From Candidatus Harrisonbacteria bacterium (GTDB lineage Bacteria > Patescibacteriota > Minisyncoccia > UBA6257 > 02-FULL-45-10c): a stretch of DNA of 64,000 bases. The translations under genes were made by a program, and so were the position numbers. The stretch lies in assembly GCA_016192685.1 (NCBI GenBank), contig JACPTS010000001.1, positions 529,099-593,098 of the forward strand, read 5' to 3'. The stretch's first letter is position 1; every line of letters starts with the position of its first letter. The notes beneath the pieces were generated by a model that did not search any database, was not told where the DNA came from, and saw nothing but the letters and a program-made list of their open reading frames with translations. Below are positions 1 to 64,000 of this stretch, one piece after another.

Positions 1-3
1 AAC

Positions 4-32
4 AGCCATCGTAAAACGATGGTTTTTTGTTT
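4..32 (+). terminator. Rho-independent terminator/attenuator upstream of rplJ
   Basis: Hairpin ccatcgt-aaa-acgatgg followed by a T6 run. Confidence 0.5.
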
Positions 33-174
33 GGGGGATTGACAGATTTTATGGTTCTGATAAGCTATTATTAATTGGTCTCCGCAGACAGCAGGCATTT
101 TTATAAGTCCTGTTTAGGAAAAGTCCTATTTTTGTTTGCGGACCATTGGCGGTCTTTTTTAATTTTTAAAAAAT

Positions 175-684
175 ATGTTAACTAAACAACAAAAAAAAGA
201 ATCGGTAGATCAAGGCACGAAAAAGATTCAGGAAAGCGGCGCTTTAGTTTTTGCGGAGTATAACAAGGTTTTAGTTGAAGATTTTAAAAAATTGCGGCGG
301 GAGCTTAAAAAAGCCGGCGCGGATTTGAAAGTTTTAAAAAAGAGGCTGCTTAATATCGCGCTTAAAAATTCCGGAGTTAATTTTGATCCGATGACGGTCA
401 AAACTCAATTAAGCACGATTTTTGCTAAAGGGGATTTAATGTCTGTTGCCGGTTTGGTCCATAAATTTTCTAAAGATTTAACCAAGGCTAAGAAAGGTGA
501 ATTCGCGGTAATGGCTGCTTACGATTTGGCGGAAAAGCGTTTAGTGGACGCCAATGAATTTAAAGTGATTGCGACTTTGCCGCCGCGGGAAGTATTGCTG
601 GCGCAAATCGCCATGATGCTAACTATGCCATTAAAACAATTAATGATGACAATTAACGAACGGTCGAAACAAACACAACAATAA
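175..684 (+). CDS. rplJ: 50S ribosomal protein L10
   Basis: 169 aa with the typical L10 N-terminus and length, directly upstream of rplL. Confidence 0.85.
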
Positions 685-691
685 TTTTTTT

Positions 692-1063
692 ATGGAAAAA
701 TATAAAGAGTTATTAGATAAAATTGGAGATATGAAGGTGATGGAGTTGTCGGAATTAGTAAAAGCCATGGAAGAGAAATTTGGCGTTTCCGCGGCCATGC
801 CGGTTATGGCGGCTGGCGCCGGAGCGGCAGCCGGCGGAGAAGCGGAAGAAAAAACTTCTTGGGGGGTATTATTGAAAGAAGGCGGCGGCCAGAAAATCCA
901 GGTGATTAAAGTTTTGCGGGAAGTTACCGGAGTGGGATTGAAAGAAGCAAAGGATTTAGTTGATGCCGCGCCCAAAGTCGTGAAAGAAGGATTGAAAAAA
1001 GAAGAAGCGGAAGAATTGAAGAAGAAGCTGGAAGGCGCGGGCGCGACAGTCGAATTAAAATAA
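692..1063 (+). CDS. rplL: 50S ribosomal protein L7/L12
   Basis: 123 aa with an Ala/Gly-rich hinge ([14 protein letters not shown]) and a conserved C-terminal domain ([22 protein letters not shown]). Confidence 0.9.
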
Positions 1064-1072
1064 AAATAAAAA

Positions 1073-1101
1073 GTACCCTGATTGAAATTAGGGTATTTTT
1101 T
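1073..1101 (+). terminator. Rho-independent terminator after rplL
   Basis: Hairpin taccct-gattgaaat-tagggta followed by a T-run. Confidence 0.55.
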
Positions 1102-1122
1102 ATTTATATTAAATATAAATTA

Positions 1123-1194
1123 GGGCAGTTAGTTTAATGGTAAAACGCTGCATTCACATTGCAGAGAGCATAGGTCCGATTCCTATACTGCCCA
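1123..1194 (+). tRNA. tRNA-Val (anticodon CAC)
   Basis: Manual cloverleaf. Acceptor GGGCAGT/ACTGCCC, D-arm GTTT/AAAC, anticodon stem CTGCA/TGCAG with loop TTCACAT, T-arm ATAGG-TCCGATT-CCTAT, discriminator A, no encoded CCA. Confidence 0.7.
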
Positions 1195-2741
1195 CAAGTA
1201 GTAGCTAAATTGAATATGGCGAGTTTACGGGTGCGGGGGTGACACAAGTAGTCCAACGGTTCGTTTAATACCGCTTGGACTATTTGTTTGTCTCTAATAA
1301 CTAATTTTTTAAAAAATGTTTTTGCCAGTAACGCTTTAAGTTCTGGCGAGGCCTTTTTATAGGCATAGTTGCAGTTTGCGGCCAACGCCAAAGCAATTTC
1401 AATTGTTTTTAAAACATTGGCAATTTTACTCTCTGATTTTGCTAATTCCTCGTTGAGTCTCTTTTCCTCGGTTTCTAAATCCACTTTAACGCTTTGAAAA
1501 AGTTCTAAATCGTTTTCGCTGGCTTTATTATCAATAAGTTGCAAAACAAGATTTTTCTTGCGTTGCTTAATACTTTCAATTTTTCCCAAAATGTCGGCAC
1601 GGGCTTTTTCATAAACTCCCTGCTCATCTTTAAATAAAGTTTTAATTCTATTTCTTATTTTTTCAACAAGGTTATTTGGCAATTGCACCACTTTAAGGAT
1701 TTCTGTGAATTGGTTTAAATAATCATTTTCTTGGCCATAGCTTTGATTACAATTAACCCGCTTACTGTGTTGCGATTTTAGGCAACGCAAATATCTAACC
1801 AAATCGCCATTTTTAAGAGTATGTTCCTCCACTGTCATTTTGCTGCCGCACTCACCGCAAAAAGCAATTGTTTTAAGTATTGAAAATAACCTGCGGTTGC
1901 GGCTACCGCCCCCCAGTCGGGCATCAAGTATTGCTTGTGCTTTTTCAAACAACCCCCTGTCCAAAAAAACTTCGTGCTTGCCGTTGGGGTTAATTAAACT
2001 GCCCCAATCAATAACGCCAATATAAAACTTATCCCGAAGCATTTTAGCTAAAAAACTGGTGTGCATTTTGCCGTTATTCTTTTTATGTTTCCGCAATGGG
2101 AACCCCTCTTTTTCTAAAACTTCAGTAAGGGTAGCAATTGAATAATTGCCAGTCGCAAAAAGTTCAAATGCTTTAATAACCCATTTGGCTTCTTGCCAGT
2201 TTATTTCAACCCACGCCCTAACTTTCCCCGTAGCAACTTTTTCCTGAACATTTTTATAGCCGTAAGGGGCTCGTGTAGGCCACCACCCCTCTTTTAATTT
2301 TTGATACATACCAGATTTAACCTTTTCAGCATTTTGCAAAGAAAAAAACTCAGCCACGGAGGATAGCACTCCTTCAAGCATTTGCCCCGAAGGGGTTTTA
2401 TCAGTTCCTTCGGTGGCCGAGCAAATCCTAATGCCGTGCTGTTCAAGGTCTTTTTTTATCAATGCAAAGTCAATGCGGTTACGAGCCAAACGGCTAATAT
2501 CATAAAATATAACCGCTTTAACGGTTTTGTCAGTTCGGCAACGCTCCCAAAGAACCCTAAATTGCGGGCGGTTGGCAGTTCTGGCACTTTCGCCTGCGTC
2601 AGTGTAAATATCCGTTGTTTCATCAACCCCATAGCCGTTTTGCTTGGCATATTCAAGACAACGCTCTTTTTGGGCGGGAATTGATAATCCTTTTTGGGCT
2701 TGGCGGTCAGTGCTAACTCGCAAGTAAATTAACGCCGTCAT
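1134..2741 (-). CDS. Large serine recombinase (integrase) of an integrative element
   Basis: N-terminal resolvase catalytic domain (ALIYLRVSTDRQ with catalytic Ser, IFYDISRLARN), long C-terminal recombinase/zinc-ribbon region (CGECGSKM...C), 535 aa. The 3' end overlaps tRNA-Val in antisense. Confidence 0.85.
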   Translation of the reverse strand: MTALIYLRVSTDRQAQKGLSIPAQKERCLEYAKQNGYGVDETTDIYTDAGESARTANRPQFRVLWERCRTDKTVKAVIFYDISRLARNRIDFALIKKDLEQHGIRICSATEGTDKTPSGQMLEGVLSSVAEFFSLQNAEKVKSGMYQKLKEGWWPTRAPYGYKNVQEKVATGKVRAWVEINWQEAKWVIKAFELFATGNYSIATLTEVLEKEGFPLRKHKKNNGKMHTSFLAKMLRDKFYIGVIDWGSLINPNGKHEVFLDRGLFEKAQAILDARLGGGSRNRRLFSILKTIAFCGECGSKMTVEEHTLKNGDLVRYLRCLKSQHSKRVNCNQSYGQENDYLNQFTEILKVVQLPNNLVEKIRNRIKTLFKDEQGVYEKARADILGKIESIKQRKKNLVLQLIDNKASENDLELFQSVKVDLETEEKRLNEELAKSESKIANVLKTIEIALALAANCNYAYKKASPELKALLAKTFFKKLVIRDKQIVQAVLNEPLDYLCHPRTRKLAIFNLATTCGQYRNRTYALCNVNAAFYH

Positions 2742-2744
2742 AAT

Positions 2745-3233
2745 TTATTTATAACAAACCTCTAATCCATAAAATATTCCGTCTATATTTTTTAGTGATT
2801 TTATGCGAAAAGGGTAGTTAGAATTATTGAGATTACTCGCTGTTCTCAATTTATTTTCTTTCCAATTTTCTCTTTTGGGATACACGCTTATTGCACAGCC
2901 AAGGCCACCAGCATCAATCAAGCGGCCACCTTCGTCATAAAAGATTCCTAATACAAGACCTTCTTTTTCCCATTCTGCCCAACCAACCTCATCTAAGGGA
3001 TAACCCTTGGGTTCTTCGCCACGAAGAGGTGAGCCAATAGCTGTTTTTATTTGAGAAAAGGATTTCCCAAAAAGAGAGGGGATATCAAATATTATTCCTT
3101 GAGTTGGTAATGGTGGTTGAGAATCGCCAGTTGATATAATCACAATAAATAGGATAAACAATGCAGCAAAGGTCATCGCACCAATAGCAAACTTTTTGCT
3201 TGGCCAAGTTTTATTTGAATTTTGTAATTCCAT
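2745..3233 (-). CDS. Hypothetical membrane-anchored protein (island cargo)
   Basis: N-terminal hydrophobic helix FAIGAMTFAALFILFIVIIS. No recognisable domain. Confidence 0.4.
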   Translation of the reverse strand: MELQNSNKTWPSKKFAIGAMTFAALFILFIVIISTGDSQPPLPTQGIIFDIPSLFGKSFSQIKTAIGSPLRGEEPKGYPLDEVGWAEWEKEGLVLGIFYDEGGRLIDAGGLGCAISVYPKRENWKENKLRTASNLNNSNYPFRIKSLKNIDGIFYGLEVCYK

Positions 3234-3296
3234 TTTATTTTTTTAATTATAATTGCGACCTTTTGGCTAAACCTTTTAGAAAATAAAAAGGGACAG

Positions 3297-3430
3297 CCAG
3301 AACCTGCAACCCACAGTATTGAAAGCCGTGAAGCTCCCAATTGTGGAGGTTTGGCTGCCCCTTTCTGCCCGCAATTGGGCTAAGTAGCAGCTCTTCACGG
3401 AAAAACAATACTGTAGGTTGCATTTTTATT
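3297..3430. repeat. Long imperfect inverted repeat / structured intergenic element
   Basis: tgcaacccacagtattg...ccgtgaag...caattg is mirrored by caattggg...cttcacgg...caatactgtaggttgca, giving arms of about 40 bp. Confidence 0.5.
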
Positions 3431-3489
3431 TTAACACCATATATTTTGATTAGTAAATTACTCCAAAATGTCTTTTGATAAACTTGGTG

Positions 3490-3852
3490 CTAATTTTCAC
3501 AAATTTTAATTGTTAATGGCGACTTTACTGCGGTGCGTAATACCACTCCTTTCTTCGCAAAATTAGTAATATAGTTTTGTAAGTAGTCATCCGTTACAGA
3601 GTTTTGGTCATAAACGATTAAAATCCGTCTAACAAATTCCGTGCTCAGCATTTCTTGAAGCTGATTTATCGTGCGGATATTTGCATCACCACATTCTTCA
3701 TCGGCAATACATTCGCTGATGTAAATATCCGTTTCTGGATTTATGTCAAAACCATTTTCCTTTGCGTATTCTAAACATTTCTCTTTTCGTAGCCCCAACG
3801 ATTCTTTGTGAGGCGCACATTTATTTAGGTAAATTAACGCTTTATTTTTCAT
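3490..3852 (-). CDS. Degenerate serine-recombinase catalytic-domain paralog (catalytic Ser replaced by Cys)
   Basis: ALIYLNKCAPHK...KCLEYAKENGFDINPETDIY aligns to the integrase N-terminus ALIYLRVSTDRQ...RCLEYAKQNGYGVDETTDIY, but the S-TDRQ motif is lost. 120 aa. Confidence 0.6.
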   Translation of the reverse strand: MKNKALIYLNKCAPHKESLGLRKEKCLEYAKENGFDINPETDIYISECIADEECGDANIRTINQLQEMLSTEFVRRILIVYDQNSVTDDYLQNYITNFAKKGVVLRTAVKSPLTIKICEN

Positions 3853-3857
3853 ATTTT

Positions 3858-4337
3858 TTAGTTATTAGCCAATATTTGCTTACGGGCATTATTTAATTTA
3901 TTAACAAAGTAATCAGCTTCATTTTGCGGTAATTGCTGCACTATTTCATATAAACTAAATTCTTTATTGTTATTGCTTTCTACTGGTTTTGGCGGCTCAA
4001 GCCGTAAAAGTTCGGCCTGCCCCCTTAAAAGTTTTTGCAGTGCATTCAATGCACCAATTTTGGCATTGCTATTATCCGCCTCACTAAAAACGCACCAGCA
4101 TTCTTTAATTGCCAAATCGTAAGCCAATACCTGATTACAGAAATAGCGGTCAAGGTTTAATTTTTTATTACGATTACCTACTCGCCGTGCGGCCACCCGC
4201 AAATATTCTTTGGCCGTTGCCCAGTTTTTAATTCCAAGCCGCCGCATTATTTGATATGGCTTTTTAACGCCTATTACAAATAAAGCTTCAGTTTCGTCTA
4301 ATAAATATTCTCGGTCTATGTTTTTATGATTGGCCAT
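3858..4337 (-). CDS. Hypothetical protein (island)
   Basis: 159 aa ORF in the leftward island block, no recognisable motif. Confidence 0.35.
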   Translation of the reverse strand: MANHKNIDREYLLDETEALFVIGVKKPYQIMRRLGIKNWATAKEYLRVAARRVGNRNKKLNLDRYFCNQVLAYDLAIKECWCVFSEADNSNAKIGALNALQKLLRGQAELLRLEPPKPVESNNNKEFSLYEIVQQLPQNEADYFVNKLNNARKQILANN

Positions 4338-4535
4338 AATGTTGGTTGGGTTTCCCCTAAATTGTGCAATTTTGGCACAATTTTACTTATAGAGTGCAAT
4401 TCTTGCACTATTTTTACTTGCTTTACTTTTAGTAAAGGATAGTATGCTAATTTTTAGCTTAAAATCTTGTTTTCTTTTTCTTGCCTGCCCGCAATGAGCA
4501 AACGAAAGTTTGCTCATTGCTTGCTTGTAAAGCAA
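4338..4535. promoter_or_regulatory. Intergenic cluster of inverted repeats (candidate operators or origin)
   Basis: aattgtgc-aattttg-gcacaatt, agtgcaa-ttc-ttgcact, and a perfect 13-bp inverted repeat gcaatgagcaaac-gaaa-gtttgctcattgc. Confidence 0.4.
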
Positions 4536-5030
4536 TTATTTGACGGTATTTTCTGGGTTATTCTCTGTAATATTTTGCCCATAATTGCAATTTGTTTTGT
4601 TTGTTTCTACAAATTGATTTGTGGCTTCTGACGGCTGGGCATTGGTTTTGCGTAACAATTCTAACAGTTTAATGACATTTATTTTAAAATGTCTTTTGGG
4701 CGGCACTCCCTCTTTTTTAACCTCTAAAATCCCTAATTGCTTCCATTTTTTAATTGCTGTGTCTTGCTCGCCTCGCGTTAGTTTTGTTTCTTGGGACATT
4801 TCCTTAATGGTTTTATAAATCCACCCGACCTTTTTCCCCTTTTCCCACCAAAAAAGCAATTGCGACATAAATAAACCAGCATTGGCACTTTTAGCTAATT
4901 CTGCCAATAAAGGGTTAAATGCTATAGGTTTTGCGGATAAGGCCTCTAACAATATCCTATTATAATTTTTGGGTAGTTTTCGGGTCATATTTTTTAGATT
5001 TTTTAATTTTTGATAGTGAGCCGTGCTCAC
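4536..5030 (-). CDS. RepA_N / replisome-organiser-like winged-helix protein (putative replication initiator)
   Basis: Motif LFMSQLLFWWEKGKKVGWIYKTIKEMSQETKLTRGEQDTAIKKWKQLGILE resembles RepA_N/DnaD-like N-terminal wHTH domains. Confidence 0.45.
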   Translation of the reverse strand: MSTAHYQKLKNLKNMTRKLPKNYNRILLEALSAKPIAFNPLLAELAKSANAGLFMSQLLFWWEKGKKVGWIYKTIKEMSQETKLTRGEQDTAIKKWKQLGILEVKKEGVPPKRHFKINVIKLLELLRKTNAQPSEATNQFVETNKTNCNYGQNITENNPENTVK

Positions 5031-5031
5031 T

Positions 5032-5052
5032 ATTTTGATAATGGTTTAAATC
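5032..5052. promoter_or_regulatory. 9-bp inverted-repeat candidate operator upstream of the RepA_N-like gene
   Basis: atagtgagc-cgt-gctcactat, directly 5' of the minus-strand start at 5030. Confidence 0.4.
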
Positions 5053-5139
5053 CTTTGCGACAAACACCAAAACACGAGCAATGGCATCAATTACCATTTC
5101 GGTTAAGACCCCCTTGTTATCGGGCTGATTTTCCATAAA

Positions 5140-5200
5140 TTAACGCCCCCAAGTAGCAGCCCGCCACCTTGAGGGCGTTAATTTATGGGAGCTGCTACTT
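5140..5200. repeat. Nested hairpin with aagtagcagc/gctgctactt arms
   Basis: ttaacgccc...gggcgttaa nested with aagtagcagc...gctgctactt. The 10-mer aagtagcagc also occurs at about 3383, and a near copy (aagtagtagc) lies just 3' of tRNA-Val. Confidence 0.4.
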
Positions 5201-5270
5201 TTTCAAAATTAAAAAGGGCTATATGCCCTTTATACACCCACTTTTTATTTAGCCCCGCCAACAATTGTTA

Positions 5271-6077
5271 CTATTGTTGTCCGTTAATATCAATATCAAA
5301 CCATTGTTTAATTAACTTTTTAATACGCTTAAATGCATTACCGACAGCTCCCGCCGTTGTTTTTAGTTCTTTTGCAATTTCACGGGCTGTAACTTGGTTA
5401 TATCTAATAACTACATCTTTTTTATATTCCTTTTCCAAGCCCCGAAGTTTTTTGGGAGAATAAGTGCCGCTCTTTTTAGCTATCACTAAAAAGCTGGACG
5501 GTAAATAATCCTTGCGCCTAACTGGATTTCCAATTCTTTTAATCAGCTTGTCAAAAATAACTAAATCTCTTTTAAATTGTTTTCGTGAGCGTATTGGTAG
5601 TGTTGTTTCTTTGGAAAAATAAAGTTTCTGTAAGTTTTTTAAATCATTTAAAGCCAGTTTTATTTCTTCTTTGTCTAAAAGGGCAAAAGTTTTAATAGAT
5701 AAATAATCAACCTCGCCGCTTTTTGGCTGGTGCTCAATAACAAAATTATAAACAGGGGGCACAATTTTATTTTTTAGAATGTAAGCCCTCAACCCATCGC
5801 CAAACAAGTTGATAAGGTGATAAGGCAATTTAAATTTTCGCCCCAATTGTTCTAATTGATTGCCGAATTTTAAATTGTCTTCTTTTTCATTAAGGGCTCG
5901 CTGCCAATTTGCCATTTGTTCGTCAGTAATAATACCGCTGCTGGGTATGTTGAATTGTTGTCTAATCGCGACGGCTTCTTTCTGGAATTGGGGTAATCTA
6001 ATCAATAATTCAAGCCGCATTCGGTTACGAAATGCGGCAGAACCCAAATTGATTGGTTTTTCGCGGCGGGCTGCCAT
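5271..6077 (-). CDS. Hypothetical protein with C-terminal HTH (sigma-70 region-4-like)
   Basis: C-terminus VTAREIAKELKTTAGAVGNAFKRIKKL is a helix-turn-helix. 268 aa. Confidence 0.4.
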   Translation of the reverse strand: MAARREKPINLGSAAFRNRMRLELLIRLPQFQKEAVAIRQQFNIPSSGIITDEQMANWQRALNEKEDNLKFGNQLEQLGRKFKLPYHLINLFGDGLRAYILKNKIVPPVYNFVIEHQPKSGEVDYLSIKTFALLDKEEIKLALNDLKNLQKLYFSKETTLPIRSRKQFKRDLVIFDKLIKRIGNPVRRKDYLPSSFLVIAKKSGTYSPKKLRGLEKEYKKDVVIRYNQVTAREIAKELKTTAGAVGNAFKRIKKLIKQWFDIDINGQQ

Positions 6078-6170
6078 ACAGGCATAATTTAAGGGACTGT
6101 ATCCAAAAAATCAATATACTACCAGCTTGTCTTAAGTAATTTTATACGATAAAATAAAAGCACTTAAAAA

Positions 6171-6359
6171 ATGATTTCCAACGAGGCACTAAAAGAATTT
6201 AAGAAAATTTGGCTTGAAGAAAAAGGCACAGAAATTTCTGATGCGGAGGCAATGGATGAAGCATCTAATCTTTTGACTTTGTTCAATGCTGTTTATCGCC
6301 CCGTGAAAAAAGAGTGGCTGGAAAACCAACCAGAGGAAAAAGGAGATAAAAAATTATGA
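6171..6359 (+). CDS. Small hypothetical protein (first gene of cargo operon)
   Basis: 62 aa, acidic. Its stop overlaps the next start (ATGA), consistent with translational coupling. Confidence 0.35.
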   Translation: MISNEALKEFKKIWLEEKGTEISDAEAMDEASNLLTLFNAVYRPVKKEWLENQPEEKGDKKL

Positions 6360-6961
6360 TTATAGACTTCCCAAAAATCAAAGAAAATTTACACAAAGGA
6401 ATGGAAATTTTCTTACGACAAGAAATTAACCGTAAAGCTCCTTTTGCGGCAACGATTGGCAAACACTTCTTTCACGAAGGAGATAAGTCCTCTTACGAAA
6501 CAGTTGACCGTGAAAAAAAAGCTCTTGATTTTAAACGAGGCGAGAGTCAATTTACGGTAACTCGTGATGAAATGAATAAGTTGACCATAAAAGACATAAT
6601 TCAAAAAGTTCAAGGTATCGCAGAAGATATGGCGGGACAAATAGAGCGTAATCTATTCCAAACAATGAACGAAACTATTGAAAAGTCTGGCAATACAATA
6701 CCTGGTAATCCGCCGTTCTCGCCAGAAGCATTTTTGAAGGGTCTGGAAATGGTTGAAATTGATTTTGATGAGGATGACCGCAACAAACCTCAACTTCCCA
6801 CGCTGGTGATGCACCCAGACCTTGCGAAGAAAGCCAAAGAGCAGGAAGCCAATATGACAGCAGAGGAAAAGAAAGCCTTTGACGAAAAGATGAAGGCGAT
6901 GATAGATAAGAAATATGATGATTTTCTCACCAGAGAAGCCAAAAGAAAATTGGTGGACTAA
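6356..6961 (+). CDS. Hypothetical protein (cargo operon)
   Basis: 201 aa, charged/coiled C-terminus, no recognised domain. Confidence 0.4.
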   Translation: MIIDFPKIKENLHKGMEIFLRQEINRKAPFAATIGKHFFHEGDKSSYETVDREKKALDFKRGESQFTVTRDEMNKLTIKDIIQKVQGIAEDMAGQIERNLFQTMNETIEKSGNTIPGNPPFSPEAFLKGLEMVEIDFDEDDRNKPQLPTLVMHPDLAKKAKEQEANMTAEEKKAFDEKMKAMIDKKYDDFLTREAKRKLVD

Positions 6962-8615
6962 ACTCCTCTCCCGCCTTCTTGGAACGAAACCAGCAATTCA
7001 GGAGAGCGTGAAGGAGTCCAACCCGTTTTTGGAGCGAACCATTGAAAATTGGTTAAACTCCGCAAATGAAATGGGTTATTTAATGCCCTTCAGCCAGCTT
7101 CTGTTAAGCGAGGAATTTAGTATTTGTCATACCTCACGTCAAAATGCTTTTGAGCAAGGCAAAGATGTGGTTGCGCTTGATAAGCACGGAAGCTCCCACG
7201 CCTTCCAACTAAAGGGCGGCAACATTACGCATAGCAGATGGCTTAAGGAAGTTAAAGGAGAGATTGAGGAATTGATTGATTTGGCTATTGAGCACCCATC
7301 AGTCAGTAAAGGGAGTAAGCACAAATCTTATTTGGTAACCAACGGTGAATTGGAAGACACGGTGCGAGTGGCGATTGATAATCTTAATTCAAACAAGTGG
7401 AAGGAAAACCCTCTTGAAGTGATTACCTACGGACAACTTTTGAGGGGGTTTGTGGCATTAAGCAATACTTTCGTGCCGCAGAAAGTTGGAAACTATAAAA
7501 CATTCCTTGATTTATACTTCAGCAATGGCGGCGGGTTAATTGACGAAAGGATTTTCTCTGATTTTATCGCTGATGTCTTGAGACTGAAGGAAGACGGTTT
7601 GTTTAAAGAAGAACGGCGAAGAAACGTTGCGGCGGCTGTATTATATACGAGCTACATCCTTGCTCCGTTCAAAAAAGAAAATAATCACATCGCAATCATT
7701 CAAATTCTTACCCTGCTTGGGAGTCATATTATGGCTGTGGCAGAGAAGTTTTCCCTCCCAGAAAAGTATTGGGAAGAATCATTCAAAATCATACAAGACG
7801 AAATTTTCCTTACTGGAGGTAGATTACAGGAAGAAATTACAAACGATGGGCTGGTTACGCTCGTTAATTCAATGTGGGATGGCGAGATTGGTAGTTACAG
7901 AAGGCATCTGGCGGTGAGCTATCTATTCTCCTTCAAGTTAGCTCAACTTTTTGAAAAGAACACTCTGTGGAACAATGCGGTCAATGATGCGTTCTTCGTG
8001 AAGTTAAAAGATTCAATGAAACTGTGGGGCGAAGGCGCAATCTATTCATTGATTGTATGCTTCCTGTATGTGAATAGGGCTTTGAGTAAAAAAGAAGATG
8101 ATAGAGCATTTTCTCCGCTCTTTACTGCCCTTGAGGCAGTCTTAAAATTCAATAGTCCAGATAGTAAATTTGGTTTGTTGTCGCCATATTACGGAATCAC
8201 GTTTGCAATTAAGCGGCGGTATGGACAGCTTGAGGAACCGTTGGATGAAAAGTTCACTGGGCGGTCATTCTTGATACGGTCTCTGATTGACCTTTTGGCA
8301 CGCCACAGTAGGAGGTTAGAGTTGGAAAAGTATTGGAGAGCTATAACACATATAGCCCAAGACAAATTCATTCCTGAAGAATTATGGCAACATTTTACTT
8401 GGCATTGTGATAAGGGCGATAATCAATCCGAGTTTTCCAATCAAACTCAAAGCTGGATAGAGTTAGTAAAGAATGCTAATGCAATTGATTTTGACTCAAT
8501 ACCAAAAACCATTCAAACGCATCTGTCTTTTTTACCTCTTTTTTTACTTGTGTATCCGCACAGAATAAACAGTAATTATATAAAATTTTTAGATGAAACT
8601 GTTAAAAATGCCTAA
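6915..8615 (+). CDS. Large hypothetical protein with possible N-terminal PD-(D/E)xK-like nuclease motif (cargo operon)
   Basis: 566 aa. GKDVVALDKHGSSHAFQLKGG fits a D...(E/Q)xK pattern. The rest appears helical. The true start is uncertain because of a 46-nt +1 overlap with the upstream ORF. Confidence 0.4.
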   Translation: MMIFSPEKPKENWWTKLLSRLLGTKPAIQESVKESNPFLERTIENWLNSANEMGYLMPFSQLLLSEEFSICHTSRQNAFEQGKDVVALDKHGSSHAFQLKGGNITHSRWLKEVKGEIEELIDLAIEHPSVSKGSKHKSYLVTNGELEDTVRVAIDNLNSNKWKENPLEVITYGQLLRGFVALSNTFVPQKVGNYKTFLDLYFSNGGGLIDERIFSDFIADVLRLKEDGLFKEERRRNVAAAVLYTSYILAPFKKENNHIAIIQILTLLGSHIMAVAEKFSLPEKYWEESFKIIQDEIFLTGGRLQEEITNDGLVTLVNSMWDGEIGSYRRHLAVSYLFSFKLAQLFEKNTLWNNAVNDAFFVKLKDSMKLWGEGAIYSLIVCFLYVNRALSKKEDDRAFSPLFTALEAVLKFNSPDSKFGLLSPYYGITFAIKRRYGQLEEPLDEKFTGRSFLIRSLIDLLARHSRRLELEKYWRAITHIAQDKFIPEELWQHFTWHCDKGDNQSEFSNQTQSWIELVKNANAIDFDSIPKTIQTHLSFLPLFLLVYPHRINSNYIKFLDETVKNA

Positions 8616-8777
8616 TTGGCGACACTCATTAAGTTGGCCGCCGCCAATCGATTAAAGCAATTCTCAAACAAAATACGCTGGTATTCGCTTAATTTTTGCG
8701 ATAATGTATTGATGTATTCAATTAGTGTCCTGTTAAGCCCACCAAAATTAAAAAAGCTTCGTTAAACGAAGCTTTTT

Positions 8778-9449
8778 CTAATCTTCTTCTTCCTTCTTGG
8801 CTAATTCCGTGGCAACTATTGTAATCCCAATTTTTAACTGGCCAACGATTTTTTCCATATGCAATTCCGGTTGGGAATTTAAAGTTATTTCTACATAACC
8901 GTTTTTTGTGCCAGAGCTATTATAAGTAGTGACGCAAACCATTGATTTCCCATCTTTTTCAGTTTTTTGGAAAGTACCGTACATAGAGCCATCTTCTTTT
9001 TCAAAAAGGTTGTCAGTTTTAATTGTTTTTTCACCATTTTGTTCGGAATCATATATAAAGTTGAACAATTCAATTAAATTTTGGGCTTCTTCAGGCCGAA
9101 ATTCGGTATATTTCAGGAATTGAATGAAACTTTTACCATCCGTAGTATTTTCCAAAGAAAGCATTATTTTTTCTGGATGAAAATCCTCCGGACTAGCTGG
9201 CCAGGCATTAATTGAAACTATTTTTATTTTATTTTTTGGCTGCTCCTGATATTTTATTCTGATGCTTAATTCATCCCAATTTACGCCATAAAAAAACATT
9301 GCTATTTTTTGGTACCATTTTACATTTTGAAATTCAAGATCGTAATGAATTATTTGTTCTTTGAAATTTGTTTCTTCCGCGAAAGCAACGGCAGTGAAGC
9401 GGGAGATGAAGAAAAGAAGCAAGATTGGCGCGGTTATTAAGCGGGCCAT
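8778..9449 (-). CDS. Secreted hypothetical protein
   Basis: N-terminal signal peptide MARLITAPILLLFFISRFTAVAFA. 223 aa. Confidence 0.45.
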   Translation of the reverse strand: MARLITAPILLLFFISRFTAVAFAEETNFKEQIIHYDLEFQNVKWYQKIAMFFYGVNWDELSIRIKYQEQPKNKIKIVSINAWPASPEDFHPEKIMLSLENTTDGKSFIQFLKYTEFRPEEAQNLIELFNFIYDSEQNGEKTIKTDNLFEKEDGSMYGTFQKTEKDGKSMVCVTTYNSSGTKNGYVEITLNSQPELHMEKIVGQLKIGITIVATELAKKEEED

Positions 9450-9710
9450 TCCTTTTAAATTTTTATTTTAAATAACCTTTTTAAGGTTATTCTATTTTTA
9501 TGAAAATCACAAGTCTAATCAGGCGAAATTCCAGGGTGTGGATAACCTGCGGATAAAAAAGCCATTTTAGCTTTATTTTTTAGCCTATTTTGGCGCTGGC
9601 TGGCATTGTTAAATTTTTAATCCAAGTGGGGTACAATTAAATGGTAGTGGGGAATTGTGGATAAGTATGGGGATAGAGCGTCAATCAGGGGATAAGTTCC
9701 ACTCGCTGTA

Positions 9711-9842
9711 CCTTTCTTTCTATCGGCACCGGCGTCGCTTCGCTCCAGCGGCGAAGCGCGCCTACGCCTCGCTCCGAAAATTTTCGCTTCGCGAAAAACC
9801 AATCTTTTTGGAGCTCCGTAGTTGCCGTACAAAAGAAAGGTA
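9711..9842 (+). repeat. GC-rich palindromic repeat element, family A, copy 1
   Basis: Core cggcaccggcgtcg...cgcctacgcctcgctccgaaa...ttcgcttcgcgaaa...ggagctccgtagttgccg with terminal inverted repeat acctttct/agaaaggt. Sits at the right edge of the integrative element. Confidence 0.7.
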
Positions 9843-9894
9843 AGCTCGCTAATTGTTGTTAGTTGTGGGTCGTTAGTCATAAGTCATAAGTCAA

Positions 9895-10326
9895 ATGTTT
9901 ATAGGCGAATACCAACATTTAATAGACGATAAAGGCAGATTGGCGGTGCCGGCTAAATTTCGCGGCGCTTTGAAAAATGGCGCGGTAGTTACTCACGGAT
10001 TAGACCATTGTCTTTTTGTTTTTGAAAAAAAGGAATGGGGGATTTGGGCCGGTAAAATAAAAGCCATGCCGATTGCCAAATCTAATTCCCGGGCCTTTGG
10101 CCGTCTGATGCTTGGCGGCGCCATGGAAGCATCCTTGGATGTTCAGGGCAGAATTTTAATTCCTGATTATTTACGGGAATATGCCGGATTAAAAAAGAAT
10201 GCCATCGTTACCGGTTTGTATAATAGACTGGAAATTTGGGATGCCGAAAATTGGAAGAAATATAAATCAAAAACCGAAGCCTCATCTGAGGATATTGCCG
10301 AACAGTTGGATGGCCTCGGTATATGA
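9895..10326 (+). CDS. mraZ: Transcriptional regulator MraZ
   Basis: MFIGEYQHLIDDKGRLAVPAKFR, 143 aa, first gene of the dcw cluster. Confidence 0.9.
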   Translation: MFIGEYQHLIDDKGRLAVPAKFRGALKNGAVVTHGLDHCLFVFEKKEWGIWAGKIKAMPIAKSNSRAFGRLMLGGAMEASLDVQGRILIPDYLREYAGLKKNAIVTGLYNRLEIWDAENWKKYKSKTEASSEDIAEQLDGLGI

Positions 10327-11195
10327 CGCACATTCCAGTTCTTTTAAAAGAAGTAATTGAGCTACTTGACCCAAAAGAGAGGGAAATAATAATTGACGGC
10401 ACTGCCGGCAGCGGCGGCCACGCAAAAGCGGTATTGCAGAAAATTGGGGAAACTGGGCAACTTTTACTGGTTGATTGGGATAAAGAATCAATCGCTAATT
10501 TAAAAAAGGCATTTGCCAGCTATCCCAATGTTTTTATTATTCATGGTAATTATGCCGAATTGCCCGGCATCATGGCGGAAAATAATTTTCCTAAAGCGGA
10601 TGGCTTACTGCTTGATTTGGGGTTTTCTTCCGAGCAATTAGAAAAAAGCGGCCGGGGATTCAGTTTTCAAAAGGAAGAACCGTTATTGATGACTTATAGC
10701 GATGCCAGCGAATCGCTGCAAGAATTTTTGAAATACGTTTCCATTTCGGAATTAACGGATATCATCCGGAAATTCGGCGAAGAAAGATATGCCGAAAGAA
10801 TTGCCGAGGCAATTTATGCGAAGCGGCGGCAAATTTCCAGCAGCCAGCAATTAGGAGAAATTATAAAAGAGGCGGTTCCTAAAAATTATGAACGGGGCCG
10901 CATTCATCCGGCTACCAGAACTTTTCAGGCTTTACGGATTTATTTAAATAAAGAATTAGAAAATTTGGAAAAAGTCTTAAGCGCGCTGGATCAAATTTTA
11001 ACGCCCGGCGGCCGAGCAGTTATTATTTCCTTCCATTCTTTAGAGGATAGGATTGTAAAAAATTATTTTAGAGAATTAGCTAAAAAAGGTCGAATAAAAA
11101 TTATTACTAAAAAACCAACAATGGCGAGCCAAGAGGAAATTAGCCAAAATCCTCGTTCCCGATCCGCTAAACTCCGAGCCGCCATTATTATCTAG
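10323..11195 (+). CDS. rsmH: 16S rRNA (cytosine1402-N4)-methyltransferase RsmH
   Basis: IPVLLKEV...DGTAGSGGH...DLGFSS SAM-MTase motifs, following mraZ. Confidence 0.9.
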   Translation: MTHIPVLLKEVIELLDPKEREIIIDGTAGSGGHAKAVLQKIGETGQLLLVDWDKESIANLKKAFASYPNVFIIHGNYAELPGIMAENNFPKADGLLLDLGFSSEQLEKSGRGFSFQKEEPLLMTYSDASESLQEFLKYVSISELTDIIRKFGEERYAERIAEAIYAKRRQISSSQQLGEIIKEAVPKNYERGRIHPATRTFQALRIYLNKELENLEKVLSALDQILTPGGRAVIISFHSLEDRIVKNYFRELAKKGRIKIITKKPTMASQEEISQNPRSRSAKLRAAIII

Positions 11196-11197
11196 CC

Positions 11198-11497
11198 ATG
11201 ACTATTATTGAGCCAGCAAAAAATAATTATATTAGTGAATTTTTATATATCGGACTATTAATTTTAATGTCAGCCGCCTTCAGCATCTATTTTTATAATT
11301 TAAATGTTAATTTAAAATACCAAATTAGCCTGCAGGAGAAATCTTTGCAGCAATTAGAAGCGGACAATGCCGATTTAAAGAACCAGTTTTATCAGATTCT
11401 TGATTCTAAAAATCTTGCCGTCATTGTTAAAAAACAAAATTTAATCTCCGATAAAAATCCGGATTATTTTGAGCACAAAATTTTTGCTTCAATGTGA
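11198..11497 (+). CDS. FtsL-like small membrane/coiled-coil cell-division protein
   Basis: 99 aa with one TM and a coiled coil, positioned between rsmH and ftsI. Confidence 0.5.
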   Translation: MTIIEPAKNNYISEFLYIGLLILMSAAFSIYFYNLNVNLKYQISLQEKSLQQLEADNADLKNQFYQILDSKNLAVIVKKQNLISDKNPDYFEHKIFASM

Positions 11498-13128
11498 TGA
11501 AATTCCGCCTTTTTCTTATAATTTCTTTTTTCTCTCTTTTAAACGCTACCTTGTTTTTTAAACTTTATGACCTCCAAATTGAAAAAAAGGAATACTACGC
11601 GAAGAAAGCCGCTTCCCAGCATCGTTTAGCTGGTTTTTTAGAGCCGCAGCGCGGCAATATTTATTTTACGGATAGGAATAATAATTTAATTCCAGCGGCC
11701 ATGAATAAAGCTTATCAAGTTATTTTTTCCGTTCCCAAAGAGATTCAAGATCCCGCCCTAACTGCCGCCTCGCTGGCTTCGGCGGCTGCTTTGGATAAAG
11801 AGAAATTGGTAAAAATGTTCAGTAAGCCCGACGATGAATACGAATTATTTTTGCGCAAAGCCTCGTTATCCCAATTGGAAAAAATCCGCGAGCTTAATTT
11901 AAAAGGAATTTATGCTGACGAAGAAAATTTAAGATTTTATCCATTTAAAAATCAGGCTTCCCACCTGCTGGGTTTTGTGGGAATTGACCATGAAAATTCT
12001 TATCCGGCCGGAAAATACGGTTTGGAATTTTATTATGATGAAAAACTTAAAGGCGAAGCCGGCCGATTGGAAACTAACCGGATTATTGACCCGATTTCCG
12101 GAGAAAATCTTTATTTGACGATTGATTCTAACATTCAAATCCGGGCGGAAGAAATTTTATTTAATTTAATCCAAAAATATAAAGCCGAGCGGGGAATGGT
12201 CATAGTGCAGGAGCCTAAAACCGGAAAAATTTTAGCCATGGGCGTTTATCCGAATTTTGACCCGAATAATTACGCGGATTATAAGGTGGAAAATTTTTTG
12301 AATCCAGCCCTGCAGTCGGTTTTTGAGCCGGGGTCAGTAATGAAAGTGGTTACCATGTCTGCCGGGATTGACGCCAAGAAATTCACTCCGGAAACTACGG
12401 TTTATGATTCTGGTTCTCTTACTTTGGATAGCCGGACAATCAAAAATTGGGATAATAAAGCCCACGGCAAAGTAACCATGACTGAAGTGATTGAGCAGTC
12501 CATTAATATTGGAGCGGCGCAGGCGGCAAAAATTATCGGAAAGGACCTTTTTTATAATTATTTGGTAAAATTCGGATTCGGAGAAAAAACCGGCATCGGC
12601 CTGCCGGGAGAAGTGGTTGGCAGCCTCGGCAATTTAAAATCCAGCTTCCGGGATATTAATTTTGCCACTGCCGCTTTCGGCCAGGGAGTGGCGGTTACGC
12701 CGATCCAGATGATTAATTCTTTTTCTGCCATTGCCAATGGCGGAGTTTTAATGAGGCCGTATTTAAATGCCGATGAGGGTTCCAAAGTGATTCGCCGGGT
12801 TATTTCGGAAGAAGCGGCCAGAGCAGTAACTAAAATGATGATTTCCGCGGTAAAAAAAGCAGCCATTGCCCAGATTCCGAAATTTGATATTGCCGGTAAA
12901 ACCGGCACTGCCCAAATCCCGGATTTAAAAAGAGGCGGCTATCTTGAAGAATTTATCCATACTTATATCGGATTCGCGCCGGCTTTTGACCCGAAATTCA
13001 CTATTTTAATCCGGATTGATAAACCGGTTGGCGCGCCTTTAGCCGGCTTAACGGTCGTGCCGGCTTTCCGGGAATTGTCAGAATTTATTTTGAATTATTA
13101 TAACGTCCCGCCAGATTACAATGAATAA
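11494..13128 (+). CDS. ftsI: Penicillin-binding protein transpeptidase (FtsI/PBP2-like)
   Basis: Dimerisation domain plus transpeptidase domain. Contains a SVMK (SxxK) motif and a KTGTA motif. Confidence 0.85.
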   Translation: MMKFRLFLIISFFSLLNATLFFKLYDLQIEKKEYYAKKAASQHRLAGFLEPQRGNIYFTDRNNNLIPAAMNKAYQVIFSVPKEIQDPALTAASLASAAALDKEKLVKMFSKPDDEYELFLRKASLSQLEKIRELNLKGIYADEENLRFYPFKNQASHLLGFVGIDHENSYPAGKYGLEFYYDEKLKGEAGRLETNRIIDPISGENLYLTIDSNIQIRAEEILFNLIQKYKAERGMVIVQEPKTGKILAMGVYPNFDPNNYADYKVENFLNPALQSVFEPGSVMKVVTMSAGIDAKKFTPETTVYDSGSLTLDSRTIKNWDNKAHGKVTMTEVIEQSINIGAAQAAKIIGKDLFYNYLVKFGFGEKTGIGLPGEVVGSLGNLKSSFRDINFATAAFGQGVAVTPIQMINSFSAIANGGVLMRPYLNADEGSKVIRRVISEEAARAVTKMMISAVKKAAIAQIPKFDIAGKTGTAQIPDLKRGGYLEEFIHTYIGFAPAFDPKFTILIRIDKPVGAPLAGLTVVPAFRELSEFILNYYNVPPDYNE

Positions 13129-14356
13129 AGAAAAATTTCAAAAATATCTTCAAAGGATTGTTCGCCGGTTGGCTATTTGGACAATTAAAAAATACCAGCC
13201 GGGCATAATTGCCGTTACCGGCAGTGTTGGGAAAACTTCTACCAAAGAAGCTATTTTCACCGTTCTCAAAAAGCACCGGAAAGTCAGAAGAAATAGCGGT
13301 AATTTTAACAATGAAATCGGAGTGCCGCTGACCATATTGGGAGATTGGGATAAAATTGCCGGAAAATATTTTTGGTTGAAAGTTATTTTAGCATCCTGTT
13401 TGAGGTTAATTGTCCGCTGGCGTTATCCCGAACTTTTAATTTTGGAGTATGCGGCGGATAAACCCGGAGATATTAGATATCTTTTGGACATTGCCAAGCC
13501 GCAAATCGGCGTTATTACCACCGTTGGCGATATTCCGGTGCATGTGGAATTTTATAGCGGGCCGGAGGCGGTGGCGCGGGAAAAAGCGAAAATAATTGAG
13601 GCCTTATCCGCAACCGGATTCGCCATTTTGAATTATGATGACAAGACAGTTTTTAATTTGCGCGATCGCACCCGTTCCCATCTTATGTATTATGGTTTTG
13701 GCGATGACGCCACGATGCGGATAACTAATTTTGAGACTAGGATGGAAGGCAATCGTCCCGGGGGAATCAGTTTCAAATTAAATTATGGCGGCAGTTTTGT
13801 TCCGGTTCGTCTGGACGGCTGTTTTGGCAAGGCCCAGGCATATGCCGCCGCCGCCGCTGCCTGCATCGGCATTGTTTTCGGTTTGAATTTAGTGAAGATT
13901 GCGGAAGCGCTTTTGGAGTATGAAGCGCCGCCGCAGCGAGGAAAACTGGCAGCGGGCGTTAAGCAAACTTGGATTATTGACGATACTTACAATGCTTCGC
14001 CTCTTTCCATGGAAGCCGCGATTCACGCCGTGGAAAGTTTGGAAGCCAAACGAAAGCTGGCGGTTTTGGGGGATATGTTGGAAATCGGGAAATATACGCC
14101 GGAAGCCCATCAGCGTATCGGAGAGCTGGTTCCAAAAGTATTTGGTCTTTTGGTGACTGTTGGCGCGCGGGCAAAATTTATTGCCGAAGGAGCGAAAGAA
14201 AATGGAATGGCTCAAAAAAATATTTTCAGCTTTGATACGGCGGAAGAAGCCGGCAAGGCAGTGCAGGATTTAATGCGGAAAGGCGATTTAGTTTTAGTAA
14301 AGGCATCCAGGGGCATTGGGCTGGATAAGGTGGTTGAAGAGATAAGAAAAATATAG
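13121..14356 (+). CDS. murF: Mur ligase family protein (MurF-like)
   Basis: P-loop GSVGKTSTKEAI with Mur ligase middle and C-terminal domains. 411 aa. Confidence 0.7.
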   Translation: MNKEKFQKYLQRIVRRLAIWTIKKYQPGIIAVTGSVGKTSTKEAIFTVLKKHRKVRRNSGNFNNEIGVPLTILGDWDKIAGKYFWLKVILASCLRLIVRWRYPELLILEYAADKPGDIRYLLDIAKPQIGVITTVGDIPVHVEFYSGPEAVAREKAKIIEALSATGFAILNYDDKTVFNLRDRTRSHLMYYGFGDDATMRITNFETRMEGNRPGGISFKLNYGGSFVPVRLDGCFGKAQAYAAAAAACIGIVFGLNLVKIAEALLEYEAPPQRGKLAAGVKQTWIIDDTYNASPLSMEAAIHAVESLEAKRKLAVLGDMLEIGKYTPEAHQRIGELVPKVFGLLVTVGARAKFIAEGAKENGMAQKNIFSFDTAEEAGKAVQDLMRKGDLVLVKASRGIGLDKVVEEIRKI

Positions 14357-14395
14357 TATTGTTATTTACAGATATCTTGATAATTAAGGTTCGGG

Positions 14396-14692
14396 ATGAC
14401 TTTGGAAGAGCTTAAGAATAATTGGGAAAATTACGCTTGGGAGATGCCGCGCGATGGGAAGCGATTGTCTATTCTTTTAAGCCGTTATTATTATAAATGC
14501 GAATTTAAAACGTTAAAGGATAATACGAAATGTCTGGCGTTTTTTCTTAGATTTGATGATGGCAGTTGGGCGCATGAATGGGATTTGCTTAAGACCGATA
14601 ATAAGGGAAATTGCTATCTGTACACTTCTTTAACTACAAATATCAATAAATCTAGATGGTTTAAAAGGGGGCGTTTTGTTAAGGTTAAATAA
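14396..14692 (+). CDS. Hypothetical protein
   Basis: 98 aa ORF with no recognised motif. Confidence 0.3.
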   Translation: MTLEELKNNWENYAWEMPRDGKRLSILLSRYYYKCEFKTLKDNTKCLAFFLRFDDGSWAHEWDLLKTDNKGNCYLYTSLTTNINKSRWFKRGRFVKVK

Positions 14693-14695
14693 TTT

Positions 14696-14720
14696 ACCGC
14701 TTTTAAAGCGGTATTTTTTA
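14696..14720 (+). terminator. Rho-independent terminator
   Basis: Hairpin accgc-ttttaaa-gcggt followed by a T-run. Confidence 0.55.
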
Positions 14721-14737
14721 TATTAGAATATAAAAGT

Positions 14738-14813
14738 TGGCCCTATCGTCTAGTGGCCTAGGACGTGGCCTTCTCAAGGCCAAAACACGGGTTCGATTCC
14801 CGTTGGGGCTACC
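14738..14813 (+). tRNA. tRNA-Glu (anticodon CTC), CCA encoded
   Basis: Manual cloverleaf. Anticodon stem TGGCC/GGCCA with loop TTCTCAA, T-arm ACGGG-TTCGATT-CCCGT, 3' ACCA. Confidence 0.65.
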
Positions 14814-14818
14814 ATTAT

Positions 14819-15166
14819 ATGATTAATCCGCCAATCATCTTAAAAGATAAATATGCATTGGTTTTTTTTGCGGCTTCATTGCTGTCTTTAATCATGGCTT
14901 TCGGAATAGCTTATGTGAATATATTAGATAATCGGAATTTACTGGTAATTCATTTTGACAGCTATCGGGGAGCGGATTTTTTCGGAGATCGCCGGGATGT
15001 GGCGGATATTTTAATTACCGGAGCAATAGTTTGGATTATTAATTTATGGCTTGCCCACGAACTTTATTTTAGAGAACGGTTTTTATCATATCTTTTGGCG
15101 GCCGGCACCCTTCTTTTTTCAGTATTGATTTTAATAGCAATTAGAGTTATTATTTCAATTAACTGA
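14819..15166 (+). CDS. Small integral membrane protein
   Basis: Predicted 3-4 TM helices. The start was moved to the internal Met (MINPP) because the ORF-track start overlaps the tRNA. Confidence 0.4.
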   Translation: MINPPIILKDKYALVFFAASLLSLIMAFGIAYVNILDNRNLLVIHFDSYRGADFFGDRRDVADILITGAIVWIINLWLAHELYFRERFLSYLLAAGTLLFSVLILIAIRVIISIN

Positions 15167-15352
15167 CGCTCGGCTTTAATTTATTTTCGAACGGCTGCTC
15201 CGGCATAAACAAAACTAATTCGCTCATAGCGGAAATTTATCACCCTAGTCATTCTTCCTGGGTACCCCGATAAATTTCCTATTCGCTCAAAGTTTTGTAA
15301 TATGCCTCCGCAATGTTCTCAAATAAAATAAAGCCTCGCTTAACTGTTTATT

Positions 15353-15664
15353 ATGATATTCGCAATTGTAGAAACCGGCGGCAAACAATATAAAGTAAGC
15401 CCTGGTCAAAAATTAAAAGTAGAAAAATTAGACGTTGAATCCGGCGCTAATTTGAGTTTGGATAAAGTGCTTTTGGTAGCGGACGATGAAGAAGTGAAAT
15501 TAGGCACTCCCTATGTGGAAGGCGCGAAAGTGGAAACTAAAGTTTTAAGCCAAGGCCGACACGACAAGAAAATTGTTTTTAAATACCATTCCAAAACCCG
15601 CTATAAAAAGAAAAAAGGCCATCGTCAGCCTTATACGGAATTGGAAGTAGTTTCAGTGAAATAA
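15353..15664 (+). CDS. rplU: 50S ribosomal protein L21
   Basis: MIFAIVETGGKQYKVSPGQKLKVEKL, 103 aa. Confidence 0.9.
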   Translation: MIFAIVETGGKQYKVSPGQKLKVEKLDVESGANLSLDKVLLVADDEEVKLGTPYVEGAKVETKVLSQGRHDKKIVFKYHSKTRYKKKKGHRQPYTELEVVSVK

Positions 15665-15667
15665 AAA

Positions 15668-15692
15668 ATGCCGCATATTGCGGCATTTTTTA
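15668..15692. terminator. Bidirectional terminator between rplU and recR
   Basis: Hairpin atgccgc-atat-tgcggcat with an A-run before and a T-run after. Confidence 0.55.
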
Positions 15693-16322
15693 ACTCCTTT
15701 TATCAATAGCGCTGCCTAAAGTTTCTTCATCCGCAAACTCAATTTCGCCGCCGGTTGGAATGCCGCGGCCGAGGCGGGTGATTTTATCAGTAAATTCTCC
15801 CAGTTCTTTTTTGAGCGTGGCGGCGTTTAAATCGCCATAAACAGTAGGATTCGTAGCAAGGATTATTTCTTCGGCCTTACCTACCCCCTTGCCCTCCGAA
15901 GCTTTATGCGAAGGAGGGAGTTCTTTCTTAATGAAATTTTTAAGCGCGGAAAGCCGCAGTTTTTGTTCCGGCTCCAGTTCGCCGTTTTTATGCAGTTCGC
16001 CGATTACCAAATACCAGCCGTTGAATTTTTTGGTTTTCTCCAGCGATAAAAGGTCGGTTTCTTTTTCCACTACAGCGATAAGTTTTTGATTGCGGGTTGG
16101 GTCAGAGCAAATTGAACATAATTTCTCATTGCCGGTATGAGTTCTAAAACAGCGGGAACAGGCGGTTAAATCAGCAAGATTAGAAACTGCCGAGGCAATT
16201 TCTTTTACTTTATTTTTACCGAGTGAAGTAATATAAAAAGCCAGCCGCGTTGCTTGACGCGGCCCGATAGATGGAAGCTTGGAAAATACTTCTACAAAAT
16301 TTTTGATGGGGTTAGGAAGCAT
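15690..16322 (-). CDS. recR: Recombination protein RecR
   Basis: HhH motif (LPSIGPRQATRLAF), C4 zinc finger (CSRC...CSICSD), Toprim domain. The start is set at the internal Met to avoid overlapping dnaB. Confidence 0.85.
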   Translation of the reverse strand: MLPNPIKNFVEVFSKLPSIGPRQATRLAFYITSLGKNKVKEIASAVSNLADLTACSRCFRTHTGNEKLCSICSDPTRNQKLIAVVEKETDLLSLEKTKKFNGWYLVIGELHKNGELEPEQKLRLSALKNFIKKELPPSHKASEGKGVGKAEEIILATNPTVYGDLNAATLKKELGEFTDKITRLGRGIPTGGEIEFADEETLGSAIDKRS

Positions 16323-17679
16323 TATGGAATTTATCAATTGACCGGAAACTAGATTTTTCCGGATCAAATCGCAGCTTAATCGTACCAGTTGGGCCATTGC
16401 GGTGTTTGGCAATATTAACCTCGGTTACATAATCTTCATTATTCGGATTGCCTCGGTCCGCATCTTTTCGGTAAAGGAACATGACTACGTCGGCATCCTG
16501 TTCAATGGCGCCGGATTCTCTAAGGTCGGAAAGCCGCGGACGTTTATTGTCTCTTTTGTCAACTTCTCTTGAAAGCTGGGAAAGAGCCAGCACCGGTATA
16601 TTCAGCTCTCTGGCCATGCTTTTAAGCCCTCTGGAAAGTTCGGTAACTTGCTGAACTATGCTTTCAAAGTTGGATCTTGGTTGGATAAGCTGGAGATAAT
16701 CAACAATAATCAGGCTTAATCCGTTTTCGGCTTGCAAGCGTCTGGCCATGGAACGCATTTGGAGAATTGTCGGTGAAGGCGTGTCGTCAATGAAAAGTTT
16801 TGCTTCGGAAAGCTTATTTAAGGCATGCTGGATGCATTCAAAATCTTCATCGTTTTTTAATCGGCCGGTCCGGAGCTCCCATACCGGTATTTGGGCTTCC
16901 GCGCCGATTATCCGGTCAACAATTTGTTCCCTTGACATTTCTAAAGAAAATATCACAACCGGCTCTTTTTCGTTCAAGGAAGCGTAACGGGCAATATCCA
17001 GGGCTAAAGAAGTTTTGCCTAATGATGGCCTGGCGCCCAATACAATCAAATCAGACTTTTGCATTCCGGAGAGTTGATTGTCTATTTCCGAAAATCCAGT
17101 CGCAACGCCGCGTATTTTGCTTCCTTCCTGATGTATTTTTTCAATTCTTTCATAAGCGCCCTGGAGTTCGTCTTTTAATTTAATAAATTTTTGGCTGAAA
17201 GATTGCTGGGAAATGGCAAATACTTTTTGTTCTATGGCATCCAGCATAGTTTCAATATCTTCAGTGGCGTCTACGGCATTTTCGGTAATTTCCGCGGAAG
17301 CTTTGATTAAATCCCGTAAAATCCGTTTTTCTTTTACAATTTTGGCATAGTGCTCCACGTGGGCGGAAGTCGGCACCGATTCAATAAGCTCCGTCAAATA
17401 GGAGTTGCCGCCGATTTCTTTTAAAAGATTTTCATTGGTTAATTTGGCAGTGACGCTTAGAATATCAATCGGTTCCCGTTTTTCGTAAAGTTTTAAAATA
17501 GTGTCATAAATCTTGGCGTGCGCCGGTTTATAAAAATCTTCCGGCAATAAAATATCGCCGACATTAATAATGGCGTTTTTATCCAGCATCAGCGCTCCTA
17601 AAACTGATTGTTCCGCCTCTAAATTTTGCGGCGGCAGTTTCAATGGATTAGTAGATACTTTAAAAGGCCTAAGTTCCAT
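16312..17679 (-). CDS. dnaB: Replicative DNA helicase DnaB
   Basis: Walker A GARPSLGKTS, IFSLEMS and RecA-like C-terminal domain. 455 aa. Confidence 0.9.
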   Translation of the reverse strand: MELRPFKVSTNPLKLPPQNLEAEQSVLGALMLDKNAIINVGDILLPEDFYKPAHAKIYDTILKLYEKREPIDILSVTAKLTNENLLKEIGGNSYLTELIESVPTSAHVEHYAKIVKEKRILRDLIKASAEITENAVDATEDIETMLDAIEQKVFAISQQSFSQKFIKLKDELQGAYERIEKIHQEGSKIRGVATGFSEIDNQLSGMQKSDLIVLGARPSLGKTSLALDIARYASLNEKEPVVIFSLEMSREQIVDRIIGAEAQIPVWELRTGRLKNDEDFECIQHALNKLSEAKLFIDDTPSPTILQMRSMARRLQAENGLSLIIVDYLQLIQPRSNFESIVQQVTELSRGLKSMARELNIPVLALSQLSREVDKRDNKRPRLSDLRESGAIEQDADVVMFLYRKDADRGNPNNEDYVTEVNIAKHRNGPTGTIKLRFDPEKSSFRSIDKFHNAS

Positions 17680-17697
17680 GTCGTTAGTTGTTTGTTA

Positions 17698-19149
17698 TTA
17701 GTTGGGGATGACCAGCGGTCCGGCTGGAGTGTCCTCTATACTAAATCCTAACGTTTCTATTTCTTTCCGCAAGGCGTCCGCTTGAGTAAATTGTTTATTA
17801 GCTCTTAATAACTCCCGCTTTTTCGCCATTTGCCTGATTTTAGCGGGAATTTTCGGGAGATTTTTGAGATTTAGACCCAAAATTGAATCTAATTTTAAAA
17901 TTTCTTTTAAAGCCAGTCCGGCGTTTTGGCTGTTCAATTTATTTTCTTTCTGCAGGCCGGCTAATTGGTTTAATAATTCGTGAATGGATCCTAGGGCTTC
18001 CGGCGTATTTAGGTCGTCGTTGATTGCGTTTTTAAATTTTCTGACCGCAGTTGCGATTAATTGTTTGGATTCGGAAGCATTTTTAGTTTTTAGTTTGGAA
18101 TAGCCTTGGAGCAGAGATAAATTGTGTTTTAATCCAACATAAGCATTGGCCGCCGACTTTAAACTGTCCCAACTGAAATTAAGCCTGGATCGGTAATGCG
18201 AGGTAAGAATCAGGTATCGGAAAGCCAAAGGATCAAAACCTTCTTTTTTTAAATCATTTATGGTAATAAAATTTCCAACTGATTTTCCCATCCGGTTTTG
18301 GTCAATCAGCAAAAATTCTCCATGCATCCAATATTTGGCAAGCGGTTTATTAAAAGCGCCTTCGGATTGGGCGATCTCGTTGGTGTGGTGTACATTGATG
18401 TGGTCTACTCCGCCAGTATGAATATCAAACGGCTGCCCCAAGAATTTTGTTGAAATAGCTGAACATTCTATATGCCATCCCGGGAATCCATCGCTCCAAG
18501 GCGATGGCCAGCGCATAATATGGTTTTTAAAATCACCCACTAATTTAAACCAGAGCGCGAAATCCGCCGGATGCCGTTTTTCTGGATCAGCCACAACTTC
18601 TTCGCGGGCGGCGGTTATTTTTTCCGAAAGCGGCTGTCGGGAAAGCTCGGTGTAGTTTCTAAATTTAGAGACATCAAAATATACTGCTTTAGAAGTTTCA
18701 TAAGCCAACCCTTTTTTAAACAAAGTTTTTACGATTTTTATCTGTTCTGGAATGGTTTTGGTCGCCGGAACGAGCAATTTCGGAACTTTTATATTCAGAT
18801 CTTTAATGTCTTTTAAAAATTCTTCGGTATAGAATTTAGTGACATCCCAAACCGATTTTTTTTCTTTTTTCGCTTCTTTTTCAATTTTGTCTTCTCCGGT
18901 ATCAGCATCAGAGGTTAAATGGCCGACATCGGTGGTATTCATAACTCGTTTTACTTTGTAGCCATTGTATTCTAGCGCTCGCTGTAAAACATCTTCAAAA
19001 ACATAAGTGCGTAGATTGCCGATATGGGCGTAGTTATAAACGGTCGGACCGCAGGTATAAAGCCCGACTTGTTTTCCGTGAAGCGGCTTAAAAATTTCTT
19101 TTTTTCTGGAGAGAGTATTAAAAATATGTAACATTTTAACAATTAACAA
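17698..19149 (-). CDS. cysS: Cysteinyl-tRNA synthetase
   Basis: HIGN motif (YAHIGNLR) and KMSKS-like motif (RMGKSVGN). 483 aa. Confidence 0.9.
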   Translation of the reverse strand: MLIVKMLHIFNTLSRKKEIFKPLHGKQVGLYTCGPTVYNYAHIGNLRTYVFEDVLQRALEYNGYKVKRVMNTTDVGHLTSDADTGEDKIEKEAKKEKKSVWDVTKFYTEEFLKDIKDLNIKVPKLLVPATKTIPEQIKIVKTLFKKGLAYETSKAVYFDVSKFRNYTELSRQPLSEKITAAREEVVADPEKRHPADFALWFKLVGDFKNHIMRWPSPWSDGFPGWHIECSAISTKFLGQPFDIHTGGVDHINVHHTNEIAQSEGAFNKPLAKYWMHGEFLLIDQNRMGKSVGNFITINDLKKEGFDPLAFRYLILTSHYRSRLNFSWDSLKSAANAYVGLKHNLSLLQGYSKLKTKNASESKQLIATAVRKFKNAINDDLNTPEALGSIHELLNQLAGLQKENKLNSQNAGLALKEILKLDSILGLNLKNLPKIPAKIRQMAKKRELLRANKQFTQADALRKEIETLGFSIEDTPAGPLVIPN

Positions 19150-19170
19150 TTAACAATTAACAATTAACAA
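19134..19170. repeat. Tandem 7-mer repeat (aattaac) x4-5
   Basis: atttaac aattaac aattaac aattaac aattaac, lying over the cysS start region. Confidence 0.6.
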
Positions 19171-19220
19171 AAATATGTTAAATGTTAGTAGTTAAAAGTC
19201 ATTAGTTAGCGCTACTGGCG

Positions 19221-20129
19221 CTAAAGCCACCCTTTTCTTCTAAAAAATATCAATAATAGTATAGTCACTATTAATACTAAAATAAAGCTAGAGCCGAAGA
19301 TGACGGGGTTGCTCCCAATCAGATCATCTATAATTTTTACATTAAAAAACGAGGTAAGAAGCACCAGTGGGAAAGTAAGGAAAGCCAGCACCGTAAATCT
19401 TTGCATCACGGCGTTGGTTTTGGCGTTTAAAAGCTGGGAATTGGTTCCCTCCAGTGCCGCCACGGTTTCCTTAAAATTATCAAGCTGCTGCATGATTTTG
19501 AGGTGGTCTCCGGCCAGGTCGGAAAAGTAAATTTTCATTGGCTCGCCCCAAAATCGCGCCCCCACGTCGCGCAGCGATTCCAGCAGGATTTTTTGCGGTT
19601 CGCTGATAATGCTGTAATCGAAAATATCTCTTTTTAGATAGGAAATCCTTTGCAATAATTGCCCTTCTTTATTTTTGAAAAGCTCGCCGCTTAAGGAAGT
19701 GACGTTTTCTTCAATGTGCCGGAGCTGGCGTTCCGAAAAAGAAAGAATTTCTTCAATCAGGTGATAGATGGTTCTGCCGGTATTTTCTCCGAGCGTCCGG
19801 TCTTTAAAATTTTTATCGTTATTTAAACGCCGCCAGAAATTATTCAGCGGCTCCAGGTCTTCATAATGGACGGTAATGATTTTGTCTTTGGTAATCAGAA
19901 AATCCACTTCTGCCCGCCGGGAGCTTTTTAGGTTGCGGTCATATATCGGCAGGTGATAGGTCATAAAGAGATAATTCTCATACGGTTCTACCCGCGATCG
20001 TGCTGACGGATGGAGAAGCTCATCTAAAATAATCGGATGGAATTTATGCTGTTTGCGGATAAACTCAATATCTTTTTTTGTCGGATCTTGAACGTCAATC
20101 CAAGTTAATTTGTCCTTGATGATTCGCAT
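19221..20129 (-). CDS. CorA-like divalent cation transporter
   Basis: CorA-like N-terminal domain and 2 C-terminal TM helices. The canonical GMN motif is replaced by FFN. Confidence 0.55.
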   Translation of the reverse strand: MRIIKDKLTWIDVQDPTKKDIEFIRKQHKFHPIILDELLHPSARSRVEPYENYLFMTYHLPIYDRNLKSSRRAEVDFLITKDKIITVHYEDLEPLNNFWRRLNNDKNFKDRTLGENTGRTIYHLIEEILSFSERQLRHIEENVTSLSGELFKNKEGQLLQRISYLKRDIFDYSIISEPQKILLESLRDVGARFWGEPMKIYFSDLAGDHLKIMQQLDNFKETVAALEGTNSQLLNAKTNAVMQRFTVLAFLTFPLVLLTSFFNVKIIDDLIGSNPVIFGSSFILVLIVTILLLIFFRRKGWL

Positions 20130-20155
20130 ATTTCAATTATATCACAGCAAAGTGA

Positions 20156-20291
20156 GCTACCTATCTGCCGTGCGGCAACTACGGAGCCGCAATTTGCTCG
20201 GTTTCGCCGAAGGCGAAAAATTGCGGCGAGGCGTAGGCGGCGCCGACCGCAGGAGTCGGCGAACGCCGGTGCCGATAGGCAGATAGGTAGC
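20156..20291 (-). repeat. GC-rich palindromic repeat element, family A, copy 2 (reverse orientation)
   Basis: cggcaactacggagc...gaggcgtaggcg...cgccggtgccg with terminal inverted repeat gctacctatctgcc/ggcagataggtagc. Confidence 0.7.
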
Positions 20292-20300
20292 GAGCGTCTT

Positions 20301-20327
20301 TTGGCACTCTATTGACAAGAGTGATAA
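20301..20327 (+). promoter_or_regulatory. CIRCE-like HrcA operator (imperfect)
   Basis: TTGGCACTC-N9-GAGTGATAA compared with consensus TTAGCACTC-N9-GAGTGCTAA, directly upstream of hrcA. Confidence 0.65.
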
Positions 20328-20347
20328 AAGTTTTATAATGCTTTAAT

Positions 20348-21052
20348 ATGGATTTAAGGAGAAAAACGGTTTTAGAAACAGCCATTAAAGAATATATTCG
20401 GAGCGGGGAGCCGGTAGGTTCTAAAGAACTCGCGAAAAAATACGATTTCGGCGTAAAAGCCGCGAGCATCCGGAATGAGCTTGGCCAACTTACCAAAGAC
20501 GGATTTTTAGCCCAGCTCCATACTTCCGGCGGCCGGGTGCCGACGGATAAGGGTTATCAGCTGTTCGTGGCATCTACGCTGGAAAATGTGGTGGAATCCA
20601 AAAAAATTCTGGAAGGCCGTTATGGGGCGCTGGCCGGCGATCTCCGCACTGGTAAACTGAAAGAATTCGTGGATGCTTTTTCCGGAGAAATGAAGCTTTT
20701 GGGCGTTGGCAAAAAAGAAAAAGAAATTCAGGCGTACAAGAGCGGCTTGAAGGATTTAGTAGAGCATTTAGATATTAGCACCAAAAAAGAAATGTCAGAG
20801 ATAGTGAACGATTTTGAATCATTAGATAGCCGGATTGACGAGGTGCGAGAGAAGATTTTTAATACCCTCCGTTTGCCCCAGGTATTTATCGGCAAAAGCC
20901 CGATTACCAAAAGCAAGAATCTTTCGGTGGTGATGGACAGCTTCAATATTAAAGATGGCAAGGTGCTGGTGGCAGTGATCGGGCCGAAGCGGATGGATTA
21001 TGATAAAACTTTAAAGGCATTTAAGCAGTTAAAAAATGAGTTAAAGAATTAA
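20348..21052 (+). CDS. hrcA: Heat-inducible transcription repressor HrcA (short form)
   Basis: N-terminal wHTH TVLETAIKEYIRSGEPVGSKELAKKY. 234 aa. Confidence 0.8.
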   Translation: MDLRRKTVLETAIKEYIRSGEPVGSKELAKKYDFGVKAASIRNELGQLTKDGFLAQLHTSGGRVPTDKGYQLFVASTLENVVESKKILEGRYGALAGDLRTGKLKEFVDAFSGEMKLLGVGKKEKEIQAYKSGLKDLVEHLDISTKKEMSEIVNDFESLDSRIDEVREKIFNTLRLPQVFIGKSPITKSKNLSVVMDSFNIKDGKVLVAVIGPKRMDYDKTLKAFKQLKNELKN

Positions 21053-21059
21053 TTTTTTT

Positions 21060-21207
21060 GATAGCTCTGCATATCTGCCTACCGGCACCGGCGTCGTTTC
21101 GCTCCTGCGGCGAAACGCGCCTACGCCTCGCTCCGAAATTTTCGCTTCGCGAAAGCCGAGCATTTCGGAGCTCCGTAGTTGCCGCACGGCAGATATCCAG
21201 AGCTATC
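21060..21207 (+). repeat. GC-rich palindromic repeat element, family A, copy 3
   Basis: ccggcaccggcgtcgtttcgc...cgcctacgcctcgctccgaaattttcgcttcgcgaaa...tttcggagctccgtagttgccg with terminal inverted repeat gatagctctgcatatctgcc/ggcagatatccagagctatc. Confidence 0.75.
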
Positions 21208-21214
21208 TATTACT

Positions 21215-21727
21215 ATGAGTGAAGATAATAAAGACGAAAAATTAAATTCCGAGGAGGAAGTTGGGGAAGAAAAGAAGCCAAAGGACGGGGAAGAAGTAGA
21301 TAAGCTGAAAGCCGAACGGGACGAATATCTTAACGGCTGGAAGCGAGCAAAAGCGGATTTAATCAATTATCAGAAAGACGAAGGCAAGCGGTTTGAGGAA
21401 ATGGCGGAATACGTGACCGGAGCTATGGTAAGAGATTTAATTCCGGTGCTGGATAGTTTTGAACTGGGAATCGCCGCGCTTGAAAAAAACGGTCCGGTGG
21501 ATAAAGGAGTTTACATTATAAAAACCCAGCTGGAAGAAGTTTTAAAGAAAAAAGGTTTGGAAAAAATTAAAGTTTCTCCTGGCGACCCATTTGATACTAT
21601 GAAACATGAATCAATTGGTGAAGTGGAGGGGAAAGGCGTTTCGGGACAAGTAGCAGAAGAAATTGAATCCGGCTATATGTTAAATGGCAAAGTCGTAAGG
21701 CCGGCACGCGTAAAGCTGACAAAATAA
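21215..21727 (+). CDS. grpE: Nucleotide exchange factor GrpE
   Basis: Acidic N-terminus, coiled coil, GrpE C-terminal beta domain. Start set at the ATG downstream of the repeat. Confidence 0.85.
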   Translation: MSEDNKDEKLNSEEEVGEEKKPKDGEEVDKLKAERDEYLNGWKRAKADLINYQKDEGKRFEEMAEYVTGAMVRDLIPVLDSFELGIAALEKNGPVDKGVYIIKTQLEEVLKKKGLEKIKVSPGDPFDTMKHESIGEVEGKGVSGQVAEEIESGYMLNGKVVRPARVKLTK

Positions 21728-21800
21728 CTACAATAAAATTAACTACAATAAACCACAATTAACTACAACTGTCGTATCTTGTAGTTATCTGTAGTCTATT
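21728..21800. repeat. Direct plus inverted 9-mer repeats in the grpE-dnaK intergenic region
   Basis: taactacaa occurs 3 times in direct orientation and is followed by its inverse ttgtagtta. Confidence 0.5.
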
Positions 21801-21810
21801 GTCAAAATAT

Positions 21811-23676
21811 ATGAGCAAAATCTTGGGTATAGATTTAGGCACAACTAATTCCGCGATGGCGATTATGGAATCCAGCGGTCCGCGCGTTTTGGAAAACTCG
21901 GAAGGCAATCGCACTACGCCGTCCATCGTAGCATTCTCAAAATCCAAAGAACGTTTGGTTGGTTTGCTTGCCAAACGGCAATCCGTCACTAATCCGCAAA
22001 ATACCATTTATTCGGTAAAGCGGTTTATTGGCCGGAAATTCAGCGATAAAGAAGTCCAGCACGACAAGAAAGTTCTTCCGTATGAAATCCGAGAAGGCGC
22101 TAATAACAGCGTGGAGGTGAAAATGGGCGAGGAATGGCTGAAGCCGGAACAGGTTTCCGCGATGGTGCTTGGAAAATTAAAAACCGACGCCGAAGCCCAG
22201 CTTGGCGAAAAAATTGAAGAAGCGGTGATTACCGTGCCGGCTTATTTTGATGATTCCCAGCGGCAGGCAACCAAAAACGCCGGAGAAATCGCCGGACTGA
22301 AAGTAAAAAGGATTTTAAACGAGCCGACCGCCGCCGCCCTTGCTTATGGCTTGGATAAAAAGAAGAATGAACAAATTGCGGTCTATGATTTTGGCGGCGG
22401 AACTTTTGACGTTTCCGTGCTGGAAGTCGGGGATGACACCGTGGAAGTAAAAGCCACTGGCGGCGACACCCATTTGGGCGGCGATGATTTTGACAAAAAA
22501 ATCGTGGAATATCTGATTACGGAATATAAGAAACAGGAAGGTGTGGATATTTCCAAAGACCCGTTGGCGCTTCAGCGTTTGCGGGAAGCCGCGGAAAAAG
22601 CCAAGCATGAGCTTTCCAGTTCCATGGAAGCGGAAATCAACCTTCCATATATTAGTTCGGACGCATCCGGGCCAAAGCATTTTGTCATGAAGCTTACCAG
22701 GGCAAAATTGGAAAGTTTAGTTCAGGAATTTATTGATAAATCTATTGAACTTGCCCTTAAAACCGTCAAAGACGCGAAATTTGATATAAAAGATATTGAT
22801 GAAGTTATTTTAGTCGGCGGCCAGACCAGAATGCCGGCAATGGCGGAAGCGGTGAAAAAAGCTTTTGGCAAAGAACCGCATAAAGGTGTGAATCCGGATG
22901 AGGTAGTGGCAGTCGGAGCTGCAGTGCAAGCCGGAATCATGCAGGGCGATGTGAAAGATATTTTGCTTTTGGATGTTACCCCGCTTTCGGTTGGTATTGA
23001 AACTTTAGGCGGAGTTTTCACTCGCCTCATTGAAAAAAATACAACCATTCCAACTGCTAAAACCCAAATTTTTTCCACTGCCGCGGACAATCAGACTTCG
23101 GTGGAAATTAATGTGCTTCAGGGAGAGCGGGAAATGGCTGCGGACAATAAAACTTTGGCGCGGTTTATTTTGGATGGAATTCCGCCATCTCCGCGAGGCA
23201 TGCCGCAAGTGGAAGTTACTTTTGACATTGATGCCAATGGAATTTTAAACGTGTCTGCCAAAGACAAAGCCAGCGGCAAAACCCAATCAGTAAAAATTGA
23301 AGCCAGCACCAGCTTATCCAAAGATGAAGTGGAGCGCTTGAAAAACGAAGCGAAAATGCACGAAGCCGAAGACAAGAAAAAGCGGGAACTGGTGGATTTG
23401 AAAAATACCGCCGAAAGCACAGTCTATATGGCAGAGAAAGCGTTGAAAGATATACCAGCTGAGAAAGCGGCAGGCGCTAGTGACGTTATTAAATCTGTTC
23501 AGGAAAAAATAGACGCATTAAAAGGAGTCAAAGACAGCACTAATGTCGAAGCAATTAAAAAAGCTTTAAGTGAACTTTCTCAAGAACTCCAAAAAATCGG
23601 ACAATACATGAATCAGCAAACTGGCGGCCAGCAACCGCCAGCAAGTGAATCGCCGTCAGAAGAAGATAAAAAATAA
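21811..23676 (+). CDS. dnaK: Molecular chaperone DnaK (Hsp70)
   Basis: [17 protein letters not shown], full ATPase and substrate-binding domains. Confidence 0.95.
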
Positions 23677-23679
23677 TTT

Positions 23680-24504
23680 ATGGAAATAATAACAAAGAAA
23701 TTTTATTTAAAGCTTGGTTTATCAGAAAAAGATATTTTAGCTCTTAATAAAGAGCTTTCATTACTCGCTGGACTTAAATTAAGTCCATCTGCCAAACCTC
23801 GTCGTATAGAAATGTTACAAGAGGCCATTCGATGGCCAAAAGGTAAAAATCAAGAAAAAAGGAAAATAACGGAGCTTTATAAATCTGGTGATTTTATAGT
23901 TGCCGTTGGTAAACCAGGAAAAGAAGCGGCGCCAGCTTTCAAACGGAAACATTACATAACTGGCAAGATTACTAATAATCCAAATGACATGAACCCCTTT
24001 GTTATGAGGGGAGGTAAAAAAGTTGGGAATGATTTAACTTTTGCAGAATTATTTGAGCAAATTGAACATTTAATTCGAGCAGATTTACTTGGATTGGAAC
24101 TTTTAGGGATGCTTATATTCAGAATGGCTTTTATGTTAGATCACAAAAAAGATTTAAAGGGGAAATGGAGATATATTCCTCCGGAAAAATCTTTGGCAAT
24201 GCTTAAAAAACGACTCCCTAAAGTTGGCGATATTCCGGTAGATATATTTTTATATTTTCTCGATGTATTAGCTCTCAATGAGGATGTTAAGATGCATACC
24301 TTGGGTCATGAAAATGCTCGATATGATTATGGACGAGTCAATACTTTACTTACCTTTACTCACTTAATTGCAGTTTTATTAAATCGACGCTCTCTAGCAA
24401 AATTTGCTGGTACGTTTGCTCGGCCACCTTCGGGAATGGCTCCACTACCTAAAATAAAAGGACTTTTTGAAACTTATCCTCTTTTATCTCCAGATTTTGT
24501 TTAA
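23680..24504 (+). CDS. Hypothetical protein, possible PD-(D/E)xK nuclease
   Basis: 274 aa. Contains IPVD-x12-EDVK. Its 3' end overlaps the fused LexA-MTase gene by 4 nt in convergent orientation. Confidence 0.3.
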   Translation: MEIITKKFYLKLGLSEKDILALNKELSLLAGLKLSPSAKPRRIEMLQEAIRWPKGKNQEKRKITELYKSGDFIVAVGKPGKEAAPAFKRKHYITGKITNNPNDMNPFVMRGGKKVGNDLTFAELFEQIEHLIRADLLGLELLGMLIFRMAFMLDHKKDLKGKWRYIPPEKSLAMLKKRLPKVGDIPVDIFLYFLDVLALNEDVKMHTLGHENARYDYGRVNTLLTFTHLIAVLLNRRSLAKFAGTFARPPSGMAPLPKIKGLFETYPLLSPDFV

Positions 24505-25967
24505 ATTTTAATCCTTTTTCTTCCCAGAAATAATTTATGTTCTGGAGCAATGAAACCATTTGCGAGGCGTTTGTTTATTATGTCACAGTATTCTTTGTTG
24601 AGCTCGGCCGAAATAAATTGGCGATTTAAATTTCTGCATACATCTATTTCTGCACCACTACCACCAAAGAGAACTAAAACCTTATCTTTTGGCTTAGTTG
24701 ATGATTTAATAAACATTTCAGTTAATTTTTGTGGAATTTGACAAGCGTGAAAAGTTTTTTCTTTGCTGACATTTTTTACAAGATTAAACTCAAACCATGA
24801 GTAAGGCATTCTTCCCTTTGAGCCATTTGCCAGATTTTGACGAATTCTTCTGTCTGTTGGATTTTTATATGGTAACGCTACTGCGTCTTTGAAGAATTTA
24901 TTATCAGCACTTTTACGAACATGAAGTATGCTTCTGTGTGCTGTTGTGAATCTTTTTGGTGTATGTCCGACATTTGTATTATAAACCCAAACATACTCAT
25001 TAATATTAGGAAAATTTATATCTAAGTATTTTACGCGAAGATGTGCATTTTGTTGAGGATAGTTCATCATAAAAAGGTTCCCATCGTTTTTTAGAACTCT
25101 CATTGATTCCTTAGTAAGTTCGGTATACCAATTTAAATAATCGTCAAAATTTCTTGTATAGTTATTACTACCATATCTAATACCGACATTATAATCCGGA
25201 TCCCCAAAAATCATGTCAATGCTATTATTTGGCAGGTCTTTCAAAACATGCATTATATCGCCGTTGTAAACTTTATTGATATATTCAGAAATATTTCCAC
25301 GTTGTTGGGGGCTTTTTTTAGAGGGTAGAATAAATGATTGGTTTAATTGTTTTATCTTATTAGTTTCAATAACATCCAGCATAATTCCTTGAATATGAAA
25401 ATCTTGTCCGCGGCGCACAATTATCGGCTCCATTTTTTTATTTGCCGGTTGTAGACGAACTTGCCCGCGTTCTTTATAGAATTTTTTAAGCGTTGCTCCA
25501 CCATCAACTAAGGCCACAATTTTTTGACCATTTTCAGCAGTGCTTTGGTGGCGCACAAGAATTGTATCGCCATCATTAATATTTTCATCAATCATACTGT
25601 TACCAGCTACTTTTAAAGCGTAAATATTGCTATTGCTGGAATTGGGGAGTTTATTTTTAGGAATCGCTATATTTTCGCTTACAGTATCAAATAGTGTTAA
25701 TGGTTGACCGGCAGCAATAGTGCCCAGTAGGGGAATTTGAACCATTTGTTCATTTTGGTTAGATAATTCAATCCCACGAGAGATGTTATCATTTCGTCGT
25801 AAAAAACCTTTTTCTACAATCGCATCAATATGTTCCAATATCGTTGAGTGCGCGGAGAGGCGAAAATGTTTTTTAATTTCCTCCGTGGTAGGGGAAATAG
25901 ATTGTTTTTTAATAAAATCAGAAACAAAATCGTAAATTTGTTTTTGACGTCTTGTCAGTGTTGCCAT
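24501..25967 (-). CDS. Fusion protein: LexA-type repressor (wHTH plus S24 autopeptidase) fused to a beta-class N4/N6 DNA methyltransferase
   Basis: The N-terminal approximately 200 aa form a complete LexA: wHTH, hinge IPLLGTIAAGQP with the Ala-Gly scissile bond, Ser VAGNSM, Lys ATLKK. The C-terminal approximately 290 aa carry MTase motif IV (IFGDPDYN) ahead of motif I (VLFGGSGAE). Single uninterrupted ORF of 488 aa. Confidence 0.75.
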   Translation of the reverse strand: MATLTRRQKQIYDFVSDFIKKQSISPTTEEIKKHFRLSAHSTILEHIDAIVEKGFLRRNDNISRGIELSNQNEQMVQIPLLGTIAAGQPLTLFDTVSENIAIPKNKLPNSSNSNIYALKVAGNSMIDENINDGDTILVRHQSTAENGQKIVALVDGGATLKKFYKERGQVRLQPANKKMEPIIVRRGQDFHIQGIMLDVIETNKIKQLNQSFILPSKKSPQQRGNISEYINKVYNGDIMHVLKDLPNNSIDMIFGDPDYNVGIRYGSNNYTRNFDDYLNWYTELTKESMRVLKNDGNLFMMNYPQQNAHLRVKYLDINFPNINEYVWVYNTNVGHTPKRFTTAHRSILHVRKSADNKFFKDAVALPYKNPTDRRIRQNLANGSKGRMPYSWFEFNLVKNVSKEKTFHACQIPQKLTEMFIKSSTKPKDKVLVLFGGSGAEIDVCRNLNRQFISAELNKEYCDIINKRLANGFIAPEHKLFLGRKRIKI

Positions 25968-26224
25968 AAGATATTGACTTTCTTAATTCACGCTTCATAT
26001 TAATTATAACCCGACAATTTCCCGACAAGAGGCAAAATTGTGGATAACTTTTCAGTAGTTAAGAATTTGGGAGCATGAAATAAAGAAAAATCCAGATAGG
26101 GTAGTCAATAAAATTATTAAATTTTTGAAATAGAATTTGCTTCTTTTTACGAACTGATTTATACTATTCAGTAATTTAAAAAATAATACGAAAGTAGTAT
26201 TTTCTATTTTAGAAAATAATTTGT

Positions 26225-26677
26225 ATGGCAATTCAAATGGATTTAAAAAAGATTTCGTTGATTCGTATAGAGGGTGCTAAAATACTATTAGATAAAGGAG
26301 ATTATCAAGGTTCTGCATATATGATGGGTCTTGCTCTAGAGTGCGCCTTAAAGGCAACTGTATGCAAAACTCTTAGAATACCCACCTATCCCGAAGATTA
26401 TAATGCCGATAAAAAAGTTCCCGACTTTTTTATGACGCATTCTTTTGTTAGACTATTATTAGTATCTGGTTTAACAGATATATTTAGTGCAAGTAGCAAT
26501 AACGTTAAAGCTTTCGATAACTGGTCCTTTTTTACGATTCAATATCCGGGTGAATGGGTGAGTATGCGCTATAGATTAGATCAGTTTGAACAAGATTTAA
26601 CAGAGGAGTTATATCAATGTTTATATTTTGATGAGAATAGCATTATTAAAGTCATTGAATATCAAAATAGATGGTAG
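26225..26677 (+). CDS. HEPN-like small protein (AT-rich accessory gene)
   Basis: N-terminal helix pattern AKILLDKGDYQGSAYMMGLALECALKA, typical of the HEPN fold. No clear Rx4-6H motif. Confidence 0.35.
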   Translation: MAIQMDLKKISLIRIEGAKILLDKGDYQGSAYMMGLALECALKATVCKTLRIPTYPEDYNADKKVPDFFMTHSFVRLLLVSGLTDIFSASSNNVKAFDNWSFFTIQYPGEWVSMRYRLDQFEQDLTEELYQCLYFDENSIIKVIEYQNRW

Positions 26678-27066
26678 ATAAACTTAAAAAAATATTAAGC
26701 AAAATGAAATCAGATGGAAAACCAGTCTGGCTATTTGCTTTTTTAAAAATGGATGAAATTATAGATAAATGGTCTTTAGTTATTTCTGCGCCTTGGATAA
26801 ATGAACAAAATCGTGATCAAGAATTTGAATATATTATCAATTTGTTAAAAGAAAATCTTAATGGCGAAGAATTATCTTCAATAGCTCGTATTAGTGTTTT
26901 GGCTAAAGATAGTCATTTAAGTCAAGAATTAATGAAGAAAAAAACAGGTGATTTAATAAAGGAAGAACAAATAAATGGCAACATTATTCACGAAGGTCAA
27001 ATATTGGAATCAAGCGTTGAGGCGCAGTGGCCATCAAATAATTTATTTGCTAAACAATCAAGTTAA
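26671..27066 (+). CDS. Hypothetical protein (overlapping partner of the HEPN-like gene)
   Basis: 131 aa. Overlaps the upstream gene by 7 nt. AT-rich. Confidence 0.3.
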   Translation: MVDKLKKILSKMKSDGKPVWLFAFLKMDEIIDKWSLVISAPWINEQNRDQEFEYIINLLKENLNGEELSSIARISVLAKDSHLSQELMKKKTGDLIKEEQINGNIIHEGQILESSVEAQWPSNNLFAKQSS

Positions 27067-27079
27067 ATTTACTTTTATA

Positions 27080-27192
27080 AAAATTTTCTGCTAATCTATA
27101 CCAAAACCGGCGTTATATTTTTTAAATAAAATTAATCAAACCGAGTCAAATCAGTTTATTATCGCAAAACCTGCCCTTGGCAGGTTTTGCGT
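27080..27192 (+). repeat. Intergenic repeat module, copy 1 (partial: ttctgctaa-ctataccaaaaccggcg plus terminal hairpin)
   Basis: Shares the ttttctgctaatctataccaaaaccggcg segment and the hairpin cgcaaaacctgcc-cttg-gcaggttttgcg with the modules at 27969 and 29087. Confidence 0.6.
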
Positions 27193-27289
27193 CAGATTAT
27201 TTTATGATAAAATTTATAGATTAAATTTATGTGTAAATCCGAAAATAATTTTGCTTATATTGACGGCGCTAATTTGCATAAAGGCATAT

Positions 27290-27350
27290 TGAAGGTCTAA
27301 AAAGAAAAAGCCCCCGGCGGATACGGATTCCGCAGGGGTCTTTTTCGTAG
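27290..27350. terminator. Bidirectional terminator-like hairpin
   Basis: aaaaag-cccc.ggcgga...tccgcagggg-tcttttt. Confidence 0.45.
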
Positions 27351-27426
27351 TGATACTTATACTATAGCATATTCAATGTTGAAGTCAATTGGGTGTTTTA
27401 GGAATAGTTTATATAAAATATAATTT

Positions 27427-27957
27427 ATGCAAATACCCAGACGGAAGTCGGAAGAACTTAGGAGGAAAGTTGAGGGGCCGATTCATATAACTGAAGAGGG
27501 TTTTAAGCGCCTGAAAGAACGGCTGGCGCATCTTAAACTTGCGCTGCCTGGCTATATCGTTGAGACGCAACGGGCCGCCGCATTCGGCGATCGGTCGGAT
27601 AATGCTGAATATAAAGATGCAAAATCAAGATTAACCCGCACGCACTTACAAATTTTAAGAATTCAGGATCAAATTAAGCGGGCGGTGATAATTCCTTCGG
27701 GTCAGAATACTTCTGGCTCGGTCCAGCTCGGTTCCACTGTTATATTGCGGGCCGAAGGCCTCGAGTATTCCCGAGGGGCAGGTGAGTCGCGGAAAACTTT
27801 TCAAATTCTTGGCGCGCATGAAACCAATCCAACTTTAGGGCGTATTTCATTTCAGTCGCCGCTCGGTGCCGCGCTTATGAATCACAAAAAAGGCAATGCC
27901 GTCACAATCCAGACCCCAACCGGTCCCCAAAAATATATTATTTTAGAAATTAAATAA
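27427..27957 (+). CDS. greA: Transcription elongation factor GreA
   Basis: GDRSDNAEY motif and a C-terminal FKBP-like domain. 176 aa. Confidence 0.85.
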   Translation: MQIPRRKSEELRRKVEGPIHITEEGFKRLKERLAHLKLALPGYIVETQRAAAFGDRSDNAEYKDAKSRLTRTHLQILRIQDQIKRAVIIPSGQNTSGSVQLGSTVILRAEGLEYSRGAGESRKTFQILGAHETNPTLGRISFQSPLGAALMNHKKGNAVTIQTPTGPQKYIILEIK

Positions 27958-27968
27958 ATCATTCGGTA

Positions 27969-28095
27969 AAAATTCCCTTTCCTGAAAATTTTCTTTTTGG
28001 TTATCTTCTCTAATTGTATCGAATGATTGAATAGTTTCAAAAATAAAATTTGCCCTTCTAAAAATTTTCTGCTAACCTATACCAAAACCAGCGGC
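27969..28095 (+). repeat. Intergenic repeat module, copy 2 (approximately 125 bp)
   Basis: aaattccctttcctgaaaattttctttttggtta(t/c)cttctctaattgtatcgaatgattgaatagtttcaaaaataaaatttgcccttctaaaaattttctgctaacctataccaaaacc is near-identical to 29087-29212. Confidence 0.8.
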
Positions 28096-28173
28096 AAAAA
28101 TAGCGTTTTTGCAATACAGTTATCCACCAAAGTTATTTATTACAGGTTAGTTATTATAGATTATCCGCAACAT

Positions 28174-28199
28174 TCTAACATTCTGCAGAATGTTGGAAT
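28174..28199. promoter_or_regulatory. 26-bp palindrome (candidate ArsR-family operator), upstream copy
   Basis: ttctaacattctgcagaatgttGgaa, with 1 mismatch from a perfect palindrome, overlapping the regulator start. Confidence 0.6.
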
Positions 28200-28495
28200 G
28201 TTGCGGGAGTAATGATATAGTGAAAATTATGAAAACGCCGAAACAACTAGAAAGACACTTTAAGGGGGTAGCCAATCATTGGCGGATCGCGATTTTATCA
28301 ATCGTGCATCAAAATGAGGGGATTGCGGTTGATGGCATCACGAAAGAGCTTAATGCGAATTTTAAAACCATTTCCCAACACACTAGATCATTGGTCCAAG
28401 CCGGCCTTTTGAATAAAAAATATCTCGGCCGCCAAGTAACCCACACCCTCTCGCCTTACGGGAAACTTTTTCTTAAATTTATTAAATCATTCTAA
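28190..28495 (+). CDS. ArsR/SmtB-family HTH transcriptional regulator
   Basis: HWRIAILSIV...GIAVDGITKELNANFKTISQHTRSLVQAGLL wHTH. 101 aa. Confidence 0.7.
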   Translation: MLECCGSNDIVKIMKTPKQLERHFKGVANHWRIAILSIVHQNEGIAVDGITKELNANFKTISQHTRSLVQAGLLNKKYLGRQVTHTLSPYGKLFLKFIKSF

Positions 28496-28515
28496 CATTC
28501 TGCAGAATGTTAGAA
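28490..28515. promoter_or_regulatory. Perfect 26-bp palindrome, downstream copy
   Basis: ttctaacattctgcagaatgttagaa, which is its own reverse complement. Overlaps the regulator stop. Confidence 0.65.
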
Positions 28516-28677
28516 TAAAGTTTCTAAAGATAAAATTCCCTTTCCTGAAAATTTTTTGCAGCGGGGTTAAAATTTTTCAAAACATTCTCAAGTGTGTAAG
28601 GATGTTATTTTTAATATAAAATTCTTTTGCCTGAAAATTTCCGCCTGTTATGGATTAAAGAATGCTAGAATAAACAA

Positions 28678-29076
28678 ATGAGAACTTATCAGGAATTTTA
28701 TCAGAGCATCCAGAAACCATTTTTTTCTCCGCCGGAATGGGCGTTCGGGTTGGCGTGGGGGATTATTTATCCGCTGATTGTGGTTGCTGGAATATATTTG
28801 ATTTATCTGGTTTATAAAAAACAAGCGCCGAAAAGTTTACTATGGGTTTTTCTTGCAAATTTGGCCGCGAATCTTTTATTTACTCCAATTCAGCTTGGTT
28901 TGAAATCGCTTTGGCCGGCGTCAGTTGTTATTTTAATAATTTTAGGAACTTTGGCTTTTTTTGAATATAAAATCCGGCTTCATTCCAAATTGATTTTTGT
29001 TTTGCTTTTGCCTTATCTTTTGTGGGGCGCATTTGCCACTGCGCTTCAGCTGTCAATCACCCTTTTAAATTTTTAA
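28678..29076 (+). CDS. TspO/MBR-like tryptophan-rich membrane protein (short)
   Basis: KPFFSPPEWAFGLAWGIIYPLIVVAGIYLI matches the TspO KPxWxPP...VWxxLY signature. 132 aa, about 4 TM helices. Confidence 0.5.
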   Translation: MRTYQEFYQSIQKPFFSPPEWAFGLAWGIIYPLIVVAGIYLIYLVYKKQAPKSLLWVFLANLAANLLFTPIQLGLKSLWPASVVILIILGTLAFFEYKIRLHSKLIFVLLLPYLLWGAFATALQLSITLLNF

Positions 29077-29086
29077 TTTAAATAAA

Positions 29087-29283
29087 ATTCCCTTTCCTGA
29101 AAATTTTCTTTTTGGTTACCTTCTCTAATTGTATCGAATGATTGAATAGTTTCAAAAATAAAATTTGCCCTTCTAAAAATTTTCTGCTAACCTATACCAA
29201 AACCGGCGCTACAATTTTTAATAAAATAACCCAAATTAATCAGATAATTCGCAAAACTTGCTTCCGCGGCAGGTTTTTTGTCA
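29087..29283 (+). repeat. Intergenic repeat module, copy 3 (full: approximately 125-bp core plus terminal hairpin)
   Basis: Near-identical to 27969-28095 and extends through cgcaaaacttgcttccgcggcaggtttttt. Confidence 0.8.
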
Positions 29284-29335
29284 GCGGAGCCGGCATAGTT
29301 ATCTCTTATTAGAGAGCTAAATAGTTTATATAGGT

Positions 29336-29370
29336 TATGTGTCCTTCGTCAAGTGACACACCATCACTTG
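29336..29370. promoter_or_regulatory. Perfect 14-bp inverted repeat upstream of the toxin-antitoxin operon (candidate operator)
   Basis: ccttcgtcaagtga-cacacca-tcacttgacgaagg. Confidence 0.55.
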
Positions 29371-29415
29371 ACGAAGGTAAAGTAGTAAGCTACTATTTAA
29401 GCAATAAATAGCATT

Positions 29416-29673
29416 ATGGAAAATAAAGAATTCATTTCAACAGTTGAGCTGGCCCAGATCTTGGGTATCAGTCGGCAAGCGGTAGCTGACAAAATTAAAC
29501 ACGGCAAAATAAAAGCCCAAAAATCCGGCCGGGTTTATGTGATTCAAAGAAAAGATATCCCGGAAATTTTAGGCGAGGTTTTAACCGAAAGCGATAAAAA
29601 AGAAATAGAGGTGGCGGTTAAGAAAACCGTAAGAGAGTACGGCGAAACTTTAAGATTGCTTGGAAAAGAATGA
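29416..29673 (+). CDS. HTH (excisionase/MerR-like) antitoxin, Phd-like partner of Doc
   Basis: STVELAQILGISRQAVADKIKHGKI HTH. 85 aa. Overlaps the toxin gene by 4 nt. Confidence 0.6.
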   Translation: MENKEFISTVELAQILGISRQAVADKIKHGKIKAQKSGRVYVIQRKDIPEILGEVLTESDKKEIEVAVKKTVREYGETLRLLGKE

Positions 29674-30095
29674 AATCCATCACAATATCCGAAGTGGAAT
29701 ACGTGGCGTTTCGATTGGCGAAAGAGCATATGCTGTGGGATGAGCCGATTCCGGATTTCGGTTCCCGTTTCCCGAATATTTTAGAAAGCTGCCTGGCGTC
29801 CCCATTCCAGTCTTTCGGCGGCAAAAAATTATACAAAGGATTGCTGGAAAAGGCATCGGTATTATTTTATCTGATGGTGAAAAATCATCCTTTTAAAAAC
29901 GGCAATAAAAGAATCGCAATGACAACACTGCTTTATTTTTTATATAAAAATAAAAAATGGATAAAAGTTGATAATCAGGAACTTTATAATTTTGCCAAAT
30001 GGGTGGCTGCCAGCAATCCTAAATTAAGGCGAGAAACAATTGCCGCCATTAATAAATTTCTCTCAACTTATTTACAAAATTTTATGATAAAATAA
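29670..30095 (+). CDS. doc: Doc/Fic-family toxin (death-on-curing)
   Basis: Fic/Doc motif HPFKNGNKR (HxFx(D/N)GNKR). 141 aa. Confidence 0.75.
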   Translation: MKSITISEVEYVAFRLAKEHMLWDEPIPDFGSRFPNILESCLASPFQSFGGKKLYKGLLEKASVLFYLMVKNHPFKNGNKRIAMTTLLYFLYKNKKWIKVDNQELYNFAKWVAASNPKLRRETIAAINKFLSTYLQNFMIK

Positions 30096-30111
30096 ATTTA
30101 TAGAATAATTT

Positions 30112-30885
30112 ATGGCTAAACGGCATATTATTATAATTTTAGGAATTTTATTGGTTGGCGGATTAGGAATTGTTATGGCAAGATTGGCTTCTCCGCTTAT
30201 GCCGGAAGAATTAAATCGCAAGTTTATTACTTCTAATCCGTTAGATTTATCCCAAATTGCGGGATTTTCAAAATATAGAAGCTGTGTGGGGCATGATTTT
30301 CGCGGACCGTCCGCGGCTACCGGAGAAAAAGAAGCCACACCTCGTTCAATGAAGCATTATGTAAAAGTGCGCGGTGATTTGCGCGGGAAAAATGGCATTG
30401 TTAAAGCACTCGCTCCTTTTGACGGGAAAATTTTTAATATAGATGATGATTTGTCGGGCGGTCCCGGAGACCAGCAGATTTGGCTGACGCCGGATTCCAT
30501 CAGCCCCAGGCAGTGGCAGTTTATATTTTTCCATATTGCTTTGGCAGATGGTTTAAAGAAAGGTTCCGCGGTGAAAGCCGGGCAGCTTATCGGCACTGCC
30601 AATTTGAGGCGCGGGCCCGATATGGCAACGGATAATTTTGACATAGCTGTGAAATTTACGCGCCCGTTTCAGGCGCCGGCTGTTGACGCGCCGTTTAATC
30701 ATGTTGCGCAGAGTGTTTTGGATGAGTACGAAAGGCACGGGATCAGCGCCAACGATTTAATTATTCCGGAAAAAGAGCGTGATGCCGCGGTTTGCCCAAT
30801 TGACCCTAATGTAAATTATGGAGGACCGGATGTCTATTTTTCACGGGAGGCAAGTCCTGGAGACTCTGTTTGGCTAAGAAATTAA
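30112..30885 (+). CDS. Membrane-anchored or secreted hypothetical protein
   Basis: N-terminal TM helix IIIILGILLVGGLGIVMA. 257 aa. Higher GC than its neighbours. Confidence 0.4.
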   Translation: MAKRHIIIILGILLVGGLGIVMARLASPLMPEELNRKFITSNPLDLSQIAGFSKYRSCVGHDFRGPSAATGEKEATPRSMKHYVKVRGDLRGKNGIVKALAPFDGKIFNIDDDLSGGPGDQQIWLTPDSISPRQWQFIFFHIALADGLKKGSAVKAGQLIGTANLRRGPDMATDNFDIAVKFTRPFQAPAVDAPFNHVAQSVLDEYERHGISANDLIIPEKERDAAVCPIDPNVNYGGPDVYFSREASPGDSVWLRN

Positions 30886-30945
30886 GGAGAATTTAGAATT
30901 TTAAAAAAATAGAATTTTTCTCGCCAAACGAGGAATTTTGTTTTA

Positions 30946-31167
30946 ATGTTAAGTAAAATGCGGTATTCAGTATCGGTAAAATTTCATAAAGATTTTGTGG
31001 AGATTGATGGCAGTAAGATTGTTGTCGGGATTCAGGCCAAGCCGGAAAAGGGGAAAGCCAATGAGGAAGTGATTAAAAAAATCGCGCGGCATTTTAAAGT
31101 GGCGCCTTCGCGAGTCAGCATTCATTCCGGCGCGCGGTCGCAACGGAAAATTATTGATATTTTATGA
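30946..31167 (+). CDS. YggU/DUF167-family protein
   Basis: GIQAKPEKGKANEEVIKKIARHFKVAPSRVSIHSGARSQRK is typical of DUF167. Confidence 0.6.
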   Translation: MLSKMRYSVSVKFHKDFVEIDGSKIVVGIQAKPEKGKANEEVIKKIARHFKVAPSRVSIHSGARSQRKIIDIL

Positions 31168-31718
31168 AATACCAGAATCATTTTATCCAAGATTTGGCGA
31201 TTATTGCTTTAAGCATTTTGATTGCGGTTATTTTAGTAAAAACCGGCGCGTTGATAAATTTGTTGTCGGCTTCAAAAAATTTAGAGCGTTTTGGCAGTTT
31301 TATATCAGGAATATTTTTCACTTCCATATTTACTGTAGCGCCGGCGGCGGTTACACTTGGGGAATTGGCGAGAATAAATTCGGTTTTTTGGAATGCTTTT
31401 TGGGGAGGCATTGGAGCGCTGTTGGGAGATTTGATTATCTTCCGATTTGTAAAAGACAGATTTTCAGAAGATTTAAAAGAATTGTTGCGGCATAATAAAA
31501 TCAGCAAAAGGCTTCGGGCTTTATTCCGGTTGAAATTTTTCCGATGGCTGACTTTTCTTATCGGCGGCCTCATTATCGCTTCACCGCTTCCAGATGAATT
31601 GGGAATTGGTCTGCTCGGTTTTTCCAAAATGAAAATTTCATGGTTTATTCCGCTGTCCCTAATTTTTAATTTTATCGGGATTTATCTTGTTGGGCTTGCG
31701 GCTAAAGCAGTTTTATAA
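31164..31718 (+). CDS. Integral membrane protein
   Basis: About 5 predicted TM helices. 184 aa. Confidence 0.4.
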   Translation: MKYQNHFIQDLAIIALSILIAVILVKTGALINLLSASKNLERFGSFISGIFFTSIFTVAPAAVTLGELARINSVFWNAFWGGIGALLGDLIIFRFVKDRFSEDLKELLRHNKISKRLRALFRLKFFRWLTFLIGGLIIASPLPDELGIGLLGFSKMKISWFIPLSLIFNFIGIYLVGLAAKAVL

Positions 31719-31726
31719 TTCGTCCA

Positions 31727-31753
31727 TTTAGCACTCTTGACGTAAGAGTGCTA
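31727..31753 (+). promoter_or_regulatory. CIRCE (perfect HrcA operator)
   Basis: TTAGCACTC-TTGACGTAA-GAGTGCTAA matches the consensus exactly. Lies upstream of the 31793 membrane protein and dnaJ. Confidence 0.85.
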
Positions 31754-31792
31754 ATTTGTTATTTTGTGGTATAATTAAATTAATTACCATTT

Positions 31793-32773
31793 ATGGAACC
31801 TTCAATTAATCCATCATTAGAAACCGCCAACATTGATATTTCTAAATGGAAAATAGCAGTGGTTTGGGCGGCCGGGCTTATTTCCGCTTTAGCTTTCGGC
31901 TATTTTTTGCGGTTGTTTTTAGGCGGCGGAAATCAATTGATGGTCTTAACTGCAGCTCTGGTCTTATTTTTGATTGTTTTTGTTTTACAGACTTTATTTT
32001 TGAAGGGCGGTAAGATTGTCTATTCGCTGGCGGCTTTAGAAAGCGGCGGCCTAATGATTTTTTTCCTGGATTATTTTTCTTGGTATTGGTTGGCGGCTTT
32101 AGCGGCCTTGCTCGGTTTTTTCTGGCTGGCAGTGTATCGCGGCCGGGCAGAAATAGACGACCAAATGAAAGTCCATTTTCCCCGGATTGAAAAAAAAGTG
32201 CTGGCGCAAGTTTTTACCGGAATTTCTTTGCTTATCAGCTTAATGTACGTGGAAATTGCCGGTTTGGGGAATTTAGGCATTACCCAAAAGCAGATTGATA
32301 ATCTTTTGCGGCCGGCCGAGCCGATAGTTCAGAATCTTTTAATTGGTAATTTTTCTTTTAATATGACGGTTTATCAGTTTGTGGAAGCGAGTATGGTTAA
32401 TCAGTTAGCGGGGCAGCTGGGCGTGCCGATTAATGCGGTTCCGGCGGCAGCGAAATCAGCGGCGATTAATCAAAGCTTAAATGCTCTTCAGGGACAGGCG
32501 GCTGGCTACGGGATAAATTTCCGGAACAGCGACACTATCAGCCAGGTGGTTTATAATTATCTGGTAGGACAGATTAAAAAAATTCCATCCGGATTCCGAT
32601 TCGCGGTTCCGGCCGGAGTAGCGCTGATTGTTTTTTTGACGGTTAGGGGATTAGGAACGATTATCCGTTGGTTAGTTTCGGTTCCGGCTTATTTGGTTTA
32701 TGAGCTGTTGCTGCTGACAGGATTCGCGCGGTTAAGTTTGGAATCAAGAAGCAGGGAAATAATTATCTTATGA
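31793..32773 (+). CDS. Membrane protein co-transcribed with dnaJ
   Basis: Multi-TM. 326 aa. Stop overlaps the dnaJ start. Confidence 0.4.
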
Positions 32774-33849
32774 GTAAGGATTACTACAAAATTTTAGGCG
32801 TGGAAAAAAGCGCCAATGAAGAAGAGATTAAAAAAGCATACCGGAAGCTGGCGCATAAATATCATCCGGATAAATCCGGCGGGGATGAAAAGAAATTTAA
32901 AGAAATAAATGAGGCGTATCAGATTTTATCGGATAAAAATAAGCGGACGCAATATGACCGGTTTGGCAATGCGTTTGAGGGCGGGCAAGGATTTGGCGGT
33001 TTTGATTTTTCCGGCGGCCAAGACGGTTATAATTTTGGTTTTGGCTTTGACCCTTCCAATATGGAAGATTTGTCTAATGTCAGTGATATTTTTGACGCTT
33101 TTTTTGAAGGTTTAGGTGTTAAGCGGAAGCGGAAAACCTATCATCGCGGCGCGGATTTAGAAATGGCAAAAGAAATTACTTTGGAAGAGGCGTTTCGTGG
33201 CAGCGCCGCCAAGATTCAGGTGGAAACTTTTGTTAGTTGCGCTGTTTGTGCCGGAATAGGGTATTTTTCAAAAGATGGAGTTACTAAATGCGCTACTTGC
33301 GACGGCCGGGGAGAAATTCGGGAAACCCGGCAGAGTTTTTTCGGCCAATTTTCCCAGGTGCGGACTTGCGGGAAATGCCATGGCCAAGGCGAAATCCCCA
33401 ATAAAGTTTGTAAGAATTGTTCCGGCGGCCGGGTAAAAGCAGTTAGGGAAGTTCAGATAACTTTGGCGCCGGGAATTGCCGACGGCCAACTGATTAAAGT
33501 TGCGGGCGCCGGACAAGCCGGCGAGCAGGGCGCCGGCGCCGGCGACCTTTACGTTCGGATTAAAATCAAGCCGCACCATACTTTTAAGCGGGTTGGCGAT
33601 GATTTATTGGCCAGAAAAGATTTGGATATTTTGTCCGTGCTTGCCGGCAGGAAAATTGAAATTCCGACTTTGTCCGGCGGTAAAGTGATGGTGGAAATTC
33701 CGATTGGCTTTAATTTGCGCGAGCGATTGCGGATTGCCGGCGAGGGGATGCCAAAATTCGGCGGCTACGGCAGAGGGGATTTATACGTAGAATTCGACGT
33801 TAAAGTTCCAAAGATTGATCAGAAATTGAAAAAGTTTTTTGAGGAATAG
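32770..33849 (+). CDS. dnaJ: Chaperone DnaJ
   Basis: J-domain with HPD (KYHPDKS), G/F region, 4 CxxCxGxG zinc repeats. Confidence 0.9.
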
Positions 33850-33850
33850 A

Positions 33851-33921
33851 TGCCCCCACTTGGAATCGAACCAAGGTCAACTGCTTAAAAGGCAGCTGCT
33901 TTACCATTAAGCTATGGGGGC
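33851..33921 (-). tRNA. tRNA-Lys (anticodon TTT)
   Basis: Manual fold of the reverse complement. Acceptor GCCCCCA/TGGGGGC, anticodon loop CTTTTAA, T-arm CTTGG-TTCGATT-CCAAG. Confidence 0.6.
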
Positions 33922-34035
33922 GGCAAAATTGTATTTAAGCATATTATAACAGGTTTTGTAAAGATTTGCTTTGATGTGATTTTTGAGGTATAATTTGTAA
34001 GAACTTTAAAAGCAAAAGAAAATAACTCTTAAACC

Positions 34036-34353
34036 ATGCCTTTTTATAAAAGGGTTATTTTCGGGATTATAGCCATGATTTTGCTGGCAGCGGGAATTAT
34101 TGGCCTGGCGGTTCCGATAGTGCCGCACTTTTCTCCCATGCTTCTCAGTCTCCCATTTTTCCGATACGCGAAAATTCCCATTATTAGTTCATTGGTAATA
34201 GGCGCCGGAGCAATATCCTTACTTTACGTAAAACGGACATTACGATTGTTGGATAAAAAGCGAAATACCAGAATGCGCTTTAAGTTTTATCGCCTGGTTG
34301 CCACCTTCAAAGTTTACGGAAATAAATTGATTGGCAGAAGATCTAAGCTCTGA
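34036..34353 (+). CDS. Small membrane protein
   Basis: 2 TM helices. 105 aa. Confidence 0.35.
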
Positions 34354-34368
34354 AGTATCAGAGCTTTA
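34335..34368 (+). terminator. Rho-independent terminator
   Basis: aagctctga-agta-tcagagctt followed by T8. Confidence 0.6.
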
Positions 34369-34400
34369 TTTTTTTTGCTTTTTATAATAGAATTATTTCT

Positions 34401-34982
34401 ATGTTTAAGAGCAAAACTATTTTGATATTGGTTTTATTGGCGGCTATTTTGGGCGGGGTTGGATATTTTTTAAACCTATCAAAACCCGAAGTTAATCCAG
34501 TGGTGGTTATGAAAACCAATTTCGGTGATGTTGAACTGGAACTTTTTAAAAAGGACGCCCCGAAAACCATTGCCAATTTTATTAAGTTAGCGGAAAGCGG
34601 ATTTTATAATGGCACCAAATTTCATCGGGTGATTCCGAATTTTATGATTCAGGGCGGCGACCCGAACAGCAAGGATAATAATTGGGCGGATGACGGCACC
34701 GGCGGCCCGGGTTATTTGTTTGAAGATGAATTAAATCCTAATGCTGTATCATATAAAAATGGATATGCCAGAGGAACTTTGGCAATGGCTAATTCCGGCT
34801 CGAATACCAATGGCAGCCAGTTTTTCATTACGCATAAAGATTATCCTTTGCCGCATGCCTACACGATTTTCGGCCGAGTATTAAAAGGAATGGAAGCGGT
34901 GGATGCGATTGTGAATTTGCCGCGCAATAAAAATGACCATCCATTAGAGGACGCGGTAATTTTAGGAATTTATGAGCTCTAA
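34401..34982 (+). CDS. ppi: Peptidyl-prolyl cis-trans isomerase (cyclophilin type), membrane-anchored
   Basis: [34 protein letters not shown]-terminal TM helix. Confidence 0.85.
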
Positions 34983-36225
34983 ATCGCTTTTAGTTTTAAC
35001 ATTAATTTTAACGGCAGCAGCGGGTTTTTTTGTTTATCCGCAAAGCCCGATCGCAAATCAAATTTTGCCTTGGCGGTTGGGATTGGATTTAGTCGGCGGC
35101 AGCCAATTGATTTATGAGGTGGATATGTCCGGAGTGGAATCCGGCGACCGGAATTCAGTGATGGCGGGACTGCGGGACGTGATTGAGCGGCGGGTGAATT
35201 TATTCGGCGTGAGCGAGCCCACGGTCGTTGTTTCTAAATCCGGAGAGGCGCACCGCCTTTTAGTGGAGTTGGCCGGCGTTCAGGATATTAACGAAGCCAT
35301 CCGGCTTATCGGTGAAACGCCATTTTTATTTTTTTCCGAAGTTGAGGAGCCTTTGAAAGAGGCTGTTAAAAAAGAAGGATCAGAAGCGGCGAGCCCTAAG
35401 TTTATTCCGACCGAATTAACCGGCCGCTACGTCAAAAAAGCCCAATTGATATTTGATAGGGTTTCCGGCCAGCCGCAGATATTTTTGGAATTTAACGGCG
35501 AAGGGGCAAAAATTTTTGAAACCCTTACCGAAAAAAATACCGGAAAACCGCTGGCGATTTTTTTGGATGACAATCTAATCAGCGCCCCGGTGGTTTCCGA
35601 GAAAATCAGCGGCGGCCGGGCGCAAATCACCGGACAATTTACTTTGCCCGAAGCCAAAAAATTAGTGGAACGTTTTAATGCCGGCGCCCTTCCCGCCCCG
35701 ATAAAATTAGTTAACCAGCAGACCATTGGCGCTTCTTTGGGTCAGGATTCATTCCAAAAAATGGCTTGGGCCGGCATTTACGGAACCCTGGCCGTGCTTC
35801 TTTTTATGGCCTTGTATTATCGCCGGTTCGGGCTTTTTGCCGCTGTTGCTCTTATTATTTATGTGGTTTTGGCGCTCGCGGTTTTTAAGGTTTTTTCCGT
35901 GACTATGACTCTGGCTGGCATTGCCGGCTTTATTTTATCAATCGGCATGGCAGTGGATGCCAATGTTCTTATTTTTGAGCGCACTAAAGAAGAAATGAAC
36001 CGCGGACTGGCGGTGGCGGCCGCTTTAGACAGCGGTTTTGAAAGAGCCTGGACTTCTATCAGAGATTCCAACTTTACTACTATTATTACGGCGATTATTT
36101 TGTTTTATTTCACTTCCAGCTTTGTGAAAGGTTTTGCTTTAACTCTTTTGATAGGCGTTTTGGTAAGTATGTTTACGGCAATCACGGTGACCAGGACATT
36201 ATTAAGAGTTTTTATAAAAAGATGA
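34972..36225 (+). CDS. secD: Protein translocase subunit SecD
   Basis: Periplasmic domain plus 6 C-terminal TM helices of the SecD/SecF family. Confidence 0.85.
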
Positions 36226-37112
36226 ATGTTATTAAATATAAATATTTTTTCATTGGTTTTTCCGCGGTATTAACTTTAGCGGCTATTGCCATAATGCTGA
36301 TTTTTGGTTTTCGGCAGGGAATTGATTTTGCCGGCGGCGCGCTTTGGCAATTAAGATTGGAATCAGAAAAAATTAGCGCCGGCCATCTGCAGGAATGGCT
36401 GATTAAAAGAGGAATTGAAGCTTCGGTGCGCCAGGGCGCCACCGCGAAAGATTTAATGATTCGGATGCCGGAAGTTTCTGAACCGGAACATCAGGAATTG
36501 GCTAAATCTTTAAAGAATGAATTTGGAGATTTCCAGGAATTAAGTTTTTCCAGCATTGGTCCGGCGATCGGCTTGGAAATTCGCAATCGGGCCTTGACCG
36601 CTTTTATTTTAGTGCTGGCCGGCATTTCTTTGTATGTCGCTTTTGCCTTTCGGAAAGTTTCCCAGCCGGTCAGTTCTTGGAAATACGGTTTCGTTACTTT
36701 AATTACTTTATTTCATGACGCCTTAATCCCGGCCGGATTTTTTTCTCTTTTGGGATATTGGCGCGGAGCGGAACTGGATACTAATTTTATTGTCGCGATT
36801 CTGGTAGTGATGGGTTTTTCCGTTCATGACACGATTGTGGTTTTTGACCGAATCAGGGAAAATTTGTTTTTGGCAAAAAATAAAAATGACCTGACTGCCA
36901 TTATTAACGCGAGTATCAAACAGACTTTCGTGAGATCAATAAATACTTCTTTAACTCTGGTTTTAGTGCTTTTGGCGCTTTACTTTTTTGGCGCGGAAAA
37001 TCTCCGTTATTTCACTGTTACCATTCTTTTGGGAACGATTATCGGAACTTATTCTTCTATTTTTGTGGCCAGCCCTCTTTTAACTTTTTTTCATAGGGGC
37101 TCCAAGCAATGA
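36222..37112 (+). CDS. secF: Protein translocase subunit SecF
   Basis: SecF topology. Follows secD with overlapping stop/start. Confidence 0.85.
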   Translation: MNVIKYKYFFIGFSAVLTLAAIAIMLIFGFRQGIDFAGGALWQLRLESEKISAGHLQEWLIKRGIEASVRQGATAKDLMIRMPEVSEPEHQELAKSLKNEFGDFQELSFSSIGPAIGLEIRNRALTAFILVLAGISLYVAFAFRKVSQPVSSWKYGFVTLITLFHDALIPAGFFSLLGYWRGAELDTNFIVAILVVMGFSVHDTIVVFDRIRENLFLAKNKNDLTAIINASIKQTFVRSINTSLTLVLVLLALYFFGAENLRYFTVTILLGTIIGTYSSIFVASPLLTFFHRGSKQ

Positions 37113-37245
37113 AGCTCCGCGCAGCAAGCTACGCGCTATCGAGCGGAATTCTCCAAAGCCACCCATCCTTCGCTCTTCGAGCTTCGGAGGGTTCTCCGCG
37201 CCTTCATCTCCGCAGCAAGCTGTGGAGTATTCGGCGACGGAGAAT
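37113..37245. repeat. GC-rich repeat island (family C-like)
   Basis: ccgcgcagcaagct...ccgcagcaagct direct repeats plus a cttcgagcttcggag palindrome. GC-rich against an AT-rich background. Confidence 0.5.
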
Positions 37246-37350
37246 AAAATAGTATTTGACTCAAAATTTGATTTATGGTATACTATTAATATAAGTATAT
37301 ATAAGGGGGGATTGACTCCCGGGCCTTATTTATAGTAAAATATAAAAATT

Positions 37351-38397
37351 ATGAGTCTTAGCGTTTCTAAATTAACAATTCATTTATTGGAAAGCCTTGA
37401 CCAGAGGCAAAGAGAAGTTTTGGAGGGCCGGTATGGGCTCAAAGACGGCCATCCGAAAACCTTGGCTGAAATAGGCGATGCTAATCGGGTCACCAGAGAA
37501 CGGATTCGCCAAATAGAATCCGCGGCTTTGGCGGCTGTTAAAAAGTCAGCCGGCAAAACTCAACTTAGAGAGTTCGTGACAACGGTTAATTCCCATTTGC
37601 GGAATTTAGGCGGCTTGCGGCGCGACCTTCTGCTTTTGACTGACCTTCGGGCGATGGTTGGCGACCCCAATACCTCCAATTTAGGCAATAAGATTCATTT
37701 TCTTTTAGAGGTAGCCGGCGAAACTAAATTACATCCGGAAGACGGCGACTATTATTCTTACTGGCATTTAACCGAGGAAGACCGGAAAAGAGCCGGAGGA
37801 TTTCTCGGCAAACTGGTTAAATTGATGGAAGCTCGGAAACAAGAAGTGGTTTCCCATGGCACCATTGATTCCCTTTTTAAGGAAGCCATCGCGCCGCATA
37901 ACTTAAAAGATTTGGTGGCGTTAAACTACATTTCTGCTTCCAAAAATTTCCATGTCAACGAATATGGCGATTTCGGACTTTCTGGTTGGCCGGAAATTAA
38001 TCCTAGAACTATGCGGGATTGGGCGCATATTGTTCTGCGGAAACAGCAAAAACCGGCCCATTTCCAGGAAATCGCGAAAATGATTAATAAGGTCAGAAAG
38101 AATTCGCAAAAGTTTGCCCATCCCCAGACGGTTCATAATGAATTGATTAAAGACCAGCGTTTTGTTTTGGTAGGCAGGGGAATCTACGGATTGCAGGAGT
38201 TTGGTCTGATGCCCGGCACGGCTAAAGAGGTAATGGGCAGAATAATGGAAAAACACGGCCCTTTATCGCCAAAACAATTATTAGAGCTAGTTTTAAAAGA
38301 AAGAATGTTTAAAAAGAACACTATTCTAATCAATCTCCAGAATAAAAAGCACTTTCAGCGATTGGAAGACGGACGTTATACGATTAATTTGGTTTAA
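37351..38397 (+). CDS. Sigma-70 region-4 HTH domain protein
   Basis: N-terminus LDQRQREVLEGRYGL...[24 protein letters not shown] is sigma-70 region 4. 348 aa. Confidence 0.6.
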   Translation: MSLSVSKLTIHLLESLDQRQREVLEGRYGLKDGHPKTLAEIGDANRVTRERIRQIESAALAAVKKSAGKTQLREFVTTVNSHLRNLGGLRRDLLLLTDLRAMVGDPNTSNLGNKIHFLLEVAGETKLHPEDGDYYSYWHLTEEDRKRAGGFLGKLVKLMEARKQEVVSHGTIDSLFKEAIAPHNLKDLVALNYISASKNFHVNEYGDFGLSGWPEINPRTMRDWAHIVLRKQQKPAHFQEIAKMINKVRKNSQKFAHPQTVHNELIKDQRFVLVGRGIYGLQEFGLMPGTAKEVMGRIMEKHGPLSPKQLLELVLKERMFKKNTILINLQNKKHFQRLEDGRYTINLV

Positions 38398-38448
38398 AAA
38401 TAAGTTTTGTTCTTTTTCTTTGTTCGTTTTAAAATAAATATATAAGCT

Positions 38449-39735
38449 ATGGATTTTCCGGCTATTGCTTTTGGAATCAGCAAGACAATTTTAGAGGTTT
38501 TGAAAGTCAGTTGGTGGGCGTTATTGCCGCTCGGCTTATTTTTCTTTTGGCGGGAATTTTGGCTTTGGGGATTGAATCGTTTATGGAAAAAGAAACAAGA
38601 ATGGATTTTGTTGGAATTGAAGATTCCCCGCAATATTTTGAAGACTCCGAAAGCGATGGAAAATGTTTTTTCCGCCCTTCATGCCATTTATATCAGGCCG
38701 ATGGGTTTTGAAGACGTCTATTTTAAAGGCGAAGAGTTATATTGGTTTACTTGCGAGTTAGTGGGCTATGCCGGCGGAGTTAATTTTTATATCCGTTGCC
38801 TGAAAGGATTTCGCAATTTAGTTGAGTCCGCGATTTATTCGGAATATCCGGATGCTGAAATTGCGGAAGCGGAAGATTATACCGCTCTTATGCCGGACGT
38901 TTTGCCGAATGATATTTATGATCTTTGGGGCAATGATTTTATTTTAGCGAAAGATAATCCTTACCCGATTCAAACCTACGAGTTTTTTGAGGCTAACGTG
39001 GAAGAGCAAAGATTGGATCCGATTTCTGCCATTACGGAAGCGATGTCCCGCCTGAAAGAGGGGGAGGCGATTTGGCTCCAGTATCTTCTCCGGCCGGTAT
39101 CAGACGAGTGGAAAAAAGAAGGAGAGGCTCTGCGGGATAAAATGATGCAGCGCAAAAAAGAAAAAGAAGCAGGGTGGCTGGAGTCAATCGTGCAGGGACT
39201 GGTTCAATTTTTCAAAAATCTTTCTTTAGCTTCCATTGAACATCCGACTTGGCCGGAAACGGCGAAAAAGGAAAAAGAATATAAATTAATGGAATTTTTA
39301 TCCCCGGGAGAAAGGAAAGTGCTGGAAGGTATTGAGAATAAGATATCCAAATTAGGTTTTGAAGCCGCTATCCGGTTTATTTATATTGACCGGAAAGATA
39401 GTTTTTCTCGGGCTAATATTTCTGCCGTGCACGGGGCCATGCGCCAATTTAATACTCAGGATATGAATAGTTTTAGGATGCTCAGCGGAACAACGACCTA
39501 TGTCACTTCCAAAATATTAACTTACAAGAGCTGGTTTCGGGAACAACGGGTTTTTTATCTGAAGCGTTTGATTTATGAACTTTACAGACTGCGCTGGTTT
39601 CCGCCGAAAGTTTCTGTTTTAAATACGGAGGAGCTGGCAACCGTGTTTCATTTTCCATTGGTAACCGTGGAAGCGCCTTTGCTTGGCAGGGTAGAAGCTA
39701 AAAAGGGTGAGTCGCCATCTAATCTTCCAATTTAA
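38449..39735 (+). CDS. Membrane-anchored hypothetical protein (partner of the downstream ATPase)
   Basis: 2 N-terminal TM helices. 428 aa. Confidence 0.35.
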   Translation: MDFPAIAFGISKTILEVLKVSWWALLPLGLFFFWREFWLWGLNRLWKKKQEWILLELKIPRNILKTPKAMENVFSALHAIYIRPMGFEDVYFKGEELYWFTCELVGYAGGVNFYIRCLKGFRNLVESAIYSEYPDAEIAEAEDYTALMPDVLPNDIYDLWGNDFILAKDNPYPIQTYEFFEANVEEQRLDPISAITEAMSRLKEGEAIWLQYLLRPVSDEWKKEGEALRDKMMQRKKEKEAGWLESIVQGLVQFFKNLSLASIEHPTWPETAKKEKEYKLMEFLSPGERKVLEGIENKISKLGFEAAIRFIYIDRKDSFSRANISAVHGAMRQFNTQDMNSFRMLSGTTTYVTSKILTYKSWFREQRVFYLKRLIYELYRLRWFPPKVSVLNTEELATVFHFPLVTVEAPLLGRVEAKKGESPSNLPI

Positions 39736-39752
39736 TAAAAACTGGTAAATTT

Positions 39753-41339
39753 ATGCTTAAAAAAGAAATAATAAACCATTTTGGAATAACTAATTTTAGG
39801 AATCACAAGCAGGTATTTGGAATTAAGATAGAGGACCGCCGCCGGCATGTTTATGCGATTGGAAAAACCGGGTCGGGAAAAACTAATCTTTTAGAAACTA
39901 TGGCAATTGCCGATATTTTAGCCGGCAATGGAATGGCTTTTATAGATCCTCACGGAGACTCTGCTGAAAGGCTGCTGGATTTTATTCCGGAAAATCGCAT
40001 TAAAGACGTGATTTATTTTGACCCTTCTGACATGAATTTCCCCATTGCCTTTAATCCTTTGGAGCAAGTTGGAACAGAATATCGCCATTTAGTGGCATCT
40101 GGAATTATGGGAGTTTTTAAGAAAATCTGGGTGGATATGTGGTCAGCGCGGATGGAGTATATTTTAAACAATACTTTGCTCGCGCTTTTGGAATATCCCG
40201 AATCAACCTTGCTTGGCATTATGAGAATGCTGAATGATAAAGATTACCGGAAAAAAGTAGTGGACAATTTAAAAGACCCGGTAGTTAAAGGATTTTGGGT
40301 TAATGAATTCGCGAAATACAGCCAAAAATTTGAAACTGAGGCAACGGCTGCCATTCAGAACAAGGTTGGCCAGTTTGTCACTAATCCTTTAATCCGGAAT
40401 ATTTTAGGTCAGCCAAGGTCTTCTTTGGATATGCGCAGGGTAATGGATGAGGGCAAGATTTTAATTGTAAATTTATCTAAAGGCAAAATTGGAGAAGATA
40501 ATTCCGCGCTTTTGGGCGCGATGATAATTACCAAGCTTCAACTTGCGGCAATGTCCCGGGTGGATGTTCCGGAAAGCGAGCGTCAGGATTTTTACCTTTA
40601 TGTGGATGAATTCCAGAATTTTGCCACTGATTCTTTCGCGAGTATTCTTGCCGAGGCAAGAAAATATCATCTTTGTCTGATTTTAGCCCATCAATATATA
40701 TCTCAATTAATTCATGCCACTACTACTAAAGTTCGGGATGCGGTTTTTGGCAATGTTGGAACATTGTTGGCTTTCCGGGTTGGCGCGGAAGACGCGGAGT
40801 TTTTGGAAAAAGAATTTCAGCCGGATTTTATGGCGACTGACTTTGTTAATCTGCCTAAATATAATTTTTACATTAAATTGATGATTGATGGAATTTCTTC
40901 CCGCCCTTTTTCCGCTTCCGGCATTCCTCCTTTAAAACCGCTGGAGAAAAATTTTAAAAATGAAATTATTGAAAATAGCAGAAGGGAATATGGAAGGCCT
41001 CGGGAAATTGTTGAAAAGAAAATAGACCGAGATTGGCTGGCTGGAGGAGAAGTTATGGTTGAAGAAAAAATTTTCCGCCGGGCCGAACGCCCGCTTTCTC
41101 AGGTTTTAAAGCCGAAAGACGCGGGAGAAGAGCGATTTTTTGCTCCGAAGCCTCGGTCTTCGGCTGGTTCGCCTCCGGCGGAAAAACCGTCAATTCCGAT
41201 AGCCGAGTCCCGTCCGGATTTTCACAGGGAACCGCCGGCAGTTCCGGAAAGAAGTAAAAAGAAAGTGGCGATTGATGAACTGCGAGCGGCTTTAGAAAAG
41301 TCTTTGGCCGGCTCTCGAAGAAAGAATGATGAAGAATAA
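39753..41339 (+). CDS. FtsK/HerA/TraD-superfamily P-loop ATPase (T4SS coupling-protein-like)
   Basis: Walker A GKTGSGKT, Walker B LYVDEFQNF. 528 aa. Confidence 0.55.
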   Translation: MLKKEIINHFGITNFRNHKQVFGIKIEDRRRHVYAIGKTGSGKTNLLETMAIADILAGNGMAFIDPHGDSAERLLDFIPENRIKDVIYFDPSDMNFPIAFNPLEQVGTEYRHLVASGIMGVFKKIWVDMWSARMEYILNNTLLALLEYPESTLLGIMRMLNDKDYRKKVVDNLKDPVVKGFWVNEFAKYSQKFETEATAAIQNKVGQFVTNPLIRNILGQPRSSLDMRRVMDEGKILIVNLSKGKIGEDNSALLGAMIITKLQLAAMSRVDVPESERQDFYLYVDEFQNFATDSFASILAEARKYHLCLILAHQYISQLIHATTTKVRDAVFGNVGTLLAFRVGAEDAEFLEKEFQPDFMATDFVNLPKYNFYIKLMIDGISSRPFSASGIPPLKPLEKNFKNEIIENSRREYGRPREIVEKKIDRDWLAGGEVMVEEKIFRRAERPLSQVLKPKDAGEERFFAPKPRSSAGSPPAEKPSIPIAESRPDFHREPPAVPERSKKKVAIDELRAALEKSLAGSRRKNDEE

Positions 41340-41343
41340 GCAG

Positions 41344-41919
41344 CTATTCTTTAGATTTTTCCATTCTTTCCACGTAAAGCCCGGTATCAGTATTGACTCG
41401 GATAATATCGCCGGTATTTACAAAAAGCGGCACGGCTACTTGAGCATCGGTTTCTAAAATCGCGGTTTTGGTGCCGCCTTGGGCAGTATTGCCCCGTTCT
41501 CCGGGCGGCGTCTCTTTCACTTTAAGGTCTATTTTAATCGGCGCTTTGACGCTTAAAATCTGGCCATCCAATTTCATGGCTGTAACTTCACTATTTGGCT
41601 TTAAGAATTTTGCGGCTGGCCCGATTTTTTCTTCCGTAATTTTAAAGCGATTTTTTGGATTACCTTTCTCGCAGAACCAAAATTCTCCCTTATGATTATA
41701 AAGGTAAGTGATCAGATGTTTTTCTACGTCAATTTCCGACAAGGCTTCATTTTGATGAAAATTTCGTTCCGTAATTTGGCCGTTTAAAAGGTTTTTAAGT
41801 TTGGTTTTGGCCACTGGTTTCCGCTGCTGCATTCTTAAAAACGCGTATTCCAGCACTTCATAGGGGACGCCTTCAAATTTGAACATTGTTCCGATTTTTA
41901 ATTCGTTATAGCTTAACAT
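41344..41919 (-). CDS. efp: Elongation factor P
   Basis: 191 aa. N-terminus YNELKIGTMFKFEGVPYEVLEY is EF-P-like. Confidence 0.85.
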   Translation of the reverse strand: MLSYNELKIGTMFKFEGVPYEVLEYAFLRMQQRKPVAKTKLKNLLNGQITERNFHQNEALSEIDVEKHLITYLYNHKGEFWFCEKGNPKNRFKITEEKIGPAAKFLKPNSEVTAMKLDGQILSVKAPIKIDLKVKETPPGERGNTAQGGTKTAILETDAQVAVPLFVNTGDIIRVNTDTGLYVERMEKSKE

Positions 41920-41973
41920 AGGTGTTTATTTAACTTTTGATTTATAATATAAGTTATATTATAAAATACTAAT

Positions 41974-42702
41974 ATGCAAGTTCGAAAAGCAATAATTTTA
42001 GCCGGCGGGAAAGGCACCCGGCTTTATCCGGTGACTTTGGAGACCCCGAAGCCGCTTTTAACCGTCAATAAAAAGCCGATTATCAATTATTTAATTGAGA
42101 TGTTTCGCCGGCATGGCGTTGAGGAAATTGCCGTGACGGTCCGGAAAAACGATTTTGATGATTTTTCTTGGTGGCTGCGGCGTTATCAGAATGATCTCGG
42201 CGGCGTTTGGGTGAATTTAATGATGGAGGAAGAATCAATGGGGACATTGGGTTTATGGGCTCATAGTTTGCATACTTGGACAGGGAATGAGCCATTCTTT
42301 TTGACTAATGGCGATGAACTTAAGGAAGTTAATCTTTCCGAAATGGCCGCCCAGCATCAAAAAACCGGTGGAATGGCGACTATTGCCGCAGTAGCAGTTT
42401 CGAATCCCAGTGAATATGGAGTATTGGTTTTAGATGGTAATTATATCCATAGTTTTTTAGAAAAGCCGAAAAATCCGCCGACTAATTTTATTTCCTCCGG
42501 ACTTTATCTTATTGACCCGAAGGTTCGAGAATACGTAAAAGAAGATTTAGCGGCTAATAAGAAATTTTTAATGATTGAAAAAGACCTTTTTCCGAAATTG
42601 GCAGCGGAAAAGAAACTCGTCGTTTATAAGTCAAGCGGCCGTTGGCACGATTGCGGAAATTTGCAAAGATGGGAAAAGGCGATTAAGGAGTGGGGGGTGT
42701 AG
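41974..42702 (+). CDS. Sugar-phosphate nucleotidyltransferase
   Basis: ILAGGKGTRLYPVTLETPKPLL signature. Confidence 0.8.
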   Translation: MQVRKAIILAGGKGTRLYPVTLETPKPLLTVNKKPIINYLIEMFRRHGVEEIAVTVRKNDFDDFSWWLRRYQNDLGGVWVNLMMEEESMGTLGLWAHSLHTWTGNEPFFLTNGDELKEVNLSEMAAQHQKTGGMATIAAVAVSNPSEYGVLVLDGNYIHSFLEKPKNPPTNFISSGLYLIDPKVREYVKEDLAANKKFLMIEKDLFPKLAAEKKLVVYKSSGRWHDCGNLQRWEKAIKEWGV

Positions 42703-42856
42703 CTTTATTTTACTCGCCGAATCTTTTCCCTCAACCCGTTTCGCTCATCCAGCGATTCGCTCACTTGTGCTCGTCGATTTGGTCGCCTGCGGCGACACCA
42801 TGCCAAATTGACTGCGCGGGTTTCGGAGAAAAGATATCGTCTCGTTCCAATAAAGC
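42702..42856 (+). repeat. GC-rich palindromic repeat element, family B, copy 1
   Basis: ttccctcaacccgtt...ctcacttgtgctcg...ctgcgcgggtttcggag with terminal inverted repeat gctttatt/aataaagc, immediately after the nucleotidyltransferase stop. Confidence 0.65.
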
Positions 42857-42927
42857 TATTTTTAGTGAAAGTTGTTATAAAAATGAAAAATCCCAACCGT
42901 AGCGGTTGGGATTGATTGAGAAAAAGA

Positions 42928-43197
42928 TTAGGGATTTCGGCGTTCCAGATCGCGGCAGTTTTGGTAGAGGAGGCTGTAAGCGGTAGATTGGCTTGAAAAA
43001 GAATTTGCTCTTACAGCGGAGAAACTTTCATTCTCTGCCTTTTTCATCTCTTGTAGCGCCTTTTCATGATATTGCTGGCAAGAATCGGGTTTGGCGGCGT
43101 GGGCTGTCTTTTTTTCAACAATTCCAATCAGCAGAAATAAATTTAATGCCATTAATCCAAGAGCGACAGCCGAGAGAACAGTAATGGTTTTATTCAT
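42928..43197 (-). CDS. Small secreted or membrane protein
   Basis: Signal/TM segment LSAVALGLMALNLFLLIGIV. 89 aa. Confidence 0.35.
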   Translation of the reverse strand: MNKTITVLSAVALGLMALNLFLLIGIVEKKTAHAAKPDSCQQYHEKALQEMKKAENESFSAVRANSFSSQSTAYSLLYQNCRDLERRNP

Positions 43198-43261
43198 TTT
43201 TCCTCCTTGCCCCGGTTTGATTTTCAGGAGCTGAGAGTAGTATATTATATAAATCTATAAT

Positions 43262-44671
43262 ATGTCAAATGTTAAAAGTAAAAAGTTAAAGGTATTTTGT
43301 GCAATGTCCGGCGGAGTGGATAGTTCGGTTGCGGCAGGCCTTTTGAAGCAGGAAGGATATGAAGTGATTGGGGCGCATATGAAATGTTGGAGTGATGGTA
43401 GCCCTACTTCGCCAAGGCTTCGAAGGGCGGATGCTTGCGCATCCGAGCAGGATGCGGAAGACGCGCGAAGAGCGGCGGAGGTTTTGGGCATTCCATTTTA
43501 TGTTTTTGATTTTGAAAAAGAATATAAGGAGAAAGTAGTGGAATATATGGTGGATGGGTACCGGCAGGGAATTACGCCAAATCCGGACGTGATGTGCAAC
43601 AAGGAAATCAAGTTCGGGCTTTTTTTGAAAAAGGCATTGGAAATGGGAGCGGATTATGTCGCTACAGGTCATTATGTTTGTTTGGTTGAGCGAAGAAACT
43701 TTATTCCCTCAACCCGTTCGTCCGCCACCGCGGACTCACTTGTGCTCGCTCGCTTTGCCGATCGAGGCTTTGCCAAAACGATCGGACCAGGCAAAGCGGC
43801 TGCGCGGGTTTCGAAGAATAAAGCTTCTTCGCTTTATGGAATTCAAAGTAGCTGCTCCGCCTGTGTTTCGTGCGGCAACTACGGAGCCCTGAAATGCTCG
43901 GATTTTTGCGAAGCAAAAAATTTTAGGGCGAGGCGTAGGCGCGGTCGCCCGCCGGAGGCGACCGACGCCGGTGCCGTCAGAAATGCAGGCGGAGCGGCAC
44001 TTTTTACAGCTAAAGACAAAAATAAAGACCAGTCCTATTTTCTTTGGACTTTGACGCAGGAGCAGTTGCGGCATTGCCTTTTTCCGATTGGGGATTATTT
44101 GAAGCCGGATGTTAGAAAAATGGCGCGGAAGTTTGGTTTGCCGAACGCGGAGAAAAAGGACTCGCAGGGGATTTGTTTTTTAGGCCAGGTAACGCTGAAA
44201 GATTTTTTGGGAAATTATTTGCCGGAAAAGCGGGGATTGATTTTAAATACTGTAGGCAAAGTTGTTGGTGAGCATCAAGGGGCGCATTTTTATACTATTG
44301 GCCAGCGAGGCGGCCTTGGATTGGGCGGACAGGTGAAACCGGTTTATATCGCAGAAAAAGATATTAAAGAAAATGCGATTTTGGTGGCGGAAGAAAATGA
44401 TGCAGTGCTTTATAAAAAAGAGATTGAACTGAAAAATGTTAATTTAATAAATTCTGAATTAAAAATTCTGAATCATGAATTATTGATTCCTATTTTTGTT
44501 AGAGTTCGTTATAGGCAGCCATTAGTAAAAGCGAAATTAGTTATATGCCGTATGCCGTATGCCACATGTAAACTTGTGTTTGATAAGCCTCAAAAGTTTG
44601 TCGCGGCCGGCCAATCCGCGGTTTTCTACAATGCGCGGGGCGCAATGTTAGGCGGAGGCACTATTGCGTAA
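43262..44671 (+). CDS. mnmA: tRNA 2-thiouridylase MnmA with an approximately 100-aa in-frame repeat-derived insertion
   Basis: PP-loop SGGVDSS, ATGHY, KDQSYFL. 469 aa versus about 360 aa typical. The extra segment between ATGHY and KDQSYFL coincides with GC-rich repeats B and A. Confidence 0.85.
   Translation: MSNVKSKKLKVFCAMSGGVDSSVAAGLLKQEGYEVIGAHMKCWSDGSPTSPRLRRADACASEQDAEDARRAAEVLGIPFYVFDFEKEYKEKVVEYMVDGYRQGITPNPDVMCNKEIKFGLFLKKALEMGADYVATGHYVCLVERRNFIPSTRSSATADSLVLARFADRGFAKTIGPGKAAARVSKNKASSLYGIQSSCSACVSCGNYGALKCSDFCEAKNFRARRRRGRPPEATDAGAVRNAGGAALFTAKDKNKDQSYFLWTLTQEQLRHCLFPIGDYLKPDVRKMARKFGLPNAEKKDSQGICFLGQVTLKDFLGNYLPEKRGLILNTVGKVVGEHQGAHFYTIGQRGGLGLGGQVKPVYIAEKDIKENAILVAEENDAVLYKKEIELKNVNLINSELKILNHELLIPIFVRVRYRQPLVKAKLVICRMPYATCKLVFDKPQKFVAAGQSAVFYNARGAMLGGGTIA
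43699..43990. repeat. Composite family B (43699-43833) plus family A (about 43860-43990, reverse) insertion inside mnmA
   Basis: ctttattccctcaacccgtt...ctgcgcgggtttcgaagaataaag followed by gcggcaactacggagcc...gaggcgtaggcg...gacgccggtgccg. Reading frame stays open. Confidence 0.7.
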
Positions 44672-44730
44672 ATTGGTTTTTTGCGCTAAACTTTAGAAAG
44701 TTCTAAGAAATATTTTTAGATTCTATATTC

Positions 44731-45117
44731 ATGAAACCGCGCGGCCGGACCCTGAATTTACGCTCAACTTCTTTTTCTCTTTTTCGGAGAGGAGCAACAG
44801 TTAATCAGGTAGCATATCAATTAGGAATTTCGGCCGGTCAGGCCAGACAACTAAAATATGCCTATCTGCGCGATTTTTTTGAAGTAACCGACTATTACCT
44901 GAAAGAAAATGAACGGCGAAGGAGCGAGTTGGTGGAAAAATTTTTGGCGCAATTTTTGCAAGCAGTTCGCCGGGGATTTAATGGTTTGGATGACCCGGAA
45001 ATTATGCGAAGAGTTAGTTTTATTTATTCCGTGTTAGGCGAAGATTGTGAAATCGTGAAAATTTTACTTTTCCCATCCGCTGGAGATGGGGTTGCGGCTT
45101 GGGAGACATTCTCTTGA
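44731..45117 (+). CDS. Hypothetical protein
   Basis: 128 aa ORF, start uncertain. Confidence 0.3.
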   Translation: MKPRGRTLNLRSTSFSLFRRGATVNQVAYQLGISAGQARQLKYAYLRDFFEVTDYYLKENERRRSELVEKFLAQFLQAVRRGFNGLDDPEIMRRVSFIYSVLGEDCEIVKILLFPSAGDGVAAWETFS

Positions 45118-45238
45118 CAAGATTTTTTGTTACGCTGGGTAAGTTGCTATTATTGTATTATTTATTAATATTTATATTGTATTTATTGTTTGGTTAGCGC
45201 TCCGATTTTTTATCGGAGCATTTTTTTAAAGAATTATC

Positions 45239-46654
45239 ATGATTAATCTTTCGATTCACGACTTCGCTTTCTGGCTCTGCGCCTTTTTTCTTTTGGGCGT
45301 GCTTTTAATCAGCTTGCTGAACAATTTTATCGCGGTAATTTTGATTAACGCGATTATATTTTTAACCCTGCTGGTTTTTAAACAATACAATTTTCTTTTG
45401 CTGATTCTATTTATTCTTGTTGGTTCCGGCTATTATGAAGCGGCCAACTACTTTCAAGAAAAAATTAATCTGCCATTTGACCAAAAGCAAGAATTAAAAG
45501 GAGTGGTCGTCCGGTTGGAGCAGTCTGCCGCGAAACAGGAATTAGTTTTAAATTTGGAAGAACCTTATCGAGGTAAAATTAAAATTAATGCCCGGCGTTA
45601 TCCCGGCTTTGAATACGGAGATTCGGTAAGAGTTATCGGCGTTATCAAAAAACCTCCGTTGATTTCGGAAAATTATTATAAAAAAGAAGGGATTAGCGGA
45701 TTGATAAATTTTCCCGCCATTGAATTATTAGAAAAAGAACAGGGGAATTTTATTAAGGCCTCACTTTTGGATTTTAAAGAAAAGATTGTCGGCACTTTTA
45801 AAAAATTTCTGCCCCAGGAGAAAGCCGCGCTTTTAGCTGGCCTTACTTTAGGAGCGCGGGAAGATTTCTCCAAGGAGCTTCAGGAAAAGATGTCTCTTAG
45901 CGGCACTACTCATTTGGTGGCGCTTTCCGGATATAATATTTCCGTTATTTCAATCACTATTGCTTCGCTTTTTGGATTATTCTTGTCGCGATCCGTCTCT
46001 TTTTACGCGAGCGTTCTCGTAATTATTCTTTTTGTATTGATGACTGGCGGGGAAGCATCGGTGGTCCGGGCAGCAATCATGGGCATTATTGCGATTATGG
46101 CTAAAGAATCTGAACGGATTTTTAGCATCCGAAACGCGATTATTATCGCCGCCTTTTTGATGGTTTTAGCGAATCCAAAAGTGCTGGTTTTTGATCTGGG
46201 ATTTCAGTTATCTTTTTTCGCGCTTCTTGGCATTGTTTATTTACTGCCGGTTTTAGAAAAGCTGTTTAAAATAAAGTCTCCAGGAGTTTTAAAATGGAAA
46301 GAAAATACTTTAACCACCCTTTCCGCCCAATTGGCGGTTATCCCATTTCTGCTTGGTGCCTTTGGGAAATTTTCCGTGTTTTCTTTAGTGTCTAATGTTT
46401 TGATTGCCGAGGCGATTCCGATTACTATGGCGCTTGGTTTTTTAATGGCTGGTTTGGGATTAATTTCCGATTTCCTTGCTTCAATTACCGCTTTGGCGGT
46501 TAATTTATTTCTTATTTATGAACTTTGGATTATTGATTTATTTTCCCAATTTACTTTGCCGGTAGCTTCAGAATCTTTTAGTTTTTTAGCCGCTGTTATT
46601 TACTATTTATTATTAATTGGTGTAGTATACGCATTAAATTGGAAATTAAAATAA
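45239..46654 (+). CDS. comEC: ComEC/Rec2 competence channel (membrane domain)
   Basis: Multi-TM with the conserved competence domain (SLSGTTHLVALSGYNISVI). Confidence 0.75.
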   Translation: MINLSIHDFAFWLCAFFLLGVLLISLLNNFIAVILINAIIFLTLLVFKQYNFLLLILFILVGSGYYEAANYFQEKINLPFDQKQELKGVVVRLEQSAAKQELVLNLEEPYRGKIKINARRYPGFEYGDSVRVIGVIKKPPLISENYYKKEGISGLINFPAIELLEKEQGNFIKASLLDFKEKIVGTFKKFLPQEKAALLAGLTLGAREDFSKELQEKMSLSGTTHLVALSGYNISVISITIASLFGLFLSRSVSFYASVLVIILFVLMTGGEASVVRAAIMGIIAIMAKESERIFSIRNAIIIAAFLMVLANPKVLVFDLGFQLSFFALLGIVYLLPVLEKLFKIKSPGVLKWKENTLTTLSAQLAVIPFLLGAFGKFSVFSLVSNVLIAEAIPITMALGFLMAGLGLISDFLASITALAVNLFLIYELWIIDLFSQFTLPVASESFSFLAAVIYYLLLIGVVYALNWKLK

Positions 46655-46660
46655 ATTTTT

Positions 46661-47554
46661 ATGGAGAAAGTTGTTCAGGAAGATAAATTTAAATATTTAA
46701 GGATAAGTTTAGGATTATTAATTACGCTGGATATTTTAATTTGGGTTTCAATTTTATTTCCGGTTCGCCGGCTGGCGGAGAAAAATTTAGAGCTTTATTT
46801 TTTGGACGTCGGGCAGGGGGACAGTTCTTTTATCCGGCTGGTCGGTGGAGTAGATTTGCTGATTGACGGCGGGCCGCCGAATGGGCGATTAGAGAAGAAT
46901 TTAGAGAAGATTTTGCCTATTCAAGACCGCTATATTGATTTAGTAATGGTATCTCATCCGCAATTGGACCATTTCGGCGGATTGATTGAGGTTTTGAAAA
47001 ATTATAAAATTGGAGCGGTTTTAACCAGTAATCAAATAAGCAAGCAGGCAGCCTGGCAGGAATTAGAAAAAATTATTAAAGAAAAAGGAATTCGGCGGAT
47101 TATTTTAGCGGCCGGCGATAAAATTAAATATCAGAATTCACAATTAGATATTTTATCGCCGCGAACTTCAGACTGGGCAAAAGACATCAATGATTTGAGT
47201 TTGGTGGCGCTTTTACAATATCCTTACATACTTGAGAATGTAAGGGTGTTGTTTACGGGGGATATTAGCGGTAAAAAGGAAAAAGAACTGGCAGATTTAT
47301 ATGATTTAGATGTTGATATATTGAAAGTCAGCCATCACGGGTCGCGATTTTCTTCCGACAGCGCGTTTTTAGAAGAAGCCAGCCCGGCAGTTTCAGTTAT
47401 TGAAGTCGGCAAAAATTCTTACGGCCATCCGACATCGCAGGCGCTTGCCCGGCTGGCTAATTTTAGCAGCCAAGTTTATCGGACGGATAATGACGGATTA
47501 GTGAAGTTATTGATTGACGGCGGAAAGTTAAGGGTCTATGCCGCAAAGCAGTAA
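46661..47554 (+). CDS. ComEC-associated metallo-beta-lactamase-fold domain protein (separate ORF)
   Basis: DVGQGDSSFI, HPQLDHFGG (HxHxDH). N-terminal TM helix. Confidence 0.7.
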   Translation: MEKVVQEDKFKYLRISLGLLITLDILIWVSILFPVRRLAEKNLELYFLDVGQGDSSFIRLVGGVDLLIDGGPPNGRLEKNLEKILPIQDRYIDLVMVSHPQLDHFGGLIEVLKNYKIGAVLTSNQISKQAAWQELEKIIKEKGIRRIILAAGDKIKYQNSQLDILSPRTSDWAKDINDLSLVALLQYPYILENVRVLFTGDISGKKEKELADLYDLDVDILKVSHHGSRFSSDSAFLEEASPAVSVIEVGKNSYGHPTSQALARLANFSSQVYRTDNDGLVKLLIDGGKLRVYAAKQ

Positions 47555-47572
47555 TAAGTTATATTTTATTTA

Positions 47573-48976
47573 ATGCGTACATTAGTTGGAGAAATCGTAA
47601 ATAAAGAAGGTGAGAAGGCGGAATTAATGGGTTGGGTTGCGGTTCGGCGGGATCACGGGAAAATTATTTTTATTGACCTTCGGGACCGGAGCGGTATTTG
47701 CCAGCTGGTTTTTATTGGTAAAGACAAAGAACTTTACGAAAAAGCGAGCCAGCTCCGTTCCGAATGGGTAATTCGGGTTGTCGGACAGGTAAATAAACGC
47801 CCGGAGAATTTAGTGAATCCGAATCTTGCGACTGGCAAGCAGGAAGTTTTAGTTGAAGAATTAGAAGTATTAAATGAAGCCGAAACTCCGGCTTTTGATT
47901 TAGCTACCGACGGTTATGAGATAAGCGAAGAGGTGCGGATGGAATATCGTTATTTGGATTTGCGTCGGGAACGTTTACAAAGAAATTTGAGGATGCGGAG
48001 TAGGGGATTAAAATTAATTATGGATTTTTTAAACGAGCGTGGATTTATTTATGTAGAAACTCCGATTTTAGGAAAGTCTACTCCAGAGGGTGCTCGTGAT
48101 TATTTGGTGCCGTCCAGATTGCATCAGGGAAAATTTTACGCTCTGCCGCAGTCGCCCCAGCAATATAAACAGCTTTTAATGGTAGCCGGATTGGAAAGGT
48201 ATTTTCAAATTGCCCGTTGTTTCCGGGACGAAGACACGCGCGGTGACCGTCAGCCGGAATTCACCCAGCTGGATTTGGAAATGAGTTTTACTAATGAGGA
48301 AGAAGTAATGCGATTGATTGAAGAAATGCTGGTGTATTTAGCCGAAAATTTAGTTCCGGAAAAGAAATTAGCGCAAAAACCTTTTCCAAGAATGACCCAT
48401 AAGGAAGCGATGGAGAAATATAATTCGGATAAGCCGGATTTACGGAAAAGCGAATTAGGAATTATGAATAATGAATTAGGGTTTGTTTGGATTACGGATT
48501 TTCCGCTTTTGGAGTATTCGGAAACCGAAAAAAAATTAGTTGCCACGCATCATCCGTTTACCCATCCGAAAGAGGAAGATATTGAAAAACTGGATTCTGA
48601 CCCGAAATCAGTCCGGGCGCGGGCTTATGATATTGTTTTAAATGGTTTTGAGATAGGCGGCGGGTCTATCCGTATCCATAAGCCGGATTTACAGGAAAAA
48701 ATGTTTGAAGTTTTAGGCTTATCAAAAGAAAAAACCGAAGCGGATTTCGGGCATTTATTAAAAGCGTTTAGGCATGGCGCGCCGCCGCATGGCGGCATTG
48801 CCTTGGGGCTGGATCGTTTGTTCGCGATTTTATCCGGAGAGCCGAACATCCGTGAAGTAACCGCCTTTCCCAAAACCGGCGATGGCCGGGATTTATTAAT
48901 GAATGCGCCGAGTGAAGCTTCAAAAGAACAATTAAAAGAGTTAAATATTGAAATTAGAAAAAAGAAGAAAGATTAA
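47573..48976 (+). CDS. aspS: Aspartyl-tRNA synthetase (short form lacking GAD insertion)
   Basis: OB anticodon-binding domain, class II motifs, FRDEDTRGDRQPEFTQLD. 467 aa. Confidence 0.8.
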   Translation: MRTLVGEIVNKEGEKAELMGWVAVRRDHGKIIFIDLRDRSGICQLVFIGKDKELYEKASQLRSEWVIRVVGQVNKRPENLVNPNLATGKQEVLVEELEVLNEAETPAFDLATDGYEISEEVRMEYRYLDLRRERLQRNLRMRSRGLKLIMDFLNERGFIYVETPILGKSTPEGARDYLVPSRLHQGKFYALPQSPQQYKQLLMVAGLERYFQIARCFRDEDTRGDRQPEFTQLDLEMSFTNEEEVMRLIEEMLVYLAENLVPEKKLAQKPFPRMTHKEAMEKYNSDKPDLRKSELGIMNNELGFVWITDFPLLEYSETEKKLVATHHPFTHPKEEDIEKLDSDPKSVRARAYDIVLNGFEIGGGSIRIHKPDLQEKMFEVLGLSKEKTEADFGHLLKAFRHGAPPHGGIALGLDRLFAILSGEPNIREVTAFPKTGDGRDLLMNAPSEASKEQLKELNIEIRKKKKD

Positions 48977-48988
48977 GATATTTTTATT

Positions 48989-49507
48989 ATGAATAAAAAA
49001 GAACGGACTTTAGTTTTATTAAAGCCGGACGCGGTGCAGAGGAATTTGGTCGGGGAGATTGTGGGGCGGTTTGAACGGGTTGGGCTAAAAATTGTGGCAA
49101 TGAAATTGGTATTGCCGACCCAAGAACAAGCTTTGGCTCATTATAAAATCAATCCGGAGCTTCCGGAAAAGATTTTAAACCATTTAAAAGTATTTTTGTC
49201 CGCTAGTCCGGTAGTGGCCGTGGTTTTAGAGGGCAATAAAGCGATTCCGATTGTCCGAAAATTAATCGGTTCTACCGAGCCGCTTAAATCAGATATCGGA
49301 ACTATTCGGGGAGATTATACTATTGATTCTTATGATTTAGCTGATAAAGACGGCCGGGCGGTAAGAAATCTAGTGCATGCTTCGGCAAGCGAATCGGACG
49401 CGGAGAAAGAAATAAAAGTTTGGTTCGCCTCAAAAGAATTGGTGAATTATAAATCAGTAAGAGAAAAGATTTTATACGACGTTAATCTGGATAATATACT
49501 AGAATAA
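48989..49507 (+). CDS. ndk: Nucleoside diphosphate kinase-like
   Basis: ERTLVLLKPDAVQRNLVGEIVGRFERVGLKIVAMK. Confidence 0.7.
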   Translation: MNKKERTLVLLKPDAVQRNLVGEIVGRFERVGLKIVAMKLVLPTQEQALAHYKINPELPEKILNHLKVFLSASPVVAVVLEGNKAIPIVRKLIGSTEPLKSDIGTIRGDYTIDSYDLADKDGRAVRNLVHASASESDAEKEIKVWFASKELVNYKSVREKILYDVNLDNILE

Positions 49508-49556
49508 ATAAAAAAGCCCTTCGACGCAGCGTCGGAGAGCTTTATTGTTTCTTATT

Positions 49557-49934
49557 TTAGAGCGGGAGAACTTTAAGATGCGCGTGCGTCCCTTTTCTTA
49601 TAAATGGTCCGGTATGAGTGATTCCGCATTGCGGCACTTTGCCGTCGTTCCATTTTAAATCGTATTTTGAAGCGCGCCATTTATTTTCCAGAACTTCAAC
49701 TGCTTTTTTTGCCAATTCCTCCGCTTCTTCTTTCAATCCGGTTATTTGAAGAAGGCGGGAACTTTGCTGTTCGTGGAAATTTGGAATTATCAAGATGAAA
49801 TTCAGCCCTTCTTTATTTTCAAAAAAAGCGAGGAAATTTCTTGATGCGCGGATTGTTTCCTTTCGCGGCAATTCCAATCCATATATCATTCCGCAGAAAT
49901 CGCAATGCCGGTCTGGCGGCGGTTTTATAAACAT
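49557..49934 (-). CDS. Hypothetical protein (weak HIT-like C-terminus)
   Basis: CDFCG at the N-terminus, C-terminus GTHAHLKVLP. 125 aa. Confidence 0.3.
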   Translation of the reverse strand: MFIKPPPDRHCDFCGMIYGLELPRKETIRASRNFLAFFENKEGLNFILIIPNFHEQQSSRLLQITGLKEEAEELAKKAVEVLENKWRASKYDLKWNDGKVPQCGITHTGPFIRKGTHAHLKVLPL

Positions 49935-49987
49935 TTTTCTCCTTTTCTCGGGAACTAGTCAAATTTAATATTATTATTTCAGTTTTG

Positions 49988-50569
49988 TCAAGCAATTTCG
50001 GGGAAAAGAATTAAAGTGCTGACGGGCGTTTTATCAATGATTGCAAAAAGAGGGATAAAATTAAGTTCCCGGTGAGCATTTTCGTCCGGCAGGGATAGAT
50101 ATACTACGAGGGCGGCTTGATATGCCGCGATAAGCTGTTTCACCTTATTGCGCCGATTTAGCGGCATAAAATCCAAGTTTTCCAGGAAATATTTAAGGGT
50201 TTGGCGAAATTTTAAAACCTCGCTGCGCTCATTCGGGCTAAGCGAAGTAAGATATTTTTTTTGATTGCGTATAGCATCTATGGTTTTTAAAAGAAATCGG
50301 ATTTCCGCTTTTAAAATTTCGTAACTGACAGCTAAATCTTTTAAGTCTTGAATATTAAGCAAAATGGGTTTTGGCGGAAAAAGCCATTGGTTGCCGTGCA
50401 GAATTTGAATTGCCCGGTCCGCCGCCTCTTTTCTGGTATTGGAAAATTCATCCCGAATACTTTTAAAAAGTTTAAGCAAATTCTTTTGTTTTTTGCCGCA
50501 ATAAAAAACATAAAGGGTTACCGCCAGTATTGGCAGGACGAGAAAAATAATTCCGGCCGCTAGCAGCAT
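49988..50569 (-). CDS. Membrane-anchored hypothetical protein
   Basis: N-terminal TM helix. 193 aa. Confidence 0.35.
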   Translation of the reverse strand: MLLAAGIIFLVLPILAVTLYVFYCGKKQKNLLKLFKSIRDEFSNTRKEAADRAIQILHGNQWLFPPKPILLNIQDLKDLAVSYEILKAEIRFLLKTIDAIRNQKKYLTSLSPNERSEVLKFRQTLKYFLENLDFMPLNRRNKVKQLIAAYQAALVVYLSLPDENAHRELNFIPLFAIIDKTPVSTLILFPEIA

Positions 50570-50776
50570 CTAATTTATTTTGATTCAAAGAACTCTAAAT
50601 AGATTTAAGCATAAAATATGATATAATGAAAATGGATCGTAAGATCCGTAAAATCTCGCTCGTTTTCCTGATCAAATTGTTTTATAAGGGATGGCGAATC
50701 GCTGTTGGCCTTGGCCAGTAGCTGAGCCGACCCACTTGCATTTTAGCAGGGAACAAAGGGCGAGGTTTTATTTTTT

Positions 50777-50933
50777 AAAAAGCTTTGCCAAATTGTTTAC
50801 GGGAACCGGCGTCACTCTGCTCTAGCGGCAGAGTGCGCCTACGCCTCGGCTTCAAAACTCGCCCCACAGTGTGGGGCGAGAACAAGCTTTTGAAGCCTCC
50901 GTAGTTTCCCTACAACAACTTAGCAAAGCTTTT
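50777..50933 (+). repeat. GC-rich palindromic repeat element, family A, copy 5 (variant central hairpin)
   Basis: accggcgtc...gcgcctacgcctcggc...ctccgtagtt with central palindrome ctcgcccca-cagtg-tggggcgag. Terminal inverted repeat aaaagctttgccaaattgtt/aacaacttagcaaagctttt. Confidence 0.65.
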
Positions 50934-50998
50934 ATATTTGAAAAATTGATTAGGATGAGGTATTTTAAAATCAGATCGTTAATAAATCGGAAATCTAA

Positions 50999-51991
50999 AT
51001 GCTGCCGGAATGGCTGAAACCGAAGACTGGGACACGGCGTTTAGCTTATTTGGCGCACCCTCATCGGATGAAGGAAATGGGGAATGTATTTGAAGATTAT
51101 GTAAGAAATCTTGGGCGTGAGCCAATAAATCCTTTTGCTTCGGAAAGGGGTAAAGACGGTAAATTTCGGAAGGATAATATTGAGGAAGGTTTAGTGGGAA
51201 GGCCGGCAATGCTGAAATTGGGAATTTGCACCCAGCGTGGCTGTGGAGAAACCGATGTTTTGGGAATCTCTGAAGGCGTAGTCGGAGAAGTTGCCGATAG
51301 ATTGGATTGGGATTCGGAAAAAAATATCCGAGTTTTTTATTCTCCTGGCCCGGATTTGCCGGCATTTGATCCAAGGTGGGACGAAGAATGGGACAGATGG
51401 AAGGCCGGTTCGGTTTTCGCGGCTTTGCGCGGCAAAAATCGGCTGATTGGTTTGGTCGGCGGCAGATTAGTCGGGAAAACTTACGCGATTGAAAAGGCGA
51501 TTCGTCAATTTGGCGATAAATTAAAACGGGTTAGAAACGTAACCACTCGTGATTCAAGAAACGAGCAAGATAAGAAATATTATTATTTTGTCACCAAAGA
51601 ACAATTTGAAGCCGGTATAAAGAATCGCGCTTTTCTGGAATATGACAACCCATTTGGCCAATATCACGGTTCGTCTTTGGAAGAGATAAAACAGGTATTG
51701 CGTTCTACTAATGGAATTTTTGCCATTACTCCGGAAGGAGCAAAAGCATTGTATCAGTGTCGGTTTGAAATTAACATTTCTTTTATTCTTCTTAAGCCGG
51801 AATCAGATTCGGTATTAAAAATTAATTCAGAACGGCGCAATATTTTAGACCCGGAAGAGCAAGAAAAATATATTAAAAAAGCGAAAGATTTTGTGTTGCC
51901 GAGCAATATTCCGCATCAGGTTTTAACAATGACCAGCACGAAAGCTGACAAGGTAAGAGTTTTGGATTTGATAAGCCCTTTATTGAGATAA
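50999..51991 (+). CDS. Guanylate-kinase-like domain protein with N-terminal extension
   Basis: C-terminal half GGRLVGKT...VTTRDSRNEQDKKYYYFVTKEQF is GMP-kinase-like. The N-terminal approximately 150 aa are unassigned and the true start is uncertain. Confidence 0.5.
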   Translation: MLPEWLKPKTGTRRLAYLAHPHRMKEMGNVFEDYVRNLGREPINPFASERGKDGKFRKDNIEEGLVGRPAMLKLGICTQRGCGETDVLGISEGVVGEVADRLDWDSEKNIRVFYSPGPDLPAFDPRWDEEWDRWKAGSVFAALRGKNRLIGLVGGRLVGKTYAIEKAIRQFGDKLKRVRNVTTRDSRNEQDKKYYYFVTKEQFEAGIKNRAFLEYDNPFGQYHGSSLEEIKQVLRSTNGIFAITPEGAKALYQCRFEINISFILLKPESDSVLKINSERRNILDPEEQEKYIKKAKDFVLPSNIPHQVLTMTSTKADKVRVLDLISPLLR

Positions 51992-51995
51992 ATTA

Positions 51996-52066
51996 GTCGG
52001 AGTGCCGAGAATCGAACTCGGGCTGCATGCACCCCATGCACGCGGGCTACCACTACCCCACACTCC
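51996..52066 (-). tRNA. tRNA-Pro (anticodon GGG)
   Basis: Manual fold of the reverse complement. Acceptor CGGAGTG/CACTCCG, anticodon loop ATGGGGT, T-arm CCGAG-TTCGATT-CTCGG. Confidence 0.6.
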
Positions 52067-52070
52067 GAAA

Positions 52071-52103
52071 AAATCCGCTATTTTACAGCGGATTTTGTTT
52101 TTT
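52071..52103. terminator. Bidirectional terminator
   Basis: aatccgct-attttac-agcggatt flanked by A6 and T-runs. Confidence 0.55.
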
Positions 52104-52275
52104 CTTTTCGGATACACTTTATGCAGGCCTTAACTCGCCCGGTTTTGCCAGTTAAAGTCAGCCATTGGAGATTCGGCTGTTTTCGGGAGTAATTGGTTGG
52201 ATTATAGTGGCCGCGGAGCAATTTGCGGGTGCCGCCCATCAAATAGCTCTTGGCGCAAATGGCGCATTGACGCAT
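52078..52275 (-). CDS. rpmB: 50S ribosomal protein L28
   Basis: MRQCAICAKSYLMGGTRK...NPTNYSRKQPNLQ. 65 aa. Confidence 0.7.
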   Translation of the reverse strand: MRQCAICAKSYLMGGTRKLLRGHYNPTNYSRKQPNLQWLTLTGKTGRVKACIKCIRKEKTKSAVK

Positions 52276-52345
52276 ATGTTAGTTGATTATATAGGACTTG
52301 AAACTTTAAAGCAAGTTAGGTTATTATATTTATTAGCACGTTCAA

Positions 52346-52729
52346 TTGGACAGGAGAGAAAGAATGAAAAAGAGCAGGAAAAGAAGGGAGAGCAAGGCGG
52401 ATTTTATTATGGAAAAAATAGGCGCGCGCATTCTGGTATCGTTTGAGCCCGGTGCTGGTAATAATTCTTTTCGCATAAAAGAACATGTTGACGGTAATAT
52501 ATTGGAAAGAATAGTTCATAATTTATCCGACTATCCTTCAAACAAACTCTTAAAGTATTATAAGGTTTTAGGCGTTGCTGACGGGCAAGATTTTATGCAT
52601 TGTTTATATCTTGGTTCTAAATACGCGAAAAATTTTGAGCACAATGTTGCGGGATACACAGTAGCGGCATCAGATAAAAAGGGATGCACAATGAAAGTGA
52701 TTTTTTATAAACTAAAGAAAAAGGCTTAA
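52346..52729 (+). CDS. Hypothetical protein
   Basis: 127 aa. Likely true start at the internal Met (MEKIGARIL, about 52409). Confidence 0.3.
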   Translation: MDRRERMKKSRKRRESKADFIMEKIGARILVSFEPGAGNNSFRIKEHVDGNILERIVHNLSDYPSNKLLKYYKVLGVADGQDFMHCLYLGSKYAKNFEHNVAGYTVAASDKKGCTMKVIFYKLKKKA

Positions 52730-52752
52730 AGCTGGCATTGCCAGCTTTTTTG
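52729..52752 (+). terminator. Rho-independent terminator
   Basis: aagctggc-att-gccagctt followed by T6. Confidence 0.6.
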
Positions 52753-52789
52753 ATTGTAAAATTTTAATAAGTATCATAAAATTTAGAAT

Positions 52790-54520
52790 ATGTCCGATAC
52801 CGCCCAATTAGTGAAAGATAAATTGGATATCGTGGATTTTTTGCGGCAATATGTGGAATTAAAGCCGTCTGGGAAAAATTTCAAAGCCCGCTGCCCGTTT
52901 CATAAAGAAAAAACTCCTTCTTTTATGGTTTCGCCGGAACGGCAGTCCTGGCATTGTTTTGGCTCCTGCAGTGAGGGCGGCGACATCATTAAGTTTTTAA
53001 TGAAATATGAAAATCTGGAATTTTATGACGCTTTAAAGATTTTAGCGGAAAAAACCGGGGTAGAAATTTCTGCCGGTAACCGGGATTTTCAGGCCAATAA
53101 TAATTTATACGCGGTAATGAATGCTGCCAAAGAATTTTACAAATCCAATCTTACGAGGTCGGACCTCGTAAAGGGGTATTTAAAAGAGCGGGGGTTAAAA
53201 GAAGAAATAGTTCAAGAGTTTGAATTGGGTCTGGCGCCGGACGGCTCTGATGTTTTGACGCGGCATTTGTTAAAACTAGGCTATAATATTTTAGATATTG
53301 AAAAAGCCGGTTTGGCGCTAAAAACCGAACGCGGCACTTATTGGGACCGTTTCCGTTCCCGGGTGATGTTTCCTATTTATAATCAGGTTGGCAAAGTGGT
53401 TGCTTTTACCGGGCGGATTTTGCCCGGGAGTGATACCGGCAATGTCGGGAAATACGTAAATAGCCCGGAAACGCCAATTTTTCAAAAATCAAAAATTCTT
53501 TACGGTTTTCACGAAACAAAAAATGCCATTCGGGAAACTAAGCAGGCGGTAGTAGTGGAGGGCCAGATGGATTTTTTAATGGCCTGGCAGGACGGAGTGA
53601 AAAATGCCGTGGCTAGTTCCGGCACTGCTTTAACGCCGGACCACCTTACTATTTTGCGGCGTTTGGCGGATGAATTAGTTTTAAGTTTTGACGCGGATGA
53701 GGCGGGACAGCTGGCGGCGGAGCGAAGCATTGATTTGGCCGGCCAACAGGATTTTTTGGTAAAGCTTCTTATTATAGAAGGGCCAGAGGTTAAAGACCCA
53801 GCCGATGTAGTTAGAAAGCAGCCCGGGCGAATTAAAAAGCTGGTGGAACAGTCAAAATCAGCGATGGAATATTATCTTCACCGTTATATAAAAGATTTGC
53901 CAAGCGACCAAAAATTAAAAAAACAGAATCTTCGGACTATGCTTTCTAAAATCAAGAGTTTAGCGAGTCCGATTGACCAAAATTATTGGTTGAAGGAACT
54001 TTCGGGAATGGTAAATATTGAAGAGCGGATTTTGGCGGAAGAAATGGGAATGCTTAAAGAAGCGAGCTTGGCCGCGCGGCCAGAAAGCGCCGGTTTGGAA
54101 AAACCCGTTCCCAAATTATCCCGCCGGGATCTTATTTCGGAACGTCTGCTCGGCCTTCTCTTTCACCTGAAAAACGACCTTAATGAATTAACGGAGCACT
54201 TGTCTTATCTGCCAAAGCCTTATTTCCAAGTCTATGAAACTTTTGCGAAACAGAATAATTTAGAATTGCCCGGTGATTTATCAGAGTTAATGGCTAATGT
54301 CAGCCTCCGTTTTAGTTTTGATAATCAAAATTTGAACCCAGCTGATTTAGAGAAAGAGACGAAAAACCTTCTTCGGGAATTAAAAGTTGAATATTTGAAG
54401 GAAAAGCGGCAGGAAATCAGCGATTTAATACGTAAATTGGAAAAAGCCGGGGATGAAAATAGTTTGAAAGAGGCGCTTCGGGAATTCGCTGTTATTTCAA
54501 AAGAGCTGCAAAACGTATGA
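52790..54520 (+). CDS. dnaG: DNA primase DnaG
   Basis: Zinc finger [11 protein letters not shown]...CFGC. Toprim (EGQMD, DAD). Confidence 0.9.
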
Positions 54521-55749
54521 AAAAAAGAAAACCTAAGAAAAAACTTAATAAGGGAAAGAATCAAAAGCCGCGAAAAAGAAAAACGCTGCCAAGCTACTCC
54601 GTGCGTCCGCACGGACGCTCTAGGAAGAAAAAAATGGCAAAGGGAACGAAAGCGAGAAAAGTCCGTAAAACTAAAGCGGAAACGAGGAAAGAAATCTACG
54701 AACAGAACCTTAATGAGCTTCTGGAACGCGGCAAGGGCCGCGGTTTTGTGACGGATACCGAGGTACTGCATTATTTTCCGAGAGTGGAAGATGACGTGTC
54801 TTTTTTGGAAGAAATTTACAGCCGGCTGGAAACCGCCAATATTAAAGTGGTGGAAACCAGCCAATTGATTCAGCTGCCGAAAGAAGAGGAAGAAAAAGAA
54901 AGTTTTAGCGGCGAAAGCAGCCTTCCGGATTCCGTTCAGACTTATTTGAAAGAAATCGGCAAAACCGACCTTTTGACCGGGGACGAGGAAAAAGAGCTGG
55001 CCAAAAGAGTGGAAAAAGGCGATAAGGAAGCGCGGCAAAAATTCGTTAAAGCTAATTTGCGACTGGTGGTTTCCATTGCCAAGCGTTATGTCAATCGCAC
55101 TCCCCATTTAAGCATTCTGGATTTGGTGGAAGAAGGGAATATCGGGCTGATGCGGGCGGTGACTAAATTTGATTACCGGCGCGGTTTTAAGTTTTCCACT
55201 TACGCCACCTGGTGGATTCGGCAGGCGATTACCCGCGCTTTGGCGGACCAATCCCGCACCATCCGGATTCCGGTCCATATGGTAGAAACTATTTCCAAAT
55301 ATACCCAAGCGAAACGCCACTTAATCCAGGAACTTGGCCGCGATCCTTTGCCGGAAGAAATTGCGATTGAAATGGGGTTGCCGGTGGAAAAAGTCCATCA
55401 CATCCAGAAAATTTCTCAGGAAGTAGTTTCTTTAGAGGCGCCGGTTGGCGAGGAGGACGAGGAATCATCACTTTCGGAATTTATTGAGGATACCTCCAGC
55501 CTGACGCCGTCGCAGATAGCGTCGCAGACTTTGCTTCGCGAAAGAATCAAGGAAATTTTAGTGGATTTAACGCCACGTGAGCAGAAAATTTTAGAAATGC
55601 GTTTTGGATTGGCGGACGGCATCACCCATACTCTTGAAGAAGTAGGCAAGGAATTCGCGGTTACCCGGGAACGGATCCGCCAAATTGAAGCGAAAGCCCT
55701 TAGCCGCATCCGCCAGCACGGGAAGTCCCATTTGATTGAAGGATACTAA
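54517..55749 (+). CDS. rpoD: RNA polymerase sigma factor RpoD (sigma-70)
   Basis: Region 2 [40 protein letters not shown], regions 3 and 4. Basic N-terminus. Confidence 0.9.
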
Positions 55750-55860
55750 AGCTGGATTTTTTGGGAGTAATATGCTATACTATAAATAAGTTAATATAAG
55801 GTCATTTTAATCGGGAAAAATATGTGAGGACCCTGTTTTAAGGGTTTTTATATTGTAACT

Positions 55861-57405
55861 ATGCCTATTCAATTTATTCGTAAATTTGCGGCAAAAACCA
55901 TGTTAGTTGGCTTGATTTTGGCATCGCCGCTTGCCCTGAGCTTGCCGAATGGGCTGGCTTTTGCCCAAGAAGCCACTAATCAGGATAACGGCGGCAGTTT
56001 GGTAAAAAAATTTGTGGCGGCAGAACTGGTAACCGCGGAAGATTTAGGGATTGAAAATCCCGGCATTTTAACCCCCAACCCTTTTTATTTTGTAAAGAAT
56101 TTTCGGCGTTCCACGCTGCGAACTTTAACTTTCAACCCATTAAAGAGAGCGGATTTTGAGTTAGAGGTTTTAAATGAAAAAGCCGCGGAAATCAAATTAT
56201 TGCTGGAACTTAATCCGAAAAGCGAGTCTTTGGAATTTGCCGCGGCGAATTATCAATTTACTTTAGACCGCATGAAAACTGCCTTTAGCAATTTAAAAGA
56301 CTCCAGCAGCAATGCCGCCGTAAATCAGCTTTTAGATAAATTAACAAACAGAGCCCTGACTCATCTGCGGCTTTTTGATGAATTAAAAGGCAGGCTGGAT
56401 TTGGCCGGAAAAGAAAAAGTAGATTCTTTGCAGTCTAAGCTGGCAGGAGTTTTAGCTGATACTTTAGAGCGATTAGACAATCGGGAAAAATTAGTTTTGC
56501 GTTTGGAAAGGGCAATTGAGGCGCAAAGCGGCGGGCTTTTCAAGGAATTGCGTTTGGCCGAAATTTTGAGCTTCGCGGAAGAGCAATCCGAGTTCGGCTT
56601 CTTATTTAAGGAAGCGGTTTTGCCATTAGAGGAAAATTTGCTTTTGACTGCCCAGTTAAAATTTACTTCAGAAAAAATTGATTCAGTTTTGCCGGCGGTT
56701 TTGGAGCTTTTGCCGGGGGACAGTTCCCGAAGGATTAAGACTCTTGACCTGGCAAGAGAATATTTCAGCGATTCAGACCTTAGAAATGACATCGGGCAAA
56801 TCCGCCAGCTGCTTTTGGATTTAGCCGCCCGATCGCGCGATATCGGCAAGCCGGCAGCTGAAACAGCGGTTCGCGCCGCCGCCGAAGCAACCGGTTATTT
56901 AAAGAACGCTTTAACTGATTCCGGATTGCGTTCCAATTCCCTGAACACCTTGCTTTCCCGCGCGGAATTTAATTTAAAACAAGCGGAGGAGTCTTTGCGC
57001 GGAGGCCAGCCGGTTTCGGCTTTCGGGCAGGCGAGCATTGCTTCGGCAGCCGCCAAAAATGCCTTAAATCAGCTTAGCCAATATCAAAATGTGGAAAAAG
57101 CGATAAAAGATTTAAAAGCGGATTATGACGAGTTAATGGACTTGGCTTCCGGGAATGGATTAGATGGAGATAACGCGCCGGAATTATTTGCTTTGTTCGG
57201 GAAGCTGGAAAAATCTTTGGTGAAACTGGCAGATTTGGCGGTAAAGGATTCTAAGCCAGATCAAACCATGGCTGCTTTGCGGGAAACAAAAACAATTTTA
57301 TTGGAAGCAAAATATTTGCTGGGAAATTTGCTTCAGCAACTGGAAGAAGAGGCAGTTGCCAAGCGTTCTGCCAAGCCACTCATTGAAAGGGTGCTGCAAA
57401 AATAG
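55861..57405 (+). CDS. Secreted coiled-coil hypothetical protein
   Basis: Signal peptide MLVGLILASPLALSLPNGLAFAQE. 514 aa. Confidence 0.4.
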   Translation: MPIQFIRKFAAKTMLVGLILASPLALSLPNGLAFAQEATNQDNGGSLVKKFVAAELVTAEDLGIENPGILTPNPFYFVKNFRRSTLRTLTFNPLKRADFELEVLNEKAAEIKLLLELNPKSESLEFAAANYQFTLDRMKTAFSNLKDSSSNAAVNQLLDKLTNRALTHLRLFDELKGRLDLAGKEKVDSLQSKLAGVLADTLERLDNREKLVLRLERAIEAQSGGLFKELRLAEILSFAEEQSEFGFLFKEAVLPLEENLLLTAQLKFTSEKIDSVLPAVLELLPGDSSRRIKTLDLAREYFSDSDLRNDIGQIRQLLLDLAARSRDIGKPAAETAVRAAAEATGYLKNALTDSGLRSNSLNTLLSRAEFNLKQAEESLRGGQPVSAFGQASIASAAAKNALNQLSQYQNVEKAIKDLKADYDELMDLASGNGLDGDNAPELFALFGKLEKSLVKLADLAVKDSKPDQTMAALRETKTILLEAKYLLGNLLQQLEEEAVAKRSAKPLIERVLQK

Positions 57406-57414
57406 CCGGCAAAA

Positions 57415-57444
57415 AGGCGCGGCAACGCGCCTTTTTTATTTTTT
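57415..57444 (+). terminator. Rho-independent terminator
   Basis: aggcgcg-gcaa-cgcgcct followed by a long T-run. Confidence 0.65.
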
Positions 57445-57468
57445 GAAAATTCGTGATAAAATTTTTAT

Positions 57469-59232
57469 ATGAAATCAGAAGAGATTCGTAAAAGGTTTTT
57501 AAAATTTTTTGAAGAGCGCGGGCATACGATTGTTTCGTCTTCCTCTTTAGTTCCCGATGACCCATCGGTGCTTTTGACTACGGCCGGAATGCAGCAGTTT
57601 AAGCCGTATTATGTCGGTAAAGCCGACCCAATGAGGGATTTCGGTTCTCGGAATACGGCTTCGGCGCAAAAATGTTTCCGGACTTCGGATATTGATGAAG
57701 TCGGCGATCAAACTCACCTGACTTTTTTTGAGATGCTCGGTAATTTTTCTTTCGGCGGTTATTTTAAAAAAGAAGCAATCCGTTGGGCGTATGAATTTAT
57801 AGTTAATGAATTAGGCGTGAGCCGTGACCGGCTCACGGTAACTATTTTTGCCGGTGACCCTTCGGCAGGCTCAGGGCAAGTTATTCCGGAAGATAAGGAA
57901 TCGTATAGTATCTGGCATAAAGAAATCGGCTTGCCGGAATCGCGGATTAAAAAGCATGGCCGGCAGGATAATTTTTGGGGGCCGACCGGCAATGAAGGCC
58001 CTTGCGGCCCGACTACGGAAATTTACGTTGACGGCGTGGAGATTTGGAATTTAGTGTTTAATGAGTATTATTGCAAAGCTGATAAAACTTTAGAAAAATT
58101 ACCTTCGCCAGGCGTAGATACTGGAATGGGATTGGAGCGTTTAGCCGTAATGCTTCAAGGCGCGGGTAATGTTTTTGAAACGGATTTATTTCACCCCCTC
58201 ATTTCTAAATTAAGAGAGGTCGCTCCGAAGTTGCCGTACGAAACGCAGCCAGATCAGCCAGAGCGTATTCTTCGGATTTTGGCAGACCATCTCCGCGCTT
58301 CTATTTTTTTGATTGCTGATGGCGTACGGCCGTCCAATAAAGAAGCTGGCTATATTTTGCGGCGGCTTCTGCGGAGGATTTTGGTTTATGGCATTCAATA
58401 TGATATTCACGCGGATTTATTTCCGATGGCGGTTGATTTTGTAAAATATAATTACGGCGATTGGTATCCGGAGATCAAAAATACCAAAGAAATTTTAACG
58501 GTAATGCTGGAAGAAAAAACTAAGTTTGAAAAAGCGCTGGCGCTTGGAGTGAAAGAAATTGAAAAATATGAATCAATTTCCGCCAAAGACGCCTTTTATA
58601 TTTATGAAACTTTTGGCTTGCCGTGGGAACTTTTAAAAGAATTAGTGCCGGCAAAAGTGAAAAATTTGGCTAAAGAAGCTTTTGAAGAAGAATTTAAAAA
58701 GCATCAGGAAATTTCCCGCGCCGGATTGGAGAAAAAATTCGGCGGGCACGGTTTGATTTTGGACACCGGCGAACTTAAAGCTTCCACGCCGGAAGAAGTA
58801 GAAATTGTCACCCGGCTCCATACCGCCACTCATCTTTTGCAGGCGGCGCTTCGGAAAGTGCTGGGGCCGGAAGTTAAACAAATGGGTTCGGATATTACGG
58901 CCGAGCGGACACGATTTGATTTTTCTTTCAATCGTAAACTTACCGATGAAGAAATAAAAAAGGTGGAAGATTTAGTCAATGAAGCCATTCAAAAAGATTT
59001 GCCGGTGTCCTATCAGGAATTGCCGATTGCGGAAGCGAAAAAAACCAAAGCTCTGTATTTTTTTAAAGAAAAATATCCGGAACAAGTAAAAGTGTATTCC
59101 ATGGGGGAATTCAGCAAAGAATTCTGCGGGGGGCCGCATGTTACTAATACTTTAAGAGTTGGAAAGTTTAAGATTGCAAAGCAGGAGGCTGTTGGTTCGG
59201 GAATCAGACGGATACGTGGGGTTGTGGAGTAG
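57469..59232 (+). CDS. alaS: Alanyl-tRNA synthetase (short, lacks C-Ala domain)
   Basis: Catalytic domain plus editing-domain motifs HTATHLL and CGGPHV. 587 aa. The stop abuts the partial repeat A. Confidence 0.85.
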   Translation: MKSEEIRKRFLKFFEERGHTIVSSSSLVPDDPSVLLTTAGMQQFKPYYVGKADPMRDFGSRNTASAQKCFRTSDIDEVGDQTHLTFFEMLGNFSFGGYFKKEAIRWAYEFIVNELGVSRDRLTVTIFAGDPSAGSGQVIPEDKESYSIWHKEIGLPESRIKKHGRQDNFWGPTGNEGPCGPTTEIYVDGVEIWNLVFNEYYCKADKTLEKLPSPGVDTGMGLERLAVMLQGAGNVFETDLFHPLISKLREVAPKLPYETQPDQPERILRILADHLRASIFLIADGVRPSNKEAGYILRRLLRRILVYGIQYDIHADLFPMAVDFVKYNYGDWYPEIKNTKEILTVMLEEKTKFEKALALGVKEIEKYESISAKDAFYIYETFGLPWELLKELVPAKVKNLAKEAFEEEFKKHQEISRAGLEKKFGGHGLILDTGELKASTPEEVEIVTRLHTATHLLQAALRKVLGPEVKQMGSDITAERTRFDFSFNRKLTDEEIKKVEDLVNEAIQKDLPVSYQELPIAEAKKTKALYFFKEKYPEQVKVYSMGEFSKEFCGGPHVTNTLRVGKFKIAKQEAVGSGIRRIRGVVE

Positions 59233-59262
59233 GGGCCGCCGCAGGAGCAAGCGGACGCCGGT
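59222..59262 (-). repeat. Partial family A repeat (half element)
   Basis: gcaggagcaagcggacgccggtgccggtaggca resembles the copy 2 arm. Confidence 0.5.
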
Positions 59263-59295
59263 GCCGGTAGGCAAATAAGCAAAACGCCTAGCGGC

Positions 59296-60516
59296 ATGTT
59301 ATACTTAAAAGTGTTGAGCTTCCAAAAAATAAGAGAGTTTATTATCCGTTTATTCACCAAAAGCGATTCTTATTTATTGGTTGAAATTTTGAATCATTAC
59401 GTTCAAATTACCCTTTTTAGAGTTTATCCGGACGAAAAACTGATTTTCATAAAAAAATCCTGGATTAAGGAAGTGCCGGATTTTACTGCCTATAATATTC
59501 TTCAGGCGTTCAGTTTCCTTTTAAAGAAAGCCGGCAATCCGAACAAATATAAAATAATTTTAAGTTTGGATTCGTTTTTTGCCACCACTATTTATTCATC
59601 GGTGGCTTTAGTGCGCCCCCGCCCCAAGGAAATCATTGATGAGGCGGATATGGATAATTTGATTTCTCAGGCAATCTGGAGATTTTTTGACCGGCAGCGC
59701 CTGAAAGCCGCCAAAAAAATGGGTATTGATGATGTGGATGTGATTTTAAGCGATGTCCGGATCCGTGGCATTAAATTAGACGGCCACAAAATTATTAATC
59801 CCATCGGCTTTAAGGCTAAGGCGGTAGAAATATTTTTTAGCCAAACTTTTTTACCTAGGGAATTGCTGCGGGGCATCCGCGATTTTTTGCCGAAAGGAAA
59901 TATCGCGCTTATCACCGAAACCGGAACCGCGATGAGCCATATCCTTTCCAAAGCTCTGGGCCAAGACCGATTTTTGGTAGCCAATCTTTTTCCGGACCAA
60001 ACCGCGATTTTTTCCGCGTCCGCCGGGCGGCTCAGCCATCTGGATGATTTTGAATGGGGAGAAAAAGATTTAATTCATTTGCTCGGGCGTCATTTACAGG
60101 TTGACCCGGCCGCCGCCCGGCTTTTAGTTAAAAATTACGCCGACCGCAACGCTTCCGAAGGATTTCTCCGCCGGTTTGAAAATATTCTCTTTAAAGAATT
60201 GCAGATTTTTGCCAATGGACTGGAATCTTTAGTTCCGGAAGATAACAATCAAGTTTATCTGAATCCCTTTTTTACCCTTCCGCCGGTAGTTTTTTCGGAT
60301 AGATTCCAGAACCGGCTGCAAAAAAATCTGACCTTGCTGCCGTTATCCACAAATTTAATTACCGAAAAGCTCGGTTATGAGGTACAATTTAAAAAATCAG
60401 CCTCCGTGAAAAATCTTTGGACCGTTTTAGCCGCCTTTCTGGAGATAAATTTCCTGCCGCAAAATGATAAAATGAGCCATTTGGCTAATAGAAGAGTGAG
60501 GTGGCTGGTAACTTAA
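59296..60516 (+). CDS. Hypothetical protein
   Basis: 406 aa, no recognised motifs. Confidence 0.35.
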   Translation: MLYLKVLSFQKIREFIIRLFTKSDSYLLVEILNHYVQITLFRVYPDEKLIFIKKSWIKEVPDFTAYNILQAFSFLLKKAGNPNKYKIILSLDSFFATTIYSSVALVRPRPKEIIDEADMDNLISQAIWRFFDRQRLKAAKKMGIDDVDVILSDVRIRGIKLDGHKIINPIGFKAKAVEIFFSQTFLPRELLRGIRDFLPKGNIALITETGTAMSHILSKALGQDRFLVANLFPDQTAIFSASAGRLSHLDDFEWGEKDLIHLLGRHLQVDPAAARLLVKNYADRNASEGFLRRFENILFKELQIFANGLESLVPEDNNQVYLNPFFTLPPVVFSDRFQNRLQKNLTLLPLSTNLITEKLGYEVQFKKSASVKNLWTVLAAFLEINFLPQNDKMSHLANRRVRWLVT

Positions 60517-60524
60517 TTTTTTAA

Positions 60525-62108
60525 ATGAAAAAAATTTCAGTTAACAAAAGCGATGAGATAGCGGTCATCGTGGAAAAAATCATTGAAGCTCCGGAACAGG
60601 AGATTGTTTTAGCCATTCCCAAATTTTCTCATCTCGGCGAATCGCTTAGTAATTTTAATCTCTTAAAGAGAGAGGCGGATGCTTTGGAGAAAAAAATCAT
60701 TATAGAATCGGTAGATGACCATATTGTGGAACTGGCGGAAATGAGCGGCCTTACCGCTATTAATCCTTTTTTTGCCAAAAACAAGAGGCAATTTTCCGAT
60801 ATTTTAGGGCCAAAAACCGCGATTTCCGGAAAAAAGAAACCGGCGGTAAGCGTATTTCGGTCGGAATCAGCCGGGAAAAATTTGGAAGAAGAATTTGCTT
60901 CTTTGGAAGAAAGTCTGTACCGCGGGCCATTCGGAAGCAAGCGTTGGAAATGGAGAATTAAATTTCCCAAAATAAAATTTTCGGAGTTTTTTTTGGCCTT
61001 CGGCAGCCTGGCAATTTTAGCTATTTTAGTTTTTGCCGGCATGAAAGTTTTACCTCGGGCAAAGGTAATCATTGCCGCCCAGACCCAGGAGTGGGTTTAC
61101 AATGATTCCGTGACTACCGATAAGTCCGCTTCTTTGGATATCGTAAAAATGGCCATTCCGAACCAGATTTTTTCTCAGAAAAAGAATGTCAGCCTTAGAT
61201 TTCCGGCCAGCGGCAAGCGCCAGGTAGAAAAAAGAGCTTCGGGTATTGTCTCTATTTATAATAGTTATAGCTCTGACCCTCAGCCGTTGGTGGTACAGAC
61301 GCGGTTCGCGACTCCAGACGGCAAGCTTTTCCGTTTGGCCAAAGGCATTACTGTTCCGGGCGCGAAAATCGTGGAAGGGAAAATTATCCCTTCCAGCATT
61401 GAGGCAGAGGTGGTGGCCGACAAGCCGGGGCCGGATTATAATATCGGTCCGGTAAAATTGCTTACCATACCGGGTTTTAAAGGCACTCCTAAATACCAGG
61501 CATTTTATGGAGAATTAACCGGCAATATGAGCGGCGGGTTTGTCGGCGAAGTGTCTTATCCAACCGAGGATGATATTAAAAAAGCCAAAGCCAGTATCCA
61601 AAATGATTTGGAATCCGGAATTCGGACCGCGCTTCTCACTCAAATTCCTAAAGAATTTAAAGTTTTAGACGGTTCTTCCAGATATAAAATTTTGGAGCAA
61701 ACTATTGATTCCGAAGCGGACGCGAGCGGCTCTTTTGGAATTTTCAGCGAGTCGCAGATGACCATTATTGCTTTTAAAGAAGAAAATTTGAAAGAATTAT
61801 TAGTCCGCCGGGCCAGAAAAGATAATGGCGAGGATTTTGAAATCAGAACTTCCGGTCTTGAGTATGGTTTGGCGCGGGCGGATTTTGACCGCGGCCTTCT
61901 TTCCTTCCCGGTGAATTTTAAGGCGGTACTGGCGAGGAAAATTGATGCTGAGGCCTTAAAAAAGGCCATTGCCGGAAAGTCTGAATTGGAGTTAAAAGCC
62001 GCGGTTTTCGGATTGCCGGGCCTTAAAAGCGCTACCATCTCACTTTGGCCATTTTGGGTTAAAAACGTTCCGACTAATCCGGAAAAGATAAAAATTTCAG
62101 TTGAATAA
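60525..62108 (+). CDS. Hypothetical protein with an internal TM helix
   Basis: 527 aa. TM segment FFLAFGSLAILAILVFAGM. Confidence 0.35.
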   Translation: MKKISVNKSDEIAVIVEKIIEAPEQEIVLAIPKFSHLGESLSNFNLLKREADALEKKIIIESVDDHIVELAEMSGLTAINPFFAKNKRQFSDILGPKTAISGKKKPAVSVFRSESAGKNLEEEFASLEESLYRGPFGSKRWKWRIKFPKIKFSEFFLAFGSLAILAILVFAGMKVLPRAKVIIAAQTQEWVYNDSVTTDKSASLDIVKMAIPNQIFSQKKNVSLRFPASGKRQVEKRASGIVSIYNSYSSDPQPLVVQTRFATPDGKLFRLAKGITVPGAKIVEGKIIPSSIEAEVVADKPGPDYNIGPVKLLTIPGFKGTPKYQAFYGELTGNMSGGFVGEVSYPTEDDIKKAKASIQNDLESGIRTALLTQIPKEFKVLDGSSRYKILEQTIDSEADASGSFGIFSESQMTIIAFKEENLKELLVRRARKDNGEDFEIRTSGLEYGLARADFDRGLLSFPVNFKAVLARKIDAEALKKAIAGKSELELKAAVFGLPGLKSATISLWPFWVKNVPTNPEKIKISVE

Positions 62109-62170
62109 AATAGTAAAATAAGGGGATTGACTCTTAACTGCTCTTTATGTTATACTCTTAATCATCTGTT

Positions 62171-62395
62171 GTGGTAAATAATTCACCGAAAGGAAATTTT
62201 AAAGTGGATGGAATTGTTGAAGAGGCCTTACCGGGCGCCTTTTTTCGTGTTAAGACAGCTGTGGGGGGAGAAATTCTGGCGCATCTTTCCGGTAAAATGC
62301 GGATGCATTATATTAAAATTCTTCCGGGCGATCGGGTAATCATAGAAATGACCCTATATGACGATAAGCGGGGAAGAATCGTAAGAAGGCTATAA
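62171..62395 (+). CDS. infA: Translation initiation factor IF-1
   Basis: GIVEEALPGAFFRVKTAVGGEILAHLSGKMRMHYIKILPGDRV. Confidence 0.85.
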   Translation: MVNNSPKGNFKVDGIVEEALPGAFFRVKTAVGGEILAHLSGKMRMHYIKILPGDRVIIEMTLYDDKRGRIVRRL

Positions 62396-62398
62396 AAT

Positions 62399-62512
62399 AT
62401 GAAAATTCGTTCATCGGTAAAAACTATTTGTAAAGATTGTAAGGTAGTTAGGAGAAGCAACCGAGTTTTTATTGTTTGTAAAATTAAGAAACATAAACAA
62501 CGCCAAGGATAA
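62399..62512 (+). CDS. rpmJ: 50S ribosomal protein L36
   Basis: Translation gives [37 protein letters not shown]. Not in the ORF track because it is under 60 aa. Confidence 0.8.
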
Positions 62513-62523
62513 ACGACATCATT

Positions 62524-62907
62524 ATGAGAATCAGCGGAATCAACATACCGGACAATAAAAGAATAGAAATATCGCTTGCTTATTTGTATGGCATCGGGCC
62601 TGCTTTGGCTAGGAAAATTTTACAAGCGACTAAAGTTGACTTGGACAAACGCGCCAAAGATTTAACGCCGGAAGAAGTAAATAAAATTAAAAATTTCATA
62701 GAAAAAAATTACAAGATTGAAGGCGAACTTCGCCAGCTGTTGAAGCAAAATATCAATCTTCTGAAAGAATTGCAGGCCTACCGCGGGATAAGGCATTTAA
62801 GGCACTTGCCGGTAAGAGGGCAGCGAACCCGCACCAATTCCCGCACGGTTCGCGGCAATGTCAGAAAGACCGCCGGCAGCGGCAAGAGGAAAACAGAATT
62901 AAAATAA
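62524..62907 (+). CDS. rpsM: 30S ribosomal protein S13
   Basis: MRISGINIPDNKRIEISLAYLYGIG. Confidence 0.9.
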   Translation: MRISGINIPDNKRIEISLAYLYGIGPALARKILQATKVDLDKRAKDLTPEEVNKIKNFIEKNYKIEGELRQLLKQNINLLKELQAYRGIRHLRHLPVRGQRTRTNSRTVRGNVRKTAGSGKRKTELK

Positions 62908-62950
62908 GACTTATAAGTCTTATGGGTCTTATTGGACTTATATATAAAAA
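62904..62950. repeat. Palindromic repeats in the rpsM-rpsK intergenic region
   Basis: ataagacttataagtcttat is a perfect 20-bp palindrome, followed by gggtcttattggacttat. Confidence 0.55.
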
Positions 62951-62952
62951 CT

Positions 62953-63405
62953 ATGGGCAAGAAAAAAGTAATCCAACAAACTCAAGAGGAGGCATTAAAA
63001 GAAAAAGAAGTTTTAGAGCGGAGTTTGGCAAAAACTGCCGGCAAAGCTTCTGCCAAAAAATTGGGAATGGGCAATGTTTACATCGGCGCTTCTTATAATA
63101 ATACGATTGTTACGGTGACCGATGAAAAAGGCGATGTGGTTGCCTGGGCATCGGCTGGTTCGCTTGGATTTTCCGGTCCGAAAAAAGCCACGCCTTTCGC
63201 CGCTTCCAAAGTAGTTTCCGCCATTGCGGAAAAATTAAAAAAAACCGGTTTATTGAATGTAAATGTTTTTGTAAGCGGGGTGGGAAGCGGCCGGGATTCC
63301 GCCATCCGTTCTTTCGGCAATCAGGGATTTAATATATTATCAATCAAAGATATGACTCCGATCCCCCATAACGGGCCAAGGCCGAAAAAAGTTCGGAGAG
63401 TATAA
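62953..63405 (+). CDS. rpsK: 30S ribosomal protein S11
   Basis: C-terminus TPIPHNGPRPKKVRRV. Start set at the internal Met (MGKKKV). Confidence 0.85.
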   Translation: MGKKKVIQQTQEEALKEKEVLERSLAKTAGKASAKKLGMGNVYIGASYNNTIVTVTDEKGDVVAWASAGSLGFSGPKKATPFAASKVVSAIAEKLKKTGLLNVNVFVSGVGSGRDSAIRSFGNQGFNILSIKDMTPIPHNGPRPKKVRRV

Positions 63406-63409
63406 TAAA

Positions 63410-63445
63410 TAGGACCTATAAGACTTATAGGTCCAATAGGACTTA
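63410..63445. repeat. Palindromic repeats in the rpsK-rpsD intergenic region
   Basis: gacctataagacttataggtcc shares the taagacttata core with the 62904 element. Confidence 0.55.
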
Positions 63446-64000
63446 TGTTCAATACCAAAGAAAAAAAGGAACGGGCATTAGGGGTAAAACTTTTTTTGAA
63501 AGCGCATCGTTGTAATTCGCCAAAATGCGTAATGTTAAGGCGGCCGCACCGCCCCGGCCTTCACGGCAAAGCCAGGCATGTTTTATCGGAAGTCGGCCAA
63601 CAGCTTCAGGAGAAGCAAAAAATTAAAGTAAGTTATGGTTTAAGGGAATCTCAAATGGGGAAAATTTTTCGGAAGGCAGTTAAGAATCCCGGCGTCACCG
63701 GAGAGATGATAATTCAATTGTTGGAACGCCGTTTAGATAATGCCGTATTCAGGCTTGGCCTTGCCCCTTCCCGGTCAGTAGCGCGGCAATTAGTCAGTCA
63801 TGGCCATATTTTAGTGAATAGCCGAAAAGTCAGCATTCCGTCTTATTTGGTTAAAATCGGCGATCAAATCAGCGTCCGTCCCCAATCAAGAGAAAGCGGC
63901 TCTTTAAAAGGATTAAGCGAGTGGTTAAAAAATTATCAAGAGCCGGTTTGGCTGAAATTAGAAAAAGATAGCGGGGTTGGCAGGGTGGTAGCCTTGCCGA
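63446..64000 (+). CDS. rpsD: 30S ribosomal protein S4 (partial, runs off the window)
   Basis: Starts MFNTKEKKERALGVKLFLKAHRCNSPKC... and continues in frame to the window edge. Confidence 0.8.

Follow-up and report, generated by a model that had tools for sequence, protein, structure and literature searches.

What does a repeated intergenic module do on either side of a two-gene cassette, and how did it come to be there? In a groundwater Harrisonbacteria genome, copies of such a module lie in intergenic DNA on either side of an arsR-tspO pair. We analyzed the locus within a 64,000-nucleotide stretch of this genome (the window) and compared it with related loci. The cassette is inside a 9-kb accessory island between dnaK, which ends at 23676, and dnaJ, which starts at 32770. 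The island encodes a LexA-S24-methylase fusion, an HEPN-like pair, greA, arsR, tspO, HTH_17-Doc and other genes, all at lower G+C content (0.29–0.40), and the same island in relatives holds different gene sets.

An earlier note on this DNA had described a near-identical pair of ~125-bp cores, a partial third copy and a hairpin shared by the outer copies. All three observations hold, with adjusted borders. Copies B and C, now placed at 27969–28093 and 29084–29208, are identical at 123 of 125 bases (blastn within the window, E = 4e-59), the two differences being T at 28004 for C at 29119 and A at 28090 for G at 29205. They are direct repeats with a spacing of 1,115 bp. The third copy, A, extends slightly beyond the 27080–27192 first given, to 27064–27195, and aligns with C 29161–29284 at 76.7% identity over 133 columns (blastn within the window, E = 1e-21) and with B 28046–28093 at 87.5%. 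Copy A is an older copy, ~77% identical, of the 3' part of C together with its hairpin tail. The shared hairpins are at 27163–27191 in A and 29250–29280 in C. We found no further similar module in the 64-kb window, where neither the 29-nt core nor the 24-mer described below occurs elsewhere; all three copies lie within 2.2 kb (Table 1).

Table 1. Features of the arsR-tspO locus, numbered by position in the window.
Feature	Position	Strand	Parts and evidence
Copy A	27064–27195	+	between a 131-aa gene and the NYN remnant; decayed variant motif 27064–27087; TGCTAATCT 27089–27097; AAAACCGGCG 27103–27112; tail; candidate terminator hairpin 27163–27191; identity to B/C, hairpin energy
Promoter-like TATGATAAAAT	27203–27213		upstream of NYN remnant
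NYN-domain gene remnant, 23 codons, MCKSENNFAYIDGANLHKGILKV*	27229–27300	+	tblastn, L092 NYN residues 1–23: 52%, E = 0.004
Strong hairpin after NYN remnant	27305–27345		-25.1 kcal/mol
NYN 3' flank	27360–27389		90% match to L092 5097–5126
greA, 176 aa	27427–27957	+	Pfam GreA_GreB_N, GreA_GreB
Copy B	27969–28093	+	starts 11 nt past greA stop codon; S1 27969–27992; spacer with decayed palindrome half 28018–28034; S3 28045–28068; AAAACCAGCG 28084–28093
Promoter-like TTGCCC-17-TAACCT in B	28050–28078	+	TG at 28070
arsR-family gene	28165–28516, palindromes included	+	Pfam HTH_5; start most likely 28220 or 28229, stop 28495; flanking palindromes 28165–28206 (42 nt) and 28488–28516 (29 nt)
Middle unit M	28532–28641	+	S1 28532–28555; decayed 13-8-13 palindrome ~28578–28609; S1 variant 28618–28641
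tspO, 132 aa	28678–29076	+	Pfam TspO_MBR 5e-25; TGCTAGAAT 6 nt upstream of ATG
Copy C, complete unit	29084–29284	+	starts 7 nt past tspO stop codon; S1 29084–29107; spacer; S3 29160–29183; AAAACCGGCG 29199–29208; tail; candidate terminator hairpin then T6, 29250–29280
Promoter-like TTGCCC-17-TAACCT in C	29165–29193	+

The module is a mosaic. Its parts are a 24-nt motif (S1), a decayed arsR palindrome, a variant motif (S3) fused to TGCTAACCT and, in A and C only, a strong terminator-like hairpin. S1, AAAATTCCCTTTCCTGAAAATTTT, is exact at 27969, 28532 and 29084 and recurs with three mismatches at 28618 – four matches in the window against 0.02 expected by chance. The two middle sites had been reported at 28531 and 28620 as recurrences of the 24-mer; the first is indeed exact, the second is the mismatched one. 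S3, AAAATTTGCCCTTCTAAAAATTTT, lies inside B (28045) and C (29160), with a decayed variant inside A (27064), and is fused to the conserved stretch TCTGCTAACCTAT. Positions 29136–29187 align with 28505–28559 at 79%, showing that the spacer and S3 together are a diverged copy of the arsR palindrome plus S1. The palindromes that bracket arsR are probably operators. A 13-8-13 palindrome, separate from S1 and S3 (which are not themselves palindromic units), accompanies them in B, C, unit M and the related contigs L092 and L109, in both orientations; it is also present as an in-frame insertion within an MBL/ComEC-like gene. We found no terminal inverted repeats at the ends of A, B or C, no duplicated bases in the flanks of B and C beyond the repeat itself, and no inverted-repeat arms inside the module.

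We identified 29 instances of the S1/S3 motif family in 129 kb of related sequence. All 29 are intergenic and all 29 are on the gene strand; 20 shuffles contained none. S1-type copies mostly lie within ~50 nt downstream of a stop codon, and in eight instances a strong hairpin follows 9–21 nt after the motif. S1 RNA has no stable structure (-0.7 kcal/mol), and its arms (AAAATTCCC and GAAAATTTT) read as a dyad at only 7 of 9 positions, a weaker symmetry than the 9-6-9 dyad of the L009-type motif (AAATTTCCC-TTCCGC-GGGAATTT). S1 is kept at 24 of 24 positions in several genomes. This conservation exceeds the need of a simple 3'-UTR spacer, and any activity of S1 itself is putative. S1 is absent from the remaining 55 kb of the window, its copies being limited to the accessory island, which is unlike the expectation for a general transcription signal.

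Uniqueness to this locus, which the earlier note had treated as telling against its suggestions, applies to the complete unit and not to its parts. The full 125-bp unit was found only here: searches for exact matches found the core 23-mer in no genome or metagenome contig and neither S1 nor a core 26-mer in any viral contig, and the spacer and tail have no convincing homologue among the related loci available. The building blocks, by contrast, recur in related contigs, seven or more of them. Exact copies of S1 are present in L091, L092, L094, L100 and L109, where the DNA of tspO, HTH-Doc, a 257-aa gene and greA is just 76–81% identical, and the S3 core is 93–95% identical in L092 (directly after the MjaV stop codon) and L100 (after a methylase, near dnaK), against ~77% for the genes of these related Harrisonbacteria contigs. 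Motif copies in relatives sit behind unrelated genes – in L092 behind MjaV, a 267-aa gene, NYN and RNase_T – and are intergenic, co-oriented and often just 5' of a terminator-like hairpin. Motifs stand on both sides of arsR in the window and in L109, and L009 runs motif, DUF4357-PDDEXK-HTH, motif, PP2C, motif, tspO, motif. In L094, greA is followed by an exact S1 and then by unrelated sequence, and S1-type motifs follow tspO in L091, L093 and L009, indicating that both genes had S1 before the duplication.

The genes of the island have been rearranged. TspO, which is 100% identical to a protein on a 608-kb contig of a Candidatus Harrisonbacteria MAG, is 83% identical to its L091 counterpart, versus 57% for ArsR, whose gene in L091 has similar flanks. 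Unit M sits where relatives carry Pyr_excise, and positions 28514–28640 of the window are homologous to L092 4345–4492 (upstream of NYN there) and L109 675–756. The comparison favors the suggestion of a recombination-prone accessory unit: tspO differs in position (after Doc in L092, before HTH-Doc in the window), Pyr_excise, present between arsR and tspO in L090 and L091, has left no trace in the window, NYN survives as a remnant, and motifs lie at unit boundaries in several genomes, but no excision or deletion product was observed. Repeated intergenic modules of 40–115 nt at 1–3-kb spacing are common at other Patescibacteria loci, and L020 offers a parallel to the bracketed cassette: an 89–99-nt segment there, made up of the promoter and the opening 22 codons of a helicase gene downstream of tspO, is duplicated so that tspO stands between the two copies.

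Both A and C close with a strong hairpin set between an A tract and a T tract. The A hairpin (CGCAAAACCTGC-CCTTG-GCAGGTTTTGCG) has a predicted energy of -22.3 kcal/mol, and its extended stem takes in the T tract; the C hairpin (~ -14 kcal/mol) has a stem followed by T6, and a C-to-T change keeps a G-U pair. In structure, both are G+C-containing stem-loops with a T tract, as in intrinsic (Rho-independent) terminators. A consensus terminator scan listed neither, probably because it looks for the T tract only past the end of the extended stem, and in these hairpins the T run is part of that stem. In relatives the core directly precedes a hairpin whose pairing is kept through compensatory changes (arms AAAACCGGC/GCCGGTTTT in L100 and AAAACTGGT/ACCAGTTTT in L092).

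A weak extended -10 promoter is one possible reading of the conserved stretch fused to S3. TTGCCC-17 nt-TAACCT, which has TG at -15/-14, is shared by B, C, L092 and L100 and is the sole conserved promoter candidate. TAACCT matches the -10 element at only three of six positions, and the candidate falls below the promoter-scan threshold; the region holds 19 promoter-like sites against 17.8 in shuffles, which is no excess; and the terminator-like hairpin immediately 3' of this stretch in L092 and L100 would be odd for a promoter. Of the promoter/terminator cassettes proposed in the earlier note, the terminator half thus gains support from the hairpins of A and C and their covarying counterparts in relatives, while the promoter half is weak. 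Both roles are putative.

On balance, we think it probable that the module is portable transcription-unit punctuation of a hypervariable accessory island and that the B/C pair is a recent duplication generated by recombination. S1 would be a gene-end motif, usually placed a few to a few tens of bases past the stop codon and co-oriented with the gene. It would be followed in the mosaic by a decayed arsR-type palindrome, by S3 with its conserved stretch and by an intrinsic terminator hairpin. In related Harrisonbacteria and Paceibacteria the same elements stand between accessory genes that are unrelated to one another (restriction-modification, toxin-antitoxin, NYN, RNase T, greA, arsR, tspO), and they are thus the sole stretches common to neighboring gene units. 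The arsR-tspO unit would have joined greA most likely via homologous recombination inside this shared punctuation, with the left crossover in S1, a motif found after greA as well as after tspO in relatives, and the right join in the left arm of the terminator hairpin. This putative sequence of events requires at least one illegitimate join, at 28093/28094. Copy A would be an older paralogue at the position of the core in relatives, downstream of restriction-modification genes beside dnaK. As direct repeats, B and C could now allow the cassette to be deleted or amplified via ordinary homologous recombination.

A reading that we consider unlikely is that S1 and S3 mark cassette boundaries, or act as sites of exchange, in a site-specific recombination system by which cassettes of one to three genes are shuffled in Harrisonbacteria and Paceibacteria accessory islands, following the logic of integrons or dif modules with an unrelated site and a putative recombinase. 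Directly oriented copies do punctuate small gene units in several genomes (the window, L109, L009 and L092), and islands of exact 24–28-nt identity are embedded in non-homologous flanks. Window 29080–29107 is identical to L092 7915–7942, for example, and the adjoining gene is tspO in one and RNase_T in the other; homology with relatives stops at the right edge of S1. The weak 9-6-9 dyad in the motif, clearer in the L009 type, would suit such a site, and the toxin-antitoxin, restriction-modification and stress genes recall chromosomal cassette arrays. However, no tyrosine or serine recombinase signature lies beside any motif array in the 129 kb of related loci, the sole recombinase being a large serine recombinase 25 kb off, next to tRNA-Val. 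The motif has no attC-like fold, and rearrangements also occur without it (Doc-tspO-253aa in L092, arsR-Pyr_excise-tspO in L090 and L091). Its fixed place just past stop codons and 5' of terminator hairpins suits a transcribed element, and after tspO, where positions are orthologous, it has drifted at 3–4 of 24 bases, about the rate of coding DNA. Equally unlikely in our estimate is that B and C mark the ends of one mobile arsR-tspO cassette present in only part of the natural population, a reading favored by the absence of ArsR and TspO from all Logan assemblies, in which both flanking proteins are present.

Exact conservation of 24 nt with partial dyad symmetry also brings to mind an operator or enhancer, bound by the regulator of an island-wide stress and defence regulon, such that the modules would be duplicated regulatory regions and the repeats regulatory rather than recombinational. 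Among the proteins of these islands are LexA-like, ArsR, XRE and HTH_17 types, and the copies are often paired 76–108 nt apart with a palindrome between them (B and C, unit M, L092 4361/4470). Some variants (L011, L092 4470, L109 1508), as read from their sequences, carry a TAnnnT hexamer 17 nt after TTGCCy or TTCCCT. We nonetheless rate this account as quite improbable: the downstream start codon is 12 to >300 nt away and highly variable while the upstream stop codon is close, every copy has a single orientation relative to genes, identity at 24 of 24 positions across sites and genomes is unusual for operators, and no candidate protein is common to all loci.

We find it still less probable that B and C are young insertions, and A an old one, of a small non-autonomous mobile element or proliferating interspersed repeat of MITE, REP/BIME or BOX type. 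One exact master sequence with decayed variants at non-orthologous positions in several genomes would fit such an element, as would the in-frame insertion of the 13-8-13 palindrome, and the modular make-up – S1, a palindromic unit in either orientation, S3 – recalls BIMEs and BOX. Yet the unit lacks terminal inverted repeats and a target-site duplication, it has just three closely spaced copies in 64 kb, the complete unit is absent from all three collections searched (genome and metagenome contigs, viral contigs, related loci), and neither a transposase nor a RAYT-like gene was seen. On their left, moreover, B and C begin with S1 copies that greA and tspO already have in relatives, which recombination fits better than insertion.

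We regard as highly improbable that A and C are small-RNA genes of ~80–95 nt, with the core as promoter, the hairpin as terminator and B as a truncated copy. The TG and TTGCCC-17-TAACCT followed 60–75 nt on by a strong terminator-like hairpin in A and C, and the retention of this hairpin through a G-U-compatible change, would agree with such genes. Against them, only tRNAs reached the gathering score in Rfam 15, and matches at E up to 1 were only spurious miRNAs, on the arsR palindrome; positions 29080–29290 fold no better than shuffles on either strand (z = -0.04 and -0.02); and the part that would be transcribed shows only ~77% conservation and some indels when A is compared with C, and has no homologue in relatives, where the hairpin directly follows the core.

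Logan contigs, from other sequencing runs of the same strain, break off precisely at the borders of the repeats, with ends at 27998 and 28089 and starts at 29175, as expected for a true repeat longer than k = 31; one reproduces greA and the entire copy B, and L005–L007 start at 29175 and continue into HTH-Doc. That the MAG assembler misthreaded the cassette between two copies of a collapsed repeat is therefore barely credible, even though the B-to-arsR and tspO-to-C junctions were recovered in no independent assembly and the ArsR and TspO proteins are on record solely from the NCBI MAG: the Logan breaks require a branching repeat in the reads, a repeat of 125 bp does not reach the length of a read pair, two positions distinguish B from C and L001 has the B-specific base, and relatives also have motif-arsR-motif and tspO-motif arrangements.

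Candidate Phyla Radiation bacteria have tiny genomes with few recognizable mobile elements, yet the locus points to a lineage-specific vocabulary of short intergenic elements. At the dnaK-dnaJ hot spot, defence, toxin-antitoxin and stress genes appear to turn over in small element-bounded units. The 24-mer could serve as a marker for finding accessory islands and the borders of their units in Harrisonbacteria MAGs, and the 1.1-kb segment is flagged as one that homologous recombination may delete or amplify. If the motif were a true recombination site, it would define a new cassette system, of far wider interest, in a phylum for which we know of no system of this sort.

How, then, does the module compare with known systems? 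The attC sites of integrons are imperfect palindromes of 57–141 nt that fold as single strands. Like integron arrays and CALINs, the islands contain short same-strand gene units, each trailed by a related site, and are rich in toxin-antitoxin and defence genes; within a lineage, the sites resemble one another more closely than the genes do. Unlike them, S1, S3 and the whole module lack an attC fold, and the units here appear to carry their own promoters and operators. A signature search of ORFs (minimum length 70 aa in the window and 100 aa in ten related loci) detected no IntI-type HxLRH[ST]. We rejected an attC cassette array on the fold (not above shuffles), the missing inverted-repeat arms and the missing integrase signature. 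A MITE of the Correia or RUP kind is likewise at odds with the lack of terminal inverted repeats and target-site duplication. We also rejected the template and variable repeats of a diversity-generating retroelement: the copies have two differences (T/C and A/G), both are intergenic, and none of ten neighboring proteins scanned has a reverse-transcriptase domain.

In Acinetobacter plasmids, dif modules are bounded by pdif XerC/XerD sites that measure 28 bp (11-6-11); the two sites of a module face opposite ways, one as XerC/D and the other as XerD/C (PMC6449649). The present units resemble these in being accessory units of one to three genes, often toxin-antitoxin or stress genes, with short conserved bounding sites and varied contexts in related replicons. 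They differ in that their 24-nt sites show only a weak 9-6-9 dyad and are all direct and co-oriented with genes, and in that no recombinase can be linked to them. We rejected a pdif module given the 24-nt motif, its arms (7/9 dyad) and the same orientation of 29 of 29 instances.

BIME/REP elements of enterobacteria and BOX elements of Streptococcus pneumoniae, compared here from established knowledge, have no sequence similarity to the module. All are short modular repeats, extragenic, probably transcribed and located at gene 3' ends, as are the motifs here, which are all intergenic and, in the S1 type, mostly at gene 3' ends. In all, a palindromic unit in either orientation (here the 13-8-13 palindrome, separate from S1 and S3) occurs with other conserved motifs, and copies range from exact to decayed. 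Such copies can supply a terminator or lie beside one, and homologous recombination can act on them. The differences are that S1 itself forms no hairpin, that few copies occur here in one accessory island rather than hundreds genome-wide and, for BIME/REP, that no RAYT-type transposase was seen. For Campbell-type integration or unequal recombination, only the product is seen here, and no donor circle, empty site or deletion variant was observed. That product has the expected form: near-identical direct repeats bracket a discrete insert, with C complete into its native tail and B truncated. The module is real and looks like the footprint of recombination rather than a new kind of element.

Direct reading and a repeat search bore out the three-copy module and the recurring 24-mer described in the earlier note, with slightly corrected coordinates (see table). 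The copies, here called A, B and C, lie around the arsR-tspO cassette in the island between dnaK and dnaJ. B and C are identical at 123 of 125 positions; their two differences are 28004 T / 29119 C and 28090 A / 29205 G. Copy A matches C over the latter's 3' part (29161-29284), with 76.7% identity and small indels (E = 1e-21), and B over 48 nt with 87.5% identity. Because the parts found in B and in A are united in C, C represents the complete unit. The same hairpin, AAAAC(C/T)TGC ... GCAGGTTTT, ends both A and C, with an energy of -22.3 kcal/mol in A and about -14 kcal/mol in C. The 24-mer, hereafter S1, occurs exactly at 27969, 28532 and 29084 and with 3 mismatches at 28618 (four matches against 0.02 expected by chance), and neither it nor the core has any further occurrence in the 64-kb window. 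The repeat is real and is not a product of chance.

Coordinates and composition of the repeat copies, their elements and related features (window positions unless a locus of another genome, L009 to L109, is named)
Feature	Location	Sequence or content
Copy A	27064-27195	Core and tail
Copy B	27969-28093	Head and core
Copy C	29084-29208	Complete unit: head, core and tail
Unit M, third two-motif unit	28532-28641, between arsR and tspO	
S1	B and C, first element of each copy	AAAATTCCCTTTCCTGAAAATTTT
Spacer	B and C, between S1 and S3	52 nt
S3	B and C	AAAATTTGCCCTTCTAAAAATTTT, continuing into TCTGCTAACCTATACCAAAACC(G/A)GCG
Extended -10 box	27203-27213, 30083-30093; L009 7060; L092 4535, 9199; L100 2980; L109 1577	T(A/G)TGATAAAAT
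Logan contig edge	27998	Three contigs end, 30 nt inside B
Logan contig edge	28089	One contig, spanning all of B, ends
Logan contig edge	29175	Three contigs start, 30 nt ahead of the B/C divergence point
Other repeat family	L029 4876-4979 / 7878-7981	
Other repeat family	L031 5435, 6814, 7404	
Other repeat family	L062 5822 / 7658	
Other repeat family	L022 1474-3092	

The module has a mosaic make-up. S1 is followed by a spacer and by a variant motif, S3, with a conserved stretch after it. The 3' half of the spacer plus the next motif (29136-29187) is 79% identical to the palindrome downstream of arsR plus S1 (28505-28559), an alignment that identifies it as a decayed copy of this palindrome-S1 composite. 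One possible reading of TTGCCC-17 nt-TAACCT, with a TG before the -10, is a weak promoter of the extended -10 type; the sequence scores under the threshold of the promoter scan, and promoter-like sites in the region are not in excess (19 against 17.8 in shuffles). A minus-strand promoter candidate in the spacer (TTGAAA-16-TACAAT) was discarded, being not conserved in L020, the only partial homologue, with the promoter-like total at chance. Neither strand of the complete module folds significantly (folding z about 0 against shuffles), and Rfam gave no match to it, neither at the gathering score nor with E relaxed to 1; on these two results a structured RNA or riboswitch was rejected; S1 alone is unstructured (-0.7 kcal/mol). 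Small ORFs beginning in the module (28027-28212 and 29142-29312) were treated as spurious because they have only the repeat-encoded N-terminus in common and lack a counterpart in A.

The locus lies within a 9-kb stretch between the end of dnaK (23676) and the start of dnaJ (32770), with a G+C content of 0.29-0.40. It contains a 274-aa ORF, a LexA-S24-N6/N4-methylase fusion, a HEPN-like pair, copy A, an NYN remnant, greA, copy B, arsR, unit M, tspO, copy C, an HTH_17-Doc pair and more small genes. The arsR-family gene is bracketed by palindromes of 42 and 29 nt, and a 608-kb contig of a Candidatus Harrisonbacteria MAG encodes a protein 100% identical to TspO. Within 23680-25967, the fusion, on the minus strand, combines in 488 aa the DNA-binding domain of LexA with an S24 peptidase and a DNA methylase of the N6/N4 type, and it overlaps the end of the 274-aa ORF, which has no Pfam match; this may be a restriction-modification system subject to SOS-type control. 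An extended -10 box (see table) recurs 6-20 nt 5' of ATG starts that have no Shine-Dalgarno sequence, and tspO starts alike (TGCTAGAAT, 6 nt, ATG), a pattern that points to leaderless or near-leaderless mRNAs from many genes of the island.

Gene content in this island turns over. Two related loci, L092 and L100, carry other gene sets at apparently the same dnaK-dnaJ hot spot, and tspO lies 3' of Doc in L092 as against 5' of HTH-Doc in the window. A gene for a T4 endonuclease V-like Pyr_excise protein (136 aa) stands between arsR and tspO in the close relatives L090 (326-736) and L091 (1489-1899). No remnant of it is present at window 28496-28677, where its place is taken by unit M, which contains the 24-mer twice along with a decayed palindrome. 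The NYN gene, whole in L092, is a pseudogene here (27229-27389): its first 23 codons, stop, strong hairpin and 3' flank remain and the gene body is deleted. Window ArsR is 57% identical to that of L091 and TspO 83%, and arsR and tspO thus have different histories. A conserved arsR-tspO pair was rejected, as an ArsR gene adjoins tspO in none of 80 loci of GTDB species representatives and L090 and L091 carry arsR-Pyr_excise-tspO.

In the collections searched, the complete 125-bp unit was found nowhere else, but its building blocks recur in related contigs whose coding DNA is only 76-81% identical to the window. A core 23-mer had no exact match in genome or metagenome contigs, neither S1 nor a core 26-mer had one in viral contigs, and spacer and tail gave only marginal 15-16-nt matches in related loci. 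An S1 20-mer had 18 metagenome matches, of which three (L094, L100 and L109) are relevant; the others fall by chance within unrelated and mostly coding sequence. In L091 (arsR-Pyr_excise-tspO), an exact S1 lies at the stop of a 107-aa gene located upstream, and 7 nt 3' of tspO there is a variant. L092 has an exact S1 3' of RNase_T (28/28 nt with window 29080-29107), variants 3' of a 267-aa gene and 3' of NYN, a unit M homologue 5' of NYN, and an S3 core (93-95%) immediately 3' of the MjaV stop. L100 begins with the dnaK 3' end and has an S3 core (93%) after a methylase, with S3-like and S1 motifs 3' of the following gene. In L094, greA is followed by an exact S1 and then unrelated DNA, and two more variants lie 3' of other genes; L109 reads S1, palindrome, arsR, palindrome, S1. 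In L009, a Harrisonbacteria locus with a tspO 83% identical, four copies of a sister motif (AAAWTTYCYCTTCCGCGGGAG) in 3.5 kb separate DUF4357-PDDEXK-HTH, PP2C, tspO and GIY-YIG; two of the four sit inside a 90-nt repeat made of the motif, a terminator hairpin, TGTGATAAAAT and ATG.

The 29 distinct motif instances in 129 kb (window plus related loci) are all intergenic and all on the strand of the flanking genes, with the proviso that L094, L100 and L109 were found via the motif, so that only their additional copies are independent. Twenty shuffles yielded no instance. S1-type copies mostly lie no more than about 50 nt after a stop codon, at 12 to more than 300 nt from the next start, and in eight instances a strong hairpin follows 9-21 nt 3' of the motif. 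Pairing in the hairpin after the S3 core is kept by compensatory changes (AAAACCGGC/GCCGGTTTT in L100 against AAAACTGGT/ACCAGTTTT in L092). Window copies A and C retain the left arm AAAACCGGC, with about 60 nt of tail between arm and hairpin, and B departs from C inside this arm. At orthologous positions 3' of tspO, 3-4 of 24 motif bases differ between genomes, roughly as in coding DNA; the exact copies stand at non-orthologous positions. In several Harrisonbacteria genomes the 24-nt gene-end motif marks the borders of accessory units that have been shuffled. We consider it the more interesting by-product of an original repeat finding of modest interest.

Elsewhere in the window, a 33-nt 13-8-13 palindrome (47222-47254; core CCTTACAT-ACTTGAGA-ATGTAAGG) lies inside an MBL/ComEC-like gene (ORF 46661-47554). 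It is 97% identical to the palindrome 3' of arsR in L109 and belongs to the same family as the arsR-flanking one in L091 and the pre-NYN one in L092. In the protein it forms an in-frame insertion of 4-7 residues, present in only 3 of 18 aligned homologues; the L112 gene, 74% identical overall, keeps 21 of 24 palindrome bases. A 25-nt A+T-rich stretch (9451-9475), directly upstream of minus-strand ORF 8778-9449, matches the last codons and stop of tspO (29061-29085) at 24 of 25 positions, possibly a coincidence at such an A+T content. A large serine recombinase (Resolvase, Recombinase and Zn-ribbon; 1134-2741, minus strand) adjoins tRNA-Val (1123-1195) and is followed by about 8 kb of ORFs without Pfam match; the region 1123-9500 probably represents a mobile element that has integrated here or the remains of a prophage.

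The evidence best supports a reading of the module as portable punctuation of transcription units, common to accessory gene units of this lineage. Its components would be a motif at gene ends, a decayed operator, a core resembling a weak promoter, and a terminator; the functions as terminator and promoter are predicted, as is any activity on the part of S1. Of the earlier proposal of promoter/terminator cassettes or a recombination-prone unit, the hairpins and gene turnover support a part, and the promoter part is weak, with promoter-like sites at chance level. We infer that B and C reflect a recent duplication by homologous recombination inside shared punctuation. Their identity has S1 as its left edge and the left arm of the terminator hairpin as its right edge, and both greA (L094) and tspO (L091, L093 and L009) carry S1 in relatives. 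C runs on into its native tail and B does not, which makes B the derived copy. Copy A is the older paralogue, placed where L092 and L100 have the core, 3' of restriction-modification genes beside dnaK.

A site-specific cassette system using the motifs would account for islands of exact identity whose flanks are not homologous, and for small units being punctuated so regularly. In its disfavour, a signature search of the window and related loci found no recombinase near any array, the window's sole recombinase, the large serine recombinase, lies 25 kb off, rearrangements are seen without the motif too, and the fixed place of the motif, after stops and before hairpins, suits a transcribed element. 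The motif could possibly be a regulator-binding site, though the variation in its distance to downstream genes speaks against this. A MITE or REP-like mobile repeat is argued against by three clustered copies in the window without terminal inverted repeats or target duplications, and a small-RNA gene by a sequence that is poorly conserved and a tail that relatives lack. Misassembly is unlikely, given the two B/C differences and the breakpoints of independent contigs.

Those breakpoints come from Logan contigs, assemblies of the same strain from other sequencing runs, which match the flanks at 100% identity and break off precisely at the edges of the repeat, as a genuine repeat exceeding k = 31 makes them do. 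The cassette interior was not recovered among them. For ArsR (88 and 91 aa) and TspO, encoded at 28229-29076, the exact proteins occur in no independent contig and are recorded from the NCBI MAG only; those of GreA and HTH_17, on either side, are in NCBI plus 5 and 9 Logan contigs, respectively. The cassette may be under-represented or variant in those runs, there may be a presence/absence or coverage polymorphism, or the index may be incomplete.

Bracketing repeats do not generally accompany tspO. In a systematic scan, direct repeats flanked the gene in 4 of 80 loci, and 9 of 128 control positions had them as well, which is no enrichment. One case, in another Patescibacteria MAG (L020 971-1700), is real but isolated: tspO lies between 39-nt inverted repeats (palindrome TTCGCCTATTCGCGCGAATAGGCGAA), outside which the promoter and first 22 codons of a downstream PIF1/RecD-like helicase gene are directly duplicated over 89-99 nt, a parallel to the bracketing by B and C. 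Patescibacteria loci commonly carry recurring intergenic modules, 40-115 nt long and 1-3 kb apart, most of which resemble composites of terminator, operator and promoter; several of the families in the table pair a hairpin with TTGACA-type promoters.

The unit is none of an attC site, a pdif site (by the pdif/dif-module definition of PMC6449649), a MITE and a DGR repeat: for each, a defining feature was sought and proved absent. Closest in behaviour are BIME/REP and BOX, mosaic intergenic repeats of other bacteria, and the B/C pair most resembles the direct repeats left behind by single-crossover or unequal homologous recombination. The module is a lineage-specific member of an already known kind of feature.

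Follow-up and report, generated by a model that had tools for sequence, protein, structure and literature searches.

The window analysed here, a 64,000-nucleotide stretch of a Candidatus Harrisonbacteria genome, encodes an 88-amino-acid (88-aa) winged-helix protein whose gene lies between two copies of a long palindrome. The palindromes are predicted to be, and probably are, the cognate sites of this protein, a sensor-less HlyU-like ArsR/SmtB winged-helix protein. To judge from 80 related genomes, the gene-plus-two-palindromes unit is conserved across an entire class of ultra-small CPR/Parcubacteria. The pair belongs to a family of ~34-40-bp palindromes found across Parcubacteria, with the 88-aa protein as its likely dedicated binding partner.

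Table 1. Location of the regulator gene, the palindromes and associated sequence features in the 64,000-nucleotide window.
Feature	Position	Strand	Remarks
Upstream palindrome, 42 bp	28165-28206	.	34-bp consensus at 28169-28202, 26-mer at 28173-28198
-35-like TTGGAA in right arm of upstream palindrome	28193-28198	+	promoter scan
Candidate extended -10 box TGaTATAGT	28213-28221	+	last base 7 nt before ATG 28229
Winged-helix gene, predicted ArsR/SmtB fold, 88 aa	28229-28495	+	profile searches, predicted structure, homologues
Downstream palindrome, perfect 28-mer	28489-28516	.	consensus span 28486-28519 (26/30)
TGTTAGAAT, fits extended -10 consensus	28508-28516	+	in downstream right arm; mirrored on minus strand at 28489-28497
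Degenerate remnant of CTCAAG-centre copy, AACATTCTCAAGTGTGTA	28581-28598	+	3 mismatches
Right-arm half-site AGAATGCTAGAAT	28659-28671	+	contains extended -10 TGCTAGAAT
TspO/MBR-family gene	28678-29076	+	profile matches; recurrent minority downstream neighbour
Third, variant palindrome AATATCCTTACATACTTGAGAATGTAAGGGTGTT	47217-47250	.	23/30 to consensus; in frame in ORF 46661-47554

The 26-mer TTCTAACATTCTGCAGAATGTTAGAA occurs with one mismatch (G for A at 28195) in the upstream copy and perfectly in the downstream copy (28490-28515), and dinucleotide-preserving shuffles gave no match to it. The first-pass annotation, which had placed a palindrome on both sides of the regulator, is borne out on this point. 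The site is a perfect 12-2-12 dyad that extends in full to 16-2-16. The upstream copy has 21-nt arms that are 95% complementary, with a single T.G mismatch (28176/28195) and four ACATTC/GAATGT hexamers (two pointing right, then two pointing left), and agrees with the family consensus at 30/30 positions. As RNA, it is predicted to form a hairpin of -30.4 kcal/mol (z = -8.7), and the downstream copy one of -13.1 kcal/mol (z = -4.5). Both stems are A+T-rich and neither copy was called terminator-like. Within the window, four tRNAs were the sole Rfam matches at the gathering threshold; a search with the upstream palindrome in evalue mode drew only sub-threshold matches to miRNA precursors, i.e., those of a generic hairpin. 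A LexA box was considered for the palindrome, but its half-sites are unlike GAAC-N4-GTTC. A LexA-methylase fusion is encoded 2 kb upstream of the regulator locus, and LexA adjoins one of the other loci (L009).

The true start of the regulator gene is ATG 28229. The NCBI annotation has the identical 88-aa protein, and all homologues begin with MKTPKQLE. The upstream 26-mer lies 31-56 nt before this codon. An overlap of the upstream copy with the regulator's start had been proposed earlier, but the sole ATG that this copy touches is the one that opens the mechanical ORF (28190), within cagAATGtt of the palindrome. The overlap proposed for the other end is present: the left arm of the downstream copy encodes the last sense codon and the stop (TTC TAA, 28490-28495).

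Based on its predicted structure, the 88-aa protein appears to have the ArsR/SmtB fold. The AF2 model (pLDDT 88) has the topology a1-a2-a3-aR-b1-b2-a5 (H4-14, H17-28, H34-41, H45-57, E61-66, E69-74, H76-87). Nearly all of the top 50 Foldseek matches are ArsR-family structures (TM 0.70-0.85), and the best are CadC, HlyU, SmtB, CzrA, PagR and NolR (TM 0.75-0.85), with values of 0.74-0.79 for HlyU, PagR and NolR. A PDB profile search matched HlyU (2e-5), then CadC and ArsR (both 1e-3). Pfam HTH_5 scored 22.5 bits (cut-off 22), with MarR nearly equal, and NCBIfam HTH_metalloreg scored 36.4 (cut-off 55); no match of the Y1_Tnp type was found among the Pfam and NCBIfam profiles. Lacking are Cys anywhere in the sequence, His, Asp or Glu in the a5 helix (PYGKLFLKFIKSF), and the alpha3N and alpha5 metal-ligand motifs. 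Thus, having neither Cys nor a5 ligands, the protein should not be classed as a metal sensor. Searches of PADLOC and PHROGs gave only generic winged-helix similarity, and no homologue was identified in the plasmid and phage collections.

Across the 80 related genomes, the protein is 65-81% identical. We scored linkage on the inner motif ACATTC-N4-GAATGT, with 55 genes evaluable upstream and 59 downstream. The motif precedes 53/55 and follows 54/59 homologous genes, in flanking DNA that is otherwise unrelated and ranges from 27 to 58% GC. In 45 of the 54 homologues with a downstream copy, this copy has the same register, its centre 7 nt after the stop. The centres of the two palindromes are most often 317-320 bp apart, with a broad range of 306-357 bp. 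These distances show only a weak 10-bp pattern, which promoter geometry can explain, and phasing for DNA looping was rejected as an interpretation. Two of the loci (L070 and L072) are identical, represent a whole-region duplicate and are uninformative. The first-pass suggestion of a single operator duplicated along with the gene does not go far enough for a pair that is ancient and conserved.

The promoter layout at the regulator is TTGGAA, 17 nt, then TATAGT with TG. In homologues, the distinguishing G of the -35-like hexamer sets upstream copies (38/50) apart from downstream copies (6/50). Measured from the palindrome centre, -10-like hexamers are most frequent at +31/+32 (33/67) and the ATG at +43/+44. 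More than 50 independent lineages have the upstream palindrome placed on the promoter of the regulator gene itself. The -35 in the upstream copy, the -10 17 nt further on and the ATG 7 nt beyond it imply a leaderless, autorepressed promoter, so we predict a leaderless transcript of the regulator gene. Because the -35 sits within the right arm of the upstream palindrome, bound protein would occlude RNA polymerase and so repress its own synthesis. The fold, the dyad, the position on the gene's own promoter and the co-variation described below make predicted autoregulation through its own operator the best reading. The claim that the gene is flanked by its own operators is supported to that extent, although the upstream copy lies away from the start codon.

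Of all alignment columns, residue 54, in the predicted recognition helix, is the most informative about the palindrome centre (mutual information 0.82 bits), and residues 50, 47 and 44 also rank in the top ten. Proteins with S, A, K or T at position 54 pair with CTGCAG in 60 of 64 cases, and those with R54 pair with CTATAG (13/17) or with CTTGAG/CTTAAG (18/18). Upstream and downstream centres match in 77 of 86 genes (shuffles expect 35.6). Of these dialects (S54-CTGCAG, R54/N47-CTATAG and R54/E50-CTTGAG), two coexist within single genomes; at one locus (L006) both protein types are present, each flanked by its own type of centre. The co-variation of the recognition helix with the central bases, together with the coexisting dialects, supports direct binding. 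Co-inheritance of the gene and its flanks as a unit could also give rise to protein/site co-variation, but a signal so focused on the recognition helix makes mere co-inheritance less likely. Within single sites, the arms also co-vary symmetrically (193 double-change cells compared with 86 +/- 18 in shuffles, 0/500), and their complementarity reaches past the conserved core. A dimeric protein needs neither feature, and the two together suggest that the palindrome is also constrained as a hairpin or cruciform.

The downstream copy may offer the protein another site, placed where the transcription unit ends. It would also form a long hairpin in the transcript, and its most likely role is to close off or insulate the unit, through roadblock or termination. 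It may also cooperate with the upstream copy over a distance of about 317 bp. The exact register of this copy on the stop codon counts against the cognate-site reading, as no function accounts for it. The TGTTAGAAT sequence of its right arm could conceivably be a promoter embedded in the operator.

It had been suggested that the regulator controls the TspO-like gene by way of the downstream copy, as its operator, and TspO is indeed the next gene in the window. TspO is directly downstream in about 4/80 loci besides the window. It immediately follows the downstream palindrome in L015, L045 and L063 and is the second gene downstream in L076, and a right-arm half-site overlaps the TspO -10. However, the downstream gene mostly differs between loci, so such control is not general: the 51 palindrome-adjacent genes include 69 Pfam families, and TspO is found in 3. 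There is no fixed -10 spacing after downstream copies. In the window, about 160 nt separate the downstream palindrome from TspO, including unrelated repeats, and TspO has an extended -10 of its own: TGCTAGAAT, about 150 nt past the palindrome, stops 6 nt short of the TspO ATG and is predicted to place the transcription start, 7 nt on, at the ATG itself. We consider control of TspO through the downstream copy unlikely.

The palindrome is not confined to this gene. A strict 28-mer search of metagenome contigs gave 145 matches, 35 of which (24%) flank the gene and 75 of which clearly do not. Palindrome pairs bracket other small modules of one to three genes, including toxin-antitoxin pairs, a PIF1 helicase and nuclease-like genes, and arrays occur, such as the six sites in L063. 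Fixed promoter geometry is absent from solo copies and, by naive ORF calls, 30 of these lie between convergent and 10 between divergent genes. Thus, most copies are not classical promoter operators. An outgoing gene start is faced by 36% of TAGAAT-type arms of solo copies compared with 23% of TGGAAT-type arms (p = 0.03). The surroundings of the copies are low in GC and rich in accessory genes. The palindrome was also found in some MAGs labelled Kiritimatiellia/Verrucomicrobiota. Viral contigs contained no match to the strict 28-mer; single matches per contig to a 14-base pattern were discarded as chance, since only 14 bases are specified.

The window contains 3 copies in its 64 kb. The third is encoded within a metallo-beta-lactamase-fold protein, where it is read as QYPYILENVRVL, and its ACATAC-TTGA-GAATGT variant recurs in L044 and in at least three metagenome-derived 40-mers. 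We also identified in-frame copies inside QueA, TsaD, MnmA, TruB and others. In 7 of 9 genes tested, Pfam domains span the in-frame copy; in the other two (MnmA in L320 and a Mur ligase in L238) it lies just past the last domain. Of the 120 best QueA homologues, 4 carry the 14-aa segment, which the closest one (80% identical) lacks. The motif in TsaD stands in place of a native segment that is just as long, and intermediate forms exist. No linked transposase or recombinase recurs near copies (51 + 143 neighbouring ORFs); the 143 ORFs contain 160 Pfam families, none seen more than twice, and no enzyme capable of moving the element was identified. Clustering of 1,432 neighbouring ORFs revealed no dominant family that would define a common regulon. 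The presence or absence of the QueA copy in close homologues suggests that the palindrome, a dispersed element, is or was mobile, and the 88-aa protein is likely its binding partner. An earlier concern, that the palindrome is part of a larger repeat unrelated to the regulator, is thus half right: it belongs to a dispersed family, but is tightly linked to the regulator.

Dispersal raises the question of whether the palindromes are purely selfish mobile DNA (REP-, RPE- or MITE-like), moved by an unlinked enzyme, with the winged-helix gene a mere carrier or passenger and the palindromes no operators at all. The low share of copies that flank the gene, the in-frame copies in housekeeping genes (with that in QueA variable among close homologues), the symmetric co-variation and extended complementarity of the arms, and the low-GC, accessory-gene-rich settings are all consistent with such an origin. 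Random insertion, however, would not yield a fixed -10/ATG distance and an exact stop register in dozens of lineages, nor would recognition-helix residues be expected to follow the central bases. The lack of a transposase or recombinase recurring near copies and the equal-length replacement in TsaD, which with its intermediates is unlike a simple insertion, also speak against selfish DNA, and we rate it as improbable.

Two further explanations concern the palindrome as a structure. As RNA hairpins (terminators, 3'-end stabilisers or RNase III sites), the palindromes would mainly punctuate transcription units. The stability of both hairpins and the compensatory changes in both arms are compatible with this, as are the location of the downstream copy at the extreme 3' end of the ORF, the enrichment of solo copies between convergent genes and a mild T enrichment right after downstream copies. 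Yet the sequence itself, beyond pairing, is near-invariant at 27-58% GC, the upstream copy precedes the predicted transcription start, only about 25% of downstream copies have 4 or more T among the 6 nt that follow the stem, and strand bias is absent from G.U-type as well as C.A-type mismatches. The window copies, which were not called terminator-like and match no Rfam family, do not have the G+C-rich stem and U-tract of an intrinsic terminator. A principal role as RNA hairpins is therefore highly unlikely. Alternatively, the palindromes could be site-specific recombination sites, like Xer/pdif modules or integron attC, that bound cassettes of which the winged-helix gene is one. Pairs that bracket one- to three-gene modules, arrays such as the six sites of L063, and centres that vary between systems and match within a pair, as a crossover region would, can be cited for it. 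However, no tyrosine or serine recombinase recurs nearby, and the commonest centre (TGCA) is symmetric and so gives no polarity. The tandem-hexamer arms (16-2-16) differ from the 11-6-11 of dif, and are symmetric rather than asymmetric about a 6-8-bp crossover with a cognate recombinase, as in Xer/dif/attC. The in-frame genic copies and the fixed promoter geometry would remain unexplained, and we regard a recombination site as very improbable indeed.

Returning to the cognate-site reading, we tentatively raise the possibility of a new kind of element: a 34-42-bp coding-compatible palindrome spread in Parcubacterial genomes together with its own non-catalytic DNA-binding protein. In such an element, the regulator gene would be built in, with its promoter in one copy and its stop codon in the other. 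If so, the system would resemble a REPtron that has no transposase, and the protein may keep the copies in check, label them or make use of them, for instance as insulators of, or roadblocks to, transcription or replication. The origin of a perfect 34-bp palindrome within essential genes of minimal genomes, by spread or in situ, and the role of a dedicated binding protein at dispersed in-frame copies are questions raised by these observations.

To our knowledge, transcription factors are very scarce in CPR/Patescibacteria, where hardly any regulation has been characterised by experiment, and our literature searches returned no description of the palindrome motif or of this CPR regulator. Here a complete protein/DNA pair can be predicted, comprising an 88-aa protein, a 34-bp site, specificity residues and a leaderless promoter. 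Because conservation of the pair spans a large uncultured class, a single EMSA or heterologous-reporter experiment would generalise to hundreds of genomes. The orthogonal dialects could also be used as compact synthetic repressor-operator pairs.

Repressors of the SmtB/CzrA type bind 12-2-12 operators on their own promoters. The system described here shares the predicted fold and a perfect 12-2-12 repeat on its own promoter, and negative autoregulation would be expected. It differs in that the protein lacks Cys and the metal-ligand motifs, the site is longer (16-2-16, four hexamers), the stop codon lies within another copy, the family has many more copies, some of them genic, and the protein is 65-81% identical class-wide. 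HlyU, PagR and NolR, which rank with the best matches in sequence and structure, are likewise small, lack metal-ligand motifs and bind palindromes. These proteins control few virulence or nodulation promoters, and we know of none that is bracketed by its own sites or tied to dispersed repeats. In Bacillus subtilis, the small winged-helix protein RTP binds several copies of ~30-bp composite Ter sites, and its gene adjoins Ter sites and is autoregulated through them. The combination of a winged-helix protein, multi-copy sites and its own adjacent gene recurs here, as a lead only: Ter sites are asymmetric and clustered at the terminus, whereas the window sites are perfect palindromes, and we identified no evidence for replication arrest at them. 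An origin or terminus was rejected for the window, across which GC skew is monotonic.

In REPtrons, a RAYT gene (HUH/Y1, IS200/IS605-like transposase) is flanked by REP palindromes. As in REP/RAYT systems, the gene in the window lies between two ~35-bp palindromes, and other copies are dispersed, mostly intergenic and often at gene 3' ends. Unlike them, it encodes an 88-aa winged-helix protein and not a HUH/Y1 transposase, and the palindrome is low in copy number, conserved class-wide instead of species-specific, and in some cases in frame within genes. Rickettsia palindromic elements (RPE) are about 150 bp long and found in Rickettsia only (PMC10969869). They too are palindromic repeats that occur in frame in unrelated housekeeping genes, adding a conserved peptide, and no transposase is known for either RPE (PMC10969869) or the window palindrome. 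The same in-frame presence in unrelated genes was found here, as a 14-aa indel in QueA and without change of length in TsaD. The window element differs from RPE in its size (34-42 bp), in the replacement without length change in TsaD and in having its own linked DNA-binding protein.

The palindrome around the regulator gene is a class-wide, dispersed and partly intragenic element tied to the regulator protein, and we consider this more interesting than the ideas of autoregulation or TspO control. The 64-kb window holds two copies of the 26-mer TTCTAACATTCTGCAGAATGTTAGAA, one with a single mismatch upstream and a perfect one downstream of the gene, against none in shuffled sequence, which confirms the flanking arrangement described in the first-pass annotation. 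Upstream, a 42-bp palindrome has the 26-mer as its core; downstream, the perfect symmetry extends over 28 bp. Each arm has two tandem 8-bp units (AACATTCY), thus each site carries four ACATTC/GAATGT hexamers (forward, forward, reverse, reverse). The upstream copy does not overlap the start of the gene, as had been proposed. An identical 88-aa protein is annotated by NCBI on a 608-kb contig of a Candidatus Harrisonbacteria MAG, and MKTPKQLE is the N-terminus of every homologue, placing the start at ATG 28229, 31-56 nt beyond the copy; ATG 28190 of the longer mechanical ORF belongs to the palindrome itself. The overlap with the stop holds, as the last codon and stop (TTC TAA) lie within the downstream copy. 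The regulator family has a single gene in the window. The suggested search for more copies returned a variant copy in the window and dispersed copies in metagenome contigs.

Positions of the palindrome copies, the regulator gene and surrounding features in the window
Feature	Position	Strand	Remark
LexA-methylase fusion ORF	24501-25967	-	488 aa
HEPN-like overlapping pair	26225-27066		weak likeness
144-nt repeat, partial third copy	27060-27130		3' half
144-nt direct repeats	27950-28093; 29065-29208		92% identical
Sub-motif AAATTCCCTTTCCTGAAAATTTT	27970; 28533; 29085		13-38 nt past stop codons
Upstream palindrome	28165-28206		26-mer at 28173-28198, 1 mismatch
-35 hexamer TTGGAA	28193-28198	+	right arm of upstream copy
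-10 hexamer TATAGT, with TG before	28213-28221	+	17-nt spacer
Regulator gene	28229-28495	+	88 aa
Downstream palindrome	28489-28516		26-mer at 28490-28515, perfect
Degenerate palindrome remnant	28581-28598
Isolated palindrome half-site	28659-28671
Apparent leaderless TspO start	28663-28680	+
TspO/MBR-family gene	28678-29076	+
HTH_17/Doc toxin-antitoxin pair	29416-30095
Low-GC stretch	24000-30000		GC 0.34-0.35 vs about 0.41-0.44 around
Variant palindrome copy	47217-47250		in frame inside metallo-beta-lactamase-fold ORF

Nearly all of the 80 loci from different genomes that were fetched via the regulator protein have the same gene-plus-two-palindromes arrangement. The inner motif ACATTC-N4-GAATGT is present upstream of 53/55 and downstream of 54/59 evaluable genes, with 34-nt consensus sequences of AACATTCCAACATTCTGCAGAATGTTGGAATGTT (upstream) and AACATTCTAACATTCTGCAGAATGTTAGAATGTT (downstream). 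In 45 of 54 genes the distance from the stop codon to the downstream centre is exactly 7 nt. In proteins of the 88-aa type (...K-T-F-stop) translation ends at the left-arm TAA; in those of the 91-aa type (...T-F-Q-H-S-stop) the same frame stays open until a TGA in the centre of the palindrome. The spacing between both copies has a mode of 317-320 bp. Beyond this unit, the loci have unrelated flanking DNA and neighbours, with a flank GC of 27-58%. The regulator and palindromes also occur, with gene GC adjusted to the host, on seven contigs labelled Kiritimatiellia/Verrucomicrobiota by their depositors, which suggests an old cross-phylum transfer, or mis-binning. These contigs (L024, L032, L035, L041, L043, L051 and L061) are 4 to 182 kb long, five of them >100 kb, with GC of 52-58%. 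In L024, L032, L035 and L041 the upstream palindrome has a consensus TTGACA directly at its left edge, and in L043 and L061 >120 nt separate the upstream copy from the ATG.

The strict 28-mer ATTCYAACATTCTNNAGAATGTTRGAAT matched at least 120 metagenome contigs and none of 2.9 million viral contigs. Among the 145 matches listed, 35 are beside a regulator-family gene, 75 are clearly not, and 35 are too near a contig end to judge. We identified 37 additional copies within +/-3 kb of the regulator gene in the 80 loci, some as arrays; L063 has six sites, all of them between adjacent genes. Modules bracketed by palindrome pairs include RelE/ParE-like toxin-antitoxin pairs, a PIF1-like helicase and a 250-aa nuclease-like protein, and TspO genes adjoin single copies. 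The neighbours are highly diverse, tending to accessory or defence functions, and no dominant family, recurrent transposase or recombinase was found among them. Solo copies lie in convergent vs divergent gene gaps in 30 vs 10 cases (naive ORF calls), and no fixed -10 spacing was found at solo copies. The commonest neighbour of the regulator is the PIF1-like helicase (9/80 loci), often touching a palindrome, and a 250-aa DUF559/MTES_1575-like protein is near the regulator in 7-8 loci (either neighbour in L010, L012, L049, L077, L078 and others).

Well within ORFs of at least 150 aa are 19 of 349 copies, 13 of which share one frame, H-S-N-I-L-(Q/K/E)-N-V-(G/R)-M. Nine intragenic copies were checked (QueA, TsaD, MnmA at two positions, TruB, formyltransferase, Lgt, Mur ligase and reverse transcriptase). 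Their arms are 17-20 bp and near-perfect (at most one mismatch), and seven are spanned by Pfam domains. The 14-aa motif segment of QueA is present in the query and 4 of the best 120 homologues; the nearest other homologue (80% identical) lacks it, as does the remainder of these 120, thus it is an indel polymorphism. In TsaD, HSNILKNVRM is opposite native KKHPELLKNKNY in more distant homologues; the length is equal and intermediate forms exist, which is more in keeping with replacement or in-situ drift than with a simple insertion. Genes for tRNA modification account for five of the nine verified copies (QueA, TsaD, MnmA twice, TruB; loci L277, L284, L291, L320 and L207), with formyltransferase as a sixth; this share may be coincidental or reflect a true preference. 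In L045 an in-frame copy, QHSNILQNVGML at 3585, lies inside the TspO-like gene directly 3' of the regulator (ORF 3292-3930), which encodes 212 aa vs about 150.

The regulator has a marginal Pfam match to ArsR (HTH_5) and a sub-threshold NCBIfam match to 'metalloregulator ArsR/SmtB'. A 24-homologue profile matched solved structures of HlyU, Lmo1102, CadC and ArsR (2e-5 to 4e-3). The AlphaFold model (pLDDT 88) has the topology a1-a2-a3-aR-b1-b2-a5, and is closest to CadC, HlyU, SmtB, CzrA, PagR and NolR (TM 0.75-0.85). Lacking are cysteines and ligand residues in a5, thus the protein is predicted to be an ArsR-fold protein of a non-metal-sensing kind, that is, by its modelled fold a member of the ArsR/SmtB family outside the metal-sensing branch. 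Conservation is unusually high, with 72-84% identity among the best 120 of 931 database matches, labelled Harrison-, Wolfe-, Jorgensen-, Liptonbacteria and other Parcubacteria; the fetched loci add further labels, including Sung-, Kaiser- and Giovannonibacteria. Homologues hardly differ in the recognition helix, FKTISQHTRSLVQAGLL. An exhaustive profile search gave 157 clusters (50% identity) at E <= 1e-10, mostly of 88-95 aa.

A promoter scan of the window found a -35 hexamer in the right arm of the upstream copy and a -10 box 7 nt before the regulator ATG, a gap too short for a Shine-Dalgarno sequence. Measured from the palindrome centre, the -10-like hexamers of homologues cluster at +31/+32 (33/67), with a second group near +22, and their ATGs are most frequent at +43/+44 and form lesser groups around +34 and +52. 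The copies are told apart at +10 by G (upstream) vs A (downstream), the G changing TTAGAA to the better -35 TTGGAA. We predict a leaderless promoter with its -35 within the operator, which would result in classical autorepression. The comparative evidence argues well for the autoregulation proposed earlier.

The four central bases differ between systems (TGCA, TATA, TTGA/TCAA, TTAA), and the centres of both copies around one gene match in 77/86 cases (35.6 expected from shuffles). Among protein columns, residue 54 of the recognition helix says most about the centre type (0.82 bits; runner-up 0.54). CTGCAG centres occur with S/A/K/T54 (60/64 proteins), CTATAG with R54 (13/17, along with N47 and D44), and CTTGAG/CTTAAG with R54 (18/18, along with E50). 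In L006 genes for the two protein types are 1.6 kb from each other, each with its own centre type around it, and solo sites of the 'other' type are present in further loci. Orthogonal repressor/operator pairs would look like this. Alternatively, the gene and its flanks may be co-inherited, giving the same pairing without recognition. PstI recognises the most frequent centre, CTGCAG; the remaining centres are CTATAG, CTTAAG, CTTGAG and CTCGAG.

Protein binding may not be the only constraint on the arms. Pair 10 of the palindrome is C.G in 151, T.A in 130 and mismatched in 41 cases (n=322). Double-side changes fill 193 cells vs 86 +/- 18 in shuffles (0/500; 126 distinct sites), slid controls score far lower, and arm complementarity runs 2-3 bp past the conserved core. 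Within one genome pair 10 is C.G upstream and T.A downstream, with symmetry preserved per site. The base in one arm has a cause (the stop TAA or the -35 TTGGAA) and the opposite arm follows, which points to a hairpin/cruciform constraint or a symmetrising process besides protein binding. As RNA, the window copies fold with -30.4 (upstream) and -13.1 (downstream) kcal/mol. U-tracts after the palindrome are uncommon, and G.U-type mismatches have no strand bias.

On either strand, the downstream variant TGTTAGAAT fits the extended -10 consensus. At solo copies an outgoing gene start is faced by TAGAAT-type arms in 36% vs TGGAAT-type in 23% (p = 0.03), and an incoming gene end by TGGAAT-type in 49% vs TAGAAT-type in 33% (p = 0.016), which weakly supports an operator-embedded promoter in some copies. 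Control of TspO by the regulator, also proposed earlier, is weakly supported. TspO directly follows the downstream palindrome in L015, L045, L063 and the window, and is the second gene in L076, but most loci have other genes in this position. The window's TspO gene has an extended -10 box of its own, TGCTAGAAT, ending 6 nt before the ATG, with the TSS predicted at the ATG, and appears leaderless. A -10 box directly 5' of the ATG is also found for the regulator and several downstream genes in other loci. Our best guess for the downstream copy and its stop-codon register is a boundary element (protein roadblock plus 3' hairpin), which may cooperate with the upstream site at a distance of about 317 bp. 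In several genomes (L045, L054, L074) the downstream palindrome is followed by another conserved hairpin, the G+C-rich GAATACGCCAAGCGGGTGGCGTATTGG, which could be the actual terminator.

The regulator and TspO pair lies between the 144-nt direct repeats, the partial third copy of which follows an ORF ending at 27066. The minus strand of this repeat has a promoter-like TTGAAA-16-TACAAT. The low-GC stretch looks like an accessory island. Its genes encode the LexA-methylase (LexA DNA-binding, Peptidase_S24 and N6_N4 DNA methyltransferase domains), the HEPN-like pair, GreA, the regulator, TspO and the HTH_17/Doc pair.

By the features examined, the palindrome fits neither an intrinsic terminator nor a Xer/attC-type site. 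The searchable literature yielded no description of the motif, or of the regulator in CPR. SmtB and CzrA are autoregulated ArsR/SmtB repressors with a 12-2-12 dyad, and by analogy the regulator and operator here would behave like such a repressor. As in REP/RAYT systems, a gene lies between two copies and further copies are dispersed, but here without an HUH transposase. In-frame copies are shared with the Rickettsia RPEs (PMC10969869), although these are about 150 bp and the element here is 34-42 bp. Thus, the palindrome lacks the defining features of both REP/RAYT and RPE.

Follow-up and report, generated by a model that had tools for sequence, protein, structure and literature searches.

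A three-gene locus of Patescibacteria probably encoding a two-piece coupling-protein-like motor and an associated DNA-binding protein

T4SS coupling proteins (T4CPs) such as VirD4, TrwB, TraD and TrsK share a family of ATPases that are DNA-dependent translocases, as established for TrwB. Homologues of these ATPases are abundant in Patescibacteria: a 2025 survey (PMC12102498) recorded 5,713 VirD4-type homologues in 2,918 of 3,035 genomes, about two per genome and almost never beside a T4SS, with only 148 of them near virB4. They occur in 96% of the genomes, compared with 80% (some 500 fewer genomes) for VirB4. The T4SS of S. epibionticum ML1 is encoded by essential genes, and its cluster is without a recognisable coupling protein (Wang 2023, PMC10633639).

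Here we describe a locus in a 64,000-nt stretch of Candidatus Harrisonbacteria DNA (GCA_016192685.1, JACPTS010000001.1:529099-593098; hereafter, the window), in which three open reading frames follow one another on the plus strand, as do all features given below. These are gene 1 (348 aa, 37351..38397), gene 2 (428 aa, 38449..39735), which encodes a DUF8128 (PF26449) protein, and gene 3 (528 aa, 39753..41339), which encodes a T4CP-like ATPase. The gaps between them measure 51 and 17 nt, and the span and gene order given in a first-pass annotation are confirmed. Genes 2 and 3 lie in different reading frames here. The genes are real, far beyond chance. They probably constitute an operon that belongs to the vertically inherited core of at least Paceibacteria-, ABY1- and Saccharimonadia-type Patescibacteria, and that encodes a two-piece motor resembling T4SS coupling proteins together with an associated DNA-binding protein.

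The ATPase and its membrane partner

Judged by its sequence, the gene 3 product is a soluble ATPase module of the VirD4/TrwB type. It matches the Pfam families TrwB_AAD_bind (PF10412; E = 1.2e-12, 47.9 bits against a cut-off of 20.5), T4SS-DNA_transf (PF02534; E = 5.6e-7, 29.2 bits against 20.1) and TraG-D_C (PF12696; E = 6.3e-7, above its cut-off). The first of these matches covers residues 25-344 (profile positions 10-311), with a spacing of about 240 residues between Walker A and Walker B, where coupling proteins carry an inserted all-alpha domain. A sequence search of the PDB retrieved TrwB (E = 3.9e-6) and DotL, and a profile built from 19 orthologues retrieved only these two, with no HerA or FtsK chain. 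Thus, of the relatives initially suggested for the ATPase, T4SS coupling proteins stand, whereas HerA/FtsK-type translocases found no profile or PDB match; among the profiles, T4SS-DNA_transf was recovered, but DUF87 stayed at 22.6 bits, just under its cut-off of 23.2, and Pfam gave no match to FtsK_SpoIIIE. The idea of an FtsK analogue is weakened further by the separate canonical FtsK of ML1, which is essential. T4CP models matched the ATPase half, VirB4 models reached E-values of only 0.01-0.02, and the NCBIfam CedB and CedD models matched the P-loop only. In comparisons with pSK41, gene 3 aligns with the T4CP TrsK over residues 31-355, whereas its alignment with TrsE, a VirB4, is confined to the P-loop; the ATPase half is T4CP-like and not VirB4-like.

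Both motifs named at the outset are present, GKTGSGKT (Walker A) at residues 37-44 (39861..39884) and DEFQNF at residues 285-290, the latter within the Walker B region YLYVDEFQNF (residues 281-290; 40593..40622). G37, K38, G40, G42 and K43, as well as V284 through F290, are invariant in the 19 orthologues. Between classes the ATPase as a whole retains more than 50% identity, and about 100 of its residues are invariant. Its C-terminal tail is disordered, as is the long C-terminal tail of F TraD, which also carries a conserved terminal motif. Near the end of the tail lies a conserved amphipathic motif, VAIDELRAALEKSL (41265..41306), a possible docking peptide. Many orthologues end in V(D/N)L..LR..L..SL and others in I(K/R)PG(E/Q)V(I/V)KF. 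No transmembrane (TM) segment was found in gene 3, where no window is hydrophobic (maximum KD19 1.41).

In the gene 2 product, a membrane helix at the N-terminus precedes an alpha/beta domain of about 350 residues on the cytoplasmic side. PF26449 is assigned by precomputed annotation to an identical protein (P0001) and to all 120 homologues among the matches listed; no paper was found to mention the family. A Kyte-Doolittle scan gave a single hydrophobic stretch in this protein and in 16 homologues, here a Trp-rich anchor segment at about residues 14-43 (38488..38577), and the AF2 model contains one long helix (residues 3-49), so that the two TM segments first annotated were not borne out. The cytoplasmic domain finds its best structural match in VirB4 (TrwK of R388), with Foldseek TM-scores of only about 0.3. 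On the strength of this fold-level match, DUF8128 may correspond to the N-terminal domain of VirB4; no sequence match to CagE_TrbE_VirB or TrsD was detected. The second-best match, EccE of the type VII secretion system, which acts with EccC in mycobacterial ESX, is much weaker than that to VirB4, and the other ESX components are absent here. A 'VirB4 N-terminal-like' protein, TrsD, has been reported beside Patescibacteria VirB4. DUF8128 itself is not TrsD: in hhalign its profile reached a probability of 0.2 with pSK41 TrsD, and the ATPase resembles TrsK, not TrsE.

The relationship between the two proteins is illuminated by single-chain relatives. The family phrog_5156 spans the gene 2 and gene 3 proteins colinearly, and with hhalign the DUF8128 profile matched phage G gp156 in its N-terminal half (probability 98.5, E = 4e-15) and an 812-aa T4CP of Embleya (probability 87, E = 4e-6), where the DUF8128 tail motif aligns too. 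The single-chain relatives, found in Bacillus phages (phage G gp156 and SPO1 gp27.4) and on actinomycete and clostridial plasmids (Embleya WP_331738717 and C. botulinum pCLK WP_012300815), are colinear with gene 2 plus gene 3, and their C-terminal halves are 25-31% identical to the ATPase. They differ from the pair in being fused, in residing on mobile elements and in having no sigma-4/winged-helix partner. Their neighbours include genes for a VirB4-like ATPase, PrgI/VirB3, VirB2, NlpC/P60 and Replic_Relax; since the fused forms sit among T4SS and Replic_Relax genes, the family appears to have begun as a conjugative coupling protein of monoderm systems. Searches with tblastn using DUF8128 gave no match in phage genomes and one weak match among plasmids, in Pontibacillus, where the adjoining ATPase is fragmented. 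One locus related to that in the window (L093) has a continuous ORF in which the DUF8128 tail motif, NTEELATVFHFP...EAKKGESPSNLPI, is joined to the ATPase start, RHMYIIGKTGTGKS. In gene 2 this conserved tail (39622..39732), with invariant H401, P403, P423 and P427, is modelled as disordered, with pLDDT under 50 for residues 406-428; in fused relatives it forms the linker into the ATPase.

The natural fusions support the early proposal that the upstream membrane protein is the functional partner of the ATPase. The membrane anchor and the cytoplasmic domain missing from the ATPase come from gene 2, and the pair is a split form of a distinct coupling-protein type that occurs on Gram-positive plasmids and in Bacillus phages. 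Compared with T4CPs, with which it shares the ATPase family and an alignment over the whole NBD (with TrsK), gene 3 has no N-terminal TM domain; anchoring falls to a second polypeptide, which combines a single TM helix with a VirB4-like domain. Moreover, unlike T4CPs, gene 3 belongs to a chromosomal, core locus with no relaxase or T4SS neighbour, and its ML1 orthologue is dispensable.

Conservation and genomic context

DUF8128 relatives form 1,919 clusters at 50% identity, and a collection with one genome per species contained at least 592 matching stretches. Genes 2 and 3 adjoin in 72 of 80 related loci and the whole trio is present in 66, with median gaps of 33 and 13.5 nt. The cluster is therefore conserved, and the same gene order was recovered in loci found with gene 1 as the query. 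About six of the 80 loci have DUF8128 with no ATPase downstream, which is a genuine absence and not a contig-end artefact. Neither a relaxase nor a VirB4-based T4SS accompanied the cluster in any of these loci. Genes downstream of the trio differ from locus to locus, and in dozens of lineages the locus keeps its position and order, flanked by SecDF, EF-P and MnmA. SecD-SecF lies directly upstream in 37 of the 56 loci with enough sequence and is absent in 17; in a few lineages (four loci) the pair of genes 2 and 3 comes straight after SecF, without gene 1. Because SecDF is also syntenic and the pair sometimes follows SecF directly, part of the conservation of gene order may reflect inherited synteny and not function.

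In the window, the 238-nt spacer between SecF and gene 1 holds two sigma-70-like promoter candidates (37256..37341), TTGACT-17-TATACT with an extended -10 TG and TTGACT-18-TAAAAT, each with 10 of 12 matches; since the number of sites in a promoter/terminator scan of the region did not exceed the shuffled expectation, they are weak evidence, of location only. An Rfam scan of 36.5-42.5 kb gave no credible match, and the GC content at the locus is ordinary.

The same association of genes exists in S. epibionticum ML1, where SEML1_0294 (349 aa; sigma region 4 and HARE) lies directly upstream of, and on the same strand as, SEML1_0293, a fused form of 921 aa with PF10412 at residues 402-719 and the NBD from residue 402 (PMC10633639). 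The positions of the Sigma70_r4 and HARE-HTH domains in SEML1_0294 match those in gene 1. The flanks of these two genes are entirely unlike those in the window, and SecDF is absent from the ML1 locus. Based on domain architecture and adjacency rather than on sequence alignment, we infer that SEML1_0293 and SEML1_0294 are orthologues of the ATPase and of gene 1, respectively. Both are listed as 'core' and 'Patescibacteria-enriched' (PMC10633639, Tables S1/S2). In the same study SEML1_0294 was called ES/ES/ES and SEML1_0293 NE, with normalised reads of 5817, 2940 and 1372 in succession.

The sigma region 4 and winged-helix protein

Gene 1 encodes five domains: Sigma70_r4 (residues 12-65, 37384..37545; Pfam E = 2e-15) and then four winged-helix domains in a row, of which the third is HARE-HTH (residues 219-284, 38005..38202; PF05066, E = 3.5e-8), the most conserved stretch of the orthologue alignment. 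The region 4 helix-turn-helix is 48% identical to RpoD region 4 (E = 2e-14), and its intact recognition helix for the -35 element is identical to that of the full RpoD encoded in the window (54517-55749); T48, R49, E50, R51, R53, Q54 and I55 are invariant in 20 orthologues. As first annotated, region 4 is the only sigma region: Pfam detected no region 2 or 3, and the remainder folds as winged helices. With regions 1 to 3 absent, the protein cannot act as a sigma factor; full members of the sigma-70 family have region 2, for core binding and -10 recognition, as well as region 4. It differs also from the RNA polymerase (RNAP) delta subunit (RpoE) of Firmicutes in that its HARE-HTH is internal, an acidic tail is missing and three extra winged-helix domains are present; the delta model TIGR04567 scored 31 bits, under its cut-off of 42. 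A literature search on HARE-HTH and sigma retrieved nothing relevant. Neither the Replic_Relax proteins downstream of fused T4CPs nor the sigma-like HTH protein near the Pontibacillus homologue is similar to gene 1.

The domain content predicts that the gene 1 product binds DNA and possibly RNA polymerase. The label of regulator thus survives only in part: a DNA-binding protein is upheld, but a dedicated regulator is not, given the five domains and the fact that S. epibionticum requires its orthologue of gene 1 but not that of the ATPase. This difference in essentiality indicates that gene 1 has a general role beyond the ATPase, transcriptional or chromosome-associated. Taken to its extreme, gene 1 would be a general RNAP- or nucleoid-associated factor, its adjacency to the ATPase pair being inherited synteny with no mechanistic link. 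Such a role would fit sigma region 4, a domain that contacts both the -35 element and the beta-flap, and HARE-HTH, which has the RNAP delta fold, and the synteny of SecDF demonstrates that gene order can be long-lived in this group. However, gene 1 and the ATPase are neighbours both in Paceibacteria/ABY1-type lineages and in Saccharimonadia, although in the latter all other flanks differ and the ATPase is fused, and the intergenic gaps are tiny; we regard the absence of any link as possible but somewhat unlikely.

Possible roles of the motor

In the mechanism that we propose, DUF8128 would tether and organise an ATPase hexamer at the cytoplasmic membrane, its conserved disordered tail docking onto the ATPase. 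Powered by ATP hydrolysis, the motor would move a polymer, most probably a nucleic acid, as far as the membrane or across it. It could do so together with the chromosomal T4SS that the phylum encodes elsewhere or on its own, and the gene 1 product may additionally load or regulate it. The locus does not amount to the full conjugation- or uptake-like translocation apparatus suggested at first, as no channel, pilin, VirB4, VirB6, relaxase or mobile-element genes were found in the 64-kb window.

Alternatively, genes 2 and 3 might provide the coupling protein that is missing from the chromosomal Patescibacteria T4SS, whose VirB4, VirB3, VirB6 and pilins are encoded elsewhere, and feed it protein or DNA substrates. 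This would agree with the T4CP-type family, with the T4SS clusters surrounding the fused relatives and with the S. epibionticum T4SS cluster that has no recognisable coupling protein. Yet SEML1_0293 is non-essential, in contrast to the T4SS genes, and a second T4CP-like protein of ML1, the essential SEML1_0142, is a better candidate. Since T4CP homologues, so rarely near virB4, are found in more genomes than VirB4, T4SS coupling cannot be their general function, and we consider this assignment unlikely.

A motor for import or export of nucleic acids that works independently of the T4SS, for instance alongside ComEC and type IV pili, might be analogous to the archaeal Ced or Helicobacter ComB importer ATPases. 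ComEC is encoded 4 kb downstream of the trio here and in close relatives, the upstream partner is a predicted DNA-binding protein, the DNA dependence of TrwB offers a precedent, and in ML1 comEC and the T4CP orthologue are both dispensable. In addition, the route by which Patescibacteria take up host nucleic acid is described as unresolved (bioRxiv 10.64898/2026.06.21.733656). Nevertheless, the proximity of ComEC is confined to close relatives, the resemblance to CedB/CedD does not extend past the P-loop, and six single TM helices are unlikely to make a pore alone, all of which makes a role of this kind distinctly unlikely.

Energising of protein export with SecDF and the Sec translocon appears very improbable. 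It would account for the frequent position of SecD-SecF upstream, including the four loci without gene 1, and some T4CPs (DotL) recruit protein substrates, while EccE is the runner-up among structural matches of DUF8128; but SecF and gene 1 are set apart by the spacer with its promoter-like sites, SecDF is missing from the ML1 locus and from 17 of the 56 others, and the fused relatives go with Replic_Relax and T4SS DNA-transfer genes. Finally, it is scarcely credible that the locus is left over from an integrated conjugative element or a prophage, or that it serves in anti-phage defence, and these readings were rejected on conservation, context and GC content. Homologues do occur on plasmids and phages, and PADLOC matched mad8 (of MADS) to the ATPase at 1.4e-18 and MzaA (of MZA) to the r4 domain only, where the MzaA model scored 58.7 bits, far under its cut-off of 800; but these matches cover generic domains, and the companion genes of the two systems are absent. 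No integrase, relaxase or repeats adjoin the locus, and 2.9 million viral contigs yielded one partial match only. The family is listed as 'core' (Wang 2023), position and order are fixed in dozens of lineages, the GC content is ordinary and the ATPase is strongly conserved.

The reading that we prefer, a core operon for a two-piece coupling-protein-like motor with an associated DNA-binding protein, has several elements that we did not find in the literature searched, namely, an orphan ATPase with no membrane domain of its own that is completed by a separate DUF8128 protein with a VirB4-like domain, the pair as a split form of the coupling-protein type of Gram-positive plasmids and Bacillus phages, and its persistent co-encoding with a sigma-4/winged-helix protein that is essential by published Tn-seq. 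It also points to a concrete, genetically tractable three-protein module in Southlakia (SEML1_0293/0294). The most far-reaching version, in which the DUF8128/T4CP-like pair would be a T4SS-independent membrane motor taking up or handing over nucleic acid (DNA or host RNA) and the essential sigma-4/winged-helix protein its DNA- or RNAP-binding partner, is a long shot. Patescibacteria represent a large share of bacterial diversity and, to our knowledge, cannot synthesise nucleotides. If such a T4SS-independent nucleic-acid motor were indeed at work, it would provide a molecular handle on nucleotide acquisition by auxotrophic epibionts.

A split, membrane-anchored ATPase of coupling-protein type

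The three open reading frames of the first-pass annotation were recovered at the positions proposed there, all on the + strand and separated by gaps of 51 and 17 nt: gene 1 (37351-38397, 348 aa), gene 2 (38449-39735, 428 aa) and gene 3 (39753-41339, 528 aa). Genes 2 and 3 encode a split, membrane-anchored ATPase resembling coupling proteins (T4CPs) of type IV secretion systems (T4SSs), co-encoded with a sigma-4/multi-winged-helix protein, the product of gene 1.

Gene 3 scores above the Pfam cut-offs for TrwB_AAD_bind (1.2e-12), T4SS-DNA_transf and TraG-D_C. Thus, of the families suggested earlier for this ATPase, T4SS-DNA_transf holds, whereas DUF87 falls just under its cut-off. The top partial matches in NCBIfam are TraD and CD1115-type VirD4, and among solved structures TrwB and DotL were the sole matches, both for the single sequence and for a profile of 19 orthologues. 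The pSK41 coupling protein TrsK aligns with residues 31-355; the VirB4 homologue TrsE aligns at the P-loop only. Orthologues share >50% identity and ~100 invariant positions, including Walker A (residues 37-44) and Walker B (281-290). No hydrophobic segment was found in the protein, which, taken together with the family matches, identifies it as a T4CP-type motor without a transmembrane domain, the very feature by which canonical T4CPs are defined. Past approximately residue 430 the tail is of low complexity, with a conserved amphipathic motif at its end (41265-41306). In related loci (L007-L086), the tails end, after a disordered linker, in either 'V(D/N)L..LR..L..SL.KK' or a terminal 'I(K/R)PG(E/Q)V(I/V)KF', and several also contain a CxxC...F.PD..RP element. 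These motifs may be partner-docking peptides.

Gene 2 is a member of PF26449/DUF8128 according to precomputed annotation, and an identical 428-aa protein is recorded in a Candidatus Harrisonbacteria MAG. No mention of DUF8128 was found in the searched literature. Rather than the two transmembrane helices previously assigned to it, the protein has one N-terminal hydrophobic, Trp-rich stretch. Its C-terminal 35 residues (EELATVFHFP...KKGESPSNLPI) are near-invariant among homologues, yet disordered in the model. Equating DUF8128 with TrsD was considered and rejected.

Fused relatives on plasmids and in phages

A single family, PHROG 5156 (824 positions), spans both proteins: positions 77-354 correspond to gene 2 and positions 414-804 to gene 3. 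In Bacillus phage G gp156 (825 aa) and in a protein of an Embleya plasmid ('conjugative DNA transfer', 812 aa), the N-terminal half shows homology to the DUF8128 profile (probabilities of 98.5 and 87, respectively), and the C-terminal half matches the gene 3 ATPase. In an IMG/VR contig, the DUF8128 tail motif and RHMYIIGKTGTGKS are joined in a single continuous ORF, so that the split between genes 2 and 3 in the window falls exactly at the domain linker. Judged from these sequence relationships, genes 2 and 3 form a single functional unit.

The surroundings of the fused proteins are T4SS settings. The Embleya fusion is encoded with PrgI/VirB3, a VirB4-like ATPase, Replic_Relax and NlpC/P60 proteins; VirB4-like gp155 lies immediately upstream of the phage G fusion; in SPO1, the gene after gp27.4 encodes the Replic_Relax protein gp27.3; and in Clostridium botulinum pCLK a VirB2 pilin gene is immediately upstream. 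The fused proteins constitute a separate type of coupling protein in monoderm elements, composed of a VirB4-like N-terminal domain and a T4CP-like motor. The split ATPase derives from this type, which is otherwise known from the DNA-transfer modules of Gram-positive conjugative systems and of phages.

Outside Patescibacteria, a DUF8128-like gene is also present on the megaplasmid of Pontibacillus sp. ALD_SL1 (NZ_CP062975; locus L090, 6004-9996), followed by two T4CP-like ATPase fragments that look like the remains of a decayed gene. A JAB/RadC gene lies 3 kb downstream, together with a gene for a sigma-factor-like HTH protein; no homology of the latter protein to gene 1 was found.

Conservation and genomic setting

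The trio is inherited vertically and is part of the Patescibacteria core genome. A scan with one genome per species returned at least 592 matching stretches, and the best 80 of these were compared by ORF and phmmer analysis. All 80 are of Patescibacteria type (Harrison-, Lipton-, Wolfe-, Terry-, Nealson-, Moran-, Magasanik-, Uhr- and Kerfeldbacteria, among others), and conservation of the cluster was confirmed, the trio being kept in 66. Genes 2 and 3 are adjacent in 72/80 loci and genes 1 and 2 in 69/80, and the median gaps within the trio are 33 and 13.5 nt; the ATPase is genuinely missing downstream of DUF8128 in ~6. Look-ups from gene 1 homologues returned the same arrangement. Upstream sequence of at least 4.5 kb was available for 56 loci: 33 of these have SecF and then gene 1, 17 have gene 1 without SecF, four have SecF immediately before DUF8128, and two have neither. 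Downstream genes differ among loci. Nine loci (L030, L034, L053, L057, L063, L072, L073, L079 and L085) come from MAGs labelled Bdellovibrionales, Gammaproteobacteria, Binatia or Pacearchaeota; these labels are probably wrong, because the loci show the SecDF/sigma-4/DUF8128/ATPase order of Patescibacteria. In one variant (L094, 6179-9781), a 205-aa ORF separates DUF8128 from a shorter (439 aa) ATPase.

In the 64-kb window, the trio is surrounded by core chromosomal genes (DnaB, CysRS, DnaK, DnaJ, SecD, SecF, EF-P, MnmA, ComEC, AspRS, NDK, DnaG, full-length RpoD and AlaRS), and its GC content is ordinary for the window. Readings of the locus as a mobile element or defence island were rejected.

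Several other features of the window were recorded. The stretch 24000-30100 has a GC content of 0.34-0.36 versus ~0.41 elsewhere and may be an acquired island; it contains an HTH_17 and Fic gene pair and an unusual LexA-methylase fusion (24501-25967, - strand, 488 aa) of LexA_DNA_bind, Peptidase_S24 and N6_N4 DNA methyltransferase domains. A large serine recombinase (Resolvase, Recombinase and Zn_ribbon_recom) is encoded near the window start (1134-2741, - strand). ComEC is split over two adjacent + strand ORFs, 45239-46654 (DUF4131/Competence) and 46661-47554 (Lactamase_B), as in related loci L007, L010 and L012. MnmA (43262-44671, + strand) has 469 aa versus ~350-400 aa in relatives, with its HUP domain in two Pfam stretches, which suggests an insertion of ~100 residues.

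Possible role of the trio

Published data on Saccharimonadia strain S. epibionticum ML1 (Wang et al. 2023, PMC10633639, Tables S1/S2) bear on function. SEML1_0294 (349 aa; Sigma70_r4 at 27-72, HARE-HTH at 225-283), parsed there as a tri-helical and three winged domains, lies directly upstream of SEML1_0293 on the same strand; the latter (921 aa, PF10412 at residues 402-719) has the fused architecture. From architecture and adjacency, we infer that the two are orthologous to the window locus. The two genes lie between a GNAT acetyltransferase and Cas9 at one end and an alpha/beta hydrolase and topoisomerase I at the other, neighbours unrelated to those in the window. Both are tagged 'core' and 'Patescibacteria-enriched'. 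SEML1_0294 was called essential at every time point (24 insertions in the input, 1-2 post-selection); SEML1_0293 was called non-essential, its normalised reads going from 5817 to 2940 to 1372. A second T4CP-like protein, SEML1_0142 (1,019 aa, P-loop domain at 381-800), is essential and carries both tags. It may be the real T4SS-linked paralogue, and may account for the count of about two T4CP homologues in each genome.

The T4CP-like pair may serve the chromosomal T4SS, act in nucleic-acid import or do something else. The import reading would be worth testing, since a 2026 preprint (bioRxiv 10.64898/2026.06.21.733656) describes the way in which host RNA enters cells of this phylum as unresolved. 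The dispensability of SEML1_0293 in ML1 and the occurrence of T4CP homologues in more genomes than VirB4 argue against an obligatory T4SS role. In the survey of Quinonero-Coronel et al. 2025 (PMC12102498), 2,918 of 3,035 genomes encode 5,713 VirD4-type homologues, only 148 of them near virB4, and 2,417 genomes have VirB4; exaptation was proposed there as possible. The locus does not amount to a full apparatus for conjugation or uptake, nor is it a substitute for FtsK; ML1 has a canonical, essential FtsK (PMC10633639).

Orphan T4CP homologues of Patescibacteria have thus already been published. What appears to be undescribed is the split architecture with DUF8128, the structural match of DUF8128 to VirB4, the link of the split pair to fusion proteins encoded by plasmids and phages, and its conserved partnership with an essential sigma-4 protein. 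In the split ATPase, DUF8128 would serve as anchor and organiser of the hexamer, and the substrate of the motor would be nucleic acid. Gene 1 would have a general essential role related to DNA or RNA polymerase, and its further tasks may include loading or regulating the motor.
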